Assembly: GCA_963804995.1 (NCBI GenBank)
Contig: CAWDSK010000004.1
Location: 96,001-160,000, forward strand
Source of the DNA: an uncultured Acidobacteriota bacterium
Lineage (GTDB): Bacteria > Acidobacteriota > Terriglobia > UBA7540
Length of the DNA stretch: 64,000 nt
Direction of reading: 5' to 3'
Shown here: positions 1-64,000 of the stretch, in pieces
Layout of the letters: every line of letters begins with the position of its first letter
Position numbering within the stretch: position 1 is the first letter of the stretch
Notes under the pieces: model-generated
Databases searched by the model: none
What the model was told of the DNA's origin: nothing
Seen by the model: only the letters and a program-made list of their open reading frames with translations
Made by a program: the position numbers and the translations under genes

Positions 1-132
1 GAGCGCCTGATGGAGGGCCGCACGACGTTCATTATTGCCCACCGGCTCTCGACGCTCGAAGGGTGTGACCTGCGATTGGAAATGGAGCAAGGGCGCCTCA
101 CGGTACAAACCCAGCGGAGGTGCCCGGCGTGA
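1..132 (+). CDS. ABC transporter ATP-binding protein (MsbA-like), C-terminal end only
   Basis: Frame 1 reads ERLMEGRTTFIIAHRLSTLEGCD...; IAHRLST is the H-loop of ABC exporter NBDs. Stop overlaps the next start (GTGA). Confidence 0.85.
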   Translation, partial: ERLMEGRTTFIIAHRLSTLEGCDLRLEMEQGRLTVQTQRRCPA

Positions 133-1271
133 AGAAAGTGGTCCTGAGCACCGGGGGTCTGAGCGGCTCGCAAGGTTTTGGCGGCTCCATTTGGGTTCGC
201 CTGCAATATGCTCTGGGCTTGCGCCGATTGGGGATTGAGTGTTACTGGGTCGATCATCTCAACCGGGTCGATCCCGTCCAGTACCGTTGCGAGCTGAGCT
301 TTCTGCTGGCGCGCTTCCGCCGGCTGATGAGCGATTTTGGCTTCCACGATCACTATTGCGTGGTTTATGACGGTGGCGAACAACATTTTGGAATGAGCGC
401 CACCGCCCTGGCGGCTCTCGCTAAAGACACCGGCCTTCTGATAAACCTCAGTGCTACCCCGCCGCCAGGTTCACCGCTGCACTCCGTACCACGGCGCGCC
501 TATTTCGATCTCGACCCGGGGTTTACCCAGATTTGGGCCCTTGGCCAGAACGACCTCGACCTCAAGAGGTACAACTTTTTCTTCACGGTTGGCCAGAATA
601 TTGGCCGCCCGGAGTTCCGAATTCCCCTTGGCCAAATCAACTGGCGACCCACTCTGCCCCCTGTGGTGCTCGAACAGTGGCCGCCCTTTATCGACAACCG
701 TTACGATAGTTTTACAACCATCGCCGATTGGTGGGGCTCGCAACATGTGGTGTTTAACGATGAGGAGCACAGCGGCAAGCGCTCGGAATTCCTCCGCATA
801 CTGCCGCTGCCGAGGGAGAGCGGGCAGAAAATCGAACTTGCTCTGCTCATCAATCCGGGTGAACACGAGGACCTCCGCCTGTTGCGGGAGCACCAATGGA
901 AGCTGGTCGATCCCTATCTGTATGCTGGGGACCCGGGAGTTTACCGCGAATTCATCCGGCACTCGCGCGCGGAGTTCAGCGTCGCCAAAAGCGGGTACGT
1001 GAAATCCCAAGGGGGCTGGATCAGCGATCGCACCGCCTGCTACCTCGCCTCGGGAAAACCCGCGCTGGTTCAATCCACCGGTCTCGAATGGAAATTGCCC
1101 GTGGGAAGGGGCTTGCTGACCTTCCGGACCCTGGAAGAGGCGGTCGCGGGGGTCCGCCAGATCAACGCAGATTATCTGGCGCATTGCCAGGCGGCTAGGG
1201 CCGTGGCGGAGAAATACTTCGACTCTGACCTGGTGCTGGGAAGCATTCTGGAGCAGGTGGGCCTGTCGTGA
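129..1271 (+). CDS. GT-B-like glycosyltransferase-related protein, paralog 1
   Basis: C-terminal SRAEFSVAK...WISDRTACYLASGKPALVQSTG motif shared with 1291 and 3223; probable GTG start at 129. Confidence 0.65.
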   Translation: MKKVVLSTGGLSGSQGFGGSIWVRLQYALGLRRLGIECYWVDHLNRVDPVQYRCELSFLLARFRRLMSDFGFHDHYCVVYDGGEQHFGMSATALAALAKDTGLLINLSATPPPGSPLHSVPRRAYFDLDPGFTQIWALGQNDLDLKRYNFFFTVGQNIGRPEFRIPLGQINWRPTLPPVVLEQWPPFIDNRYDSFTTIADWWGSQHVVFNDEEHSGKRSEFLRILPLPRESGQKIELALLINPGEHEDLRLLREHQWKLVDPYLYAGDPGVYREFIRHSRAEFSVAKSGYVKSQGGWISDRTACYLASGKPALVQSTGLEWKLPVGRGLLTFRTLEEAVAGVRQINADYLAHCQAARAVAEKYFDSDLVLGSILEQVGLS

Positions 1272-1290
1272 GGGAACGGGAGAAACGCAG

Positions 1291-2505
1291 GTGAAACGAC
1301 GGTTCGTGGTGGTGGGGACCATGGCATCGCAGCCGTACGCGGGTATGGCGTGGACGCACATGCAGATCACCGCCGGGTTGAAGAATCTCGGCCACGACGT
1401 GTACTACTTCGAGGTCACTTCCACGTGGCCCTATGATCCTATCCGCAAGACCAACGTCCAAGACTCGGATTACACGCTTCCCTACCTCGAGCGCGTCGCC
1501 GGGAGCTTTGGGTTGGGCGATCGATGGGCCTATCGACGCAGTTACCTCGATAATGAATGGTTTGGGCTGGGCCGGCGCCAAGCCAAAGACTTGTTGCGCG
1601 ATGCCGATGCGGTCTTTAATATTTCCGGCTCCACCTTGCTGCGGACTCGGGAGGATCTGGACGTCGGTAATCTGGTGTTCCTGGAAACGGACCCGGTCTT
1701 TCTCGAGATCGGTTGGGCGGAGGGCGATAAATTTTCCCACAAAGTCGTTGAGCAGCACGATCAATTTGCCACCTACGGCGAGAATGTCGGCGAGCCAGAT
1801 TGCCCCATCCCCCCGCTGCCAGGGCTGAAGGCACGCACGCGCCAGCCGATCCTGCTCGATCTCTGGTCTCCCACGGGTAACCCGCGCCCCGAGTTTACAA
1901 CCGTGTGCAATTGGCGGCAGGAAGGCTTGGATTGCGAATTTCGGGGCGAAACATACTATTGGAGTAAGCACCGTGAGTTTCTGAAGTTCATCGATCTACC
2001 CAGACGAACCAGCCAGCCCCTCGAGCTTGCCATGGGACTGGTGGACACGGCGGATACGCGGCCGGATGCGCGCGAGTCGACTCGTGCTGTAGGCATGACG
2101 GCCGACGAACGCCGGCTACTCGACCACAACGGGTGGCGGCTCACCAACGCCCACGAATTCACGCTGGATCCCTGGCCCTATCGCGACTATGTCCGCTCCT
2201 CGCGGGGCGAGTTCACCGTAGCCAAGGACCAGAATGTGAGGCTGCGCAGCGGCTGGTTCAGCGAGCGGAGCGCATGTTACTTGGCAGCAGGACGCCCTGT
2301 GGTCACGCAGGACACGGGCTTCGGCCGGACGATTCCCACCGGAGAGGGTCTGTTTGCGTTTAATACCACCGAAGAGGCGCGGGCTGCCATCGAGGCGATC
2401 AACTCCGATTATGAGCGCCATAGCCGGGCGGCCCGCCAGGTCGCCGAGGAGTACTTCCGCGCCGAAACGGTCCTGGCCAAGCTCCTCGCCGATTTGGGGC
2501 TGTAA
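1291..2505 (+). CDS. GT-B-like glycosyltransferase-related protein, paralog 2
   Basis: GLKNLGHDVYYFE N-terminus; SRGEFTVAK...WFSERSACYLAAGRPVVTQDTGF C-terminus. Confidence 0.7.
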   Translation: MKRRFVVVGTMASQPYAGMAWTHMQITAGLKNLGHDVYYFEVTSTWPYDPIRKTNVQDSDYTLPYLERVAGSFGLGDRWAYRRSYLDNEWFGLGRRQAKDLLRDADAVFNISGSTLLRTREDLDVGNLVFLETDPVFLEIGWAEGDKFSHKVVEQHDQFATYGENVGEPDCPIPPLPGLKARTRQPILLDLWSPTGNPRPEFTTVCNWRQEGLDCEFRGETYYWSKHREFLKFIDLPRRTSQPLELAMGLVDTADTRPDARESTRAVGMTADERRLLDHNGWRLTNAHEFTLDPWPYRDYVRSSRGEFTVAKDQNVRLRSGWFSERSACYLAAGRPVVTQDTGFGRTIPTGEGLFAFNTTEEARAAIEAINSDYERHSRAARQVAEEYFRAETVLAKLLADLGL

Positions 2506-2508
2506 AAG

Positions 2509-3219
2509 ATGGAGACGCCCATGCGCAGCCTGATCGTGAACGCCGATGATTTCGGCCAAAGCCCCGGAGTCAACCGGGGAATCATGCAGGCTCGCGAAAA
2601 GGGTATTGTGACCAGTACCAGCCTGATGGTGCGCTGGCCCGCGGCCCGGGAAGCCGCTGCCTACGCTCGCCGCAATCCCGACTTCAGCGTGGGTTTACAC
2701 CTCGATTTCTGCGAGTGGACTTACCGCGAGGGCGACTGGAAACCCCTCTACGAAGTGGTTTCCCTTTCCGATGGACCGGCCGCAGAGGCGGAGGTGTGGA
2801 GGCAGCTCGGAGCCTTCGAGGTATTGGTGGGGAAGCCCCCCACGCACCTGGATTCCCACCAACACATGCACTTAAGACCGTCAGTGCTCCCCCGAGTGGA
2901 AAAGATAGCCGCGACCCTGGGGGTACCGCTGCGCCGTCGTAGCTCTCAGGTGCGCTACTGCGGAGATTTCTACGGCCAGCTTGAGCACGGTGAACCCTTC
3001 CCCGAAGGGGTGAGCGTGGAACGGCTTCTGGGAATCTTACAAGCGCTCCCCGAAGGTTACACCGAACTCGGATGCCATCCGGGTTTCGCCGCAGACTTGG
3101 AGACCATGTACGGGCGCGAGCGGGAGACGGAACTAGCGACTTTGTGTGATCCGGCGATTCGCGCCGCGATTCAGACCTCTGGAATTAATCTCTGTTCGTT
3201 CGCGGGGCTGCGAGGCTGA
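2509..3219 (+). CDS. YdjC/ChbG-family carbohydrate deacetylase
   Basis: LIVNADDFG, VGLHLD, PTHLDSHQH and ELGCHPG motifs. Confidence 0.9.
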   Translation: METPMRSLIVNADDFGQSPGVNRGIMQAREKGIVTSTSLMVRWPAAREAAAYARRNPDFSVGLHLDFCEWTYREGDWKPLYEVVSLSDGPAAEAEVWRQLGAFEVLVGKPPTHLDSHQHMHLRPSVLPRVEKIAATLGVPLRRRSSQVRYCGDFYGQLEHGEPFPEGVSVERLLGILQALPEGYTELGCHPGFAADLETMYGRERETELATLCDPAIRAAIQTSGINLCSFAGLRG

Positions 3220-3222
3220 AAG

Positions 3223-4368
3223 ATGGCACGCGTCATCATCGGCGCCTATCTGGTTCGGATGCCATTGGGCGGATACCAATCCTTGGTTTTGCAATGGTTG
3301 CTGGGATTTCATCGTCTCGGGCACGAGGTCTATTGCGTGGAGAAAAGTGGATGGCCCGGGTCCTGCTACGACCCGACGGCCGATGATATGGGAGACGATT
3401 GCTCCTACGGCACCAGGGTCACCCATGATTTACTGAGCCAGTATGGTCTCGGCGACTGTTGGTGCTACGTGGATGCCACTGGGAAGTATCATGGGATGCA
3501 AAGGGAGCAAATTGAGAATATTTTCCAAACCGCCGATTTGTTCATCGATCACCTGCGGGATTGCGAGTGGGAGACGGAAGCCCGATCCACTCGGGTGCGC
3601 GCCATGGTGGACCAGGAACCAGGGTACACCCAGATGCGCATGGCCAATCGGCTGGAGCAAGGGCTGGCAGTTTCGCGATACGATCAATACTATACCGTTG
3701 GCCTGAGCCTAGGCCGAGGTGAGAGCACGGTCCCCACCCTGGGGCTTACCTGGCGACCTACCTTCAACCCCGCTGTAACCGATCTGTTCCCCTATAGGCC
3801 CCCGCCCGCGCGCTCCCCCTTTACTACCGTCATGATGTGGAAGCCCATAGGGCCCATCCGCTACCAGGGTGTCGCTTATGGAACCAAGGAAATGGAATTT
3901 CCCAAATTCATCGACCTCCCCCATCGCACCTCGATCCCTTTAGAACTTGCGGTGGGCGGGATGGAGGCTTGCCGCGAGGAATTGCGCAGAAGCGGCTGGC
4001 AGGTGCGTGATGGCCTGGAGGTCTCCACAACCTTCGATAGGTGGCGGCAATATATATCCGATTCGCGCGGTGAATTCAGCGTCTGCAAGAACTACTACGT
4101 CGCCACCCACACGGGCTTTTTCAGCGATCGCAGCGCGGCCTATCTCGCCGCCGGCCGGCCTGTCGTCATGCAGGACACAGGTTTCAGCGCTCACCTTCCC
4201 TGCGGCCGGGGCCTTTTCGCGGTGCGCAATGTCGACGACGCCGTGGCTGCCTTGGAGGCCATCGAAGGTGATTACGAACGGCATTCCAGGTGGGCGCGGG
4301 AGCTCGCCTGCGAGTATCTGGAAGCAGAAAAAGTCCTCGCCAGGATGCTGCGCGAGTTGGAACTGTGA
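3223..4368 (+). CDS. GT-B-like glycosyltransferase-related protein, paralog 3
   Basis: GFHRLGHEVYCVE; SRGEFSVCK...FSDRSAAYLAAGRPVVMQDTGF. Confidence 0.7.
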   Translation: MARVIIGAYLVRMPLGGYQSLVLQWLLGFHRLGHEVYCVEKSGWPGSCYDPTADDMGDDCSYGTRVTHDLLSQYGLGDCWCYVDATGKYHGMQREQIENIFQTADLFIDHLRDCEWETEARSTRVRAMVDQEPGYTQMRMANRLEQGLAVSRYDQYYTVGLSLGRGESTVPTLGLTWRPTFNPAVTDLFPYRPPPARSPFTTVMMWKPIGPIRYQGVAYGTKEMEFPKFIDLPHRTSIPLELAVGGMEACREELRRSGWQVRDGLEVSTTFDRWRQYISDSRGEFSVCKNYYVATHTGFFSDRSAAYLAAGRPVVMQDTGFSAHLPCGRGLFAVRNVDDAVAALEAIEGDYERHSRWARELACEYLEAEKVLARMLRELEL

Positions 4369-4403
4369 GCCGGAGTCAGGTCGGGGAGGATCAGACGAGT
4401 ATC

Positions 4404-5042
4404 ATGCCGCCCACGCGGATTAGCAAACGATGTAAAGGTTTCTTTGACAGGATCTGGCGCCAAGGGGATTTCTGGCAACTGGAAAGCTCGCCGTTTGAGC
4501 GGGCCAAGTATGAACGCCAGGCCGCCTTGCTGGCCGACCGCCGCTATAGACGGGTCTTGGAAGTTGGTTGTGGCGCAGGCGCATTCACCCGACAACTTTC
4601 CACCCTGGCCGAGCATGTTTTGGCCGTGGACGTGGCGCCCGCCGCCATTGAACGGGCCCTGGCAAACCGCCCGGCTGGGGATCAGGTCGAATTCCAGGTT
4701 GCCGATATCATGGAGCACGATTTTGGTGCTGATCCCCCTTGGGATTTGATTGTCATCAGCGAAACAATTTACTATCTGGGATGGCTGTATTCGTTTTTTG
4801 ATGTCGCCTGGCTCGTCCATAAGATGTTCGCAGTTACGGAGTCCGGCGGCAGGGCCATCATGGTAAACACCCTGGGCACCGGAACCGACTATCTCCTCTA
4901 CCCCTGGATCATAAGGACGTATCGTGACCTGTTTGTCAACGCCGGGTATGCGTTGCAGGTCGAGGAGGTGCTCCGGGGTGTTAAGAAGGGCATCGAGTTG
5001 GAGGCTTTGATCACGCTGTTCGCGAAACCGCTTCAGGAGTGA
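4404..5042 (+). CDS. NodS-like class I SAM-dependent methyltransferase
   Basis: W-x-LESSPFERAKY, VLEVGCGAGAFT and DLIVISETIYYL resemble NodS; start could be GTG at 4365. Confidence 0.8.
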   Translation: MPPTRISKRCKGFFDRIWRQGDFWQLESSPFERAKYERQAALLADRRYRRVLEVGCGAGAFTRQLSTLAEHVLAVDVAPAAIERALANRPAGDQVEFQVADIMEHDFGADPPWDLIVISETIYYLGWLYSFFDVAWLVHKMFAVTESGGRAIMVNTLGTGTDYLLYPWIIRTYRDLFVNAGYALQVEEVLRGVKKGIELEALITLFAKPLQE

Positions 5043-5108
5043 AACCAGCAGGTCCCTGCTGCGGGGTCACCCGTATTTCATCCGCACACTTAACTTCCAG
5101 GAGAATCC

Positions 5109-6020
5109 ATGCTTATCGGAGGGCCGTCCTTTACTGTTTATGAATGGTACACGACTCCGGAGTTTCTGATCTCGGCGGTGGTTCCTGATGCGACGATTAT
5201 CACCGGTTCCGTCGAAGACAGCATCGAGAACATCCAGCCTAAACTGCCCTCTCACCTCACCTCGTTTCTGTTCCATTTGAACTGCACCAAAACCGCGCTT
5301 TTCCCCATTTGCCGGCCTCGGCTGATTGAGCACCTCAACTCCCGGGGAGTGCCCATCCTCAATGCCCATGCTACCGACATTTCAAAAAGATACATTCAGC
5401 AGAAATGTGCAGATTTGGGCCTTCCTACCACGCTCGCTTCCCGCGAGGGTGACCCCGAAGAGAAGGTGATGGTAAAAACCAACCTGAACTTCGCCGGAGC
5501 ATCCGAATGGGGGCTCACTCCTGAGCAGCGCACTATGCTGGGCCTCGGCAAAGGGTCTGATTTCATCTATGACCCGTTCCAGTATTTGGTCATGCCGCGA
5601 CGGGAAGTAAACGCTTCCTGGTGGGACGACGAAAACCTCATCTGCGAGCGGTTCATTACCAACCAAGAGCACCGCTGGTCGCGCAGTTTTGTTTTTCTCA
5701 ACAAGCTGGTGACCCTGGACATGACCAACCCGATGCAAGTCAAATATCCGGGGATGAGTGTTCTCAAGCAAATGTGGAAATTGGTGCTGGCCGACGGATC
5801 AGCAGCAGATCAGGACGGCGCGGACGTCCCCGCCTGGATTCAGGGCCTGGCCCGCTTCATCAAAGCATTCCCGTTGGACATGGGAACCCTGGACGTGGTG
5901 CAGGATGACTTGGGCAACGCTTACATCGTCGACGTCAACACCACCCCCGCCTTCGGCGCTAAGCCCGTGCCGGGCTTGGCCGAACACCTGCAAGGAGCGC
6001 TCATTCGGGCTTCGAGTTAG
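5109..6020 (+). CDS. ATP-grasp-fold protein
   Basis: VMVKTN, LICERFI and GTLDVVQDDLGNAYIVDVNTTP match the ATP-grasp pattern. Confidence 0.6.
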   Translation: MLIGGPSFTVYEWYTTPEFLISAVVPDATIITGSVEDSIENIQPKLPSHLTSFLFHLNCTKTALFPICRPRLIEHLNSRGVPILNAHATDISKRYIQQKCADLGLPTTLASREGDPEEKVMVKTNLNFAGASEWGLTPEQRTMLGLGKGSDFIYDPFQYLVMPRREVNASWWDDENLICERFITNQEHRWSRSFVFLNKLVTLDMTNPMQVKYPGMSVLKQMWKLVLADGSAADQDGADVPAWIQGLARFIKAFPLDMGTLDVVQDDLGNAYIVDVNTTPAFGAKPVPGLAEHLQGALIRASS

Positions 6021-6188
6021 CTCCGCTTGCTCATAGGGAGGAGGGGGCGGATCCAAAGATGAGTGGGCTGAAACAATCTGCGGTTTGCCGAAGGTACGTC
6101 CACCTGGCCGCCCGCTGGGGGAGATAGCTGGCGACTTGCGAACGATGCAAGAGTAGATTGTGATGCGGCGAAGGCCCTTCACGAAACT

Positions 6189-6270
6189 CGTAGCGGCGGG
6201 TTTACCCCGCCATTTTCGAGGCGACATTACGCTGCCACATGGCGAGGTAAACTCGCCGCTACAACATCAA
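6189..6270. repeat. REP-like palindromic element
   Basis: GTAGCGGCGGGTTTACCCCGCCAT...ATGGCGAGGTAAACTCGCCGCTAC; related copy at about 15237-15320. Confidence 0.8.
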
Positions 6271-6502
6271 TGTGACTCACTTCGTGCGGATGGGCAGGCT
6301 GGCGCCGACTACGGATATGTTTTTCATGGATATCCCCCAGACCAGATTATATACTCCGCTCCTCATCAAACGACGCGCTTAAGTCGCCTAATAAATTGCG
6401 ACGGGCGCGCCCGCTTGCATAATGCATGGTATCGACGTGGCGCCTGGTGACAAAGTTTTGGCTGTGCCCTCGGCGCGCGGGGAATTAAGTGGAGAAACAT
6501 CC

Positions 6503-8181
6503 ATGGCTTCCTCAAGAATGACCGGCGCGCAATTTATCGCCGGGATGCTCAAGGGGTATGGTCTTACCCACGTCTTCTTTGTCGAGTCGATACTGCGTCA
6601 AACCCTCATCGAACTCGAGCGGCTTGGCATTCGGCGTATCCTGACGCATTCAGAGGCCGCCGCTGCTTACATGGCCGACGGCTATGCGCGCGTCAGCCGC
6701 TGCCCCGGCGTATGCTTCGCTCAGTCCGTAGGCGCGGCGAACCTCGCGGCGGCCTGCAGGACGCTTATTTGGGCCGATCTCCGGTCATCGCCATAACCGG
6801 AAGAAAACCCGCCATCGCGCAACTGCGGAACGCCTATCAGGAGATCCAGCATCGGCCGTTGTTCTCCGCCGTGACCAAGTACGACGCCGATGTCGATTCC
6901 ATTCTCCAACTGCCTCACGTTCTTCCGCAGGCATTTCGCGAAGCAACTTCGGGAACGCCTCGTCCTGTCCATCTGGAGGTTGAGGGACATACGGGCGAAT
7001 TGCTGGAAAACGCGCAGGGCCAGCTTGAGATTATGGTCGAGGACCGTTATCGGCGTTGTCCTTCCCACCGTTCCCTCCCCGAACCGGATCTTCTTCAGGA
7101 AGCGGCTCGGATGATAACGCAAGCCGCCCGGCCGGTAATCGTTGCGGGGGGAGGCGCGGTTATCTCCGAGGCGGGTGATGAGATTTTTGAGCTCTCCGAG
7201 TCCTTAGGCGTTCCCGTGGCTTATTCCTTGGACGGAAAAGGCATTATTCCGGAGGACCATCCGGCCGCGGTCGGAGTGGTGGGGTCCTATTCATCCAAGA
7301 GTGCAAACCGCGTGGTTTCCGAAGCGGATCTGGTCATTTTTGTGGGGTGCGATACCGGTGACCAGGTGACCTACAACTGGCGGATTCCACGAATGGGGAC
7401 GACAGTGATCCAAATCGATGCGGACGCGGCCGAACTGGGGCGGAATTATCCCGGGACGTTGGGTATCCTCGGTGATCCCAAAGCGTCTCTCGGCGGCGTG
7501 CTAGGTTTCCTGGCTCGGCAAGATAGAAAGGACCACTGGATGTCTCACGCCCAGACCATTGTCGCGGAATGGCAGGACGAAAGGCGCTCACTGATGACGT
7601 CCGACACGGTTCCGATTCGCGTCGAGAGATTGTGCTGGGAACTAACAAAAATACTTCCCTCCAATGCTGTCCTCGTGGCCGACACCGGATTCTCGGGCAT
7701 CTGGACAGGCACATCCGTTCCCCTGACCGAGCGTGGTCAAACTTATCTCCGGTCAGCGGGGAGCCTGGGATGGGGATTTCCCGCCTCGCTGGGAGCAAAG
7801 TGCGCGGTGCCGGACCGCCCGGTGATCAGCTTCGTGGGTGATGGAGGCTTTTACTACCACCTGAGCGAATTGGAGACTGCGGCTCGGTGGGGAATCAACA
7901 CGGTGACCATCGTGAACAATAATTCGGCCCTCGGGCAGTGTTTGCCGCTCGTCGAGCAAGCTTATGGGGCGAGAAGCGGCAAGCCATCCGACCTGATGCG
8001 CTTTCGAAACGTGGATTTTACCCTCATCGCCAAGGCCATGGGCTGCCAGGGAATCCGCGTGGAGCGTCCGGATGAAATCGCACCGGCCTTGAAAAACGCA
8101 CTCGCCGCCGAGGCTCCCGTCGTCGTCGATGTCGTGACTGATCCGAGAGTACAAGCACCCGCTCCCTGGCTTCCGGAATAA
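6503..8181 (+). CDS. Thiamine pyrophosphate-dependent enzyme (acetolactate synthase-like), frameshift near 6752
   Basis: HSEAAAAYMADGYARVS and GDGGF...NN TPP motif. One missing G breaks NLAAGLQDAY between ORFs 6422 and 6712. Confidence 0.88.
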
Positions 8182-8279
8182 TAATACTGAACTCCTACAA
8201 ACGCCCTTCAATGACAGTGGGAAGGATCAACATCGTCCTCGTCACTTGGCCGCGGGTGGCGCATACGTCCCGGCGCTCT

Positions 8280-8426
8280 GAAGCTGTGAAGAAATTCCCG
8301 CAAGTACAAAAGCGTTTCACGCAAAGGCGCAAAGCCTCGGAGGCGCAAAGAAAACAAAGCAATTATTCTTTGCGGTCTTTGCGTCTTAGCGCCTTTGCGT
8401 GAGACCGCCTATTTTTTTACACGTTC
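8280..8426. mobile_element. MITE family A, copy 1
   Basis: Ends GAAGCTGTGAAG/TTTTACACGTTC, TCT duplication, inside a CGCATACGTCCCGGC...GTCGGGATGTATGCG hairpin. Confidence 0.75.
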
Positions 8427-8692
8427 TCTTTGTCGGGATGTATGCGACCTTCAATAGGAGTAGGATAGCCGCGTGCCCCGGCAGAAGCATTATTACGGTC
8501 TCAACCATCCGCCTTTCGGCACCCGCAAGCCGGTTGAGAAACCCGGCGACTGGCCGTGGTCAGGTTGGAGATTTTATCTTCTGAAAGCTGACTCCCTACT
8601 CCCTATGGACCGAAGGTTGTGATCGCACACATGCCAAAAGGCGGCACGTATGCGCCACCCGCGCACCGCAGAGCCGCGCCCTGAGATGCGCC

Positions 8693-8839
8693 AGCGGGTA
8701 GCGCGGAGGTGGCGTAGTTCAGCTTCCTCCGCGGTTCTTAACATGGCAACAACGTTCTCGGACATACATATATCGGTTAATGCCCAAGGGAAACGCCGCA
8801 GACGAAGCCAAACAGCGGCTACGTCTGCGCTACCCCGCT
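8693..8839. repeat. 147-bp MITE-like repeat family B, copy 1
   Basis: Near-identical to 10316-10462; terminal IR AGCGGGTAGCGCGGA/TCTGCGCTACCCCGCT. Confidence 0.85.
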
Positions 8840-8920
8840 GAATGCTAAGCTCGGGCTACGGTTCGCAGTAGAGGCCCTTTGGCCCATCGGTCCGTAAGGG
8901 ACTTTGTAAGCTGAACTCAG

Positions 8921-9042
8921 CGGGGCTGGCGCAGACTGCCGCCTTTTGCAGTCTGCGATCCCGAAGGGACTTGCACTTTGAGATTATCCAGATCGGGAAT
9001 ACGAGAAACGCAGACACTGAACTGCGTGTCTGCGCCAGCCGC
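8921..9042. repeat. MITE-like element family C
   Basis: Terminal IR GGCTGGCGCAGAC/GTCTGCGCCAGCC; shares CCCGAAGGGACT and termini with 25267-25475. Confidence 0.65.
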
Positions 9043-9102
9043 GATTCCCTGGCTGCCACAATGCAAGGACCAACAAGCCGCTGGTGCCGCCCGCGCTAGG
9101 CA

Positions 9103-9993
9103 TTAGAGCTCCAGTGTGCCTTCTTTTGGCACCATGTTTTCGGCATAAATACGGTAAAATACCTTCAGAACCTTTGGCTGTTGCCCGCCAAACGCCGTCG
9201 GGCCTGTGAGTATGCCAATCTCTTGGTTAGGATGCACGACAACGTTTGCGTTTGCGATGAATTGTATGCTGTATGGCTCCTGGCGGATGTGCACATACGC
9301 ACCGACCTTGAAGGCGTCATTGCCTTCCCCGTCATACCACATCCCCCCAGTGTTTGGAACCCAACCAATATCAGCAGACGCAAATTTGGCAATTCCTCTG
9401 CCTATGTTGCGCAGCGAGAACCTCAGCGCATGACTTCCCTCAGCTACCACCCGAAGCTCCAATTCAGGTGACAAACTCCTGAAGAATAAGGCCCGAACAT
9501 CAGCCGTCGAGAGCGGTGAAAAGCTATCGCCATGACGCTTGTAGAAGTCGGAGCGATTGTTCCCGAGTGCCCTGTGCTCCGTGCTGCTCTTTGGAAACAA
9601 AGTGACGGCATAGCCTTTATCTGAGTTTTCGTCGTCATTTTCGTAAATCACGCGGTTCTGTATTCCGTCGACAACAGGTTCAGTGGAGTATTTCACATAG
9701 TCGTTTAGGCCGTTAAGAAATCTCTTAATATTGGGTATCGGCTTCAGGGTTGTTGCTTCATCGATTTCATTTGGTCCTTTTCGTGCCTCTATACCCCACA
9801 CGAGCACACCGCCCTCCTGATGTGCAAATCCCGAGGCCGCCTTGCTAAAGTGAGCTTTGTCGTCGTCAAGCAGCGCGCCGCCCGAACTACGGCTCTCTTT
9901 GAAGTCGAGGAAAACATCCTCTTGCTTCCCAAGAAGGGCACGTATGTTGCCGAAATTGTTCAAGCTGTCGTAAATAAGTGACGCGTTATTCAT
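9103..9993 (-). CDS. Schlafen/AlbA_2 domain protein
   Basis: EDVFLDFKE...SGFAHQEGGVLVWGI...FYKRHGD is the AlbA_2 pattern; more AT-rich than the flanks. Confidence 0.85.
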   Translation of the reverse strand: MNNASLIYDSLNNFGNIRALLGKQEDVFLDFKESRSSGGALLDDDKAHFSKAASGFAHQEGGVLVWGIEARKGPNEIDEATTLKPIPNIKRFLNGLNDYVKYSTEPVVDGIQNRVIYENDDENSDKGYAVTLFPKSSTEHRALGNNRSDFYKRHGDSFSPLSTADVRALFFRSLSPELELRVVAEGSHALRFSLRNIGRGIAKFASADIGWVPNTGGMWYDGEGNDAFKVGAYVHIRQEPYSIQFIANANVVVHPNQEIGILTGPTAFGGQQPKVLKVFYRIYAENMVPKEGTLEL

Positions 9994-10129
9994 GAGAGCT
10001 CCCGATTGTGGTGCCCCCTGTTGGCCGGAGTTTCCGCTCGGGGCCTTCCGACACAGAAGACCTCATCCCTGTTTCTCTCCGCTCGAACCCTTGCCGCAGC
10101 AGGAGAAACGGTGTCAGAAACGGTGTCAG

Positions 10130-10227
10130 GAACTGTGAAACAATTGAATTTGGACCTGTTATCAACTGTGTAAAGCATTGAAAATGCGTGGTGCTGAAAT
10201 CGGTAAAACCAATTTTTTCACATGTTC
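10130..10227. mobile_element. MITE family A, copy 2
   Basis: GAACTGTGAAA...TTTCACATGTTC with CAG duplication. Confidence 0.65.
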
Positions 10228-10315
10228 CAGGGACCCTTTCTCCTCCCCGGGGTTTAGGTGCAGCTACTTGGGCTGTGGCTCAACCCTACCGAGAGCCTCG
10301 TCGGTGGCCAGTTCG

Positions 10316-10462
10316 AGCGGGTAGCGCGGAGGTGGCGTAGTTCAGCTTCCTCCGCGGTTCTTAACATGGCAACAATGTTCTCGGACATACATATATCGGT
10401 TAATGCCCAAGGGAAACGCCGCAGACGAAGCCAAACAGCGGCTACGTCTGCGCTACTCCGCT
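10316..10462. repeat. 147-bp MITE-like repeat family B, copy 2
   Basis: Direct repeat of 8693-8839. Confidence 0.85.
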
Positions 10463-10563
10463 TTCTTTCTGACACCCTTTCCTTGTGACAACTGATAAGA
10501 GTGAGGCCGGCAATTCAACTCTACCCAGGCCCACCCATCAACTCCGCATGAAAATTAGCAGAG

Positions 10564-10956
10564 TTAGCTGGACACAGGGTGCAACGCCCGCTCGACACCC
10601 TCGGGATCGCGCGCGATGACGGTGAGGTAGGCTTTGGCCGGTTGGTCGGGCTCAGAACGGCCCTGTTCCCAATCCCGCAGAGTGCCGAGAGGGATGTGGT
10701 AGCGCACGGCAAACTCCTCTTGGGTCAGCGCCAGGGCGCGGCGGAGGGTCTTAACGCGTGGCACGGAACGCAGTTGCCCTGCCCGCGCTTCAGTGAGGGG
10801 CGGGTTTTCAGGGTCGCGGGCGGCGGCGGCTTCGATTTCAGCAGCACTCCGCGGAGCCAGGGATGGAGTCTCGATCGCTTCTTCGGTGCCGTCCGGTTTC
10901 ATCCGGACAAGCCCGCCGTTACGGCGCATTCTGACGATAGTAGAGGTTTTGCTCAT
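10564..10956 (-). CDS. XRE/HTH antitoxin
   Basis: LRRALALTQEEFAVRYHIPLGTLRDWEQGR HTH; overlaps the BrnT gene. Confidence 0.85.
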   Translation of the reverse strand: MSKTSTIVRMRRNGGLVRMKPDGTEEAIETPSLAPRSAAEIEAAAARDPENPPLTEARAGQLRSVPRVKTLRRALALTQEEFAVRYHIPLGTLRDWEQGRSEPDQPAKAYLTVIARDPEGVERALHPVSS

Positions 10957-11197
10957 TTTTCGTTGCCTGGCGGGCAGAGATGATTCTGATCCGTTCCGCC
11001 CGCTCCGTATACACCACGGTCAGCACGTGATCGCCGGCCATGCCGAGCAGGATAATTCGTTCTTCGCCGTAGTCTTCCCGCAGGTCGATCCACTCAACGG
11101 CGAACGGGTCGCGAAAGGCTAGCGCCGCCTGGGCAAAGCTCACCCCGTGGTTGCGAACATTCTCGGCGGCCTTGATATCGTCCCACTCGAAGTCCAA
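10919..11197 (-). CDS. BrnT-family toxin
   Basis: FEWDDIKAAENVRNHGVSF...EERIILLG...RIRIISAR; TTG start inferred. Confidence 0.9.
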   Translation of the reverse strand: MDFEWDDIKAAENVRNHGVSFAQAALAFRDPFAVEWIDLREDYGEERIILLGMAGDHVLTVVYTERAERIRIISARQATKNEQNLYYRQNAP

Positions 11198-11249
11198 ATC
11201 AATGATACTACGGGCTGCCAGTAGCGCTGTCAAGGAGAATCCGGGACAG

Positions 11250-11398
11250 GAACCTGTGAAAAAATGAGCAGCCTCGCGCAGAGGCGCAGAGCCGCAGAGA
11301 TTCGAAATAGATAAATGCTTTAGTTTCATTGCCGCCTCCGCGCCTCTGCGTCTCTGCGCGAGACACTTTTGGTCTTCTGGCTAATTCTTCACACCTTC
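11250..11398. mobile_element. MITE family A, copy 3
   Basis: GAACCTGTGAA...TTCACACCTTC with CAG duplication; long internal hairpin. Confidence 0.75.
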
Positions 11399-11580
11399 CA
11401 GGCACGATATTTCCGATTTCCTGTGGCCATCCTTCAGGGTTCTGAGCTTTACGCGGCGTCGTCCCTTGCCTCCCCGGCACCGGGTCACGGCCCCGGCTCG
11501 CGGGTGGGGACACCCGCGCTACAAACGAGGGATTACCCCATAAGAAATAATGGACGCGGGTCGATAGCCGGGAGATGGTT

Positions 11581-11779
11581 ATGAGTTTCGGTCTCAAAGG
11601 GAACGGTGGTTCTCCCGCCGGACGCGAACTTGCCGGACGGCACCGAAGTGCGCGTTGAGCCGCTACCTGCCAAACCCCTTTCGGAACGTCTGAGCGACGT
11701 AATTGGCATCGTGCACGGAGGCCCTCCCGACTTGGCGGAGAATCACGACCACTACTTTTACGGGACGCCCAAAAAGTGA
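11581..11779 (+). pseudogene. Antitoxin of a PIN TA pair, 5' end frameshifted
   Basis: Reads KGTVVLPPDANLPDGTEVRVEP...PDLAENHDHYFYGTPKK*, out of frame with the ATG at 11581. Confidence 0.65.
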
Positions 11780-11900
11780 AGGCACTATTTGCCTCACCGA
11801 CTGCATTTCGTTCGTCGTCATGCGGGAGCACGGCATGAACGAGGCTCTGACAGGAGACCGTCACTTTGAGCAGGCCGGCTTCATTGCCCTGCTCAAGTAG
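11776..11900 (+). pseudogene. PIN/VapC toxin with large internal deletion
   Basis: Start MKALFA joins directly to the C-terminal LTDCISFVVM...ALTGDRHFEQAGF. Confidence 0.75.
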
Positions 11901-11941
11901 CGCGCTCGCGCGAACCGGCAGCCGGACACGAAGAGAGAGAC

Positions 11942-11987
<46 letters not shown>

Positions 11988-12183
11988 GAGAGCACGAGCC
12001 CCGCGTCCCGTTTCCCGTCCTTGGCCCCCTCGCAGTGCCCCCGACACTCCCCCGCTTCGTTTTTCGGCGGAAGTGCGGAGGAGGATGAAGGAATATTCTT
12101 GGTTGGCGGCGGGGCCGCTCGGGAAGTGACCCCTCATCCCCACGACAAGCAGAACGTGGGTGGCGCATACGTCCCGGCGCTCT

Positions 12184-12311
12184 GAAGGTGTGAAAAAATA
12201 CCAATTTCACCGCTGAGACGCTGAGACGCAGAGAAATGACCCTTTGTTTTCAAACCTCTGCGCCTCCGCGTCTCCGCGGTGAAAGGTTTGATGGGATTTT
12301 TTCACAGCTTC
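12184..12311. mobile_element. MITE family A, copy 4
   Basis: GAAGGTGTGAA...TTCACAGCTTC, TCT duplication; same host hairpin and position as copy 1; interior near-identical to copy 6. Confidence 0.8.
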
Positions 12312-12549
12312 TCTTTGTCGGGATGTATGCGGCGGAAGTCAAATACGGTGGGCAGGGTTAGAGACGTGATTCGCAGGACTGAGCTTATTCTGCGCCAGCC
12401 TGCCAAACCGTGAAAACCCCGATTCGGCCCGCTGGACGAGACCCAATCAGCGGTATATGCTTAGGGGGCAGACGAAGGGGACCGCCCTGCAAATACTGGC
12501 TGAGGAACGACTCACTGACGTGGTAGGATGATCGTGAGGGGCCAAGGCA

Positions 12550-12792
12550 ATGACCACTAATCGAATCCAGATCGACCCGGCGGTGATGATGGGCAAACCG
12601 GTGATTCAGGGGACGCGAATCACCGTCGAGTTGATCCTGCACAAGCTTGCCGAGGGAGCGACCGAAGGCGAGCTACTCGAAGATTATCCGCACCTAGCGC
12701 CCGAGGACATTCGGGCGGCGATCGCCTACGGCGCAGCGAGCGTGGCCCACGAGGAAGTAGTGCTGCTCTCGGACGCTCCGGTTGGGCACTGA
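12550..12792 (+). CDS. DUF433 antitoxin
   Basis: RIQIDPAVMMGKPVIQGTRITVE...LLEDYPHL. Confidence 0.92.
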   Translation: MTTNRIQIDPAVMMGKPVIQGTRITVELILHKLAEGATEGELLEDYPHLAPEDIRAAIAYGAASVAHEEVVLLSDAPVGH

Positions 12793-12801
12793 TCCCGAAG
12801 C

Positions 12802-13161
12802 ATGAATTTCCTGGCCGACGAGAGCTGTGCGGGACCCGTAATTCACGCTCTGCGTGAGGCGGGCCACGACGTCGTCGCGATTGCCGAAGTTGCCAAAGGC
12901 ACAGTGGACGAACTGGTGATGGCGCGTGCGTTCGGCGAACGGCGCATCCTCATTACGGAAGACCCCGATTTCGGCGAATTGGTGTACGCGCGCGGGCACT
13001 CCTCAGCAGGAGTCATCCTGGTTAGGTTCCCGAGTCGTGTACGCCGGGCCAAGTTCCCGTCTGTCGTTGAAGCGGTGGCCAAGCTGGGCGCGCGGCTCTC
13101 CGACAGCTTCACGGTCGTGGAACCAGGACGTGTTCGCATCGCCAGCAGACCGCGAAGGTAG
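12802..13161 (+). CDS. DUF5615 (Mut7-C-like PIN) toxin
   Basis: MNFLADE...LREAGHDV...RILITEDPDFGEL. Confidence 0.9.
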   Translation: MNFLADESCAGPVIHALREAGHDVVAIAEVAKGTVDELVMARAFGERRILITEDPDFGELVYARGHSSAGVILVRFPSRVRRAKFPSVVEAVAKLGARLSDSFTVVEPGRVRIASRPRR

Positions 13162-13514
13162 CGACCGAACGAGTACCAAATCGGTACCCCTTGAGCGTTT
13201 TTCCCGTGTTTCTGGGTCCTTTTGCGTTGCCAAGCGTGCCGCAAAAACAACAAGATAGACATACTTAACTAGCTGACATGGCAAGCGGGCCGCCCCCTCT
13301 GCTCGGCCGAACTTCATTTCACTCAACTTGGGGGTGAGCCAGGTCAACTTGACGGTTTGTCGCCGAACCGGAGATGTAAACTTCACGCTCCCGAGAGGCC
13401 GTGAGCGGAAATAGCCGCTCTGTATTAGCCCTGTGTTTAGCGATTTGTCCGCAGGGTCAATCAGAAATCATCTCAGCCCGCCGAGGGGGCGTGAGAACGT
13501 AGCCCACGGCGTGA

Positions 13515-13663
13515 GAAGCTGTGAAGAAATCCCTGAACGGGCAAAAGTGTCTCGCGCAGAGACGCAGTGTCGCAGAGGCCGCAAAGAAAACAGATCAGTT
13601 GTTTTCTTGAATTCTCTGCGCCTCAGCGTCTCTGCGCGAGATTGTCAAATTTTTCACAGCTTC
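13515..13663. mobile_element. MITE family A, copy 5
   Basis: Perfect GAAGCTGTGAA/TTCACAGCTTC ends; flanks TGA/TAA. Confidence 0.75.
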
Positions 13664-13703
13664 TAAGTCATGGGTGTGCGAATCCTCCCTCACCCCCATC
13701 CCC

Positions 13704-15093
13704 CATATGCGCTAGAATAAGAAATTGACTTATTCTGCTGCTGATGTATGCTTCTGGCATGAACAAGAATCTAATGGATACCGACTGGAAGTATCTATGC
13801 CAGTATTTGCCAGCCAATATGAGTGAGTTGGCTAAGCGCAGTGGAGCCGTGGCGCGATGGCGCAACCTTAAGAGCGGTGAGGAGTTATTGAGAGTTATTC
13901 TAGCATATGCCATCGAAGACCTCTCTTTGCGGAGCACGGCGGCTTGGTCCGCCCAGGCGGCTCTGGAGCTCAAGGACACCTCTATCCTGCATCGTTTGCG
14001 CAAGGCTCCTCCTCTGCTGGAGCGAGTCTTGGCGCATCTGCTGACGCAGCGACTGCGGGCCGAGCCTGCCCCGGGGCCAGCCTTTCGGATCCTCGACGCC
14101 ACCGTGCTGAGCATCCCCGGCAGCCAAGGAACGGATTGGCGTTTGCATGCCGTCTATGATCCCGCCCAGTGTCGTCTCCGACGGGTGGAGATTACCGACC
14201 ACCAGGGCGGCGAGCGCTTGGATCGCGACCGCCCGCAGCCGGGGGACATTGTCTGCGGGGACCGGGGATTGGCGCGCGCCCAAGGTATTCATGCGGTGAG
14301 CGAAGCCGGAGCCTATGTTCTGCTGCGCATGCATTGGCAGAATATTCGGCTGCACGACGCCCAGGGACAGCCTCTGAATCTGAACCAGACCTTGAAAAGG
14401 GCGGACGCTGGAGATACGGGGACCGTTGCATATGTCCCCCTTTCGGGTAAAGCCCCTGCTCCGGTGCGACTGCTGATTCGCCCTCTGCCCAGCGAAGCAG
14501 CCCACCGCAGCCGTCAGCGCTTGCGCCGCAATGCCGCCAAAAAAGGCCGCACCCCGCAGGCCACCGCCTTGCGTCTGGCCGGCTATTTCTGTGTGCTGAC
14601 CACTTTGCCGGAAGCCCTCGCCAGTGACGACGTGGTCCTGGAACTCTACCGCATCCGCTGGCAGATTGAGCTGTTCTTTAAACGCTGCAAAGGCCTCTTG
14701 CATTTTGATCAGCTCCGCGCCTTCGACCCCGGCTTGGTGCGCACCTACTGTCTGGCCAAGTTGATTGAGGTGGCCCTGATTCAGTGTTTGCATGAGGAGG
14801 CCGTTTCTATTTCCCCCTGGGGAGTTCCCCGCTGCCGGAGCGTCGCGGCTTAGCCTGTGGCGATGGGTGCATCTGCACCATTTGGATTTGATCCTGGCCA
14901 TTTACGGGACCTTCTCCTTGCGGGTTAAACAACATCGCTGGCCCCTGGCGCGTCAGGCTTTAACCGAGGCACCTCGAAAACGAATCTACGATCGAGAAAA
15001 ATTCCGGCACCCGCTCTCGCTCCTTATGAACCGCCTCCTCCACGCGCAACAACTTCGCCTAGGAGCATCGAATGAGCTATTCTAGCGCCTATG
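13704..15093 (+). mobile_element. IS4-family insertion sequence
   Basis: TIRs CATATGCGCTAGAATA/TATTCTAGCGCCTATG; 11-bp target duplication CCCCCATCCCC at 13693-13703 and 15094-15104. Confidence 0.9.
13744..14853 (+). CDS. DDE transposase (IS4 family)
   Basis: ILDAT, GDRGL and YRIRWQIELFFKRCK (YREK) motifs. Confidence 0.92.
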   Translation: MYASGMNKNLMDTDWKYLCQYLPANMSELAKRSGAVARWRNLKSGEELLRVILAYAIEDLSLRSTAAWSAQAALELKDTSILHRLRKAPPLLERVLAHLLTQRLRAEPAPGPAFRILDATVLSIPGSQGTDWRLHAVYDPAQCRLRRVEITDHQGGERLDRDRPQPGDIVCGDRGLARAQGIHAVSEAGAYVLLRMHWQNIRLHDAQGQPLNLNQTLKRADAGDTGTVAYVPLSGKAPAPVRLLIRPLPSEAAHRSRQRLRRNAAKKGRTPQATALRLAGYFCVLTTLPEALASDDVVLELYRIRWQIELFFKRCKGLLHFDQLRAFDPGLVRTYCLAKLIEVALIQCLHEEAVSISPWGVPRCRSVAA

Positions 15094-15381
15094 CCCCCAT
15101 CCCCTCCCGGTCGCCGCGCCGAGCCCCGATAGCGCGTTCTTTCCAAATTGATCATCGGGGCCGAGCCCCGGAGTGGCGCTGACGTACGGGCACGCCACCT
15201 GTCCCGATGGTTTCGATCGGGATGGCGTGCCCTTACTGTAGCGGCGAGTTCACCTCGCCATGTGGCGGCGTAATGCCGCCTCGAAAATGGCGAGGTAAAC
15301 TCGCCGCTACAACATCAAATTGACCCCCTACGGGCGGATGGGATAACCGCGATTTTACCAACGAACTTCTGACTCGGGGCG

Positions 15382-16104
15382 CTAGATCCGCACGAACGTC
15401 TGCTTGCGATACATGTAGTACAGGCCGAGCCACAGGATTCCCACCACTCCGGCAGCGAGGAGGCAATCCCCAAACTTCCCGAGGTGCCCCGCGAGTCCGG
15501 CGAGGACGTTGTTGCTGATATCCGCAAAGGGAATGAAAAACGGCGCCAAGTAGGCGACGATGGCGTTCATGCCGAACACGATGAAGAAGAACGCCCAGCG
15601 GCGGTAACCCAGCACGTCGATGACCCAGTAGAACAGTGCCAACAGCAACAGGCACCGGCCCCCCGCCCACAAGACCATGGAACTCGAAAAAATGTGCTTG
15701 ATGATGCGGTTAAGGTCAAACGACAGCAGGTGCCCCTGCGCGACCATTCCCAGAATCCAGAGCACCGCGACGCGATAGATCACCTTGGAATAAATGCTGC
15801 CGCGGCTGTCGCCGCGCTCCAGGCGCTTCCCGATCGAGAAGGGCATCACCACTCCTACGATGAACAGAAACAGGGGCATGACCAGGTCCGCGCCCGGGAA
15901 GCCAACCCATTCCGCGTGGTAAAACTGCCGCTCCAACCACAGCAGGAGCGGGTTGGAAAACAGCTTGCAGAATTCCATTAGGAACGGCCCGCCGACTGAG
16001 ACCCAAAACATGTCGAAGCCGCGCAGGGCGTCAATCGAAATGATGCGTTCGGAAGACTGGACGGCGTCGAACCCCGTGGGTACAAGTTTGGTCTGGCCCA
16101 TCAC
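15382..16104 (-). pseudogene. DUF5009/HGSNAT-like membrane acyltransferase, apparently internally deleted
   Basis: RIISIDALRGFDMFW and DLVMPLFLFIVG N-terminus joins abruptly to the IIK...SSSMVL...FGMNAI C-terminus; only 240 aa. Confidence 0.65.
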
Positions 16105-16504
16105 CCTGCACTCTTTAAAATTGGAATAGGTTTTCTCGGCTCAGGCCGGGGGGTCTGATTTATCCATGACAAATGCCACCCCCCTTTTTTGCAGGTCCAC
16201 GACTTTTTGTCATCATGGTGAGACTGTCCCAGAAGTTGCTCTCCGCGGGGCATAGCGAGCGAGGTCCCACCAACTTTCCCATCCTACCGTCATTTTCACC
16301 CCCCGCTTTTCGTGTCCCGATTGGCCGCGTTTCGCCACTACGCCAAAACCTTTTCGAGCCACTCCGATCGAATCCGTAGCCCGCCTGGACAACAATTAGA
16401 AGTCAGAGTGGGGCGGCATCAGTTGCCGAATTCCTTTACCACCTTCTGGGCGCTCTGGTATAAATATCCGCCTCGATACCATGCGCCGAAATATGGGGGC
16501 AATC

Positions 16505-18553
16505 ATGACGAGCAGGATCATCACCGGACTATTGCTGACTCTGACCCTGAGCGGTAGCGCGGCCCTGGCGAAGCACCCGATCACGTACGAAGATCTTGCA
16601 AAAGTGCAGCGCATCTCTGATCCTCAGATTTCGCCGGACGGCAAATGGATTGCCTACGTCGTGGGCGTTGTAGACCTCGCCGCCAACAAAACGCTGCGGC
16701 ATATCTGGCTGGTTCCCGCTGAAGGTGGCGCGCCGCGACAACTGACACAAGGTGAGGGCGCCGACACGCGCCCGCGCTGGTCCCCGGACGGCAATTCGCT
16801 GGCGTTCATCTCCACACGCGGCGGCAGTTCGCAAGTCTGGATCATCCCCATACACGGCGGCGAAGCGCGTCCCCTCACTTCGCTCTCAACCGAAGCAGAC
16901 GGCGTGACCTGGGCCGCGCATGGTGACGTGTTGCTCTGTACTTCGCAGGTGTATCCCGACTGCGCGGATGAGGACTGCAACGCGCGCCGCTTGAAAGAGG
17001 CTGCCGAGAGCAAAGTCAAAGCGCGACTGATTGACGAATTGCTCTATCGCCACTGGGACTCTTGGCGCGATGGTAAGTACACACACCTCTTCGCCGTTTC
17101 GGCCAGCGGAGGTACACCGCGTGACCTGACGCCGGGCGCTTATGATTCGCCAACCTGGTTCCTGGGCGGAGCCGACGGCTACGCGATTTCACCGGACGGG
17201 AAAGAAGTTTGCTACACCTCCAATCACTCCAAAGGTTCCGCCGGCCAGTCAGCGGCCGCCTGGACGACGAATGACGATCTCTACCTTGTCAGCGCGCAAG
17301 GCGGCGATGCGCGCAACATTACCAGCGCCAATCCCGGCTCCGATGCCTCGCCTCAGTACTCTCCCAACGGACGCTACATCGCCTACACCTCACAAGCGCG
17401 CAACGGCTATGAATCCGACCTCTTCCGGTTACGGGTGTACGACCGAGAAAGCGGAAAGATCACGGACCTCACCCCGGGCTTCGACCAATGGGTGACGAGC
17501 TTTACTTGGGCGCCCGACAGCAACACAATTTACTTCACCGCGCCTGACCACGCTCGCCAGCCGATTTTTAAGACTTTGATGAGCTCACCGAAAGTCGAAA
17601 AAGTTCTGGACGGCATGAATGATGAACTCGGTGTGAGCCCCGACGGCAAGCGGCTGATTCTCACCCGCACCAGCCTGACACAGCCGGCAACAGTTTATCG
17701 CGTGCCGACTGCCGGCGGCACACCTGTGCAGCTTACCCACGAAAACGATGCGCTCCTGGCCGACCTTGATATGAACCCTGTGGAATTGGTCACCACCAAG
17801 GGTGCATTGGGCGCTGAAATTCAGAACCTGCTGGTGAAGCCTCCGGGATTCGATGCCGGCAAAAAGTATCCCGCCATTTTTCTCGTCCACGGCGGGCCGC
17901 AAAGCGCTTGGGACGATGCCTGGAGCTACCGCTGGAATGCTGAGATGTTCGCCGCGCGCGGATACGTAGTGATGATGACGAACTTTCATGGGTCCACCGG
18001 CTACGGGCAGAATTTTGTGGAGGAGATTTCCGGCGATTGGGGCGGCGCACCGTATCAGGATTTGATGAATGCGGCGGACTATCTGCACGCCCTGCCCTAC
18101 GTCGATCGGAATCACGTGGGCGCGGCAGGTGCATCTTTCGGCGGGTACATGATCAACTGGATCGCCGGCCACACCGATCGCTTCAAAGCGCTGGTTTCAC
18201 ACGACGGCGTGTATGACAACCGCAGCATGTATGGCGAGACCGAGGAAATTTGGTTCGCTGAATGGGAATTCAAGGGACTGCCCTGGGATAAGCAAGCCTC
18301 GGAGCTGCGCGAAAAGTGGTCGCCCTCGAACTTCGTTCAGAACATCAAAACTCCTATGCTGATTGTAGAAGGCGCCCGCGATTATCGTGTACCCGAGGGG
18401 CAGGCCATGCAACTCTTCTCGGCTTTACAGCGGCGCGGCGTGCCTTCGAGGCTTCTCTATTTCCCCGACGAAGGCCACTGGGTACTGAAGCCGCAGAATG
18501 GCCAACTGTGGTACAAGACAGTGCTGGGATGGCTGGATCAGTGGGTGAAGTAG
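16505..18553 (+). CDS. S9 family peptidase, secreted
   Basis: Signal peptide, beta-propeller repeats, VHGGP, GASFGG nucleophile, DYRVP, FPDEGH. Confidence 0.95.
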   Translation: MTSRIITGLLLTLTLSGSAALAKHPITYEDLAKVQRISDPQISPDGKWIAYVVGVVDLAANKTLRHIWLVPAEGGAPRQLTQGEGADTRPRWSPDGNSLAFISTRGGSSQVWIIPIHGGEARPLTSLSTEADGVTWAAHGDVLLCTSQVYPDCADEDCNARRLKEAAESKVKARLIDELLYRHWDSWRDGKYTHLFAVSASGGTPRDLTPGAYDSPTWFLGGADGYAISPDGKEVCYTSNHSKGSAGQSAAAWTTNDDLYLVSAQGGDARNITSANPGSDASPQYSPNGRYIAYTSQARNGYESDLFRLRVYDRESGKITDLTPGFDQWVTSFTWAPDSNTIYFTAPDHARQPIFKTLMSSPKVEKVLDGMNDELGVSPDGKRLILTRTSLTQPATVYRVPTAGGTPVQLTHENDALLADLDMNPVELVTTKGALGAEIQNLLVKPPGFDAGKKYPAIFLVHGGPQSAWDDAWSYRWNAEMFAARGYVVMMTNFHGSTGYGQNFVEEISGDWGGAPYQDLMNAADYLHALPYVDRNHVGAAGASFGGYMINWIAGHTDRFKALVSHDGVYDNRSMYGETEEIWFAEWEFKGLPWDKQASELREKWSPSNFVQNIKTPMLIVEGARDYRVPEGQAMQLFSALQRRGVPSRLLYFPDEGHWVLKPQNGQLWYKTVLGWLDQWVK

Positions 18554-18589
18554 CAGGAAGCAGGAGACTGCAGGAAAACGGAGACATCT

Positions 18590-19882
18590 ATGAACAGAGA
18601 CGAAATCGTTCGCAAAAAGCAGGAATATCTTTTCAACTGCGTCACCACCTACTTCAAAGACCCGATGGTGATTGATCACGCCAAAGGCCAATACGTTTGG
18701 GACAGCGAGGGCAAGCAGTATCTCGATTTCCTGGGTGGAATCGTGACCATAAGCGTGGGCCACTCGAACCCCAAGGTGACGGAAAAAATCAAGGCCCAGG
18801 TCGACAAGGTCCAGCACACCTCCACGCTTTTCATCACGGAAGCAATGGTGAACCTGGCTGAGAAAGTCGCCTCGATTGCCCCCGGTAAACTCAAGAAGAG
18901 CTACTTCACCAACAGCGGCACGGAAGCGAACGAAGTCGCGGTGCTCACGGCCCGCATGTACACTGGCAACTACGAGCTCCTGGCGCTACGCCACGGCTAC
19001 AGCGGGCACTCGCATCTTGCCAAGTCGCTTACCGGATTACACACCTGGCGCAAGGCCGGAGTGATACCTTACGGGATCGTGCATGCGCCGGGGCCGTACT
19101 GCTATCGCTGCCCTTACGGCCTGACCTATCCCAGTTGCGAACTGCACTGCGCGAAGGATGTCGATGAAGTCATCAAGACTTCCACCAGCGGCCAGATCGC
19201 GGGCATGCTGGTTGAGACTATTCAGGGACTGGGCGGGTTCGTCGTGCCACCGCCCGGCTATTTCAAGATTGTTGCGAACATTGTGCGCAACTACGGCGGA
19301 CTCTTCATCGCCGACGAAGTGCAGACGGCCTGGGGCCGCACCGGCAAGAAGTGGTGGGGGATCGAGCATTGGGAAGTGGAGCCCGACATCATTACCAGCG
19401 CCAAGAGTATGGCGAACGGCGTGCCTATTGGGCTGACGCTGACGCGCCCGGAAATCGCCGACGCGTACAAGGGTCTGACCATTTCGACCTTCGGCGGCAA
19501 CCCCGTGGCATGCGTAGCAGCCAAAGCCACTATCGACCTGATCGAAGAAGACCGCCTGATGGATAATGCTGAAACCGTGGGCCAGCATTTCCACGCAGGC
19601 CTCAAAGCGCTCCAGGAGAAGCACGCGATCATCGGCGACGTGCGCGGTATGGGCCTGATGCAAGGCATCGAACTGGTGAAGAATCGTGAAACTAAAGAGC
19701 CTGGAACCGATTTGACCAATCAATTGCTCGAGCGCCTGCGTGCGAATGGCCTGCTGGTTGGCAAAGGCGGCCTATACGCCAACGTGGTGCGCATGTCCCC
19801 GCCGCTCAATATTTCCAAGGATGATGTGGATGTGGCGCTTGCGGCGCTTGACAAGGGTCTGGCGGAGGTTGTCGCGAAATAG
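18590..19882 (+). CDS. Class III PLP aminotransferase (AGXT2-like)
   Basis: FTNSGTEANE, FIADEVQTAWGRTG, SAKSMANG, STFGGNP. Confidence 0.93.
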   Translation: MNRDEIVRKKQEYLFNCVTTYFKDPMVIDHAKGQYVWDSEGKQYLDFLGGIVTISVGHSNPKVTEKIKAQVDKVQHTSTLFITEAMVNLAEKVASIAPGKLKKSYFTNSGTEANEVAVLTARMYTGNYELLALRHGYSGHSHLAKSLTGLHTWRKAGVIPYGIVHAPGPYCYRCPYGLTYPSCELHCAKDVDEVIKTSTSGQIAGMLVETIQGLGGFVVPPPGYFKIVANIVRNYGGLFIADEVQTAWGRTGKKWWGIEHWEVEPDIITSAKSMANGVPIGLTLTRPEIADAYKGLTISTFGGNPVACVAAKATIDLIEEDRLMDNAETVGQHFHAGLKALQEKHAIIGDVRGMGLMQGIELVKNRETKEPGTDLTNQLLERLRANGLLVGKGGLYANVVRMSPPLNISKDDVDVALAALDKGLAEVVAK

Positions 19883-19945
19883 ATCCGCGGTCAATTGGAT
19901 ATGATTCCATTTTGATGAGGTTTTGAATCAGGAAACGAGGCGTTG

Positions 19946-20785
19946 ATGCCAGGCATCCCTGTACTGCACGTTGAAGCGGATTGCATTGCGCGCGCGTGGG
20001 AAGATTCGCTTATCCTGCTGCACGACAAAGGTTGCGACCTCAAGACGCAATATGACAAGCCGGGTGACCCTCCCAGCAAAGACGCCACGATGGTGATCAC
20101 CATCACCCAACCACTTAAAGAACCCATGATCCATCGCGATTTCCCGGGCGGGCCTGAAGACTTGCAGGAATATGTCATGGAGGTTCTGGAGGGCATCAAA
20201 GACCATCTGGTGCGCGACCGGCGCGACCCCACCGACACGCGCTGGGAATATACCTACCATCAACGACTCTTCCGCTATGAAGTCCCCGGACTCACACCCT
20301 TCGATCAGGTTGAAACGATCTGCCGCAAGCTGGCGGAGACGCCTTATACACGACGCGCCCAGGCTGTGACCTGGAAGGTTTGGGAGGATAATGACTGCTA
20401 CGATCCCGCCTGTCTGCAAAGCGTCTGGTGCCGGATTACCGAAGACGAGGGCGCACCGGTGCTGAGCATGAACGTGCGTTTCCGTTCCAATGATGCCTAC
20501 AAGGCCGCCTTCATGAATATTTTTGCCCTGGTCGAAATGCAAAAACGGATCGCGGGAAGGGTATCAGAACTTTCGGGCCGGCCTGTAGGTGTGGGCCGCT
20601 ACTGCCACCTGGCCGATAGCTACCATATCTATGGATCGTACTTTCGAGAATTCGAAGCTCGGTTTATAGGCGCCCTGGCCAAACGCACCTTTGAGCAACG
20701 AACTCTCCACTATGACGACTGGCGCGAGATGATGGAAGAAGCGCGGCCGGCCATCCTGGAGAAGGCTCGCAAGATGAGCCGGTGA
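19946..20785 (+). CDS. Thymidylate synthase-like protein (archaeal-type)
   Basis: YTYHQRL, TRRAQAVTW, PACLQ (catalytic Cys), FRSNDA, AFMN, SYHIY. Confidence 0.8.
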   Translation: MPGIPVLHVEADCIARAWEDSLILLHDKGCDLKTQYDKPGDPPSKDATMVITITQPLKEPMIHRDFPGGPEDLQEYVMEVLEGIKDHLVRDRRDPTDTRWEYTYHQRLFRYEVPGLTPFDQVETICRKLAETPYTRRAQAVTWKVWEDNDCYDPACLQSVWCRITEDEGAPVLSMNVRFRSNDAYKAAFMNIFALVEMQKRIAGRVSELSGRPVGVGRYCHLADSYHIYGSYFREFEARFIGALAKRTFEQRTLHYDDWREMMEEARPAILEKARKMSR

Positions 20786-20871
20786 GGAAGAAGTACTCCA
20801 CTTTCCCGTAACCTTCGCACACCAATTCCCCACGAAAGCAGGCCAGGAATCGAGGCCCTCCTTCACCGCGG

Positions 20872-21714
20872 CTATTTCTTCTGCTGGGCGTCTGAGCTGG
20901 ACTTGGTGCTTGCCTTGCCTGTCCCCTTCTTGTCAGACTCAGCTTTCTTCTCGTCACCCGGCGCCTCCGGTGCGTGCGCAGTTCGTTTGTGACCTTTGAA
21001 CACCGGAGCGATGTTCTTCATGGGTGTGGCGCGTCCCTGCTTGTTATGCTCGGCGTACCCCAACTCGCTCTGGCAGGAGGCCAGGTTCGTCTGCGCGGCC
21101 AGCACCAGTCCATCCTGATTCTTCATCAAAAAAGCCAGATGCGGCTGCAGTGCCTGCTGGAAGTCGAAGAGTTGATTGCCGGCCTGGCTGAATTGCCCGC
21201 CGAAGCTGGCGTTTTCATACTGCGCGACGCTGCGTGACAGCCCATCCAGGCGCGGTAGAACAGAGTTGATGGCCACATAGGTCTGGAAGCCGAGATACAA
21301 ACTATCCGGACGCCCATCGAACTGCGTTCGCCACTCTTCCTCTGAATTCAGCGCCTGGTGCAGAGTCTCCAGCGATTGGCCGAAGGACTTCCGGGCGGCC
21401 TCAGGCATCTTCTTCCATTGGTCCGGGTGCACCTGCTCGAGCAGGTCATTGATGTGATATTGCGTGAGCCAGAGTTTATGAAGCAGAGCTTTCACCTGCT
21501 CTGGCTCTAAATACCCCGTCGTACCCGCGCGGGTGGTGGCAGGAGGCGGCGTTGCAGTCGGGGCCTGAATCTGCTCCGTCTGAATTTCCTGCGTAGCGGG
21601 TCCGGTGGAGGGCTTCGGGTACGACTTTTTTTGAGAGGAAGTTTGAGCCAGCACTGCCAGCGGGTGGACCACAAAAAGCAAGGCAAGGAGACATGCTTTC
21701 ATTGCTGACCTCAC
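20872..21714 (-). CDS. Hypothetical secreted protein
   Basis: Signal-peptide-like N-terminus, 280-aa ORF. Confidence 0.7.
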   Translation of the reverse strand: MRSAMKACLLALLFVVHPLAVLAQTSSQKKSYPKPSTGPATQEIQTEQIQAPTATPPPATTRAGTTGYLEPEQVKALLHKLWLTQYHINDLLEQVHPDQWKKMPEAARKSFGQSLETLHQALNSEEEWRTQFDGRPDSLYLGFQTYVAINSVLPRLDGLSRSVAQYENASFGGQFSQAGNQLFDFQQALQPHLAFLMKNQDGLVLAAQTNLASCQSELGYAEHNKQGRATPMKNIAPVFKGHKRTAHAPEAPGDEKKAESDKKGTGKASTKSSSDAQQKK

Positions 21715-21849
21715 ATTTTAGTTAGAAGGCCTCGAGGCAGAAGAAGGATGGCAGGGTTCAGTTCACTTCGTCCACAAATTTCCGAATGGATTGAGTCGCC
21801 GCTTCGCCAAGATCCAGGAATTGGATTCCCATACCTAAGAATCAGAGCT

Positions 21850-22239
21850 TCAGTCGGCGGCTTGTTGAATCTCTACGGCGAACTTGAAGTACGAGCGCGG
21901 TATGCCACGTCCCCACCGGTTTACTTCCCAGCGTGCTTGAAGAAACTTGATGTCAGGCCGCTGCCGCAGGTCCAGGGCAGCAGGCGTTACGCCCCGATAG
22001 AATCTTTGGGGAAACCAAAAGAGTGCCTGAGCGCCCCAGTTCTGACCATCTGCGGAACCCCAAATGGAAACGTGCAAGGATTCCTGCTCAAGGGCCTCCT
22101 CGATCCGCATGACCAGCAAGAGGGTCTGGCCCGCCAGCCCCCCCAGCTCGAGTGGAGTACCTTGACCAGGCGATTCCACCTTGGTGTTGGCGGGGACCAG
22201 ATAGGAAAGGGCAGAGCTTGCCGTAATGCTGTTACTCAT
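21850..22239 (-). CDS. Hypothetical protein
   Basis: Plausible ORF filling the gap; no family recognised. Confidence 0.6.
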   Translation of the reverse strand: MSNSITASSALSYLVPANTKVESPGQGTPLELGGLAGQTLLLVMRIEEALEQESLHVSIWGSADGQNWGAQALFWFPQRFYRGVTPAALDLRQRPDIKFLQARWEVNRWGRGIPRSYFKFAVEIQQAAD

Positions 22240-22487
22240 AATGTAAACCGGTTCCCAGGATGTTCCAGCTAAGAGATGAATCGTACCATAAGGTTTTGCG
22301 GAAACGAAAGTCAAACAGCGGTGAAGTCGGGGGAAGAGACGGACTTGATCGAGCAGCTCAATGGAGGCGCCCGGGGCAAATCACAACCTTTCCTGGCCGT
22401 GAACATCTAACGCCGGATGAGGGAAAGATGTGAAAGCTTGCCTTTTTTCATGCAGAACGCATAGACTTTCGGCTTCTGGGATCAACT

Positions 22488-25247
22488 ATGCGCTTACTGA
22501 TGGGACTGTATTTTTCTTTACTCCTCGCGGCGGGGGTGGCCCAGCCGGCTGACGTTTCAACCGTTTCACTCGATGGTGACTGGCACTTCCTCGCTGACCC
22601 CAGTGGCACGCTGGACGTGCAGAAACTTGATTCCGCTCCCTACGTCCGGCCAACCCGGGTTCCCTCCTCCTGGCAATCGCAGTTCGCGGATCTGCGCGAT
22701 TATGCCGGAGTTGCGTGGTACTGGCGTACCCTTACCGCTGCCCCGCCTGCGCCTGACCAAGTAGCCCTATTACACTTCGGCGCGGTGGATTACCAGGCGG
22801 AGGTTTATGTCAATGGCCAGAAGGCCGGCTCACACGAGGGCGGATATTTACCCTTTGACCTCAACGTCACTTCCCTGCTCCACGCGGGTGAAAATCAGTT
22901 CGCCGTGCGCGTTTCCGACCCCGGCGCCAAACCACATGAGGTTGTGGCAGGCATCAACTACGCGGAAATTCCGCATGGCAAGCAGAGCTGGTACGTCCAA
23001 ACGAGCGGGTTGTGGCAGAGCGTCGAGCTCGACTACCGTCCGCGCGTGCGGCTTGGCAACGTCCACATTTCAGCCGCCCCGGATGGGTCCTTGGTGATTA
23101 CGGCGCCGGTGGTCCGCGTGGGGTCGACCGATGCCACTCGCGCCAGCGCCGAGGTCCGCGATATGGCCGGGAAAGTAGTGTGGCAGAGCACCCAGGATGT
23201 GGCCACCGGGGCGAACAGCGCCAAGCTCAGCGGGCTCATCCAAGCTCCGGCCCTGTGGAGTCCCGCGAGCCCGACTCTCTACGAACTGCATGTGTCGCTC
23301 AGTTCGGGAGATTCCACGAGCTGCCGCTTCGGGTTCCGCAGCTTTGGCACGCATGATGGCAAGTTCTATCTGAACGGCAAGCCTGTTTACCTGCGCGGGG
23401 CACTCGACCAAGATTTTTATCCTGAGACGATTTACACGCCTCCCTCGATCGACTATATCCGCGATGAGATGCGCAAGGCGAAGGCCCTGGGGCTGAATCT
23501 GCTGCGCTGCCACATCAAGGCGCCAGACCCACGTTACCTCCAGGCGGCAGATGAAGTGGGGATACTCGTTTGGTACGAGATTCCGAATTGGGACAAGCTT
23601 ACGAACGACTCCGAGCGCCGCGCCATGGAGACCCTGCACGGCATGGTTGAACGTGATTGGAACCATCCCGCCATCGTGATCGTGAGTATCCTTAATGAAA
23701 GCTGGGGCGCCAACCTGAAGGAAACTCCGGACCGCACGTGGCTGAAGTCAGCTTTTCAGGATGCCAAGACCTTTGTACCCTGGCTGGTGGTGGATAACAG
23801 CGCGTGCTGTGACAACTTCCACGTGGCCACTGACATCGCGGATTTTCACCAATACGCGGCCGTTCCCGACTACGCCTCGAATTTCGACCGGCTGGTTGAC
23901 GACCAGGCGCAGAGGCCGGGCTGGCTGTTCAGTCCATACGGAGACGCGGCGCCCAAGGGGGACGAACCCCTGGTGCTCTCTGAGTTCGGCAACTGGGGAT
24001 TGCCACGCGTGCCGGAGGACAAGCCTTGGTGGTTCAGTCGCGGAAGTGGAGAAAATGAAATAACCATGCCCGAGGGGGTGGAGAAGCGCTTCAAGGATTA
24101 TCAGTACGCATCCCTCTTCCCGGACCTCAACACCCTGACGGACGCGACCGAGTGGCACGAGTACACCGCTCTGAAGTATGAGCTTGAGGCCTTGCGCGCG
24201 CACCCTGAACTCCAGGGATACATCATCACGGAGTTTACTGATATCAATTGGGAAGCGAACGGCCTGCTCGATATGTGGCGTCACCCCAAGGTGTTTGCCG
24301 ACGCCCTCCGCCCGTTGCAACAGGAAGATTTAGTTGTGCTGCGTAGCGACAAGCGGAATTACCACGTAGGCGAGTCCGTGCGGGCGGACGTTTATCTTTC
24401 TCACTACGGCCCCGCGGACCTGGCGGGCGGCAAAATCGATTGGCAAGTGGAGGGAACCTCGCTCGCAGGAAGCATATCGGCAGCGCCGGCGGCTTCCGTG
24501 GGCGCGGCCAAGGCGGGCACCTTGCAGTTTGCGGCGCCTCCAGGATCAGCGCCTGTCAAACGCACTTTAAAGGCTGTGTATAGCGTCGGAGAAAAAACCA
24601 TTTCCGAGGATTCTCTCAACCTGTATTTCTATCCTCATCTCCAGCCGGATCTGCCGCCGCCCGTCTCTTTCTATGACCCCACAGGCCGCCTGCGCAGGCT
24701 GGTCAACGAAATGCGGGCGCGCAATTACTTGGCGCCCTCGGGTGCGGAAGCCTATCCCGTATTGATCACTTCGGTGCTGGATGAGACAGTCAAAAACAAG
24801 CTCCGCGCCGGAGCTCGGGTGATCCTGATGGCCGCAGATCAAATGACGCTCGCGCCTGGGTTGGAAATTGTGCCCCGCTCACAAGGCGACTTCAGTGGCA
24901 ACTGGATTGCCGACTTCCTCTGGCTGCGCAAGGATCGAGCTCCATTTACAAGCATCGGATTCAATACACTAGGCGAGTTTGAAACGCAGGCCGTCACCCC
25001 GGCGGCGGTCCTCAAAGGAATCCCCGCGCAGAACTTCAACGATGTGCTGGCCGGAATGTTTTACGGTTGGGTTCAATCGAACGTGGGAGTGCTTGTGCAG
25101 GCCAAGGCCGGCAAGGGTAAACTGCTGATCTCAACATTCTCCCTCGCTACCGCCTACAACTCCGATCCGTACGCTACCTTCCTGCTGGATGCGCTGGTCA
25201 ATTACGCGGTGTCAGATTTCTCACCACATTTCGAAATACCCATGTGA
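22488..25247 (+). CDS. Glycoside hydrolase family 2 protein
   Basis: SLDGDWHF, LHFGAVDY, HEGGYLPF, WNHPAIV..SILNESWG, LSEFG. Confidence 0.92.
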   Translation: MRLLMGLYFSLLLAAGVAQPADVSTVSLDGDWHFLADPSGTLDVQKLDSAPYVRPTRVPSSWQSQFADLRDYAGVAWYWRTLTAAPPAPDQVALLHFGAVDYQAEVYVNGQKAGSHEGGYLPFDLNVTSLLHAGENQFAVRVSDPGAKPHEVVAGINYAEIPHGKQSWYVQTSGLWQSVELDYRPRVRLGNVHISAAPDGSLVITAPVVRVGSTDATRASAEVRDMAGKVVWQSTQDVATGANSAKLSGLIQAPALWSPASPTLYELHVSLSSGDSTSCRFGFRSFGTHDGKFYLNGKPVYLRGALDQDFYPETIYTPPSIDYIRDEMRKAKALGLNLLRCHIKAPDPRYLQAADEVGILVWYEIPNWDKLTNDSERRAMETLHGMVERDWNHPAIVIVSILNESWGANLKETPDRTWLKSAFQDAKTFVPWLVVDNSACCDNFHVATDIADFHQYAAVPDYASNFDRLVDDQAQRPGWLFSPYGDAAPKGDEPLVLSEFGNWGLPRVPEDKPWWFSRGSGENEITMPEGVEKRFKDYQYASLFPDLNTLTDATEWHEYTALKYELEALRAHPELQGYIITEFTDINWEANGLLDMWRHPKVFADALRPLQQEDLVVLRSDKRNYHVGESVRADVYLSHYGPADLAGGKIDWQVEGTSLAGSISAAPAASVGAAKAGTLQFAAPPGSAPVKRTLKAVYSVGEKTISEDSLNLYFYPHLQPDLPPPVSFYDPTGRLRRLVNEMRARNYLAPSGAEAYPVLITSVLDETVKNKLRAGARVILMAADQMTLAPGLEIVPRSQGDFSGNWIADFLWLRKDRAPFTSIGFNTLGEFETQAVTPAAVLKGIPAQNFNDVLAGMFYGWVQSNVGVLVQAKAGKGKLLISTFSLATAYNSDPYATFLLDALVNYAVSDFSPHFEIPM

Positions 25248-25266
25248 GGAAGAGAGGCGTCAGGTT

Positions 25267-25475
25267 GGCTGGCGCAGACCCCGGTTTTTAGGGGGTCTGC
25301 GATCTCCCGAAGGGACTCTCATGCGGCAAGGGATTAGCACGGGGCAGCATACCGTTTTATGAGCGTATTTCCTGCCTGAGCCAAATGCTATTCTTCACCA
25401 AAGGAATGAGCTGCGACTCACCCATGTTCCTTCGGGATAACGCAGACCCCAAAGGTCGGGGCTCAGCGCCAGCCG
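25267..25475. repeat. MITE-like element family C, long copy
   Basis: GGCTGGCGCAGACCCC...GGGGCTCAGCGCCAGCC between convergent genes. Confidence 0.6.
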
Positions 25476-25485
25476 GGGCCACCTG

Positions 25486-26688
25486 CTATTTGCGCAGCTT
25501 TCCCAACCGCCGGATGGCTTCATCAAGCGTGGCGTCAGTTTTGCAAAAAGCGAAACGCACCTGCTGCGCCCCCAAGGCAGGATCGCGATAGAAGCTGCTG
25601 CCCGGCACGGCAGCGACGCCGATCTCACTCACGAGGTGGCGGGCAAACTCCACATCATTGGGAAAGCCAAACGCGGAAATATCCGTCATGATGTAGTAAG
25701 CCCCGTGGGGTTGGAAGCAACGGAATCCAGCCTGTTCAAGCCCTGCCAACATGCGGTCTCGCCGCAGTCGATAGTTGGCCGCGAGTCTTTCATAATAGGT
25801 CTCGGGAAGCCGCAGGGCGATTGCACCCGCAGCTTGTAATGGCGCGGCTGCTCCCACCGTGAGGAAATCGTGCATTTTGCGGATCGCATCGGTGACCTGC
25901 GGGGGGGCGACGGCGTAACCCACCCGCCATCCGGTGACGCTATAGGTTTTCGAAAGCGCATTGATAGTAATGGTCCGCTCGCGCATGCCCGGGAGAGTGG
26001 CGAGCGAAATGTGCCGGTAGCCGTCATACACCAGGTATTGGTAAATTTCATCCGTGATGGCGTAAGCATTTGTCCGCCGGCATTGCTCGGCAATCAGTTC
26101 AAGCTCGGCCAGCGCGAAGACTTTTCCAGTGGGATTGTTGGGCGTGTTGAGGATCACGGCGCGGGTGCGGTCGGTAAAGGCCGCGGTAAGCTCCTGAGGG
26201 TCGAAAGTCCAATCCGGGGGACGAAGCCGCACATAGCGTGTCGAGGCGCCGCAGATGATGGCGTCAGGCCCATAGTTCTCGTAGAAAGGCTCGAAGACCA
26301 CAACCTCCTCGCCCGGGTCGATAATGGCCAGGAGCGAGGCGATCATGGTTTCGGTGGCGCCGCAGCAGACCGTCAACTCGCGTTCCGGGTCGATGGCGAG
26401 GCCGGTGTCGTGCCGGAAGCGGTCCGCGACAGCTTGCCGGAAATCTCGGGCGCCCCAGGTGATGGCGTATTGGTTGATGTCTGCGCGGATCGCCTTTACA
26501 GCCGCTTCCTTTACTTCCTCCGGTGCGGCAAAATCCGGGAATCCCTGGGCAAGGTTGACCGCATGGTGATCGATTGCCAAGCGCGTCATCTCGCGGATGA
26601 CCGACTCCGTAAACTGACCCGCCTTGCGCGAAATGGGCGAGCGGGCCGCGGCAGGACTCGGCTGGGGTTCAAGAGGACTTCCCTTCAT
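25486..26688 (-). CDS. Class I/II PLP aminotransferase
   Basis: NLAQGFPDF, NTPNNPTGK, TDEIY, SKTYSVTGWRVGY. Confidence 0.95.
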   Translation of the reverse strand: MKGSPLEPQPSPAAARSPISRKAGQFTESVIREMTRLAIDHHAVNLAQGFPDFAAPEEVKEAAVKAIRADINQYAITWGARDFRQAVADRFRHDTGLAIDPERELTVCCGATETMIASLLAIIDPGEEVVVFEPFYENYGPDAIICGASTRYVRLRPPDWTFDPQELTAAFTDRTRAVILNTPNNPTGKVFALAELELIAEQCRRTNAYAITDEIYQYLVYDGYRHISLATLPGMRERTITINALSKTYSVTGWRVGYAVAPPQVTDAIRKMHDFLTVGAAAPLQAAGAIALRLPETYYERLAANYRLRRDRMLAGLEQAGFRCFQPHGAYYIMTDISAFGFPNDVEFARHLVSEIGVAAVPGSSFYRDPALGAQQVRFAFCKTDATLDEAIRRLGKLRK

Positions 26689-26697
26689 ACCATCTCC

Positions 26698-29004
26698 TCA
26701 GTGTACTGAACTGCTGCGGGGCGGCCCGCCAGTAGCTTTCTTGATCCGGGGCGTCTCTCGCGCGGCACTGGGCGGAGTTGAAGCTTTCGATTCCGCACAC
26801 ACGGCAAAACGTGGCGAGCCGGTCGAAAGCTGCCGGTAAGTTTCCGCGTCGCGCAGAACCATTTCCACATAGATCCGCGTCGAGGGAATCGGAATGCTCT
26901 GAGGAACGTCACCGCGTCCGGGAAGGAAGCTTTGCTGAGCCAGTCCTTGACGCGAAAATCCCCTGCATGGTAGGCGGCCATGGCGAATTCCGGCCGGCCG
27001 TCAAATTGCTTCAGCAATTCTTTCAGATAAGTGCAGCCAAACCGAACATTGTAGGTGGGATCATAAAGGCGAACGCCCACCGCGCGAAGGCGCGAACTAC
27101 GCCGGCTGGGGGTGGCGGTTTCGGGCAGAATCTGCATGAGCCCGCGGGCGTCCGCCGAGGAAAGCGCGTGGGGATTGAATGCCGATTCCTGCCGGATGAG
27201 TCCCCTCACCAACTGCGGGTCGACGTGGCTCAGGAGAGCCTGCCGCTCTATAAGTTTCTTGTACGCCTGCGGGTAGAGAAAATCCCAGATTTCCTTCGGC
27301 AACGCAGAGAATTCCTCCTGGGAATAGGCAGGGGCAATCTTGATGGTATCGAACAATGCCGCCGAAGCTTTGTCGTGGGAGCCTTCCAACCGGGCAAGCC
27401 ACAGGCGGAGTTCTGGCGGCGCCGAGTTCCCGGAAACCGCCGCCTTCAAGTAATCCTCTTCCAAGTCTTTCAAATCCAAGGCTTGCAGGATTAACACGGG
27501 CTGGGCGGCATCTCCGGAGGTTGAGGTGGTAAGGCAGGCAACCCCGGGCGGAACAACTGGCGACAACAGCAGGGGAGCAAGTGTAGCGGCAAGAGAACCG
27601 GCAGAGGTCTCGCTTGCACCGGTCACATTTCCCTGCCCCACAGGCAAGTTCTCCAGGCGCGCGGCAGCTTGGAGGGCGTAATAACTGTGCACAAATCTTT
27701 TGCCCAGCAGAACATATAGCGCCCGAGCTTCCGAGGTCGCACCCTGCTCCTCCTTGATCCGTCCCAACCAGTAAAGGGCAGCCGTGGCGCGCGGTGAATC
27801 AGGAAAGCGCGTGAGGTACTCCTTGATGGCATCGGGGGCCTTGGGATCGTGCAGAAGGTATTCACACCAAACCAATCGCCAACCGTCGTCGCGAGCGTGT
27901 TCACCATGGGGGAACAATTCGGAAAGCCGCTGGTAGACACGCGCCGCTTCCTGCCAGTTGAGCTGGCGATAATAGAAGTTCCCCGCCGCGGAAAGCGCGT
28001 CGGCGTAAGCTGGCGAAGATGCGAACTGGGTTTCGAGCTCGGAAAGGTCACGGGTAATCGCTGCCGGATCGGCCTGCTGCACGTGAACCTGTACGAGCAG
28101 CCCCAGCCGCTGCGCTTCCAGTTCGGGCGTGGGAGAATGATTGAAAAGAGCATCCAAGGCGTCCACGGTGCGGTGAAGATGCACAAGGCACCGCACCCGT
28201 CCAAGTTGCCAGCGGGGGGCGAATGAGCTGCCGGGCTCGGCGTCCAGCAATTCGCCAAAACCCTTCAAGGCGTCCGCGTAACGCCCCGCCTTGAAGAGAA
28301 TCTCCAAGCGCGCTGTCTGGATGTCATCGGTGGGAACCGGAAAAGTTGCGCCAAGCTCGGAGCGGAGTGTTACCAGCGAGTCCGCCGCGGCTTTGGCCTG
28401 GGGAGAAGTTGGAAAGGCGAAATAAACTTCCTGGAAGGCTTGCGCGGCCTCAAGCGTCTGGTTAGCCTGATGATAAGACTGCGCCAGCATTAAGGCGAGC
28501 GCCGGGCGTTTGTGCGTCTCAGGTTCGGCGGCAAGTAAGCTGGCAGCCTCCTGCGGTTGCTGAGCTTCCAGCAGCGCCCGCGCTTCTAGCTCCAGCGCCT
28601 GTCCACGCAGGTGGCTTTCGGGAAAGCGTTTGGCGAAGTCATGCAGTGCTGTGGCCGCATCGTGCCATCCCTCTGCACGGCTCGCCAGCGGTGGCCTGAT
28701 AAAACACCGCATAGTCGGCAAGCGAAAACGCGCTCTCGGCCGCCAGGTGCAGATCCTGGGCCGCCTCTACGAAGTGACTAGCTTGATACTCGGAGTAGCC
28801 CGCCAGGAAATAAGCCCAGCCGCGCCACTCGGGATCTTTCTGCGCTTGTGCGTAGCTGCGCAGGCTCACCCACGTGTCAGGTTGGGTGGCCCGTGCCGCA
28901 AGCTGGCGAAGTGTGGTGGGAACGACCACGGCGGCGGAACCGAGCGTCGGCAAACACAGCGACAGGCATACGGCCACCGGCAGAAATTTGCGAAGGGATC
29001 TCAC
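26698..29004 (-). CDS. TPR-containing Slt-type lytic transglycosylase, frameshifts near 28690 and 26901
   Basis: IRQESAF, ARGLMQI, AAYHAG. The signal peptide is in ORF 28639..29004 and the true C-terminus SIPIPSTRIYVEMVL is in another frame. Confidence 0.85.
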
Positions 29005-30314
29005 GCGGAAGGCCCTGGATAATCCGGTCCCAGGACGGTCGAATCATTCCCTCCCAAGGTGCTCACCAACTCTTCGTGGAAGTAATCAAACTCCTTGCTG
29101 AGGGACTTACCAAATCGCTTGGCGAAGGTCTGGCGACTGCGATCGATGTCGGTCTTCAGGCGCTTGTAGAGATCCTTATTCTTGCGCCCATCCCCCACCT
29201 TGATCTTGTTGTAGAGTTCGATTTCCGAAACCAGGAGCTTGGCGAATCGCTTGGCGTCTTTGTGAACCTTTTGCTCAGATTCACTCAGTTGCGAGATATC
29301 CATTACTCCCGGGGCCGCCGGGGGTGCGAGCGCCACGTCGGTCACCGACTGCTCCACCGCAGGCACTTCCGGCGACCAAACCGCCGCGCCCGGTGTTTCA
29401 ACCCCACCGTGGACTGGCACACCATCAGGCTCAGTCGGAACTGGCGGGGGAGCCTCGTGCCAAACCTCCGCCGGCCCAGCGGGTGGCTCATTCGCGGGGG
29501 TCTCCACCGCCGTCACTACCCCCGGGATCTCTTGTACAGCTTCGCCGGCTGTGGGTTCAGCGGGCGCGTCATCAACTGGCGCTTCAGCTTCCAAGGGTCT
29601 TTCAACTTCCGGCCCCGCATCGTCCGCTGAAATTCCGCCGCTCAGCGCGATCAGGCGATCAATTTGCGCCCCCGTGAATTCGGACAGAATCTTGAGAGCA
29701 TTGACCGGAAGGTCGGAGTGTTCCCCGCTGGGATCCGCATAAAGAATCGCCGAAACCGCGCCCGCGGAGCGGATGGGCAAGAGCAGAATAGGTACGTCTT
29801 TGGCCGGCTTGAGTTTCTCCAGGACGTTGCGGTTCTTCTTCAGCGTCTCGACACTCGCGTCCACGTGGCCGGCAGTCTCAACAACTTGACGGAAGGGATT
29901 TTCCTGGTTCAGGGGGACGACCAGTGCCCGAAAAATCCTCTCTGTGAGGTCAGGCCCGAAACCGATCGCTGCAGCGCCCCAGGCCGCTTTGCCGCGCACA
30001 TCAAAAACCGCGCTGCGCACGCCGACCTGCGCGGCCTCCTGCGCCAACACCTGCAGAGCCTGCTCGGGCATAGTGCAGGTGATCAGGTTGCGGACGGCAT
30101 TCAGAACGTTTTCGAGGGCTGCATCCGCCGAGTCTTGTAACACGCAAGCCCCGGCGATCTCAATTGCCTGCCACCGCTGCTCAGTTTCCTGCTCCAGGCG
30201 TTGGCAGCGCTGCCGTGCTTCCGACAAATCATGCTCAAGCTTCTCGAGGAATTCGGCTTGGGAGCCAAGCTCCTGGGCCAAGTGCTGGCGAGCCTCGCGA
30301 ATCGAGTCATCCAT
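29001..30314 (-). CDS. Hypothetical protein with coiled coil and GAF-like domain
   Basis: LLLPIRSAGAVSAILYAD GAF-like segment; C-terminal AKRFAKLLVSEIELYN motif. Confidence 0.75.
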   Translation of the reverse strand: MDDSIREARQHLAQELGSQAEFLEKLEHDLSEARQRCQRLEQETEQRWQAIEIAGACVLQDSADAALENVLNAVRNLITCTMPEQALQVLAQEAAQVGVRSAVFDVRGKAAWGAAAIGFGPDLTERIFRALVVPLNQENPFRQVVETAGHVDASVETLKKNRNVLEKLKPAKDVPILLLPIRSAGAVSAILYADPSGEHSDLPVNALKILSEFTGAQIDRLIALSGGISADDAGPEVERPLEAEAPVDDAPAEPTAGEAVQEIPGVVTAVETPANEPPAGPAEVWHEAPPPVPTEPDGVPVHGGVETPGAAVWSPEVPAVEQSVTDVALAPPAAPGVMDISQLSESEQKVHKDAKRFAKLLVSEIELYNKIKVGDGRKNKDLYKRLKTDIDRSRQTFAKRFGKSLSKEFDYFHEELVSTLGGNDSTVLGPDYPGPSA

Positions 30315-30446
30315 AGAATTGCTTTTTGGTTCAGTCAAGCGTGACACCTCAACCCGATACGGTACAAGTTCATTATGGAACAAGCCGCGCCGCGGGTGCA
30401 ATGGCAATGTCACCGACGTCAGCGGCCGGCAGGGGTTAGGGGCCAA

Positions 30447-30625
30447 AAGCTAGGGGCTAGGGGCTGGGGGCTCGGGATCAGGGGTTAGGGATTTGGGGTT
30501 TGGAGTCAGCTTTGGGGCTGGGCATTCCATATCCCATATCGTCCGCTCTGCCTTCTGTCTTTTGCCTGCTGCCTTCCGCTTTCTGCCTACTGCCTTCGGC
30601 TGACACCTGGCACCTAACACCTGCT
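30447..30625. repeat. Degenerate heptamer tandem repeats
   Basis: (GCTAGGG)n-like and (CTGCCTT)n-like runs upstream of tmRNA. Confidence 0.7.
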
Positions 30626-30638
30626 ATTGCCGGTTGAT

Positions 30639-30667
30639 TTGACACGCCCCCCATCGCAGGGTAATCT
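30639..30667 (+). promoter_or_regulatory. Sigma70-type promoter for tmRNA
   Basis: TTGACA-17 bp-TAATCT. Confidence 0.7.
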
Positions 30668-30679
30668 GAAATAGTATAT

Positions 30680-31040
30680 GGGGGCGTACCGGTTTCGACG
30701 GGAGCCCTTGCGCTTAGGAGGCATGTCGGGGGTCCACACCACCCGTGATCGGCGTGGGACAAAGACAACTGCCAACACGCAGTATGCCTACGCTGCCTAA
30801 TTAATTAGGTAGCCGTCTCCTCCTTTAGGCCCGCATGAGGGATGTGAGGCGTCGATTGGCGGGATAGTCCCGGGTCTGCCGTCTGAGGATCTGGGGCGAA
30901 TCTTCTCAGGCTAGCTGGCGGCTCGTTGTTGCCCGTTCCTGAGGACCGTCGGTGAAAGCAGGAAGCGAACTGGGATAAGCATGTAGGCTCCTAACCGTAA
31001 GTCTCTTCGGACGGGGGTTCGACTCCCCCCGCCTCCACCA
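30680..31040 (+). ncRNA. ssrA: tmRNA
   Basis: 5' GGGGGCGTACCGGTTTCGACGGG; 3' GGGGGTTCGACTCCCCCCGCCTCCACCA; tag ANTQYAYAA* at 30771-30800. Confidence 0.97.
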
Positions 31041-31058
31041 TACAACCCTTTCTGTAAC

Positions 31059-32558
31059 TCACGCCGCCCGCAAGTACAGCACGGCTGGGCCGGGAAAGGG
31101 CACCATGAATTCCGTATTGCCCGCCCCTCGAACTGTCCCGCCTCCCGTGATGGTGCCCTCGACGGGATGCATCCATTCAACTTCAAAAGATTGGGCTGCC
31201 GCCGGTAGGTGCACTGTTACCTCGTACCCTTCCGGTAGGTAGACCAGATACTCATGCCCGGGGTTTGCCAGGCAGAATCCTGTGGAGGCGAAACTACTGT
31301 GCGGCGTCATCTCAACCAAGTTCATCCGGTTCGCATAGGTGCGGGTATTTCCAATGGCCTTGCGGACGGGTTCCCAAACCCAGGCATCCGCGCGGTTCAA
31401 GTCGCGGGTGGGATAGCCGGGGCGCGAGGCCCAATTCACTTCTCCGCAGGGATGACCAGGGATGGGAACCCAGGAATCCATTAACAGCGTGTTGTAGCCG
31501 CGGCAGAAACTCTTCCAGGCCCATGACGGAGTTCCGCCGTGGCCCCAGAGGTGGTCGGTATCAAGCACCGCCACCTTCTTGCCGTCCCATTCCGGAGGGT
31601 CGTGCTTGAAGGAATCACTGTCATCCGCCCCCGGGGAGACCCAATCACACCGGCTTTCGAGCATCGACTTCAGCCCCTCGGAGTTCCACCCGGTAATCCC
31701 GATAGGGTGCCGATTCCCTTTTTTGTCCTCATAATCATGCACAAAATCGACAACCCACCAGTCCCACTCCCGGTCTCCACCCTCATTGATAACCTCATAG
31801 AGGATGTTGTCAAGATCATGCACTGTGTCCATGACCTTCCGCAGGTAGGCGGCCTGCATCTCCCGGACCTCGGGCCGGTGCAGGCTGACCATTCCGGTGT
31901 CGCCTTCCTGGCCATCGAACCCGTTGAGATTGTTTTTGATGTTGTAGGGATGCGCGGGCCAGGGGTCGCAAGGGTCGCCCTTCTTTTTTTCGCTGAAGCT
32001 CTGGAAGAGTTGCACGGCCGCGTAAATTCCGTGATCGCGGGCGTAAATAAGGCGCGAGCGCATGCGGTCGAAATACTCGGGATTGAACTTGGTCAAATCA
32101 AATTTGGGCAGGCCATCGAGCGCCAAGCCCGGGCCCGTGCGCAGATAAGGCAAGGGCTCAAAGAGAATCTTCTCATCTGTCCAGGGCGCGTAGGCCGCAG
32201 CCAACCAATGCCAGAAGCGCATGAAATTGTGATTGTGCTTCACCATCATGTCGACGTACGCCGGATAGTCAAACCGCGCCACGGGAGGAAGACCCATATC
32301 CTGGAAATTGGCCCAGGTGTGCGACCCGGTCAGAAAAATGGCCCGGCCGCTGCCATCCGTAAAATAGCGGGGGTTGGCAGGGTTGACCTTTAAGGGGCCC
32401 GTGGCCGGCCAGCGCGAGGAAACCCATCCTGGGACCTCCTCCTCTGCCCCAGCCTTCAGGTTGGCGGAATAAGAAGGGGATGGCAGCCACAGGCCGGCGG
32501 AAATCGCGGCCGCGCCCTTCACCGACTTTTGAAGAAATTCACGTCGGTTGATGTCCAT
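31059..32558 (-). CDS. Tat-exported glycoside hydrolase-like protein (DUF6298/DUF4038-like)
   Basis: NRREFL Tat motif, NPRYFTDGSG, YEVINE, C-terminal CLANPGHEYLVYLP beta domain. Confidence 0.75.
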   Translation of the reverse strand: MDINRREFLQKSVKGAAAISAGLWLPSPSYSANLKAGAEEEVPGWVSSRWPATGPLKVNPANPRYFTDGSGRAIFLTGSHTWANFQDMGLPPVARFDYPAYVDMMVKHNHNFMRFWHWLAAAYAPWTDEKILFEPLPYLRTGPGLALDGLPKFDLTKFNPEYFDRMRSRLIYARDHGIYAAVQLFQSFSEKKKGDPCDPWPAHPYNIKNNLNGFDGQEGDTGMVSLHRPEVREMQAAYLRKVMDTVHDLDNILYEVINEGGDREWDWWVVDFVHDYEDKKGNRHPIGITGWNSEGLKSMLESRCDWVSPGADDSDSFKHDPPEWDGKKVAVLDTDHLWGHGGTPSWAWKSFCRGYNTLLMDSWVPIPGHPCGEVNWASRPGYPTRDLNRADAWVWEPVRKAIGNTRTYANRMNLVEMTPHSSFASTGFCLANPGHEYLVYLPEGYEVTVHLPAAAQSFEVEWMHPVEGTITGGGTVRGAGNTEFMVPFPGPAVLYLRAA

Positions 32559-33042
32559 GGATTACCCTCTTCGCTTCTCTCATCCGGTCCGCGACCAGGT
32601 ACCACAGGATCCCGATGTTCACCAGCATGGCTCCCACTTTTATCGCCGTCAGGTGTTCCGCAATCAGGTACACCTCAACGGGAATGAATGAGGCGGTGAC
32701 GATGATCGTGAAATATTCCCCCCAGGGCTTTCTGAGCACCAACCCCAGGCCCTCCGTCAGGAAGATCCCCGCGTAGAAGAAACTGCCGGCGCCCACTTCT
32801 CTTAGCTTGCGGTCGTCCACTGACCACAGTGTCGTCAAGACCTTCTGAAAATACTTATTGTCAGGGTCCACGTGCGCCGCACCGGCCCACTGAAACATAA
32901 TATCCACAACGTCGTGATGCACCAGCTTGAACACACCAATCCCCGCCACGACGAGCAGGAGCGCCTTGATCAGCTTATAGATCCCGATGGCCACGAGGCC
33001 GGCGCGACGCGAATCGGCGTTTTGCATTGTGGGCATCTCCAC
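32539..33042 (-). CDS. DUF2127 membrane protein
   Basis: TEGLGLVLRKPWGEYFTIIVTASFIPVEVY. Confidence 0.85.
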   Translation of the reverse strand: MEMPTMQNADSRRAGLVAIGIYKLIKALLLVVAGIGVFKLVHHDVVDIMFQWAGAAHVDPDNKYFQKVLTTLWSVDDRKLREVGAGSFFYAGIFLTEGLGLVLRKPWGEYFTIIVTASFIPVEVYLIAEHLTAIKVGAMLVNIGILWYLVADRMREAKRVIHGHQPT

Positions 33043-33428
33043 GAGGGATGACAGATGATCTTGAAAGCTCTAATTCCGGAACCCTGCTTCCCCTGGCAAG
33101 CTTCACTCAAGCCTAGCGCGGACCTGTCTTGCAAGTCCACGGCTTTTTGTTCCAGCGAGCACTCTTCGAGCGCGGTTCACTCTATCATCGAGGGTCGATT
33201 CAGGTGGCTGCAGCCACGGCACCAACAAAATCAAACTGCGGCGCTACCCTCGGCGAAGGAGTGTGGGCCGCTGGCACGGGAAAACCAGTGCAAGTTCGGA
33301 GATCGGGCGGGTGACCGCTTGGCGTCTTGACCGCGGCCATATCTGTGTCAATACCCAGCGCTGCGAAAACACCTTTTCTCACTTCCCTGCTTGGCACGAT
33401 CGACCCCTTCTATGGTGAAAGAAAACTG

Positions 33429-33697
33429 CTAACTACATTTCTTTTCATAGACATCATGGGCTAGCTACACTAACTAGCTTATTTTTCAGTAATATAATGG
33501 GTTCAATGGAGACTGAAATCTTTTCTACATGTGTTTTCAGCAACATCATGGGTTCATCCTTCATTTTTAATTCCCCCTTTTTCACTGCGCCCACGCCATT
33601 GTCATGCGCTATGTTATTTAATCTCAGACACATAGACGTTTGGACATTTCTGCCATTTTACAGCTAACTACCTTTGTTTTCTAGTATATCATGGGTT
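33429..33697. repeat. Four imperfect 34-bp direct repeats in an AT-rich tract
   Basis: Consensus CTAACTACNTTNTTTTCANNNAYATCATGGGTT at 33429, 33470, 33521 and 33664. Confidence 0.75.
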
Positions 33698-33863
33698 AGA
33701 ACGTCCTCTTCGCTCGCTTCCACGGGTTCCATTTAGCGCTCTCGGCGTTTTATTTTCACTAAATTCTCCGACCAGGGCCAGAGTCCTTCAAATTAAGCCT
33801 ACTATAAATCGCGATGGTTTTCAAGGCCCAATTCCTACCCTTGGACCTAATACGCCGATCTAG

Positions 33864-35500
33864 GAGCCCGTCGGAGATACGGCCCCACAATCTTACTTTT
33901 TACCGACTCTCGTTCTCCGCGAACCGAATGTTAGGCATTTGACGCTGGCCAGGCCGTCCACGCGAGCAACGGGGTCGGTTGGGCCAGCGCTTTCAGGCCC
34001 TTTGGGGGCTCCATCCCGAGCGGAAGAGTTTCAACAGGTTGTGCGTGGCACAGATCATCTGCCATTCCGCCTGCACTTTCCTCAGTCCTCGCAGCAGGAA
34101 TCTCCGAAACCCGCGCGCCTCTTTGATCTGTCCAAAGACCGGTTCCACCACCGCCTTGCGCAGTTTATAAACCGCCTGTCCTTCCGCCGTGCGCAGCTTG
34201 TGCCGCATCTGCTCGGCCACGCTGGCCCCGGAGGGCGGAGGCCCGGTCGTGACGGGCGGTTTCTCGCTGTGCTTCTGAGCGTCCGGCGCTACGAACAGAT
34301 CGATCTCCCGCACCTGCGCATCGGTGACGTTGGGCTCGCTGAAATACCCGTTGTCCGCCGTCGCTTGCCGCGGCGGTCGCCCCATCTGCGCTTTCACTTC
34401 CTTCAGCATCGGTACCAACTGCTTCTTGTCGTTGGCTTCCTGCGTCACCGCCGCCCCCACGATCACTTGCGCGTGACTGTCCACCGCCGCCTGGGCGTTA
34501 TAGGCTTGCACAAACTCTTTCGTCGCTCCGTCCTTCATGATGCGCGAATCCGGGTCGGTAAAATTCCGTTGCGCTTGGGGCTCCGGTTTCGCCGCTTCCG
34601 CGTCCGGCGCCTGCGGCGGTCGGCCCCCGAACTTCCGCCCCCGTTCCCGTTCCTGCTTCGCCCGCTCCTTTAATTGCGCCGCCACCTCCGCCTGCTTCTT
34701 TTCCGCCGCCTCTTTTGCCTCTTGCTCCAGTGCCGCCTTCGCCTCCCGAATCTTCTCTAACCGGCTCTCGCGCCGCGCCAGTTCCTTCGGCAGTTCGTCG
34801 CCGCGCTTACCCTTCCCATATTTTCCATCTTCCTCGGCGTCTACCCGTGCCGCCTCGGCCAGCAGCGCCTGCACTTCCGCGGCTAATTCCTTCTCCGCCT
34901 TCTCCATCCGCTCGTAGCTCATCGCCTTGTGCTTCGAGGCGTTGGCCTTGATCTTCGTCCCGTCCAGCGCCACGTGCCCCAGCTTCACCAGGCCCGCCCG
35001 CTGGCACAACTGCAACACCTGCACGAACAATTGCGCCAAGGGCACCAAGTGCTCCTGCCGGAAGGTCGCGATCGTGTCGTGATCCGGATGCTGGTCGGCC
35101 GCCAAATACCGGAACGCCACGTCCTCGTACGTCGCCCGCTCGATCCGTCGCGAACTCGCCACCCCTCGGCAGTAACCGTAAATCAGCACCCGGACCATCA
35201 TCCGCGGATCGTACGCCGCCAGCCCCCGCCCATCTCCCGCTTCGTACTTCGCGTAAATCGCCGACAGGTCTAAGGCTTCCACCACCTCCGCCACGAACCG
35301 CGCCAGGTGACCCTCCGGCAGCCAATCCTGCAACGAGGGCGGGAGCAAGTACGCCTGATTTAAATCGCAACTCCGAAACTGTTTGCCCATAACTCCATCT
35401 TACAACATCTTCTAAAACTATCAATAATCAATCCAATGCCCCCCCCGAAAATCTTGCGACTGGATCCCTCCTGCGGCCAAAATCTATCTCCGACAGGCTC
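33864..35500 (-). mobile_element. IS1182-family insertion sequence
   Basis: TIRs GAGCCCGTCGGAGATA/TATCTCCGACAGGCTC; CTAG duplication at 33860-33863 and 35501-35504. Confidence 0.92.
33993..35390 (-). CDS. IS1182-family transposase
   Basis: LLPPSLQDWLPEGHLARF, LDGTKIKANAS, TDPDSRIM, ADNGYFS, VEPVFGQIK. Confidence 0.95.
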   Translation of the reverse strand: MGKQFRSCDLNQAYLLPPSLQDWLPEGHLARFVAEVVEALDLSAIYAKYEAGDGRGLAAYDPRMMVRVLIYGYCRGVASSRRIERATYEDVAFRYLAADQHPDHDTIATFRQEHLVPLAQLFVQVLQLCQRAGLVKLGHVALDGTKIKANASKHKAMSYERMEKAEKELAAEVQALLAEAARVDAEEDGKYGKGKRGDELPKELARRESRLEKIREAKAALEQEAKEAAEKKQAEVAAQLKERAKQERERGRKFGGRPPQAPDAEAAKPEPQAQRNFTDPDSRIMKDGATKEFVQAYNAQAAVDSHAQVIVGAAVTQEANDKKQLVPMLKEVKAQMGRPPRQATADNGYFSEPNVTDAQVREIDLFVAPDAQKHSEKPPVTTGPPPSGASVAEQMRHKLRTAEGQAVYKLRKAVVEPVFGQIKEARGFRRFLLRGLRKVQAEWQMICATHNLLKLFRSGWSPQRA

Positions 35501-35732
35501 CTAGGGAACAAACTTCCGATTCTTTTATCTGTACGACTCTTTCATTCGCGAGTCCTTGCCAGTTTATCCCGGCGCTATCCAGGGCTGCGCCGAGTGCCAC
35601 AACGGCGAACTGAGACAACACATGCATCCATGTTGTCAAGAGAGTTAGGAACTATAAATGGACAGCCGTGTTGCGATGAACATCGAAAAGAGGTGTGCAC
35701 TCGGGCTAACTATCAAGGACGTTGATGATGGG

Positions 35733-35766
35733 TTTTCAACAGGTCTGTTGAAAAGTATGTGGAAAA
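35733..35766. promoter_or_regulatory. Three DnaA-box-like 9-mers
   Basis: TTTTCAACA, TGTTGAAAA, TGTGGAAAA; the last matches TTWTNCACA on the minus strand. Confidence 0.45.
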
Positions 35767-36008
35767 CCTAGGCCTAGATTACGGTAACGTTAAAACTCTG
35801 AACAGCTTTTAACACTTTGCACCAACCTGTAGCATTCTTCACAGACTCACCACTTGTAGGGCGCCACCATCCAATTTCGTCGGTGAAGAACCTGAATGCA
35901 AAATGGCCTTCACCTGACAAAGGGTGGAATGTGATCTCCTGCAAGTAGACAGAACGGACTCAACCAGAAGGCAGGAAGAGGAAACTTGATGTAGAACGTG
36001 TTACACAC

Positions 36009-36425
36009 TTACAACAACGGCTGGGGCTTCTTGAGTTTAACCTCAATCAATTGATTGTCGTTTTCCAATTGGTATTCTTTGCCAAAGCTCTGGTGCCGGT
36101 CAGCAGTAACGAACAGCCGAATGGATCCTTTATAGACGTTTGTGAACTTGTATCGGCCCTGAGCATTGGTCTTCGCGCTATAAGAGAGCTTCTTCGGCAG
36201 TTTCAACTCGTTGAGGTTACCTGGCTCATGAAATTCCAGGGTCAAGCGCGCTTGGCTGATGGGTTGCCCGCTCTCGGAGTCCTTCACTTCTACATTGACG
36301 CTGGCGGTGGTATTATCCTGTCTCTTGTCCTGCGCAAGGATGGGCCGCACCAACCCCGCGGACAGAAAAATTCCCACACACAATAGCCCCTTCAACATGA
36401 ATCTCGGGGAATGAGACGAAAACAT
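36009..36425 (-). CDS. Secreted carboxypeptidase-regulatory-like domain protein
   Basis: VKDSESGQPISQARL...KTNAQGRYKF; start uncertain. Confidence 0.75.
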   Translation of the reverse strand: MFSSHSPRFMLKGLLCVGIFLSAGLVRPILAQDKRQDNTTASVNVEVKDSESGQPISQARLTLEFHEPGNLNELKLPKKLSYSAKTNAQGRYKFTNVYKGSIRLFVTADRHQSFGKEYQLENDNQLIEVKLKKPQPLL

Positions 36426-36569
36426 AGGATCTAACCTCCTGTGCAATGATAACTCAATTCGCTCTGAATCAGAGTCTTCTAGTACTCTCATCCTGTAATT
36501 TCTTCTCGGACCATTGACATCAATCGACGAGTCCGATAACTTCGCGGCCTCGCACAAAGGTCTAGCGCC

Positions 36570-37520
36570 TCAGATCAGCGGTGTAAGGCGCACTTTCCGA
36601 AATTGCACCTTGCCGTGATCACCCTGCAGCATAATCGGCCCCGGCCCTTTTTCGTCGGCGTTGAGCGCGCCGCCCGTTAATCCCGGCACCTCGCCGTTGT
36701 CGATGATTTCCTTTCCGTTCAGGACCACCGTCACGTGGTTGGCGATCAGCGTTATGTCATAGGTCTGCCACTCCCCCGCGGGCTTGTCCGCATTGACGGC
36801 GGGAACGATGAACCCGTAGAGAGCCCCCTGGCTATGAACATCCAGCGGTCGGCCATAACCGTCCAGCACCTGGATCTCATACCGGCCACGGAGATAGACG
36901 CCGCTGTTACTTTGCGGGTCCACGTTGAACTCAACTTCCAGCTTGAAGTCGTTAAACTTTTGCGTGGTATAGATGTTGTTGGCGCCCTTGCCCTCATTCA
37001 TCAGGATGCCATCTTTGACTGACCACCCCATGGGGCGGCGTGGGTCCTGGCACAGCCAGTTGGACACATCCTTACCATTGAACAGGTCGATAGGCTTTCC
37101 AGGCCTTCGCTTGGGAGGAGTCGCAGGCCACACCGGACCGCGTTCGCCGCTCCACGAAAGTGGCTCGCCCCTTACCAGCGCCGTTCCCACCAGTTGCCCG
37201 TCCTTCAAAGTCCCTTGCCATACTTGCGGGGTTTCCGGTTTTCCTTGGGGATATTGGAATTTCAGCTCGCCACTTTCGATGCTAACCTGCGGCAGATCGA
37301 AAACCGCGCCACCGCCAGGATTGAAGCGGCCTTTGAGCACTCCTTCTTCCCGTCTCAACTCCAGCCAGCAGATCCTTGGCCGCCCGGATTGTGAACCCGT
37401 CGCGGTAATATCCCATCGACCCAGGAAGGCATCATCGCCTGCCGGACTAGCGAATGTACTGACCGCCCATGCCAGCGTGACCGTCAATATCGTAAGGACT
37501 GCAGATATCCGTAAGCGCAT
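36570..37520 (-). CDS. DUF1080 family protein
   Basis: LFNGKD, NSGVYLRGRYEIQV, GEWQTYDI, GPIMLQGDHG. Confidence 0.92.
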   Translation of the reverse strand: MRLRISAVLTILTVTLAWAVSTFASPAGDDAFLGRWDITATGSQSGRPRICWLELRREEGVLKGRFNPGGGAVFDLPQVSIESGELKFQYPQGKPETPQVWQGTLKDGQLVGTALVRGEPLSWSGERGPVWPATPPKRRPGKPIDLFNGKDVSNWLCQDPRRPMGWSVKDGILMNEGKGANNIYTTQKFNDFKLEVEFNVDPQSNSGVYLRGRYEIQVLDGYGRPLDVHSQGALYGFIVPAVNADKPAGEWQTYDITLIANHVTVVLNGKEIIDNGEVPGLTGGALNADEKGPGPIMLQGDHGKVQFRKVRLTPLI

Positions 37521-37654
37521 AAATGGACCTTCCCTTTCTTTTGAGCAAACTTGCCAGATTATCGGTTAGCGTGAGTTTCTTACTATGGTTTTGGAAGGGT
37601 GGGGCTTATGGTTTTTGAATTCCTTAAATTCTTAAACGTCCCGAACCTTCAAGT

Positions 37655-37732
37655 GACCCCTCACCCGTCCCGCCCCGGCTGGTGAAAACGCCGGCGGCGG
37701 TCCACCCTCTCCCCTCGGAGAGGGCTATTATT
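37655..37732. repeat. REP-like element; inverted copy at about 40355-40430
   Basis: GACCCCTCACCCGTCCCGC...GGTCCACCCTCTCCC...GGAGAGGGCTATT; the pair flanks the ABC operon. Confidence 0.75.
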
Positions 37733-37770
37733 CAAGGTGGTGCAAGCCCCCTTTCACCCCGATGCGGAAA

Positions 37771-39288
37771 TCAGGTCGCCTGGGCAGCCCCAAAGTGCAC
37801 TGGCCGCGCCAATCGCCTTTCGATGGCGACAACTATCAGACCACACATCCCCAGTTGCAAGGCTATGGCCAGTAGGGCGATCACCCAAGAGCTTGGCGGC
37901 GTGGCGATTTGGCCGAGCAGCGCGTAGGCGGTCAGCAAGGACATGACCTTGGGAGAAGTGGAAACCCCGAAAGTTGACACTACAAAACCAACCATGCCCA
38001 CGGCCGAGTAATAGAGCACGAGGAAAAGGACTCCTTTCATTACAGGATGCTTCATTCGCGTCAGCAGGCACCACTGGAGAAAAAGGACATCGCGGGTGGT
38101 GAAGACCAGTAAAGCCGCAAGCACCAACGCGGCAAATCCCAGCCGCCACTCTCCCAAGGGAATCGCTGAACGCAACCCGCCGGCCTCCGCCGCCAGCATG
38201 CCATAGGCAATCGCCGCCGACGGCACAAGCCAAGGCCACGGCAATCCATTGGTCGCGAGATACGACGTTTCTCCAGCCTTCCACTGGCGCCACCAGACCT
38301 TTAGTTTCTCGTGGGGGCTCAGCGCCGCGACGCCGATCAGGAATAGGAAAAACGCGTTCCAGGCTACCGCAAATGTCGTAAGGTCATAGGGGTAAAGGGA
38401 GTGCGAAAGTGACATGGTGCTGGATGGAGTCCTGATCATGCGTGTATCCAGAAACGCGTAGAAGAGGAAATTCCAAAACGCCACCAGCCCCACGCACTGC
38501 CACCGAGAGAGAAGCTGGATTTGTGGCAAGTCCCGCTTGAGATTGCGCACAATCATCAGCACGAACCACGCCCCCAAAAGCACATAAAGGGCGAGAGAGA
38601 GCACGACACAAGGGACTCGCACACCGAAGACGGTGGGAGAAAGAAATGCTATATCGAAATTCACCCCGTGCAGGGAGAAAAGAGCGGGGAATACGCTGAT
38701 GGTAGTAAATCCCGGGAATGGGCTCTCCGCAAACGCCGCGAAGAAAAGATTTGCGGTGAGTCCCAGCAAGCCAATGGCCCCAGAGCTCGACTTTTCAACC
38801 AGCATGGATCCCCAGAATGCGGCCAAGCTGTAAAAGAGATTGAAAACCGGGAGGAGGATAACTGACCACAGGACGGCTGCCGGGCGAATGCCCCCCAACA
38901 ACCCTGCCACAATCGAGAGGGGGAGCGTGCAGGCCACGATGAAATAAGCTATGATCGGGGCGCCCAACAACTTGCCTGCCAGGATTTCCCCCGGGCTGAG
39001 ACGCGTGGTTTTTAGGAAGTCGAAGGTCTTTAACTCCCTCTCCCGCGCTACCGCCTGCCCGCAAGTTCCGGCGGACCAGACTCCCAAAACCACATACTGA
39101 CTGCCCAGTAACCAGCCGTAGAAGTCCGCCAAGAAACCTTTGATATTGCCGGGATTCGCGGACCAGCATCCCATGGCCATCAAGGCACAGACGAACAGGG
39201 TGATGGCGGCGGTCAGGGCCGCGCGCGCGGGTCGAAGGTCTGACCGCACATGAAGTATCAGCAGCGGGTTGCGCCAGAACCTGAGCAC
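37771..39288 (-). CDS. ABC-2 type transporter permease
   Basis: AVARERELKTFDFLKTTRLSPGEILAGKL; many TM segments. Confidence 0.85.
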   Translation of the reverse strand: MLRFWRNPLLILHVRSDLRPARAALTAAITLFVCALMAMGCWSANPGNIKGFLADFYGWLLGSQYVVLGVWSAGTCGQAVARERELKTFDFLKTTRLSPGEILAGKLLGAPIIAYFIVACTLPLSIVAGLLGGIRPAAVLWSVILLPVFNLFYSLAAFWGSMLVEKSSSGAIGLLGLTANLFFAAFAESPFPGFTTISVFPALFSLHGVNFDIAFLSPTVFGVRVPCVVLSLALYVLLGAWFVLMIVRNLKRDLPQIQLLSRWQCVGLVAFWNFLFYAFLDTRMIRTPSSTMSLSHSLYPYDLTTFAVAWNAFFLFLIGVAALSPHEKLKVWWRQWKAGETSYLATNGLPWPWLVPSAAIAYGMLAAEAGGLRSAIPLGEWRLGFAALVLAALLVFTTRDVLFLQWCLLTRMKHPVMKGVLFLVLYYSAVGMVGFVVSTFGVSTSPKVMSLLTAYALLGQIATPPSSWVIALLAIALQLGMCGLIVVAIERRLARPVHFGAAQAT

Positions 39289-40244
39289 TACATCACCTCG
39301 TGATGCGAAAGTTTCAGGTAAAGATCTTCCACGGTTTGCTTGACCTCGCCGAAGGTCAAAACTCTCACGCCGGCGGCCACTAAGCCGGCCAGAACGGCGG
39401 CAAGTTCTTCTTCCGAGCCCGCAAACTTGAACACCGCCAGTGAACCCTGCACCATTAGCCCTGAGACCTGCGCGTTCTCCGCCAACTTGGCGCGTACTGC
39501 GGCCTCACCCTGCCCCACCCAGCCGAGGCGCACCACGCGGCACTGGCTTTCGGCGGCGGAAATCGATTCGATGCTGCCGCTGCGAATCATCTGCCCTTTT
39601 TCCATCAGGCCAATGGATGTGCAGAAGCCTTCGAGTTCAGTAAGGATGTGCGAGGAAATCAGAATCGTCGTCCCCTGGTCGCGCAGCCCACGCAGCAGGT
39701 TGCGCAAATCCAGGCGCGCCTTGGGGTCCAACCCCGAGGCCGGCTCATCCAGCAACAAAACCTTGGGCCGGTGGATGATCGCCCGCGCAATGCCCAGCCG
39801 CTGCTTCATGCCGCGCGAAAGGCCCTTGATCATGGCGTCCTGCTTCACTTCGAGATCAACTTGCTGGATCACCTCGTCGATGCGCGCCGGGATATCCGCC
39901 TCCCGCATCTTGTAGGCGTGCGCGAAGAAGTCAAGGTATTCCCAGACCTTCAGGTCCTCGTAAACCGAGAAGAAATCCGAGAGGTAGCCGATGAACTGCT
40001 GGGCGCGCTCCGGCTCTTCATGCACCTCTACTCCGCAGACGCTGGCGCGGCCGCTGGTGGGCTCAAGCAGGCCACACGCCATGCGAATGGTGGTGGTCTT
40101 TCCGGCGCCGTTGGGGCCAATCAGGCCGTAAATCTCCCCCTCGGGAATAGACACGTCCAGGTCCTGGACCGCGACCAGGTCGTCAAACTCCTTGCGCAAC
40201 TTGGTCATCTCAATGACAGCAGACAAGTGGCCTCCTGCGTGCAC
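39288..40244 (-). CDS. ABC transporter ATP-binding protein
   Basis: GPNGAGKTT, LSRGMKQR, LLLDEP, SSH. Confidence 0.95.
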   Translation of the reverse strand: MHAGGHLSAVIEMTKLRKEFDDLVAVQDLDVSIPEGEIYGLIGPNGAGKTTTIRMACGLLEPTSGRASVCGVEVHEEPERAQQFIGYLSDFFSVYEDLKVWEYLDFFAHAYKMREADIPARIDEVIQQVDLEVKQDAMIKGLSRGMKQRLGIARAIIHRPKVLLLDEPASGLDPKARLDLRNLLRGLRDQGTTILISSHILTELEGFCTSIGLMEKGQMIRSGSIESISAAESQCRVVRLGWVGQGEAAVRAKLAENAQVSGLMVQGSLAVFKFAGSEEELAAVLAGLVAAGVRVLTFGEVKQTVEDLYLKLSHHEVM

Positions 40245-40717
40245 AACTCTTATACTCTACGCAGCAAAGTAGTAAATTCATATCTTTCTCAGAACCATTT
40301 CTGCGCCTAATCTCCGTTTGGTCGTGGCCCCGCCGCGAGGCCAACAACGTGAATAAATAGCCCTCTCCCTGGGGAGAGGGTGGACCGCTGTCGGCGCTTT
40401 AACCAGCCGGAGCGGGATGGGTGAGGGGTCTTTCCGGCAGTACTTTACTCAGTGCGCACTCACGGGCCATCCTCACGAACCCCTCCAGATCTTCCTTCAC
40501 CTGCCCATTTGGCAAGCGCACTTACGTCAAGTTCCACGGCCACATCAACCTCAAACAGTTAGCGTAGCGCATCTCCGCCGTTGAGGTCTGCGGTTCTTAG
40601 TTCGGTTCACGTTACCAAATTCGCGGACAGCCCCCATCATCAAAACCTCAGGTCTTTCGCATGAAGAGCCGCTGCCTTTTGACTTTCTTTGGCGCCTCTC
40701 CCGCCCTACAAAGCAGC

Positions 40718-41083
40718 CTACCCTCCACTTCCCTTCCCGGCAACGTCTTCTTCCGCAGGGCTGGCGGGTTTCACGGAATCGCTCACCCACTGCAAGTAGT
40801 TGCGTGAGCCGTCGATGATGGGCAGACAGATGATCTCCGGCGTATGATAACTGTGCACCTTGGAAATCGCCGCCTTGATTTCCGGAAACAACTCGCGCGT
40901 GCTTTTGATGAGGAGTTGGTATTCCTTATCGTCCGCGATCTTCCCTTCCCAGCGATAGAGGGATTCAATAGGCTGCGTGATGTTAACGCAGGCGGCGAGC
41001 TTCGCCTCCACCAAGTGCCGCGCAATCTTCCGGCACTCGCGCTTGCTCGCGGCCGTCACCATGATTACGACTTTGTCAGTCAC
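40718..41083 (-). CDS. cutA: Divalent-cation tolerance protein CutA
   Basis: LVEAKLAACVNI, SLYRWEGKI, HSYHTPEII. Confidence 0.95.
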   Translation of the reverse strand: MTDKVVIMVTAASKRECRKIARHLVEAKLAACVNITQPIESLYRWEGKIADDKEYQLLIKSTRELFPEIKAAISKVHSYHTPEIICLPIIDGSRNYLQWVSDSVKPASPAEEDVAGKGSGG

Positions 41084-41152
41084 GGGTCCTCCTCACGACG
41101 AGGGGTCGGCCAAAGGGCGGGTGTGGGTCATTTTGAAGTGCCACGGGCGTCC

Positions 41153-41272
41153 GAAGCTGTGAAAAAATACCATTTTCACCGCTGAGACGCAGAGAAATGA
41201 CCCTTTGTTTTCAAACCTCTGCGCCTCCGTGTCTCCGCGGTGAAAGGTTTGATGGGATTTTTTCACACCTTC
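41153..41272. mobile_element. MITE family A, copy 6
   Basis: GAAGCTGTGAA...TTCACACCTTC, TCC duplication, inside CACGGGCGTCCCGCCCGTG. Confidence 0.8.
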
Positions 41273-41461
41273 TCCCGCCCGTGTCCGGTCACGGCCAAGA
41301 CCCCGATGGATCGGGGCAGGTAGGCCGTGGCACCTCAAAATGAGTCACCGCCCGAAAGGCAGCTTGCTTGCACGGGACTTGCAGCAAAAGATACAATGGG
41401 GAGCGACGGGAAGCAACCAATTCCACTTGGGTGTCTCCGGTGGGCGGGTTGTCTTTGAGCC

Positions 41462-41794
41462 ATGAGTGATTCTGAGTTCGACAAATCCGCGTTCTACCGG
41501 AATGGCGCCCTGGTACTGTTGCTGGTCGCTATTGCGCTAATCGTGCACAACATCTTCGGCCAGAACGGCTACCTGGCGTTGCGGCGGCAGCAACAGGAAC
41601 TTCAAACGTTGCAACAGAAGATTGAGCAGCTCAAGCAGGAAAACGAGCAGTTGGATAAGCAGATTAAAGCGTTGAAGTCAGATCCCGCCGCCATCGAGCG
41701 CCTGGCGCGCGAACAGATGCACCTCGTAAAACCTGGAGAGAAAGTTTACACGCTGCCCGATAAAGAGCAGAAAGCAGAAGGCGGAAAGCAGTAG
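41462..41794 (+). CDS. ftsB: FtsB/DivIC septum formation initiator
   Basis: TM helix, FGQNG, coiled coil, IERLAREQMHLVKPGE. Confidence 0.85.
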   Translation: MSDSEFDKSAFYRNGALVLLLVAIALIVHNIFGQNGYLALRRQQQELQTLQQKIEQLKQENEQLDKQIKALKSDPAAIERLAREQMHLVKPGEKVYTLPDKEQKAEGGKQ

Positions 41795-41980
41795 GCAGAA
41801 GGCGGAAAGCAGAAGGCAGCGAGCGTTTTGTGCGAGTCCCGACAGAGTCGGGATAGGCAGCGAGCGCTTGGTGCGAGTCCCGACAGAGTCGGGATAGGCA
41901 GAAAGCTGTTCCCTGTTCCCTGTTCCCTATTCCCTGTCCCCTGTTCCCTATTCCCTGTCCCCTAACCCCTATTCCCTGCC
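41766..41980. repeat. Heptamer repeats plus a roughly 41-bp tandem duplication
   Basis: (GCAGAAG)n, two copies of AGGCAGCGAGCG...TCCCGACAGAGTCGGGAT, then (CTGTTCC)n. Confidence 0.8.
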
Positions 41981-42761
<781 letters not shown>

Positions 42762-42798
42762 TTTTTCACCTCGTTGTCGATTCTAGCAGGTATCAGGT

Positions 42799-42827
42799 TT
42801 GCTTGCACTTGCGCCCAATGCTATAAT
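42799..42827 (+). promoter_or_regulatory. Putative sigma70 promoter
   Basis: TTGCTT-17 bp-TATAAT with extended -10 TG. Confidence 0.55.
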
Positions 42828-43002
42828 CGGACCAACATAAGTAAGGCCCGCAATTGGCTTAAGCCTTATGGGAGCGCAGGCGCCAAGCAAGGCTCCCAAT
42901 AAGGCAAAGGCATGGGGGCGCGATCAACAGCGCTCCGGGCTTGGGTGAATGGGGAGGGGAGTAAGTTTTGAGGGGTGCCGCGTGCGCGGTCCCACTAACT
43001 CC

Positions 43003-43699
43003 ATGCGTATCTGTGTCCATTCATACCGGGTTGTCCTGCTGAGCGGGCTCTTTCCTGTACACCTTCCTTCCAGCTCCCGCCATAGCCGACCAAATCGTCG
43101 CCATCGTGGACGAGCACGGTCACAAGGTTTACATCAACACCGGTGAAACAGCCACTCCAGCGGATTGGGCGACGCGCAGCTTTCAACCCAATTCAGCCGC
43201 TGGATCGAATCATCCTCCGGAGGAGATCGATCGGCTGGTGGACCAGACGGCAAACCGGCACCAAGTGGATCCTGACCTGGTCCGGGCCATCGTGCGAGTC
43301 GAATCGGGCTTCGATCCCAAAGCGGTATCGAACAAGGGCGCCATGGGCCTCATGCAATTGATTCCGGCTACGGCGCGCCGCTTCGGAGTGGAGAACCCGT
43401 TCGATCCCAAGCAGAATCTTGAGGGCGGGGTCAATTACCTCAAGTACCTGTTGGACCTTTTCGGCGGCAATCTACCGCTCTCGCTCGCGGCTTACAACGC
43501 TGGTGAACACTCGGTCCAACGTTTTGGTGGCATCCCGGCATTCACGGAAACGCGCGACTACGTGCGCAAGGTCACGAACCTCTACCAGTCCGGGGATACG
43601 CCGGTGGCGGCCAAGACCACTCCCAAGGAGCCGCCCCAAGCGCCTATTACCCGATACGTCGATGAGCACGGTGTGGTGCACTACACCAACGTCGAATAG
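43003..43699 (+). CDS. Lytic transglycosylase (SLT domain), probable frameshift near 43052
   Basis: VESGFDPKAVSNKGAMGLMQL, AAYNAG, ETRDYV; the signal peptide is split across frames. Confidence 0.88.
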
Positions 43700-43741
43700 T
43701 AAAGAGTCTACTTCGCAGTCCCCAGGACCAAGAGGACTAGT

Positions 43742-45774
43742 TTGAGGGTTATAGGTATACCGAACAAGTTAGGGTGGGTGCTGCTCCTGGCCAGTTGGCT
43801 GGCTATCCCTGCCCTATGCTTTCCCACCGTGACGCCGGCCCAGCGCCAGCGCGCGATCGAGGCTTTCACCGAAGCCCAGCGTCTGCGCACAACCCTCGAA
43901 TCCCAACCGGAGAGTAAACGTACCAAAACCGACTACCAAAAAGTCATCGACACTTACTACGAGGTTTACCGGCTGAATCCCGCTTACAGCAAGTCGCCCG
44001 TAGCGCTCACGGCCAGGGCGGAACTCTACGAGGAAATGGGGCGAGTCTTCTCCTCGGACACGTATTACTTGGAATCGATCAAGATCTACCGTTTCATCAT
44101 CAAGGAGTACCCGCAGAACCGCCTGGCGAGAGAGGCCCTTTTGGCGGTGGGGGAAATCTATCGCACCGATCTCGAGGATCCCGCCGAAGCGCGTCAGGCT
44201 TTCCAGGATTTCATCGGCATCTATCCCAAGTCTGACAAGCTGGCGGACGCACAGGAAAAACTGAAGCAGATCGATCAGAAGACGGCTGAGCAAGCCAAGG
44301 CCCGCGCAACGCCTCCTCCCCCCCGGAAAAGCCTTCGACCCAGCGGACAACCGGCCCGCAGGAAGTCACGGCGGTGCGCCGCTGGGTAGGCCCGAACTAC
44401 TCGCGCATCGTGATCGGGATTGAGGGTGAAGTCAAATTCGATACCACCCGCCTCTCAAATCCCGATCGTATCGTGCTGGATTTGCAAAACTCGCGGCTCA
44501 GCCCGGCCCTGGGCGCCAAGACATTCCCGGTGGAAGACGGTTACCTGCGGCAGATTCGTGTGGCGCAGTTTTCCGCGGGAGTAACGCGCGTGGTGTTGGA
44601 CGTGGAAAAGATTGAGGACTACTCGGTTTTCTCGCTCCCCAACCCCTTTCGCCTGGTTATCGACGTGCACGGCGCGCCGCAAACTCAGATGGCCAAGGCT
44701 GTGAAACCTCCAACGTCCCCCAGTCCCGAGGGTCGAAAGACCGAGAAGGTTCAAACTCCTCCCACCCCCGCCAACCCAGCGGCCACTAATCACGTTGAGA
44801 CCGCTGTGAAGTTTGGACCCACTTCGCCACCCACAGTCGCCAAGACGAAAGGCGAGGAGCACACCAAGGCGGAGGAAAAGGAGAAAACCACCGCCACATT
44901 GAATCCGCCGGCAGCACCGGAAAAACCCAAGCACACCAAAGAAGAGGCCGAGGTGGCAAATCCCCCTGCCGCGCCGGTCATCAGACCCGCCGCGCCCACG
45001 CAATCCGGCTCTCGCACCTTGACGCGCGCCCTGGGACTGAAGATCGGCCGCATCGTGATTGATCCCGGACACGGCGGCCACGATACGGGAACCATTGGGC
45101 CCACGGGGTTGGAAGAAAAGAATGTGGTGTTGGATGTGTCTCTACGCTTGAAGAAGCTGCTGGAAAAGGATACCGGTTGCGATGTCATCATGACCCGCAG
45201 CGATGACACTTTTATTCCCTTGGAGGAACGCACCGCCATTGCCAATGAGAAGGGCGCCGATTTGTTCATTTCTGTTCATGCCAACGCCAGTTCCGACAAA
45301 AGCGCCCGGGGCATCGAAACCTATTACCTGAATTTCACTTCAAACTCCGATGCGCTGGAAGTGGCAGCGCGTGAAAACGCCGCCTCGCAGGAATCCATGC
45401 ACCAACTCCAGGACATCATCAAGAAGATCGCGATGACGGAAAAAATCGAGGAGTCACAGGATTTTGCCAAGCAGGTGCAGCGGGAAGTCTATGCGCGGGT
45501 GACCAAAACCAGCGGCGCGCAACGCGATCGCGGCGTGAAGAAAGCTCCCTTTGTCGTCCTGATCGGGGCCAACATGCCTTCTGTGCTGGCGGAAATCTCC
45601 TTCCTCACCAACCCCAGCGACGAGCGCTTATTGAAACGCCCGGATTACCGCGAGAAGATCGCCACCGCGCTCTACGATGGAATCGTGGAGTACCTGAAGA
45701 GCCTGGGTGAAGTGAAGACGGTCCAACGGGCCGCCTCAGAACGAACTTCCGCCACCGCCCGCCCGGATTTCTGA
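43742..45774 (+). CDS. TPR + AMIN + N-acetylmuramoyl-L-alanine amidase, frameshift in the C run near 44320
   Basis: IVIDPGHGGHD, FISVHAN, PSVLAEISF; TPR N-terminus in ORF 43742..44389. Confidence 0.88.
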
Positions 45775-45787
45775 TATCCTTAAAGCG

Positions 45788-46879
45788 ATGTTCAGCAGGC
45801 TTTCGAAGCAGGCTTGGCTACTAACGGCGTTGACGGCGATACCCTGCCTCTGCCCCGCCCAGCAGAAACCTCCCGTCATTCCCCTGGTGCCTGTCGCCAA
45901 CTGGCGCCAAGTGGATTCCCAACCGCTGCCGCTTCCTGAAGTCAACAAGTTTGGGGGAGACGTCGCCATCGAGCGCGAATATGGCGTGAAGACGCTCGAG
46001 TTGCGGACCTACCAACTCGATAAGGTCCATACGCAGGTGCTCGTGGAGGCCGCGCAGGACGCGACTTCTGCCTATGGCCTGCTGATGTTCTATCGCCCGG
46101 CCTCTATGCAGCCAGAGAAAGGCATGGACCTCGCTTTTGCTGATGCCGGTGGCGCGCTGATGGCACGGGGGAACAAATTCATCCGCTTCGTGCGAGGCAA
46201 TGACCCGCAGTTGTCGGAAAACGACTTTCAGGCGCTGCTCGTTTTTGTGGGAGGCACCAAGTTGTCGCCCCACGTGATCGAGAATCTCCCCGCACCTCTG
46301 CCGGCGAAGAACCTCGTGGCGGGCAGCGAGAAGTATCTCCTCGGCCTCGAAGCTGCCAAGCGAGTGTTGCCTTCCTTCCGAACCAACCTGATCGGATTTG
46401 AACAAAATGCGGAAGTCCACGTGGGCGAGTACCAGACGGCGCACGGGGTCTCCACCTTACTGTCCATCAGCTATCCCACGCCGCAGATTGCTCGCGTGCG
46501 CTTCGGGTCCATGAAAAGTTTCCTGGGAATCAACGAAGATCGCGGAGCCGATTCGGTTTATGGGCGACGCCAAAAGTCCTATGTATTTTTGGTTTTGAAC
46601 TCAGGGAATTCGGGAACAGCCAATCTGTTCCTCGACCAATTCAAAGTGGCAGAAGGCGTCAGTTGGAACGAACGCTATATCACGGAGAGGTCCTTCACTC
46701 TGCAATTGGTTCAAATGATTCTGGCAATTCTTGTCCTTACCGCGTTCCTTATCGCTGCGTGCCTAGTGGCGGGAATCATTTTCTTTGCCTCACGCCTATT
46801 CATGCGGAAGTTCTTCCCGGATTCGCAATGGGGGCGTACCGATGATGACCAGCTCATTCGCCTGGATTTAAAATACTAG
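45788..46879 (+). CDS. Conserved membrane-anchored protein (DUF6599-like)
   Basis: Signal peptide, YPTPQIA motif, C-terminal TM helix. Confidence 0.7.
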   Translation: MFSRLSKQAWLLTALTAIPCLCPAQQKPPVIPLVPVANWRQVDSQPLPLPEVNKFGGDVAIEREYGVKTLELRTYQLDKVHTQVLVEAAQDATSAYGLLMFYRPASMQPEKGMDLAFADAGGALMARGNKFIRFVRGNDPQLSENDFQALLVFVGGTKLSPHVIENLPAPLPAKNLVAGSEKYLLGLEAAKRVLPSFRTNLIGFEQNAEVHVGEYQTAHGVSTLLSISYPTPQIARVRFGSMKSFLGINEDRGADSVYGRRQKSYVFLVLNSGNSGTANLFLDQFKVAEGVSWNERYITERSFTLQLVQMILAILVLTAFLIAACLVAGIIFFASRLFMRKFFPDSQWGRTDDDQLIRLDLKY

Positions 46880-47033
46880 CAAGTCATAGTAACTAAATGA
46901 CTTATGTTGTCGGAAGGTGTCTAATAGGCCATTTATAAGGCTTTTATAAGGAATTGACTTACGACAGTATTATTAGGCTGCAACTAGCAGATAATAAATG
47001 GCTTAGTGTGCATAAAAATTCCTGAAAAATCCC

Positions 47034-47062
47034 TTGACAGGGCCAGAGGGTTTTTCTAGACT
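47034..47062 (+). promoter_or_regulatory. Sigma70 promoter upstream of tRNA-Thr
   Basis: TTGACA-17 bp-TAGACT. Confidence 0.65.
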
Positions 47063-47177
47063 CGTCAGGAGTTTAGATGGCGGGGCGCGTCCGCTATTCT
47101 ATTCTCCTCCGAAAATGCTCACTCGCTGGATTGGCGGAAACGCTGGCCGTGCCGGGTGAGCATTTTTGTATCGTACG

Positions 47178-47253
47178 GCCGACGTAGCTCAGTTGGTAGA
47201 GCATCGGTTTCGTAAACCGAGGGTCACCAGTTCAAATCTGGTCGTCGGCTCCA
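47178..47253 (+). tRNA. tRNA-Thr(CGT)
   Basis: 76-nt cloverleaf GCCGACG...CGTCGGCTCCA, anticodon loop TTCGTAA, encoded CCA. Confidence 0.97.
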
Positions 47254-47258
47254 ATCCC

Positions 47259-48419
47259 TCAGTGATTTAGCCGCGAACATCGACCTTGACGAGTACCAAT
47301 TCGTACCACTACCGGCTTTACATTCAAAAGCACCTTCGCCACCTGATGAACGGCTTCGCGCTTCGCGGGGCTTTCCGCCTGCGTGTAAAGGTTCATCGTG
47401 GTGGAAATATCCGCGTGCCTTAAGAGTTCCTTCTGGACGGCCATGCTCGTACCGGCCCCGTGCAGGATCGACGAGAAGGTGTGGCGGAAGGTATGCCAGC
47501 CAATCTTCCCGATTCCGGCGAGTTCCGCCGCAGGCTTGATATGGTCGGTGAGCATAACCCCCTGCCAACGTGGTTTACCGCTGTCACCGGCAAAGATGTA
47601 GTCTGAGTGGGTCCCATACGCGGCCTTCTGCCTGAACAGCAAAAGGGCTTCGCCTAGTTCCGGGTCAATGGGCAGGGGCTTCGCCGATGCCTCGGTCTTG
47701 GTGTCGTACACCTTCCCGGCCACCACACTACGCTGAACCGACACGGCGAGGTTATCCCAATCAATGTCGCCCCACCGGAGGCCCAGAATTTCACTGATTC
47801 GGAGTCCCAGACATCCGGCCACAAGCACCATTGTCCGGTAAGGCTCCGCCAGTTCATGCAATAGCTTTTTGAATTCCTCCGCCGTTAGGACTCGGGGAAT
47901 TTTGGTGCGCTTGCTCGATTGTCGAACCAAATCAACTGGGTTTCTGTCGATCATCTCCCACCGGATGGCGCAGTTCAAAAGCCTGTGCATCATGTTCCGA
48001 ATGTGCGCCCTGGTGCTTTGCGTCCGGGGAATGGATTTAAGCCAGCCCTCGACGGCCACCGTCTTGACTGATTCAAGCGTCCGGGTTCCCCAAGCCGGAT
48101 GAATCCAGTTCTTGAAAATACCTCGGTAAGATCCTGCGGTATCTTCTCGCACACTGGTCGGCATCTCTTCAGTCGTGTAGCGGTCGATCAAGGCCCCTAC
48201 CGTAACAGCGTGAAATTGCGCTTCTGGCGCCAGAGAGTTGATCCGGGAGCGAAGGTGTTCTACGGCCCTCTGTGCGTCTGCCTCAGTAGCGAGTCTTTCA
48301 ACCGTTCCAATCAACACCGACTTACGCCTTCCGTTTTCCATGAAGCGGAACTGCCACACATCCGGCCCCTTGTTCCGCTTCCGTACTCTCAAATCTCCAA
48401 ATTGATATCGTGCCCGCAT
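47259..48419 (-). CDS. Tyrosine integrase
   Basis: GLRISEILGL, GWHTFRH, LLRHADISTTMNLY; GGAGG RBS. Confidence 0.95.
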   Translation of the reverse strand: MRARYQFGDLRVRKRNKGPDVWQFRFMENGRRKSVLIGTVERLATEADAQRAVEHLRSRINSLAPEAQFHAVTVGALIDRYTTEEMPTSVREDTAGSYRGIFKNWIHPAWGTRTLESVKTVAVEGWLKSIPRTQSTRAHIRNMMHRLLNCAIRWEMIDRNPVDLVRQSSKRTKIPRVLTAEEFKKLLHELAEPYRTMVLVAGCLGLRISEILGLRWGDIDWDNLAVSVQRSVVAGKVYDTKTEASAKPLPIDPELGEALLLFRQKAAYGTHSDYIFAGDSGKPRWQGVMLTDHIKPAAELAGIGKIGWHTFRHTFSSILHGAGTSMAVQKELLRHADISTTMNLYTQAESPAKREAVHQVAKVLLNVKPVVVRIGTRQGRCSRLNH

Positions 48420-48430
48420 GGTTCCTCCAG

Positions 48431-48643
48431 TCAGAATGAAGTTTCCGTGCGGCACGCCTGGCGGTTGGATTGTAGGCGCGAGTTAATCCAGCCGTCAAGC
48501 GCCGATGCACGATACCGCCAGAACTTCCCCACCTTAAAACCCGGCAACTCTCCGTGTTTCGTCATACGCTCGACCGTTTTCGGGTGTAGGCCCAAAATTT
48601 CCCCCACCCGGTCGCTTCCCAATAATGGCTCAATATCGACCAT
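48431..48643 (-). CDS. Excisionase-like HTH protein
   Basis: VGEILGLHPKTVERMTKHGELPGFKVGKFWRY. Confidence 0.9.
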   Translation of the reverse strand: MVDIEPLLGSDRVGEILGLHPKTVERMTKHGELPGFKVGKFWRYRASALDGWINSRLQSNRQACRTETSF

Positions 48644-48858
48644 CAGTAATCCTCCACGAGACTTGGATTGTTGTGATGGAGGCTTGGGCGGCAGGTACGT
48701 CGTTCTGGCAGTGAGACTTCTTTCGGTTAGGGATTTCCGAATTTTGGAAACGGATCGTACCGTGAACGGGTAGTAGGGGGTGGAACGGAAAAGACGGCGT
48801 AGTGGCTTCGCTCCCGTGGTAGAATCCCTCCAATTCGTCAATACCCGGAGGCGCTACC

Positions 48859-49065
48859 ATGCCCGATACAGAAAAAGGCTGTCCTAAGTGCCGTGCCAAA
48901 ATGCGAATGCTTGAGTCAGCCGCTTTTGCGTTGCCACCCATAGCCTTCAAACCTACGGGTGAGGCTACTCTGGCTACCGGAAGCGGTTTCCCTGTGGCCG
49001 TGTGGCATTGTGATAAATGTGGGTACGTCGAATTGTATTCTGCCGACGTTTTGTGGAAGCGCTGA
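48859..49065 (+). CDS. Small zinc-ribbon protein
   Basis: CPKC...CDKCGYVELY; GGAGG RBS. Confidence 0.7.
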   Translation: MPDTEKGCPKCRAKMRMLESAAFALPPIAFKPTGEATLATGSGFPVAVWHCDKCGYVELYSADVLWKR

Positions 49066-49238
49066 AGAAATCAAGCATCGCCTGTATCTTGAGTTTTTGC
49101 GCTTCAGAGAACGTGCTAGGTCTCACTATGTTCATAATCTCCACTCCTTGAGTAAGGTAGATACCCCCACTAGCTGACTGTGCCCGCCGGAAGTTTGCCA
49201 TCGGCAACTAACTTTTCTAAGATAATCCTGTCCAGCGC

Positions 49239-49994
49239 CTACGCCGCTACTCCAGCACCCAACCGCACCATGTCTATGTTTTGCCTTAGCTGAGAGCCGA
49301 GAAAACTAAGATCAAGCTGATGCATATGCTGGACCGGGAAACCGCCGTGCGTCCAAACCCGACAACCTAACGCTCGTACCTTGTTGCAAAAATCGTAGTC
49401 TTCGCCAATTTCAATGCGGAGGCCGTCACCGCTGAGGCGCATCTCAAAATGAGGCATGGGCATTTTTACAAATACCTCCCGGCGAATAAAAATCGCCCCC
49501 GTTCCACCACGGGAAATCTCCACAAATCTAGGTCCGGGTTGAATCCGCAAGTTGTCCGGCCCGGCAATTGTCAAAATGGCCGGGATGCCATCTAGACACC
49601 CCCAATACGGAAGGCAGATCACGTCGTGCTCCGGGCCAGCGGAATCCAAAACATCCAGCATGTTTAGCGGGGGCACGATATCGTTATCCAACATGCAAAG
49701 CCATTCAACGCCGAATTCCAAGGCGCGCTGTGCTTCGATATTACGCGCTCTCTGGACCGGAGCACAGTCAGAATTAAGGACAGTCACCAAGTTGTATTTC
49801 GTTTCTCGTTGCACTTTCACGAGGAACATAGCTAGCTCTGGCGACAGCCAGCCGCCCCTCTCAACGCTCCGGCACAGGACAGAAAGCAATAATTTTGGTC
49901 CCACGGAACCTCCCTGAGTTTTGAGTTTACAACACTTTTTGAACTTTCGCCCGCTGCCACACGGACACGGTGCATTGCGCGGGACAAGGCTCAT
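49239..49994 (-). CDS. SEC-C motif + GT-A-like glycosyltransferase fusion
   Basis: PRNAPCPCGSGRKFKKCC, then MLDNDIVPP, GTGAIFIRREVF, GEDYDFC. Confidence 0.75.
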   Translation of the reverse strand: MSLVPRNAPCPCGSGRKFKKCCKLKTQGGSVGPKLLLSVLCRSVERGGWLSPELAMFLVKVQRETKYNLVTVLNSDCAPVQRARNIEAQRALEFGVEWLCMLDNDIVPPLNMLDVLDSAGPEHDVICLPYWGCLDGIPAILTIAGPDNLRIQPGPRFVEISRGGTGAIFIRREVFVKMPMPHFEMRLSGDGLRIEIGEDYDFCNKVRALGCRVWTHGGFPVQHMHQLDLSFLGSQLRQNIDMVRLGAGVAA

Positions 49995-50278
49995 GCCCTC
50001 ACCTCCATGCCCGTGACTCGGTGCGGCGCCCGTGGCTTCCGCCAAGGCAGAAGTCCGAGGAGTGCCAAGGTGCGCCGAAGGGTCTCATCTGCGAACTCCG
50101 CAGCCTGAGCGTCCACGGCTGTCCCGGTTTCCGCTGCTCGCCAGTGCGCGTTCTCGGAAAGAACATGTTGCCGACCGGCAAGGTCTATTATCGGTTCCTT
50201 CCAACGCCCGCCTATCAACTCCCCCACCACGAACCGCGAAAAGTTCGCCGACGGATCTGAACTACGCTTTCTTCTCAT
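49991..50278 (-). CDS. Hypothetical protein
   Basis: ATGA overlaps with both neighbours. Confidence 0.55.
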   Translation of the reverse strand: MRRKRSSDPSANFSRFVVGELIGGRWKEPIIDLAGRQHVLSENAHWRAAETGTAVDAQAAEFADETLRRTLALLGLLPWRKPRAPHRVTGMEVRA

Positions 50279-50673
50279 TTCGATTTCCCCCATTCTTTGC
50301 TCCGTATCGCGCCAGCACATCCCCGAGGTTGGTCCGTTTCCCCCGTCCCCGCCCCGCTCGCCAGCCGTTCGAGCCTGACCTCGCCCAAGCGAAGGGAATT
50401 TGAAACCGGGATGACCAGTTTCAAGTTTTCCGCATCAACCCCTCCCCTCTCTTGGTCAGCGGTTTCCCTGTCGAAACTCAATAAAGCCCTCAAGAGAAGT
50501 TTCTGACTGTCGAGCAACGCCAAGGTCGGGGCCGGAACATGGCGAAGCCCGCCGAGCCGTCCAAGCCAGTAGGTTGTGTACTCGACAACGCCCCTCTCAA
50601 CTTCCGCATCTCCCGTCCCGGCTGTCCGCAAAATCTTCGCCAGCGCAGAGCCACGCTTCGGCTTCACAGGCAT
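50275..50673 (-). CDS. Hypothetical protein, possibly small-terminase-like
   Basis: Coupled operon member, helical, about 130 aa; the family call is a weak impression. Confidence 0.45.
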   Translation of the reverse strand: MPVKPKRGSALAKILRTAGTGDAEVERGVVEYTTYWLGRLGGLRHVPAPTLALLDSQKLLLRALLSFDRETADQERGGVDAENLKLVIPVSNSLRLGEVRLERLASGAGTGETDQPRGCAGAIRSKEWGKSK

Positions 50674-50740
50674 AAAGCACTCTCCGGTATTTAGGATTAG
50701 GCGCGGTATGCGCCCGAATGAAGGCAATGGAGGAGAACGA

Positions 50741-51652
50741 CTAGTTGGCCTTGTTCAACCGACGAAGCAGCGACCGCTGGCGCGAAAGTTCATCGAGCCT
50801 GCTCGTCATTTTCCGAAACCTGACATCCGACGCAGGCAGGCCAGCGCCAAGGAAGCGGGTAGCATCCTCGGACAATTTAGCGAACTCGCAGTCGATACCA
50901 GCGGCGTCAACCGCGCCAATCTTATACCGTTCGATGAACGCCGCGTCCTCTTTATCAAGGCGCGACTCCCGTTTGCGAATCGTGGTCTCGGGGTCCGCGA
51001 CCTTTACTAGGGCGAGACCTAAGTTTAGTTGCGCGCCCGTGCAATCCTCCATGCGCTTTTCAACCTCGTCGAGCGAAGTCATCCAGCGCCGGACCATGCG
51101 CGCGGTGTGCTTACACAGTTCGCCACCAGTGAGCTTCCGCACAATCTCATCAACTCCCATCGTGCGGATCTCGGCAACAAACTTCTGCGCCTCAAGAGTG
51201 ACTGGATCACCGGGGCGGTTGCGCTTGTTCATGGTGTATATGGGCTTCGCAACGGTCACCTCTGTGAGACAATCCCCAACTTTCTGGATGGCCTGCTGGC
51301 TCAGGTCCCCGCCCGCGAGGCAGGTAACCGCCTGATCCAAACGCTCGCCAAGCCCCTTCATCGCTGGCCAAGGCATAGTGCCGTTGAGTTGAACGTCGCG
51401 AGTGTCGGGCACGTCGCCACCCAGCCGACGGATGGCCAGCAACGCGGCGAGCAAGGGCTTTTCGGCTGGGGATTCGCCCTTTTGCAGAGATTCGACCATC
51501 TCGGAGCCATGCGCGGTGATTTCGTCAACGAGAGTCCTTTCGCGTGAAAGGTTTTTCTGAAGTCTGCTCTGCATCTGCCCAAGCTGCTGCCGGAGTTTAG
51601 CGACAAGCTCAGACAGGCTGGGTTCTTTAGATGTGGTTGGTAGAAGGTACAT
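50741..51652 (-). CDS. Hypothetical coiled-coil protein
   Basis: 303-aa ORF in operon orientation. Confidence 0.65.
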   Translation of the reverse strand: MYLLPTTSKEPSLSELVAKLRQQLGQMQSRLQKNLSRERTLVDEITAHGSEMVESLQKGESPAEKPLLAALLAIRRLGGDVPDTRDVQLNGTMPWPAMKGLGERLDQAVTCLAGGDLSQQAIQKVGDCLTEVTVAKPIYTMNKRNRPGDPVTLEAQKFVAEIRTMGVDEIVRKLTGGELCKHTARMVRRWMTSLDEVEKRMEDCTGAQLNLGLALVKVADPETTIRKRESRLDKEDAAFIERYKIGAVDAAGIDCEFAKLSEDATRFLGAGLPASDVRFRKMTSRLDELSRQRSLLRRLNKAN

Positions 51653-51888
51653 GGTTGACCTCGGGGTCGGTGGACTTCCGCGTCAGATGGACGCATTGTC
51701 GAAGGCGGATAACAACAGGAATAAGGTTTTTGGAAGCGAATAAACCCGTTATCAGCCCTTCCGCTCTCGGAATTCCAGTAAATCCAATAGACACGGCAAA
51801 GGGGTTCTCCGGTCTCAACGCGGTTTGGCGGCTGCTGGGAGCCGTTTCGGGGCACCTTCGGGCCGACTCGGGAAGCTTTTTGGAACTG

Positions 51889-52890
51889 TCACGCACACAA
51901 CTCTCCTGTTCGGAGATCCTTCGCATCCTTCCTGGTCGCGGATAAAACTAGAATCAGACCAGGAGGAGCACCAAAACCTTGCGCTTTGCAGCGGTCAACA
52001 ATTTCTTTTCCCGCCCTGATCTGGAGTTTGAGTAGTTCATCCAGAGTAGTCCACCGCTCATGGCGCAGTTCGCTGTACACGCCCTGGCAGACTTCCCGGA
52101 ACGTCGGCTCGTGCTCATACCCTGTCAGACCGAGACTGGGATCGAAACCCACGGCTTTCCAAATTTCGGAAACTTGATCCTCCTCGGTTGTCTTGGATTC
52201 GACAAACCCTTTAGAGGGGATGGCTTGGGGTGAGGTCAGGTCAGCCTTTCCCGAAGGTCTTTCCCTTACTCTTATCTCTTCCGCGCTGTCCGCCGGTTCT
52301 GCGGACGCGCAGCTAACGGCATTGGAACCATTTTGCAGAGAGGGAGAATCCTCCAAAGCCGTAGGAGTAGCAGTAGCCATAGGACAAGCCAAAGCCTTAG
52401 CCCTAACCTGACCTGACCCCAAGCCCAAGCCCAAGCCTAGGCAACCATTGGGTAGCCAACGGCTAGCCATTGGCTGACCACGCTCCAAAGCCTCCGAGAT
52501 TTCAGGGGTCGGTTCGGGTCCAATCCGTTCGTGACGTTGCTCCTTCTCGCCTCTCCGTGAGAGAGGGGGCAACCTTCCCTCTTTCCCTTTACCCCTGAGC
52601 CCGTACCAAGTTCCCCAGGTTTTGGCGTGCTCGTCAACCCACGGGTAGAGAATTCCCGCTTCTACCAAACTGTTTAGGATTGCGACTACATCCTCCGGGG
52701 CCACATTAGGCCGGACACAGGCATAGCACCGTGCCCAAATCTGGCGCGGCTCGCATTCAAAGACTCCGTTCGCTAGACTGAGTGGCAAAAGCCACGGGAC
52801 CTCTGCACGCACCCATGCGGGTTCCACTTTTGCTATTCTCTGACTCGACCATATTCCTTCACCGTCCACTATCCGTTTTGGCATTTCCAT
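51889..52890 (-). CDS. Phage-type replication initiator-like protein
   Basis: MPKRIVDGEGIWSS N-terminus, winged-helix-like ILNSLVEAGILYPW, GLGLGLG linker. Confidence 0.6.
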   Translation of the reverse strand: MEMPKRIVDGEGIWSSQRIAKVEPAWVRAEVPWLLPLSLANGVFECEPRQIWARCYACVRPNVAPEDVVAILNSLVEAGILYPWVDEHAKTWGTWYGLRGKGKEGRLPPLSRRGEKEQRHERIGPEPTPEISEALERGQPMASRWLPNGCLGLGLGLGSGQVRAKALACPMATATPTALEDSPSLQNGSNAVSCASAEPADSAEEIRVRERPSGKADLTSPQAIPSKGFVESKTTEEDQVSEIWKAVGFDPSLGLTGYEHEPTFREVCQGVYSELRHERWTTLDELLKLQIRAGKEIVDRCKAQGFGAPPGLILVLSATRKDAKDLRTGELCA

Positions 52891-53204
52891 TATTCCTCAA
52901 CAGCCATCATTCCCGGTTTCACGTCCTCACCGAGTCGGAAGACAATGGGCCGTCGCCCTCGCCGCACCAAACGAATCAACCCCCGGCCTCGCCGCACGGT
53001 TGCACGGAACAACTTTGCGCGGATCTCGCCGCCGTGCTGGTAGTGAACGAGGTCCTTCCTAACCGAAGACGTGGCTTGAAAGCAGAAATCAACCAAATCG
53101 TCATCATTGATTTCCATGTCGGCTTGATGACCAAGGCAAACCAAAAACGCAGCTTCCCAGAGGTCACTGACGCGGATCGTGTTTGCTGTGCTTGCGCCGT
53201 TCAT
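52890..53204 (-). CDS. Small phage-type protein (DUF5659-like)
   Basis: VSDLWEAAFLVCLGH; coupled to both neighbours. Confidence 0.6.
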   Translation of the reverse strand: MNGASTANTIRVSDLWEAAFLVCLGHQADMEINDDDLVDFCFQATSSVRKDLVHYQHGGEIRAKLFRATVRRGRGLIRLVRRGRRPIVFRLGEDVKPGMMAVEE

Positions 53205-53497
53205 GCGCCCGTCGCCTCCGCGAATTTCTGGGCCTGGAGCTGATGAAGCAAAACCTTCAATTGTTCGAGGTCGCCACCGACCGTGGCAGCGGGCGTGAAT
53301 ATCGAGCCCATCCGAGTTGCCAATCCCTCCCCAAGTACACGGACAACCGCTCGCGCCTTGCGCCCGGTCATTCCCCGCCTGCCACGGGCAAGCAGGCTGA
53401 CATAGCTATAATCACAATCCGCCAGGAGCGCCGTATCGAGATGCCTGTATTTCAAAAATCGCTGCGCTTCGCCTATTGGGCTAGATGGCTTAACCAT
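53201..53497 (-). CDS. HTH DNA-binding protein (Cro/XRE-like)
   Basis: ALLADCDYSYVSLLARGRR; first gene of the leftward operon. Confidence 0.6.
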   Translation of the reverse strand: MVKPSSPIGEAQRFLKYRHLDTALLADCDYSYVSLLARGRRGMTGRKARAVVRVLGEGLATRMGSIFTPAATVGGDLEQLKVLLHQLQAQKFAEATGA

Positions 53498-53584
53498 TTT
53501 AGACTCCGGTTGTTGGGATTAGGTGGGAAGGCGAAGTAATCTGCAGGAAGGGCCAGCTACGCTCACAGTACCAAGTACAAAGCT

Positions 53585-53614
53585 ATTATAAGGCCACACA
53601 CAGCTTGAAGTCAA
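53585..53614 (-). promoter_or_regulatory. Promoter of the leftward operon
   Basis: TTGACT-18 bp-TATAAT on the minus strand. Confidence 0.6.
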
Positions 53615-53902
53615 GCGGCGTGACACAGTATCTCCATCCTTTATGGTAAGGCGGGACGTTACACACTCCCGCTGGCGACAACAAAAATCTGGGGTTTCGT
53701 GGAAATCGGTAACCTTTTTCCAAAATTTGGAAAATCCGGCGCTCATCGGAGGGGACTGCACTTCGCAGGCAAGCGCGGTCTCAGTGGGGAGGCATGACTA
53801 CCCGCTGCTAATCGAGATCACCGGCTATGTATGCCGGTAGACAAAGGCGGGCAAATCCTCCGTCAGCGCGAACAAATAGTTTGGGATTCCCTGCGCGAAG
53901 CG

Positions 53903-54826
53903 TTAGCTTTCGATTGTTAATGCTAGCTCTTGCTGAACTTCACGTGGTAAGGAGCGAACCGCTTTATGATGGGCACGTACCATCAGTGCTGGCGCTTCTT
54001 CATGGTCCGAAGCGTGAATCATGTAGTACATGATTTTGCCCTTGGCATTCTTATCGTAAATCGGATACGCTGCGGCGAATCGGTATCCAAGCTCCTCCTC
54101 AAACCTCTTGCGAACGAGTTCCGCAATTTCCCATGTGGTCTTGTATTTTAGATCAGTCCAGTCAGCCTTACCCCACCATTTGGAAAGCTTATCCTTCTCG
54201 CGGGTACCCGAAATCGCCCGGTGAAGCCACCCAACACCCAGAAAGTAAAGTAGCTCGATCTTATTATTCGGTGGCTTTTTGTACGCGGCAAGCATCGTCA
54301 GGGTTTCCCAATGGCATTCAAAGGTTCTCTGGTCAAGAAGGCAGAATGTGGCTTCCTTTTGCGTAATTGCACCCCCACTCAATATTGTTTCAACATTAAC
54401 ATTGAAGTCGCCTGGTACAACTTGGATCCTCCGAAAGAGCTTTTTGCCTTTCTTGTCGTAGGCTTCTGGCTGAGCCGCCTGTAGCTTCTTTAACGCCTTG
54501 ACTCCGCGCGTGGACAACTCACAAAGGAAGAAATGGCGCAGCCACTTGGGTTCACTTTCTAGCACTAGGGCAGCAGTCCAGTAATCCAGCTTGTCAAAAT
54601 ACTGCGGTCCCGCAAAGCCGTCGATGTAGGCTCCATGCTTCGTGATCTGAACGAAGAACTCCAAATAGCGCTGGACGAATCGCGCCTTGTGTTCCGTCCA
54701 AATTGGCTCTTGAATTCGCTTGTATCTGCGTGTTTTCACCTGAAGGGATGGGGGTAGGTCTGGAAATAGAGGGGCGGCATAAGGAGATTCCGTTGATTCG
54801 TTTGCTCGACTTCCCTTCGAGTTCAT
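53903..54826 (-). CDS. Three-Cys-motif partner protein (TcmP-like)
   Basis: WTEHKARFVQRY, YIDGFAGP, GDFN, FCLLDQ, YYMIHASDH; coupled to the DUF5131 gene. Confidence 0.85.
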   Translation of the reverse strand: MNSKGSRANESTESPYAAPLFPDLPPSLQVKTRRYKRIQEPIWTEHKARFVQRYLEFFVQITKHGAYIDGFAGPQYFDKLDYWTAALVLESEPKWLRHFFLCELSTRGVKALKKLQAAQPEAYDKKGKKLFRRIQVVPGDFNVNVETILSGGAITQKEATFCLLDQRTFECHWETLTMLAAYKKPPNNKIELLYFLGVGWLHRAISGTREKDKLSKWWGKADWTDLKYKTTWEIAELVRKRFEEELGYRFAAAYPIYDKNAKGKIMYYMIHASDHEEAPALMVRAHHKAVRSLPREVQQELALTIES

Positions 54827-55626
54827 GAAGTACCTTTAAACTCTGCCTCCAAAGTCACCGCCAAGCTTCGCCGCAGGGCTCGGCCAGGTATGGGCGCTTC
54901 AGCTGTGAATGGAAACTCATCGTAGGTCTTGCCAGACAGTTCCCGGCCCGTCTTCTTCTTTTGGACTCCTCCCCACTGCTTGAAAAAGAAGGGAACCTTA
55001 TATAGACGGCATTGGTGGAGCAGATTTCGGACCCAAAATTCCTGCATTGGTCTTGCTCCAGGTCCGCTCTCTCCGCCCACTATTACCCAATCGATATCGG
55101 AGAGGTCAATGGGACCGAGGTCCTCAAGTAGTGGTTCTATTGATAAGAACTTCACTCCCGCTGGAGTATTACGCAGGTGTTCTATGCGAGGACTGCCGTG
55201 CTTTATGTTCTCGACGCTAACTCCCCACCAGATGTGACGGGTAGAGGTTGCAAATTTCAGCGGACCGTTCAACATTTGCCCCAGTCGCTCGGAGCGTTTT
55301 GTGAGAATCTGGTACGTGTGCCAACTCGCTTTCATCATTACGCTAACGACCCTAAGGATGAATTCGTCGGGCACGTCCACGTGGAACAAATCGCTCATGG
55401 AGTTTACGAAGACCATGCTTGGCGATGTCCACTCGAACGGCTCAAAGAGCTTCTCTGGAACGAGGCGAAGATCAAAGCCCAATTCGTATGGGTGGCCTTT
55501 CACCCCCCGAAACCGTTCGGCAAAGGTCTCGGCATAGCAGTGCAGGCAGCCTGGACTAACCTTTGTGCAACCCCGCACCGGGTTCCATGTCGTATCCGTC
55601 CACTCGATCTTGGTCTTTGATGCCAT
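54823..55626 (-). CDS. Phage Gp37/Gp68 (DUF5131) protein
   Basis: IEWTDTTWNPVRGCTKVSPGCLHCYAE, FVNSMSDLFH, WVIVGGESG, FFFKQWGG. Confidence 0.95.
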   Translation of the reverse strand: MASKTKIEWTDTTWNPVRGCTKVSPGCLHCYAETFAERFRGVKGHPYELGFDLRLVPEKLFEPFEWTSPSMVFVNSMSDLFHVDVPDEFILRVVSVMMKASWHTYQILTKRSERLGQMLNGPLKFATSTRHIWWGVSVENIKHGSPRIEHLRNTPAGVKFLSIEPLLEDLGPIDLSDIDWVIVGGESGPGARPMQEFWVRNLLHQCRLYKVPFFFKQWGGVQKKKTGRELSGKTYDEFPFTAEAPIPGRALRRSLAVTLEAEFKGTS

Positions 55627-56194
55627 CCTGAGTCTCAATTCTAACCATTATTTTGCCAGTTCGGTATACACAAGATCGTTTGAGGCGCATGTAGTTCTCT
55701 CTGGAGCTGAGGTAATCCAATCCAAGGTAACGTCGCCTTGGTCTTTCGCGTCGCACACGCGGGCTTGGCTGACCAGCGCGCAACCTTGCCTTCCAAATTT
55801 TGGAAACTTGCCCCGGCGGGCGCTTGGTCGGCTGGATGGGGAGTGTGTCGGTAAAACCTGTCCCCGCTTTGTACGGGTTTTTCGGGGAACACCGGTTCCC
55901 CCCGGGTACCGGTGTCAGGTGGCCTTCCTCACTGATAAAGGACTCCTGCTTTCCTATGCTATAGTCCGCAAGCTTCAAAGTTCCAACGCGGAATTTTGAT
56001 TTCCTGTCCCCTCCTCTCGTCTCACGCAGTCCATTCTCAGATTCATCCTTCGGTCGTTGCGCACGACCTATTTCCGGCTCTGGGCCGGGAGGATGACGGG
56101 GAGATGCTCGCGGCAAGCCATCAGAGAATGGCCGTTAAGCACGACCGTTTTCCAAATTCTGGAAATAGGGGGGGCAGGTAGGTGATTCTGCGAC

Positions 56195-56224
56195 AAAAAA
56201 GGGGCGCCGAAGGGGTGGCGCCCC
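56195..56224 (-). terminator. Rho-independent terminator
   Basis: GGGGCGCC-loop-GGCGCCCC followed by T6 on the minus strand. Confidence 0.75.
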
Positions 56225-56279
56225 GCTGGGGTGAGGTGACAGTAACCCCAGCATCAGAAGTAATCGATTTGATCCGTAA
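56195..56279 (-). ncRNA. Putative small RNA, about 85 nt
   Basis: TTGACA-17-TAGCCT promoter at 56314-56286, hairpin GCTGGGG...CCCCAGC, then a terminator. Confidence 0.5.
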
Positions 56280-56540
56280 CCTTCAAGGCTAGCCCACCAG
56301 CAGCAGTGTGTCAAGCATACTAAACGCGCGTAGCGGACTACTTTGACTTTCTTCGCTTGCGGCTTGCCCTCGCGGTTCCGTTATGGCAGACTTGGGCGAA
56401 GCCATCCGCCTAATGGCCGAAATTGACGCGGCCATTCCCAAGTGGCCGATGGAAAGCGGCTCATGTGCAAGAGTCCAGAGACAGTCTAGCGAAATATAAA
56501 AAGGCCACTGGCGAGCGCTCCTTAAAGGGGGTTTCCAGAA

Positions 56541-56930
56541 ATGACAGCACAGGAAATGGCCGACCGGATTCTCGACTTAATTGCAATGAGGAATGACACC
56601 ACTTTTGCCGAAATCTTCAACGTAATCGGGGAAGAAGCGAAGGGCGACCTGATATGGGAAATCTCTCCCAACACGGTACTTTGGACGGGAATGTCGCAAG
56701 CACTGCTCGATGCCTTCAAGATAATGCATGACAAGATCATCCCTCATCCGACCGATTTCTTGGTATATCTCTACGATGGTGGAGCGCTTGACCTTCCAGT
56801 CGCCAAAACAATTTCTAGGACTGGGTACAAGAAACCACATTGGCTTCCCGTTGTCTTCCGCTTCAGAAACGAGGTAGAACGCCAAGGCCGAGAAAAAAAA
56901 TACATTGAGCGTGGTGACTGCGAATTCTGA
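56541..56930 (+). CDS. Hypothetical protein
   Basis: 129-aa ORF, YLYDGGALDLP...KPHWLPV; bracketed by palindromes. Confidence 0.7.
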   Translation: MTAQEMADRILDLIAMRNDTTFAEIFNVIGEEAKGDLIWEISPNTVLWTGMSQALLDAFKIMHDKIIPHPTDFLVYLYDGGALDLPVAKTISRTGYKKPHWLPVVFRFRNEVERQGREKKYIERGDCEF

Positions 56931-57009
56931 TTGCTCTAGATTTAAGACGACACCACCACCGACCGCCACTTTCCAAATTTTGGAAACTGTCGCGCCTCGG
57001 CGGGTTCCG

Positions 57010-57408
57010 TCATGGGGTCGGGGCCGCTGCGACTCGGTATAGATCCGCCGACAATCTCATCAGGGCCTCGGGCGTCAACTGGTTTCGCGGCGAGAGGCCG
57101 AGCGCAGATGGCATTAGAGTGTCACCCGGCGCCGTCGGATTCTCGCCCATTATTTCGAGCAATTCATCCTCAAGTTGCGCGGTCGATGCCTCTGCTGGGT
57201 CGCGCAATGGCTCAAATAAAAACTGCATTGCCAACCCGCCGATCAGCGTGGCAAGAGTTTCCCGATAGACTTCCCCTTCGCACAACTCCCCGCGTTCGAT
57301 CTTCGACGCGGACTCCGTACTAAGCCCCGCTTGCTGGGCGAGGGTTTCCTCTGTCCATCCTAATTCGGAAACGGCGCGGCGCAGGGCGTCCACGACATCG
57401 TTGGACAT
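57010..57408 (-). CDS. XRE-family HTH protein
   Basis: LGWTEETLAQQAGLSTESASKIERG; GGAGG RBS. Confidence 0.75.
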   Translation of the reverse strand: MSNDVVDALRRAVSELGWTEETLAQQAGLSTESASKIERGELCEGEVYRETLATLIGGLAMQFLFEPLRDPAEASTAQLEDELLEIMGENPTAPGDTLMPSALGLSPRNQLTPEALMRLSADLYRVAAAPTP

Positions 57409-57549
57409 CGGACCTCCTGACTTTATTGTTTTTTGGAAAGCGAAGGCGGCTCGGCAGGAAGGACTTACAAAGAAATTATCGCATTGCGCGGACGATTCGG
57501 GGAAACAAAATCTCACGGGGAGTTTCCGAAATTTGGAAAGGGATCTCGC

Positions 57550-57852
57550 TTATTCATTGTGACTCTTGAGAATGATGCTGTTCATTGGTCCCTGTACATC
57601 CGTCCTCGCTATCGCTTGGTCCCTGACCCTCAATACGTCACTCCGCGACTGCCTGTCACACCATGAGGTTTGGATTATTAGTTGCCAGTGGGGAAGTTGT
57701 GCAGGCTTATTCCATCGAGCTGTTGTGCCTTTGATTCCTATAGAACGCAGGGCCGCTATGAGCTTACCCTTGATGTCGTTTCTTTCGTCTTCGGATAGAG
57801 CAGTCCAATCTCGCATAGCTTGGAGTATCACACCACTCCGGGCCGGAAACAA
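57550..57852 (-). CDS. Hypothetical protein
   Basis: ORF between two palindromes; start may be 57816. Confidence 0.5.
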   Translation of the reverse strand: MFPARSGVILQAMRDWTALSEDERNDIKGKLIAALRSIGIKGTTARWNKPAQLPHWQLIIQTSWCDRQSRSDVLRVRDQAIARTDVQGPMNSIILKSHNE

Positions 57853-58138
57853 GGGGCGAGAAATTCAAACTGTACCATCACCAGAAGTTTGGATTCCTTG
57901 GCTACGGAGGCACGAGTACGCTCTTTTGGTTCTCGTAACAGGTTGGGGGTTGATTCAGCCTCCAAGCTATTTTTGGATGATTTCTGGATTTCCAAATTTT
58001 GGAAAGTCGCTTGCTTCGCATTCCCAGCAGGAGTAATTCTGTAACAAATTTCGGTAGACTAGTTTTGAGAAACTTTGCGGCCGTTGAGCATGACTCCCAC
58101 CTTGAGAGCCCCACCCAACGACCATAGGAGGCCGCAAC

Positions 58139-58615
58139 ATGAAGAACTTGTTTACTGGTTTACTTTGCACCATCATTCTCACCGTTCCCCGTGTGGCTGT
58201 CGCAGGGGACAACGGTTACAAGGTCAACTATGACGGCGGCTCGTTTTCTGACTTGAAGGCCGGAACTGGCTTGCAAATGTACCTCGAACCGCATCAGATC
58301 CGGTTCGTGAAAGATAAGGCGGATATAGCCACAATTCCGGCTTCCGCGATTACTGAAATCAGCTACGGCCAGGATGTGCACCGCCGAGTCGGAACGGCGG
58401 TTGCTGTAGGGATCGCCTCATTCGGAATAGGCGCACTGACGGCGCTCAGCAAGTCCAAGAAGCACTTCATCGGCCTGACCTGGGCCAATGGTGACCAAAA
58501 GGGTGGGCTTGCAATACAGTGCGACAAGAATAACTATCGCGGCATCCTAGCCGGGCTAGAGGGCATCACCGGCAAGAAGGCCGTCAACTCAGAGACGATG
58601 ACGGTTAAGAATTAA
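58139..58615 (+). CDS. Secreted hypothetical protein
   Basis: AGGAGG RBS, signal peptide, glycine-rich hydrophobic segment. Confidence 0.8.
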   Translation: MKNLFTGLLCTIILTVPRVAVAGDNGYKVNYDGGSFSDLKAGTGLQMYLEPHQIRFVKDKADIATIPASAITEISYGQDVHRRVGTAVAVGIASFGIGALTALSKSKKHFIGLTWANGDQKGGLAIQCDKNNYRGILAGLEGITGKKAVNSETMTVKN

Positions 58616-59038
58616 GGCAACCCTCTCCAGCGTGCCGGTGAGTGTAACGCTGAGTGCTATACTGATAATCGAGGTCCCCGAGGCATAGGCCACCCTCAGA
58701 TTGAAACCCACCCTCCTCATGCCAAGCCTCGGGGCCTCACGTTTAACTCGCCCTGACCCTTTCCAAATTTTGGAAAGCCAGCCGCACCCCCCTCTATTCC
58801 ACGCTGGCGACCGATGGCTCCCTCTGCGGCCTGTTTTGCCTGCGCCCCTTCTTTAGTTCCTCGCGAAGTTTCAGGCCAAGCCCTACCCTCTGGTCGTAGT
58901 CAAGGTGTCGGCGCAGTAGGTTCATGGCAATGCGGAGTTCCACTTTGGATGGTTTCTGGTATGATTGCAGCCTTCAACCTAGGATTGGCCCCCACAGTTG
59001 CTTAGATTCTGGGATGAAAGTAAGGGAAAAGGGAAACG

Positions 59039-59302
59039 ATGAGACCTAAACGAAACCCTGCGGAGGCATCTCTGAAGTCGGCGATTGGCTACCCTGAAGT
59101 GTGCCCCTATTGCAATAAACCGGGCCTTGTTCAATCCGTTTCTGGCAGAAATCTCGTATGCCAGGGATGCGGGCGCATCGTGGTGATAGACGAGAATGCT
59201 CTAGCGGCACAAAACAAGATGGCAGAATATCGGAATTCGCTATCGAGCCGCAGAAATCTCAGGCATACGCGCAGTCGAAGTGCCATAATTCTGGCCGCCT
59301 AG
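59039..59302 (+). CDS. Possible small zinc-ribbon protein
   Basis: CPYC...CQGC; purine-rich leader. Confidence 0.4.
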   Translation: MRPKRNPAEASLKSAIGYPEVCPYCNKPGLVQSVSGRNLVCQGCGRIVVIDENALAAQNKMAEYRNSLSSRRNLRHTRSRSAIILAA

Positions 59303-59409
59303 CCCTGCCTTGTGGCATCGAAGAAATTTGGTCAAGGTTGGGGAAGTCCTTCGGATCGCGCAACCGTAACCGACTCCACATGCGGTCCCGTTCCCACAAT
59401 CTCTGTTCC

Positions 59410-59752
59410 CATGTTTTCGGCCCCCCTCCCGCTTCGCCACCTGAAGGGCGCGATTTAGGGTGATTTCCTCACTTGCCACCTTCTCGGCAAGTTCGGGGCG
59501 CTTTGTCTACAGTTCGCGGGCACGGGCCATTGTAGCTTCGGATACGCCAGCTTCTTTGGCCGACGTGCAATGAGATTTAGAGCCGTGGTGTTTCTTGCCC
59601 GCACCAGGTCTCCCATCAACTGAGGGGAGACCTGACAATCTCTTACCATCCTCTGTGCGGGGTTGTTCCTTGGTTGCCTTGCTGCGCTTCCCATTCGATT
59701 CAGCCTTGATCTGTGCCTGCCGCTTCGCCCATTGGTTGCTCTCCAGTTCCAT
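59410..59752 (-). pseudogene. Remnant of a phage ParB-associated-type HTH protein with an internal TAG
   Basis: AKEAGVSEATMARAREL*TKRPELAEKVASEEITLNRAL continues in frame across the stop at 59507-59509; boundaries approximate. Confidence 0.55.
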
Positions 59753-60145
59753 CTTTACCTGAAGGACGGAAATCGTTCCCGGCTGGTTGCGCCAATAAGA
59801 AATTTCCGTAGTAATGCGTGTGCTCCAGAGAGCGTCCTGAGCACCCCCGCCTGGTCTTTTTTTCGACACCGGGGGGTGTCGCCCACCGCCTGCGCCCAGG
59901 CCCACAAACCCCAGCAAACATGCGGGTATTGGCGCAGTCCAGCGCATTCCAGTAATACTCTGCGTGGCAATGCACACAAATAATATATTTGGAAGAGTGT
60001 AACCTATTTACTTCTGCGCAGATGTGGGGCAGTCAATCTAGGACACCACGCCGACTGGTACGGTTCGTGCGGGGAAAGGTTACGGGAAGAGCGGATGTGT
60101 CAACACCCGTTCTTCCCTAACCACACAGCCTACACAGGAGGCAAT

Positions 60146-60574
60146 ATGGCTACCCAGAGTTTAACCACCTACGTTACTCATGGCAACCCAGACCCTCGGC
60201 GTATTCCCCTAGATGATCCTCGGGTTCACAGACTCCCGCCGGGGCCAGAAAACCCCGACCTGAATTTTGACGACTACCAGTTCCAGGGCGGGCGGACGGG
60301 GCACCAAGTTGTCGATACGGTCGGGGGCGGTGGTTGCACACCAATCCCTGCCATCCGACTCGCTGTCGAAGAATCGCAGGGACACCGGTTCGCATCTGCG
60401 GCGACGGCGGAAAATCTTCGCAAGATCCCGCGCCTTCAAATGCGCGTCTTTACGGCCTTTTACTGGGGGTTCGCCACACATGCGGAGATCGGTTCCGCAC
60501 TCGGGATCACGCGCCTTAATTCGAGGGTTTTGCTTTGCAGGGCACGAAAGCATCTTGAGGCGCTGGCACACTAA
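60146..60574 (+). CDS. Protein with C-terminal sigma70 region-4-like HTH
   Basis: AGGAGG RBS; THAEIGSALGITRLNSRVLLCRARKHL. Confidence 0.65.
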   Translation: MATQSLTTYVTHGNPDPRRIPLDDPRVHRLPPGPENPDLNFDDYQFQGGRTGHQVVDTVGGGGCTPIPAIRLAVEESQGHRFASAATAENLRKIPRLQMRVFTAFYWGFATHAEIGSALGITRLNSRVLLCRARKHLEALAH

Positions 60575-60958
60575 ATTGTGCTTTGCGGTTGTAACGTCTG
60601 TCTCTACAGTCAACTTATCAGAGGATTCACACCCGCCGACCAATCGGCAGGTTTCGAGTGGTGAAAGCGCAGCGTGGTCGAACAACCGGGGTCGGCACCT
60701 GTCGGCCCCGGCTTTTTAAAGATTGATCTCCCCTCCATCGTAGCCCCCAGGAGCGCTCTAAAGCCGGGGTCGGCTCCCAACCGACCCCGGCCCACCTTTC
60801 CAAATTTTGGAAAATTGGCAATCGGCCTGCCCATTATCGGGCGAAGTTATCCGCGCAGTTTGGCGGGGAATGGCCGAACGGCACGTCACAGTCTACTCAT
60901 ATTGTGACATTGGAACCCCGATTGCCGTTTGTAAGTCCTTTGGATTCGGTTCTACAAA

Positions 60959-61190
60959 ATCTCATATCTCGTGTGTAATGTGACATTCGCGGGTAATTTG
61001 AGACTCTGCATTGCCTACCTTGGTGTGGATGTCCGCCCATACCCCTTGGTGACAGGGGAAAATTTCGCGCACCACGGTTGACCCCTGTGCCACTGAGCGC
61101 ACCACCGGAGACGCACCATGAGGCTAAGCCCTTTGTTTGTGAGGCTAAGCCCTTTGTTTGTGATGTCACGTTACATACCATGTGTGGCAT
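60959..61190. other. Two inverted 28-bp (11-6-11) recombinase-site-like sequences enclosing a 21-bp tandem repeat
   Basis: 60959-60986 and 61163-61190, with 14/16 inverted identity at their inner ends; TGAGGCTAAGCCCTTTGTTTG twice at 61119-61160. Confidence 0.55.
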
Positions 61191-61226
61191 TCAAGTTGCT
61201 CATCTCCCAGTCGGAGGGAAACCCAC

Positions 61227-61808
61227 ATGGCACGCTCTAACCGGCAAGCACTCACGACGGACGAACTTCTGGCAGTCCTGAAGGTAGCCAAGGAGCACAG
61301 CACGCGGGATTGGGCACTTCTGGTCACAATCTATCGGCATGGCTTGAGGGCATCGGAGGCAGCGGCGCTAACGCTTGGCGACATGCAGGACGGTCAATTG
61401 ACCGTGGCTCGGGTGAAGGGGTCACTTAAGACCACACAGCCGGTTTGTAAGCACCCCGGCCAACCGCTGCTTGATGAGGTCAAGGCATGGGCGTCTTGGA
61501 TGAAAGGGCGCCCGCAAGATGGAAGTGGAGCAGTGTTCACTTCCCGGAAGGGTGGGCACCTGACGCGGGAACAGGTTTATCGGATATTCCACCAGCACGC
61601 TGAGACCGCCAAACTCCCACCGGAGAAGCGCTTTGTCCACGTCCTGAAACACAGTCTGGCGAGTCACCTAATCGCGGGCAATGCGAACCTTGCAATGGTG
61701 CAGGTAGCCCTCGGGCACGCCAGCTTGTCGAGCACCCAGGCTTACATTCACGTTTCCGACGCCCAGGCCGCAGTCGCCAGTCAGCGAGCGTTGATGTCAC
61801 TCTTCTGA
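61227..61808 (+). CDS. Short FimB/FimE-like tyrosine recombinase
   Basis: 193 aa, catalytic domain only; YRHGLRASE, ARVKGSLKTTQP, VFTSRKGGHLTREQVY, HVLKHS, LGHASLSSTQAY. Confidence 0.88.
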   Translation: MARSNRQALTTDELLAVLKVAKEHSTRDWALLVTIYRHGLRASEAAALTLGDMQDGQLTVARVKGSLKTTQPVCKHPGQPLLDEVKAWASWMKGRPQDGSGAVFTSRKGGHLTREQVYRIFHQHAETAKLPPEKRFVHVLKHSLASHLIAGNANLAMVQVALGHASLSSTQAYIHVSDAQAAVASQRALMSLF

Positions 61809-62009
61809 TTCCTGGAATGCCGCTTAAAATGGCCCGCTGTCGCGTCCAGTGCCACGCAGACGCACGCGGGGTAAAAGCGCAAGGGGTTCTGGGCATGGCT
61901 AAGGACGAGTACCAGTTGAGTACCACTTCACCGTTCTAGTGGTCCTTTTGCGTGCTTTTCGGTTGCCAAGCGTGCCGCAATATCAACGAGATACCCTAGT
62001 GCTGCCAGA

Positions 62010-62060
62010 TTCGTAAACCGAGGGTCACCAGTTCAAATCTGGTCGTCGGCTCCAATCCCT
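62010..62060 (+). repeat. att repeat: duplicated 3' half of tRNA-Thr
   Basis: Identical to 47209-47259. Confidence 0.95.
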
Positions 62061-62180
62061 AAATTGTTTTCCAGAGCAGTAATTCCTTGCAGCACAGATT
62101 GGAAGGACGGGAGCGGTTCGCAAGCCGCCCGCACGAAATTTCGAGCGATTGCCGCAGACCAATCGGGAGGCAGTAAACGA

Positions 62181-62840
62181 ATGAAGGCAATTCTATTCGG
62201 AGCATCAGGGATGGTCGGGCAAGGTGTCTTGCGCGAATGCCTGCTCGATCCTGAAGTTACTGCCGTCCTCTCAATCGTACGCCGTAGCACCGGGCAACAA
62301 CACCCGAAGCTGCGCGAAATCGTCCATAACGATTTCTTCAACTTTTCTGCGCTTGAACCCGACCTGACGGAACTGGATGCCTGCTTCTTTTGCCTCGGCG
62401 TCTCTTCCGCGGGCATGTCCGAAGAAAGCTATCGGCGTATTACTTACGACATCACCCTGGCCGCAGCCGAAACCTTGGTGAAGCTCAACCCATCCCTGAC
62501 CTTCATTTATGTTTCTGGTGCAGGCACGGACAGTTCCGAGCATGGCCGCACGATGTGGGCCCGAGTGAAAGGACACACCGAAAACGCCCTGCTGCGCTTG
62601 CCGTTCAAAGCAGCGTACATGTTCCGCCCCGCCTTGATTGTGCCGCTCCACGGGATCACGTCCAGGACCAAGCTCTATCGGGTCTCTTACGCTGTACTGG
62701 GCCCGCTCCTCCCGGTTTTGAAAGCACTCATGCCAAAGTATGTCACCACAACCGAGAAACTGGGGCGGGCCATGCTCATCGCGGCCAAGCGAGGTGCACC
62801 CAAGCCAATCCTTGAAACCTCAGACATAAACAATCTTTAA
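62181..62840 (+). CDS. NAD(P)-binding epimerase/SDR-like protein
   Basis: ILFGASGMVGQGVLRECL, DACFFCLGVSS, MWARVKG. Confidence 0.9.
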   Translation: MKAILFGASGMVGQGVLRECLLDPEVTAVLSIVRRSTGQQHPKLREIVHNDFFNFSALEPDLTELDACFFCLGVSSAGMSEESYRRITYDITLAAAETLVKLNPSLTFIYVSGAGTDSSEHGRTMWARVKGHTENALLRLPFKAAYMFRPALIVPLHGITSRTKLYRVSYAVLGPLLPVLKALMPKYVTTTEKLGRAMLIAAKRGAPKPILETSDINNL

Positions 62841-63018
62841 GGTCACCGGCCTCCACGGCTGAAAGTCCGCCGATCTTAATGGGTGACCACCGTTCGGCCC
62901 GGGCCAGTGCCGCAGGCCCCTACACCTTGGGTTGCGGCCCCCCCGCCCTGCGCAGCGGAGTGCCCACGGGCCGCGGACCTACAAATCAGGTCTGCTACGC
63001 CTTCTGTTCCAAGAGCGC

Positions 63019-63339
63019 TTACGATACGGCGGCGCGCAGTCTAAACTGAATCCCTTCCTGATCGAGCAAATAGGAAACGATGGCAAACAGATTTTGCGCT
63101 TGGGGATTACCCTGCGGTCCGAGCATCCGCATCAGGCTTTTGGGCGAGCGGTGGGTGGCCTCGGCCAACTCGACAAATCCGATCGTGGCATTGATGTAGT
63201 CGCGGAGCACGGTCTTGCCCGTCTCGACGTCTCCGTTCAGCATGGTTTCCACACCCTCGCGGAGAAGTTCCCGGCGAAAGGCGGGATCGCGTTGGACGCG
63301 CGCTTTGATGGTTTCCTTAAAATCGCGAGTCAGAGCCAT
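63019..63339 (-). CDS. Addiction-module HTH antitoxin
   Basis: MALTRDFKETI...LRDYINATIGF...SLMRMLGPQGNP. Confidence 0.85.
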   Translation of the reverse strand: MALTRDFKETIKARVQRDPAFRRELLREGVETMLNGDVETGKTVLRDYINATIGFVELAEATHRSPKSLMRMLGPQGNPQAQNLFAIVSYLLDQEGIQFRLRAAVS

Positions 63340-63492
63340 TATTGGTCTCCCTCTTTCTTCGGCTAAATTGCCATGGCCTAACCGCGTCACTGCCATAGTC
63401 ACCTTCGCGGCAGCCGGCGCGTGCAGGTTGTCAAACCAAATCGCGAAGGGACCGTTTCCCTCGTGGTCCAGATACTCGCGCACATCGACCAA
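63340..63492 (-). pseudogene. RelE/HigB-like toxin lacking its C-terminal half
   Basis: VREYLDHEGNGPFAIWFDNL...RLGHGNL runs in frame into the antitoxin; the GPGYR segment is absent. Confidence 0.75.
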
Positions 63493-63815
63493 ACCCAATG
63501 GTAACATATCTGGTACCAATGCCAAGCAGGTAGTTACAAGCCGCAGTTAATTCTCTCGTGCTCCTAGACTTTCCCTTCGATCGCAAACCCACAGTCAATT
63601 TCCAAGACGAATTGACCGTGGCCACCTCCGGGTCACACAACTTCCGGCGCTGTTCGAAGGGGTGATTGCAATCATGCGATGTAGGGGTAGGGCTCTCGAC
63701 TCCGTCGGGACAGGTTGCCCTACCCGGCGTTCCGCATGATGAATGCGGAACCAGGGGGCGGGTCGCCGCGGCGACTCCCCCTACGGCAGAAGGGTGTGTG
63801 GACACAACCCTTGCG

Positions 63816-64000
63816 TTAGCTGGTGGCTGTGGCGAAGAACTGCTTGACGTGCAGCTTCTTGGCGTGGCGCTTCGCTTGCCACAGATCGTAGGCAAGCTGC
63901 ATCTGCAACCAGTGCTCCGGCGTGCTCCCAAACGCCTGGGCGAGGCGCAGCGCCATTTCCGCCGTGATTCCGGAGCGGCCGTTGAGAATCGACGAGAGGG
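63816..64000 (-). CDS. higA: HigA-family antitoxin (start outside window)
   Basis: LSSILNGRSGITAEMALRLAQAFGSTPEHWLQMQLAYDLW. Confidence 0.9.
   Translation of the reverse strand, partial: LSSILNGRSGITAEMALRLAQAFGSTPEHWLQMQLAYDLWQAKRHAKKLHVKQFFATATS

Follow-up and report, generated by a model that had tools for sequence, protein, structure and literature searches.

Ten palindromes in a tRNA-integrated element of an acidobacterium match a motif dispersed through SU10-like phages and may imitate a phage-wide mark

Why should a 14.8-kb element integrated at a tRNA-Thr gene contain ten copies of one short palindrome? The original prediction for this locus, which lies in a 64,000-nucleotide window (the whole stretch of DNA that was analysed) of an uncultured soil acidobacterium, described the palindromes as punctuation of cassette-like cargo genes. 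It offered three options: recombination joints of a non-integron cassette array, parS-like, packaging or self-marking sites, or operators of an HTH protein of the element. Because the ten copies match a motif that is scattered through phage genomes, we take the element to be a probable phage parasite and not a new cassette system.

The element is integrative, with an integrase, an excisionase, a phage-type replication gene and direct att repeats at its tRNA. Its target is tRNA-Thr(CGT) (47178..47253, + strand, ARAGORN), and the 51-bp attL core (47209..47259, +) is identical to the attR core (62010..62060, +). A tyrosine integrase (47259..48455, −; PF00589 E 8e-21, phrog_1) is followed by an excisionase-like HTH_17 protein (xis; 48431..48646, −; PF12728 E 6e-12, TIGR01764 above cut-off), whose weak terS HTH match is the sole virion-type match among the ORFs of the element. 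The core further comprises an ORF with a SEC-C motif and glycosyltransferase-like sequence (49239..49988, −), a 303-aa helical ORF (50741..51652, −; no family, no Atlas match and a poor AF2 model at pLDDT 48) and a phage-type replication protein (rep; 51889..52890, −; weak phrog_1408 match, E 0.045). The N-terminal family of rep is present in Acidobacteriota elements and phages and is of the phage replisome type. The first gene of this leftward operon (53201..53497, −) looks Cro-like by eye only and matched no family in Pfam, PHROGs or NCBIfam; a strong predicted sigma70-type promoter (53585..53614, −; 11/12 by consensus match) serves the operon.

The remaining half holds the cargo. TIGR04474 and PF07505 bore out the earlier labels of the TcmP and DUF5131 pair (53903..55638, −), which is a PADLOC candidate system (PDC-M41, PDC-M41A/B). 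The region formerly called an sRNA (56393..56453, +) is a remnant that resembles coding genes of G039 and G044 at their 3′ end (87-90%), and it precedes a cargo ORF (56541..56930, +; phrog_7134). The XRE label of the next gene (57010..57408, −) is weak, with HTH_3 at E 5e-4, below the cut-off. Two further cargo ORFs follow, one (57550..57852, −) that has homologues, none flanked by the motif, in four genomes of the genus, and one (58139..58615, +) with an N-terminus that is signal-peptide-like by eye and homologues elsewhere that also come without the motif. The proposed HTH remnant is an interrupted frame (59240..59800, −) that resembles an HTH protein by eye and has neither a Pfam match nor a homologue, so that its label is doubtful; it contains a different palindrome at 59608-59631. 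The sigma-like gene (60095..60574, +) was confirmed as region 4 of sigma70 (PF08281 E 7e-6). A second, short FimB/XerC-like tyrosine recombinase (61227..61808, +) is elsewhere unlinked to the motif.

No head or tail family was detected among the 21-22 ORFs with Pfam, PHROGs and NCBIfam, several ORFs being without assignment, and no capsid or ParB gene was recognisable in the element. The same three collections revealed no primase-replicase module, AlpA, terS, terminase or capsid-redirection or capsid-size gene. Satellites of the PICI and P4-like groups have a similar size, tRNA integration, an int-xis-rep core and defence-like cargo; the element differs from them in having no detected P4-type primase, AlpA, terminase or capsid-size gene. 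Satellite status is itself something we infer, because neither a terminase nor a gene for capsid hijacking could be identified.

The coordinates of all ten palindromes were verified. Copy 1 (TTTCCGAATTTTGGAAA; 48734..48750) lies 88 bp upstream of xis, copy 2 (52156..52172) is in frame within the linker of rep and copy 3 (53717..53733) lies about 100 bp upstream of the leftward core promoter. The others are copies 4 (55790..55806), 5 (56149..56165), 6 (56970..56986), 7 (57523..57539), 8 (57989..58005), 9 (58760..58776) and 10 (60797..60813). The claim of a 17-bp palindrome in ten copies holds for every position, but the full 17-mer is present in only five of them (53717 on the − strand, 56970, 57989, 58760 and 60797), while 48734, 52156, 55790, 56149 and 57523 (−) carry one mismatch. 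Element specificity withstood the genome-wide count of copies inside versus outside. In the 7.55-Mb host genome all ten sites with up to two mismatches were inside the element, and just eight sites with three mismatches were found outside. By chance, 0.17 matches with up to three mismatches to the 17-mer would be expected per window. Of 12 occurrences in the host of the core with at most one mismatch, the element accounts for 10. The placement of nine copies between genes and one in the replication gene was likewise correct, and at least nine of ten intergenic sites would be improbable in an element that is 72% coding by the ORF list of this analysis (P = 8e-5). As for the asymmetric centre, the two copies described as reversed (53717 and 57523) do differ at the centre base, and this is their sole difference; the bias in orientation (8 of 10 one way) was not significant (p=0.11) and the centre is free in phages. 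Neither the even spacing of the sites (p 0.28) nor their enrichment in the cargo half (p=0.12) reached significance.

Pattern searches of the genus, order, phylum and class revealed no second multi-copy element with this motif. A single site was found in G116, three of 400 other class genomes had one exact core copy, which is the control level, and the site was nearly absent from the 136 order genomes and 400 class genomes. The host has one further clustered palindrome (C5), which was put aside as a promoter-type repeat.

The motif is, by contrast with its rarity in the host, common in a clade of ~97-kb SU10-like phages, in which the core TTCCAAANTTTGGAA is dispersed along the genomes at one site per 3-5 kb. 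The complete phage G544 has 21 sites with at most one mismatch to the core and 13 within two mismatches of the element motif (control 0), five relatives have 15, 3, 18, 7 and 11 sites (controls 0) and the complete phage G843 has 7 exact sites. The clade was reached through L025, one of five loci examined from a scan of viral contigs for the exact motif, whose at least 110 loci were mostly single chance matches in AT-rich DNA. In the phages the sites sit in coding linkers and immediately 5′ of ribosome-binding sites. Among 118 pairwise site comparisons 57 sites were shared, 13 were scored as absent with collinear flanks (two of these being 2-mismatch variants) and 48 were not spanned. A free centre together with site turnover in preserved synteny is the behaviour expected of binding sites. 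Spacing was not significantly even in G544 (p 0.09) and marginally so in G537/G538 (p ~0.04). The two versions of the motif differ slightly at the edges: the outer position is T in the element and preferably A in G544, and an inner G tolerated at one position in the element (3 of 20 half-sites) never occurs in G544. Site density is ~3x higher in the element (0.67 vs 0.22 per kb in G544). A tRNA stretch and the motif itself were all the DNA or protein found in common between G544 and the element, and the Pfam scan found no integrase in G544. The link between phage and host is one 17.7-kb contig of the G544 clade, with 5 exact TCCAAANTTTGGA, in the same-genus bin G016, whose contamination is 8%. 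No CRISPR spacer connecting host and phage and no G544-like prophage in the host (G000) were found.

The element has no candidate reader of the motif. The best candidate would be a phage ParB/DUF3102-like HTH protein, A2 (G544 80191-80970). Its putative recognition helix is identical at 11 of 15 positions among phages with the same motif and at 1-3 of 15 in phages with other motifs; the match is partly plain kinship, because whole-protein identity co-varies with helix identity. The predicted model of A2 (pLDDT 91) weakly resembled ParB/Noc DNA-binding domains (Foldseek 7ng0 prob 0.99, E 0.45; VIA, 1vz0, Z 7.0 over 107 aa), with weak, concordant Atlas matches to the ParB-type HTH fold (0.85-0.86). 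The DUF3102 profile matched one of 59 A2 members, and A2 has no CTPase domain. A2 genes also occur in G552 and G553, which have no lattice of sites, and in G551, which has only 4 copies. The second candidate is the orphan ParB A4, for which PF02195 is above the cut-off in the protein of the G016 contig and precomputed in many homologues; the G544 copy (2710-3567) falls short of that cut-off and 2 of 10 A4 loci lack a lattice. A4 was demoted because its helix varies as much among same-motif phages (6/15-10/15) as in motif-less ones (7/15 and 8/15). Profiles of A2 and A4 found nothing in the element. In the host, A4 was not found, and the only PF02195 match is on contig C2, so that the element has none. 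The host has a single intact A2 homologue, whose helix differs and whose gene contains another palindrome.

Taken together, we consider it somewhat the better bet that this satellite-like element mimics the genome-wide binding sites of a helper among the SU10-like ~97-kb Terriglobia phages. A dimeric phage protein with a ParB-type HTH would bind the palindrome and, upon phage infection, the excised element would be coated by it and treated as phage DNA. The most plausible benefit, with about half of the weight if the reading holds, would be access to whatever marked phage DNA receives, be it protection, replication or packaging; next might come titration of the phage protein as a defence, and last a role of the xis and core promoters in detecting infection. 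The parS-like or self-marking option was the closest of the three, except that the motif is common to a phage clade and its likely reader is encoded by the phage and not by the element.

Among the alternatives, the sites could be orphaned self-sites, the element descending from such a phage lattice or having once carried its reader, for example in the decayed frame 59240-59800. The rep family is common to the element and to the lattice-bearing phages G537/G538 and G550, G550 encodes a protein homologous to the second recombinase (42%) and the frame is HTH-like. This origin is nonetheless unlikely: the copies hardly deviate from the palindrome and stand closer together than in the phage, the cargo beside them has homologues without the motif, and the element and G544 share only the motif and the tRNA stretch. 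A search for a longer homologue of the frame found none, which is weak evidence; the frame matches neither the A2 nor the A4 family, and its own palindrome is another one.

Dispersed operators of an HTH protein of the element (the Cro-like 53201, XRE 57010 or sigma region-4 60146 protein), similar to stoperators, are a distinctly less probable explanation, in which the phage match would be convergence or borrowing. The intergenic position of nine copies, the location of copy 1 before xis and of copy 3 before the main promoter, and a site on either side of the XRE gene would fit such a role. Yet no site overlaps a predicted promoter and none of the three proteins yielded a homologue in any lattice phage. 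The operator option would also leave the 15-bp identity with the phage lattice unaccounted for.

The cassette headline fared worst of the three, and we regard it as very improbable that the sites are joints on which the integrase or the second tyrosine recombinase acts. Eight sites do lie in the cargo half and bracket most cargo units, the element has a recombinase to spare, and the origin of exact 17-mers adjoining new cargo is puzzling. Repeated sites bracketing genes also recall the cassette arrays of integron attC and Acinetobacter pdif; here site length and turnover do not fit. Tyrosine-recombinase sites span ~28-34 bp, for which 17 bp is short. The enrichment in the cargo half was not significant, the phage centre is free and phage sites are gained or lost with both flanks kept. 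Homologues of four cargo units occur elsewhere without the motif (0 of 10 loci, at 72-79% identity and thus too diverged for exact breakpoints), so the cassette reading is not supported. The second recombinase was ruled out as the cognate enzyme, as the motif was in 0 of 15 stretches around 10 homologues. Finally, a site for a host protein would account for the sharing with no helper relationship, but is scarcely credible when the host chromosome and the order and class genomes are almost devoid of the site and the motif is switched among related phages.

Such switching is seen in relatives of these phages that carry other palindromes, AGTGCAGNNCTGCACT (22 and 18 sites) and GTTCACTNAGTGAAC (12 sites); in every one of them an A2 gene contains or adjoins a site. 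L185, another element with this rep family, has 6 copies of a further palindrome within 9.4 kb. For that palindrome no helper turned up among 8 viral loci, one of which, a GC-70% contig, had 4 copies but shared no genes. Among rep-family loci of at least 6 kb, 3 of 77 (2 independent) carried at least 4 copies of any palindrome.

Known systems offer partial parallels. According to the available text of PMC11417361, the Vibrio satellite PLE copies one packaging (pac) site of its lytic helper phage ICP1. Both satellites would copy a short cis-acting helper site to use a phage protein, but PLE has one packaging site and the element ten copies of a genome-wide binding site. KorB of RK2, a ParB-family CTPase clamp, is encoded by the same replicon as its OB operators, as outlined in the available part of PMC11790492. 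Short palindromic operators for a ParB-family reader, acting at a distance from promoters, are the likeness, whereas no ParB is encoded by the element and A2, the preferred phage reader, is without a CTPase domain. The ~24 related stoperators of mycobacteriophage L5, mostly intergenic and bound by one phage protein, are in the available text of PMC5712189 asymmetric, oriented and recognised by a temperate phage's immunity repressor; those of the element are symmetric with no significant orientation bias, and G544 is without integrase in the Pfam scan. Orphan phage ParB-fold proteins without ParA are frequent and some direct DNA modification (available texts of PMC12704722 and PMC13229309). Within those texts the string 'palindrom' is absent and neither a genome-wide site array nor a satellite copy is described. 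No account of such a palindrome lattice with a satellite copy was found in the literature, largely open-access main texts. Satellite mimicry of a single packaging site is known, and our reading, if right, would extend it to a genome-wide mark.

As a more tentative generalization, with slightly less than an even chance, large acidobacterial phages may label their whole genomes with a lineage-specific palindrome read by their own ParB-like protein, and satellites may forge this label at higher density, either to be treated like phage DNA or to sequester the reader. Should the mimicry reading be wrong, phage-wide palindromes of lineage-specific sequence remain as an observation. If it is true, a genome-wide mark and not a single packaging site is mimicked, and an element with the sites but without the protein implies that the sites bring a benefit in trans. 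These phages and satellites would then offer a natural setting for testing the role that genome-wide palindromes and orphan ParB-like proteins play in lytic phages, and the motif would predict which phage a satellite parasitises, allowing uncultured satellites and helpers to be paired by sequence alone.

The palindrome array of the element is a real feature: all ten motif coordinates in the original prediction were right, and these ten were the only sites at up to two mismatches in the 7,552,380-base host genome, confirming that the motif is restricted to the element. The copies had been described as identical 17-mers, which applied to five out of ten, while the other five carried one mismatch each. 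As predicted, nine copies were intergenic (an excess of intergenic sites, P 8e-5 with our ORF list) and one lay in rep, the phage-type replication gene, in-frame within the linker. The two copies reported as reversed do face the other way, but orientation rests solely on the centre base and the bias of 8/10 copies towards one direction was not significant. The core TTCCAAANTTTGGAA occurred 12 times in the host, 10 of them inside the element, where its density was three times that of the phage. The motif sites are element-specific, common to phage, dense and unaccompanied by a candidate reader protein in the element. A single longer palindrome, unique in the genome, was located at 59608-59631 within an interrupted HTH-like frame.

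The element extends from a tRNA-Thr(CGT) to an identical 51-bp repeat 14.8 kb distant. Besides genes for an integrase and an excisionase, it carries a leftward core operon with a strong consensus promoter, rep and a second, short tyrosine recombinase (61227..61808), and its cargo includes a TcmP/DUF5131 pair (PADLOC PDC-M41). No virion, primase or ParB genes were detected in it, and all 20 genome records carrying a rep relative were labelled Acidobacteria or Terriglobia. A perfect 21-bp tandem duplication (61119-61160) was present upstream of the second recombinase. Ahead of attR, about 90 bp (61905-61999) recur with 72-87% conservation elsewhere in the host genome (C6:842677) and in numerous further elements from the same order, and are possibly integrase arm sites. 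Immediately beyond attR (63019-64000), addiction-module-like HTH genes were recognised by eye, one overlapping frame being broken.

The original prediction had offered the palindromes as possible recombination joints of a non-integron cassette array. At ten loci with homologues of four cargo units (TcmP pair, one; ORF 56541, one; ORF 57550, six; ORF 58139, two), the motif was found in none at up to three mismatches and no equivalent palindrome was evident in the 200 flanking bases; exact cargo breakpoints were unreadable because these homologues were 72-79% identical. The motif was likewise absent from 15 stretches surrounding ten second-recombinase homologues, and enrichment of sites in the cargo was not significant. 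Since the cargo and recombinase homologues covered lack the motif and phage sites turn over in place, we consider this reading unlikely; on present evidence, the palindromes are not a cassette array. Within the cargo, 61 bases (56393-56453) matched gene ends in two other genomes and may be the tail of a type IIG restriction-methylase.

Five viral contigs with motif matches were examined. One of them, the SU10-like phage G544 (L025), is a complete genome of 97,230 bp with direct terminal repeats and carried 13 sites at up to two mismatches from the window motif, the other four having one each. The core was found 21 times in G544 at up to one mismatch; counts for five relatives were 15, 3, 18, 7 and 11, against 0 for controls, and G843 contained 7 exact 13-mers. 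G544 encodes an SU10-type adaptor, RecT and 28 tRNAs, with no integrase among 146 ORFs scanned; it also carries a glycosyltransferase/methyltransferase/epimerase cluster, an acyl carrier protein and a peptide deformylase (35144-40526 and 45210-49400, L330-L331). Two unrelated phages (L015, L086) held the exact window motif once each, with no second copy in the record, in-frame directly behind a DUF3102-like helix (labelled by eye). Among 400 other genomes of the class, three had one exact core each, equal to the control. A 17.7-kb contig of the G544 clade with 5 exact sites, from the same-genus bin G016, may tie this clade to the element's host genus, a link that is no more than suggestive, as the bin is 8% contaminated. 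No spacer or prophage link to the clade was found in the host genome, and the only detectable similarity between element and G544 lay in the motif and one stretch of tRNA. An unpublished same-family genome (G116) had one intergenic motif variant (L145:1501-1517); apart from this site, unpublished genomes (G032, G110-G116) contributed to some of the tallies and to nothing else.

In the phage version of the motif the centre base is free. Many phage sites were located directly ahead of ribosome-binding sites and others within coding linkers, including that of a giant virion gene, and even spacing was marginal at best. In 118 pairwise, non-independent comparisons among relatives about 75% identical, 57 were shared, 48 were not spannable and 13 counted as missing while the flanks stayed collinear; 2-mismatch variants account for two of the 13. 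This turnover fits protein-binding sites that would be won and lost in place, not recombination joints. Related phages carried other palindromes: AGTGCAGNNCTGCACT was present in 22 copies in G537 and 18 in G538, one of them within rep as in the element, and GTTCACTNAGTGAAC in 12 copies in G550. The best palindrome of G551 had 4 copies, and none rose above background within the 60-80 kb read of G552, G553 and G554. G550 (94 kb, L529-L533) also encodes a homologue (42%) of the short second recombinase.

Two phage families were considered as readers. A2, a DUF3102-like HTH family (80191-80970 in G544), models well, and bears a weak resemblance to DUF3102 and to the DNA-binding domains of ParB/Noc. 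Its gene was present in all three lattice types, with a site inside or adjoining it, and also in G551-G553, which have little or no lattice. The putative recognition helix was kept at 11/15 positions in same-motif phages versus 1-3/15 in other-motif phages, a conservation that goes along with overall kinship. Chromosomal A2 members occurred in 14 of 137 order genomes, many with one in-gene palindrome of the 8+1+8 build of the motif. A4, an orphan ParB of the G544 clade, had the core at 8 of its 10 loci, and in G544 a site lies 25 bases ahead of its start; changes in its helix do not follow those of the motif, so we rank A4 second and A2 as first candidate. Neither was found in the element. The host had no A4 match and one intact A2 homologue (G000:C5:732287-732985, L486) with its own, different in-gene palindrome; neighbouring PD-(D/E)XK-like and HNH genes are repeated several times, with similar modules in many Terriglobia bins.

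A second, related integrated element (L185:5607-9423 and L184), comprising tRNA, int, xis, second recombinase, cargo and a rep of the same family, carried six copies of TCCCGCGNNCGCGGGA at gene boundaries in 9.4 kb. No A2 or A4 genes were present in the sequenced part examined, and no phage matching TCCCGCGNNCGCGGGA, hence no candidate helper, was found. Only three of the 77 rep-family loci of at least 6 kb had any palindrome in at least four copies, which makes for a patchy trait. The host chromosome held another clustered palindrome, TTCGCGAATTCGCGAA (about 9 copies, G000:C5:1049697-1094586, L326-L328), with conserved flanks, ahead of genes for paralogous membrane proteins within an island close to tRNA-Lys; it looks like a local regulon operator.

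Dispersed phage centromeres are known from N15, and repeats also from phiC31. The nearest known cases are PLE pac mimicry (PMC11417361), KorB/OB (PMC11790492), L5 stoperators (PMC5712189) and orphan phage ParBs (PMC12704722, PMC13229309), and the available part of PMC5016525 held nothing further on dispersed phage centromeres. Nowhere in the literature covered, an incomplete set of papers, was a satellite described that copies a palindrome spread over a whole phage genome. The likeliest reading, in which we have moderate confidence, is that the element palindromes forge the binding site that a phage scatters along its entire genome. They would be bound by a dimeric ParB-type HTH protein of the phage, and the element would exploit that binding during infection. 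Short-patch conversion by a phage recombinase is our guess for how exact 17-mers might be written beside new cargo. The foremost benefit we propose is that element DNA would be handled as phage DNA; otherwise, the palindromes may act as a sink or sensor.
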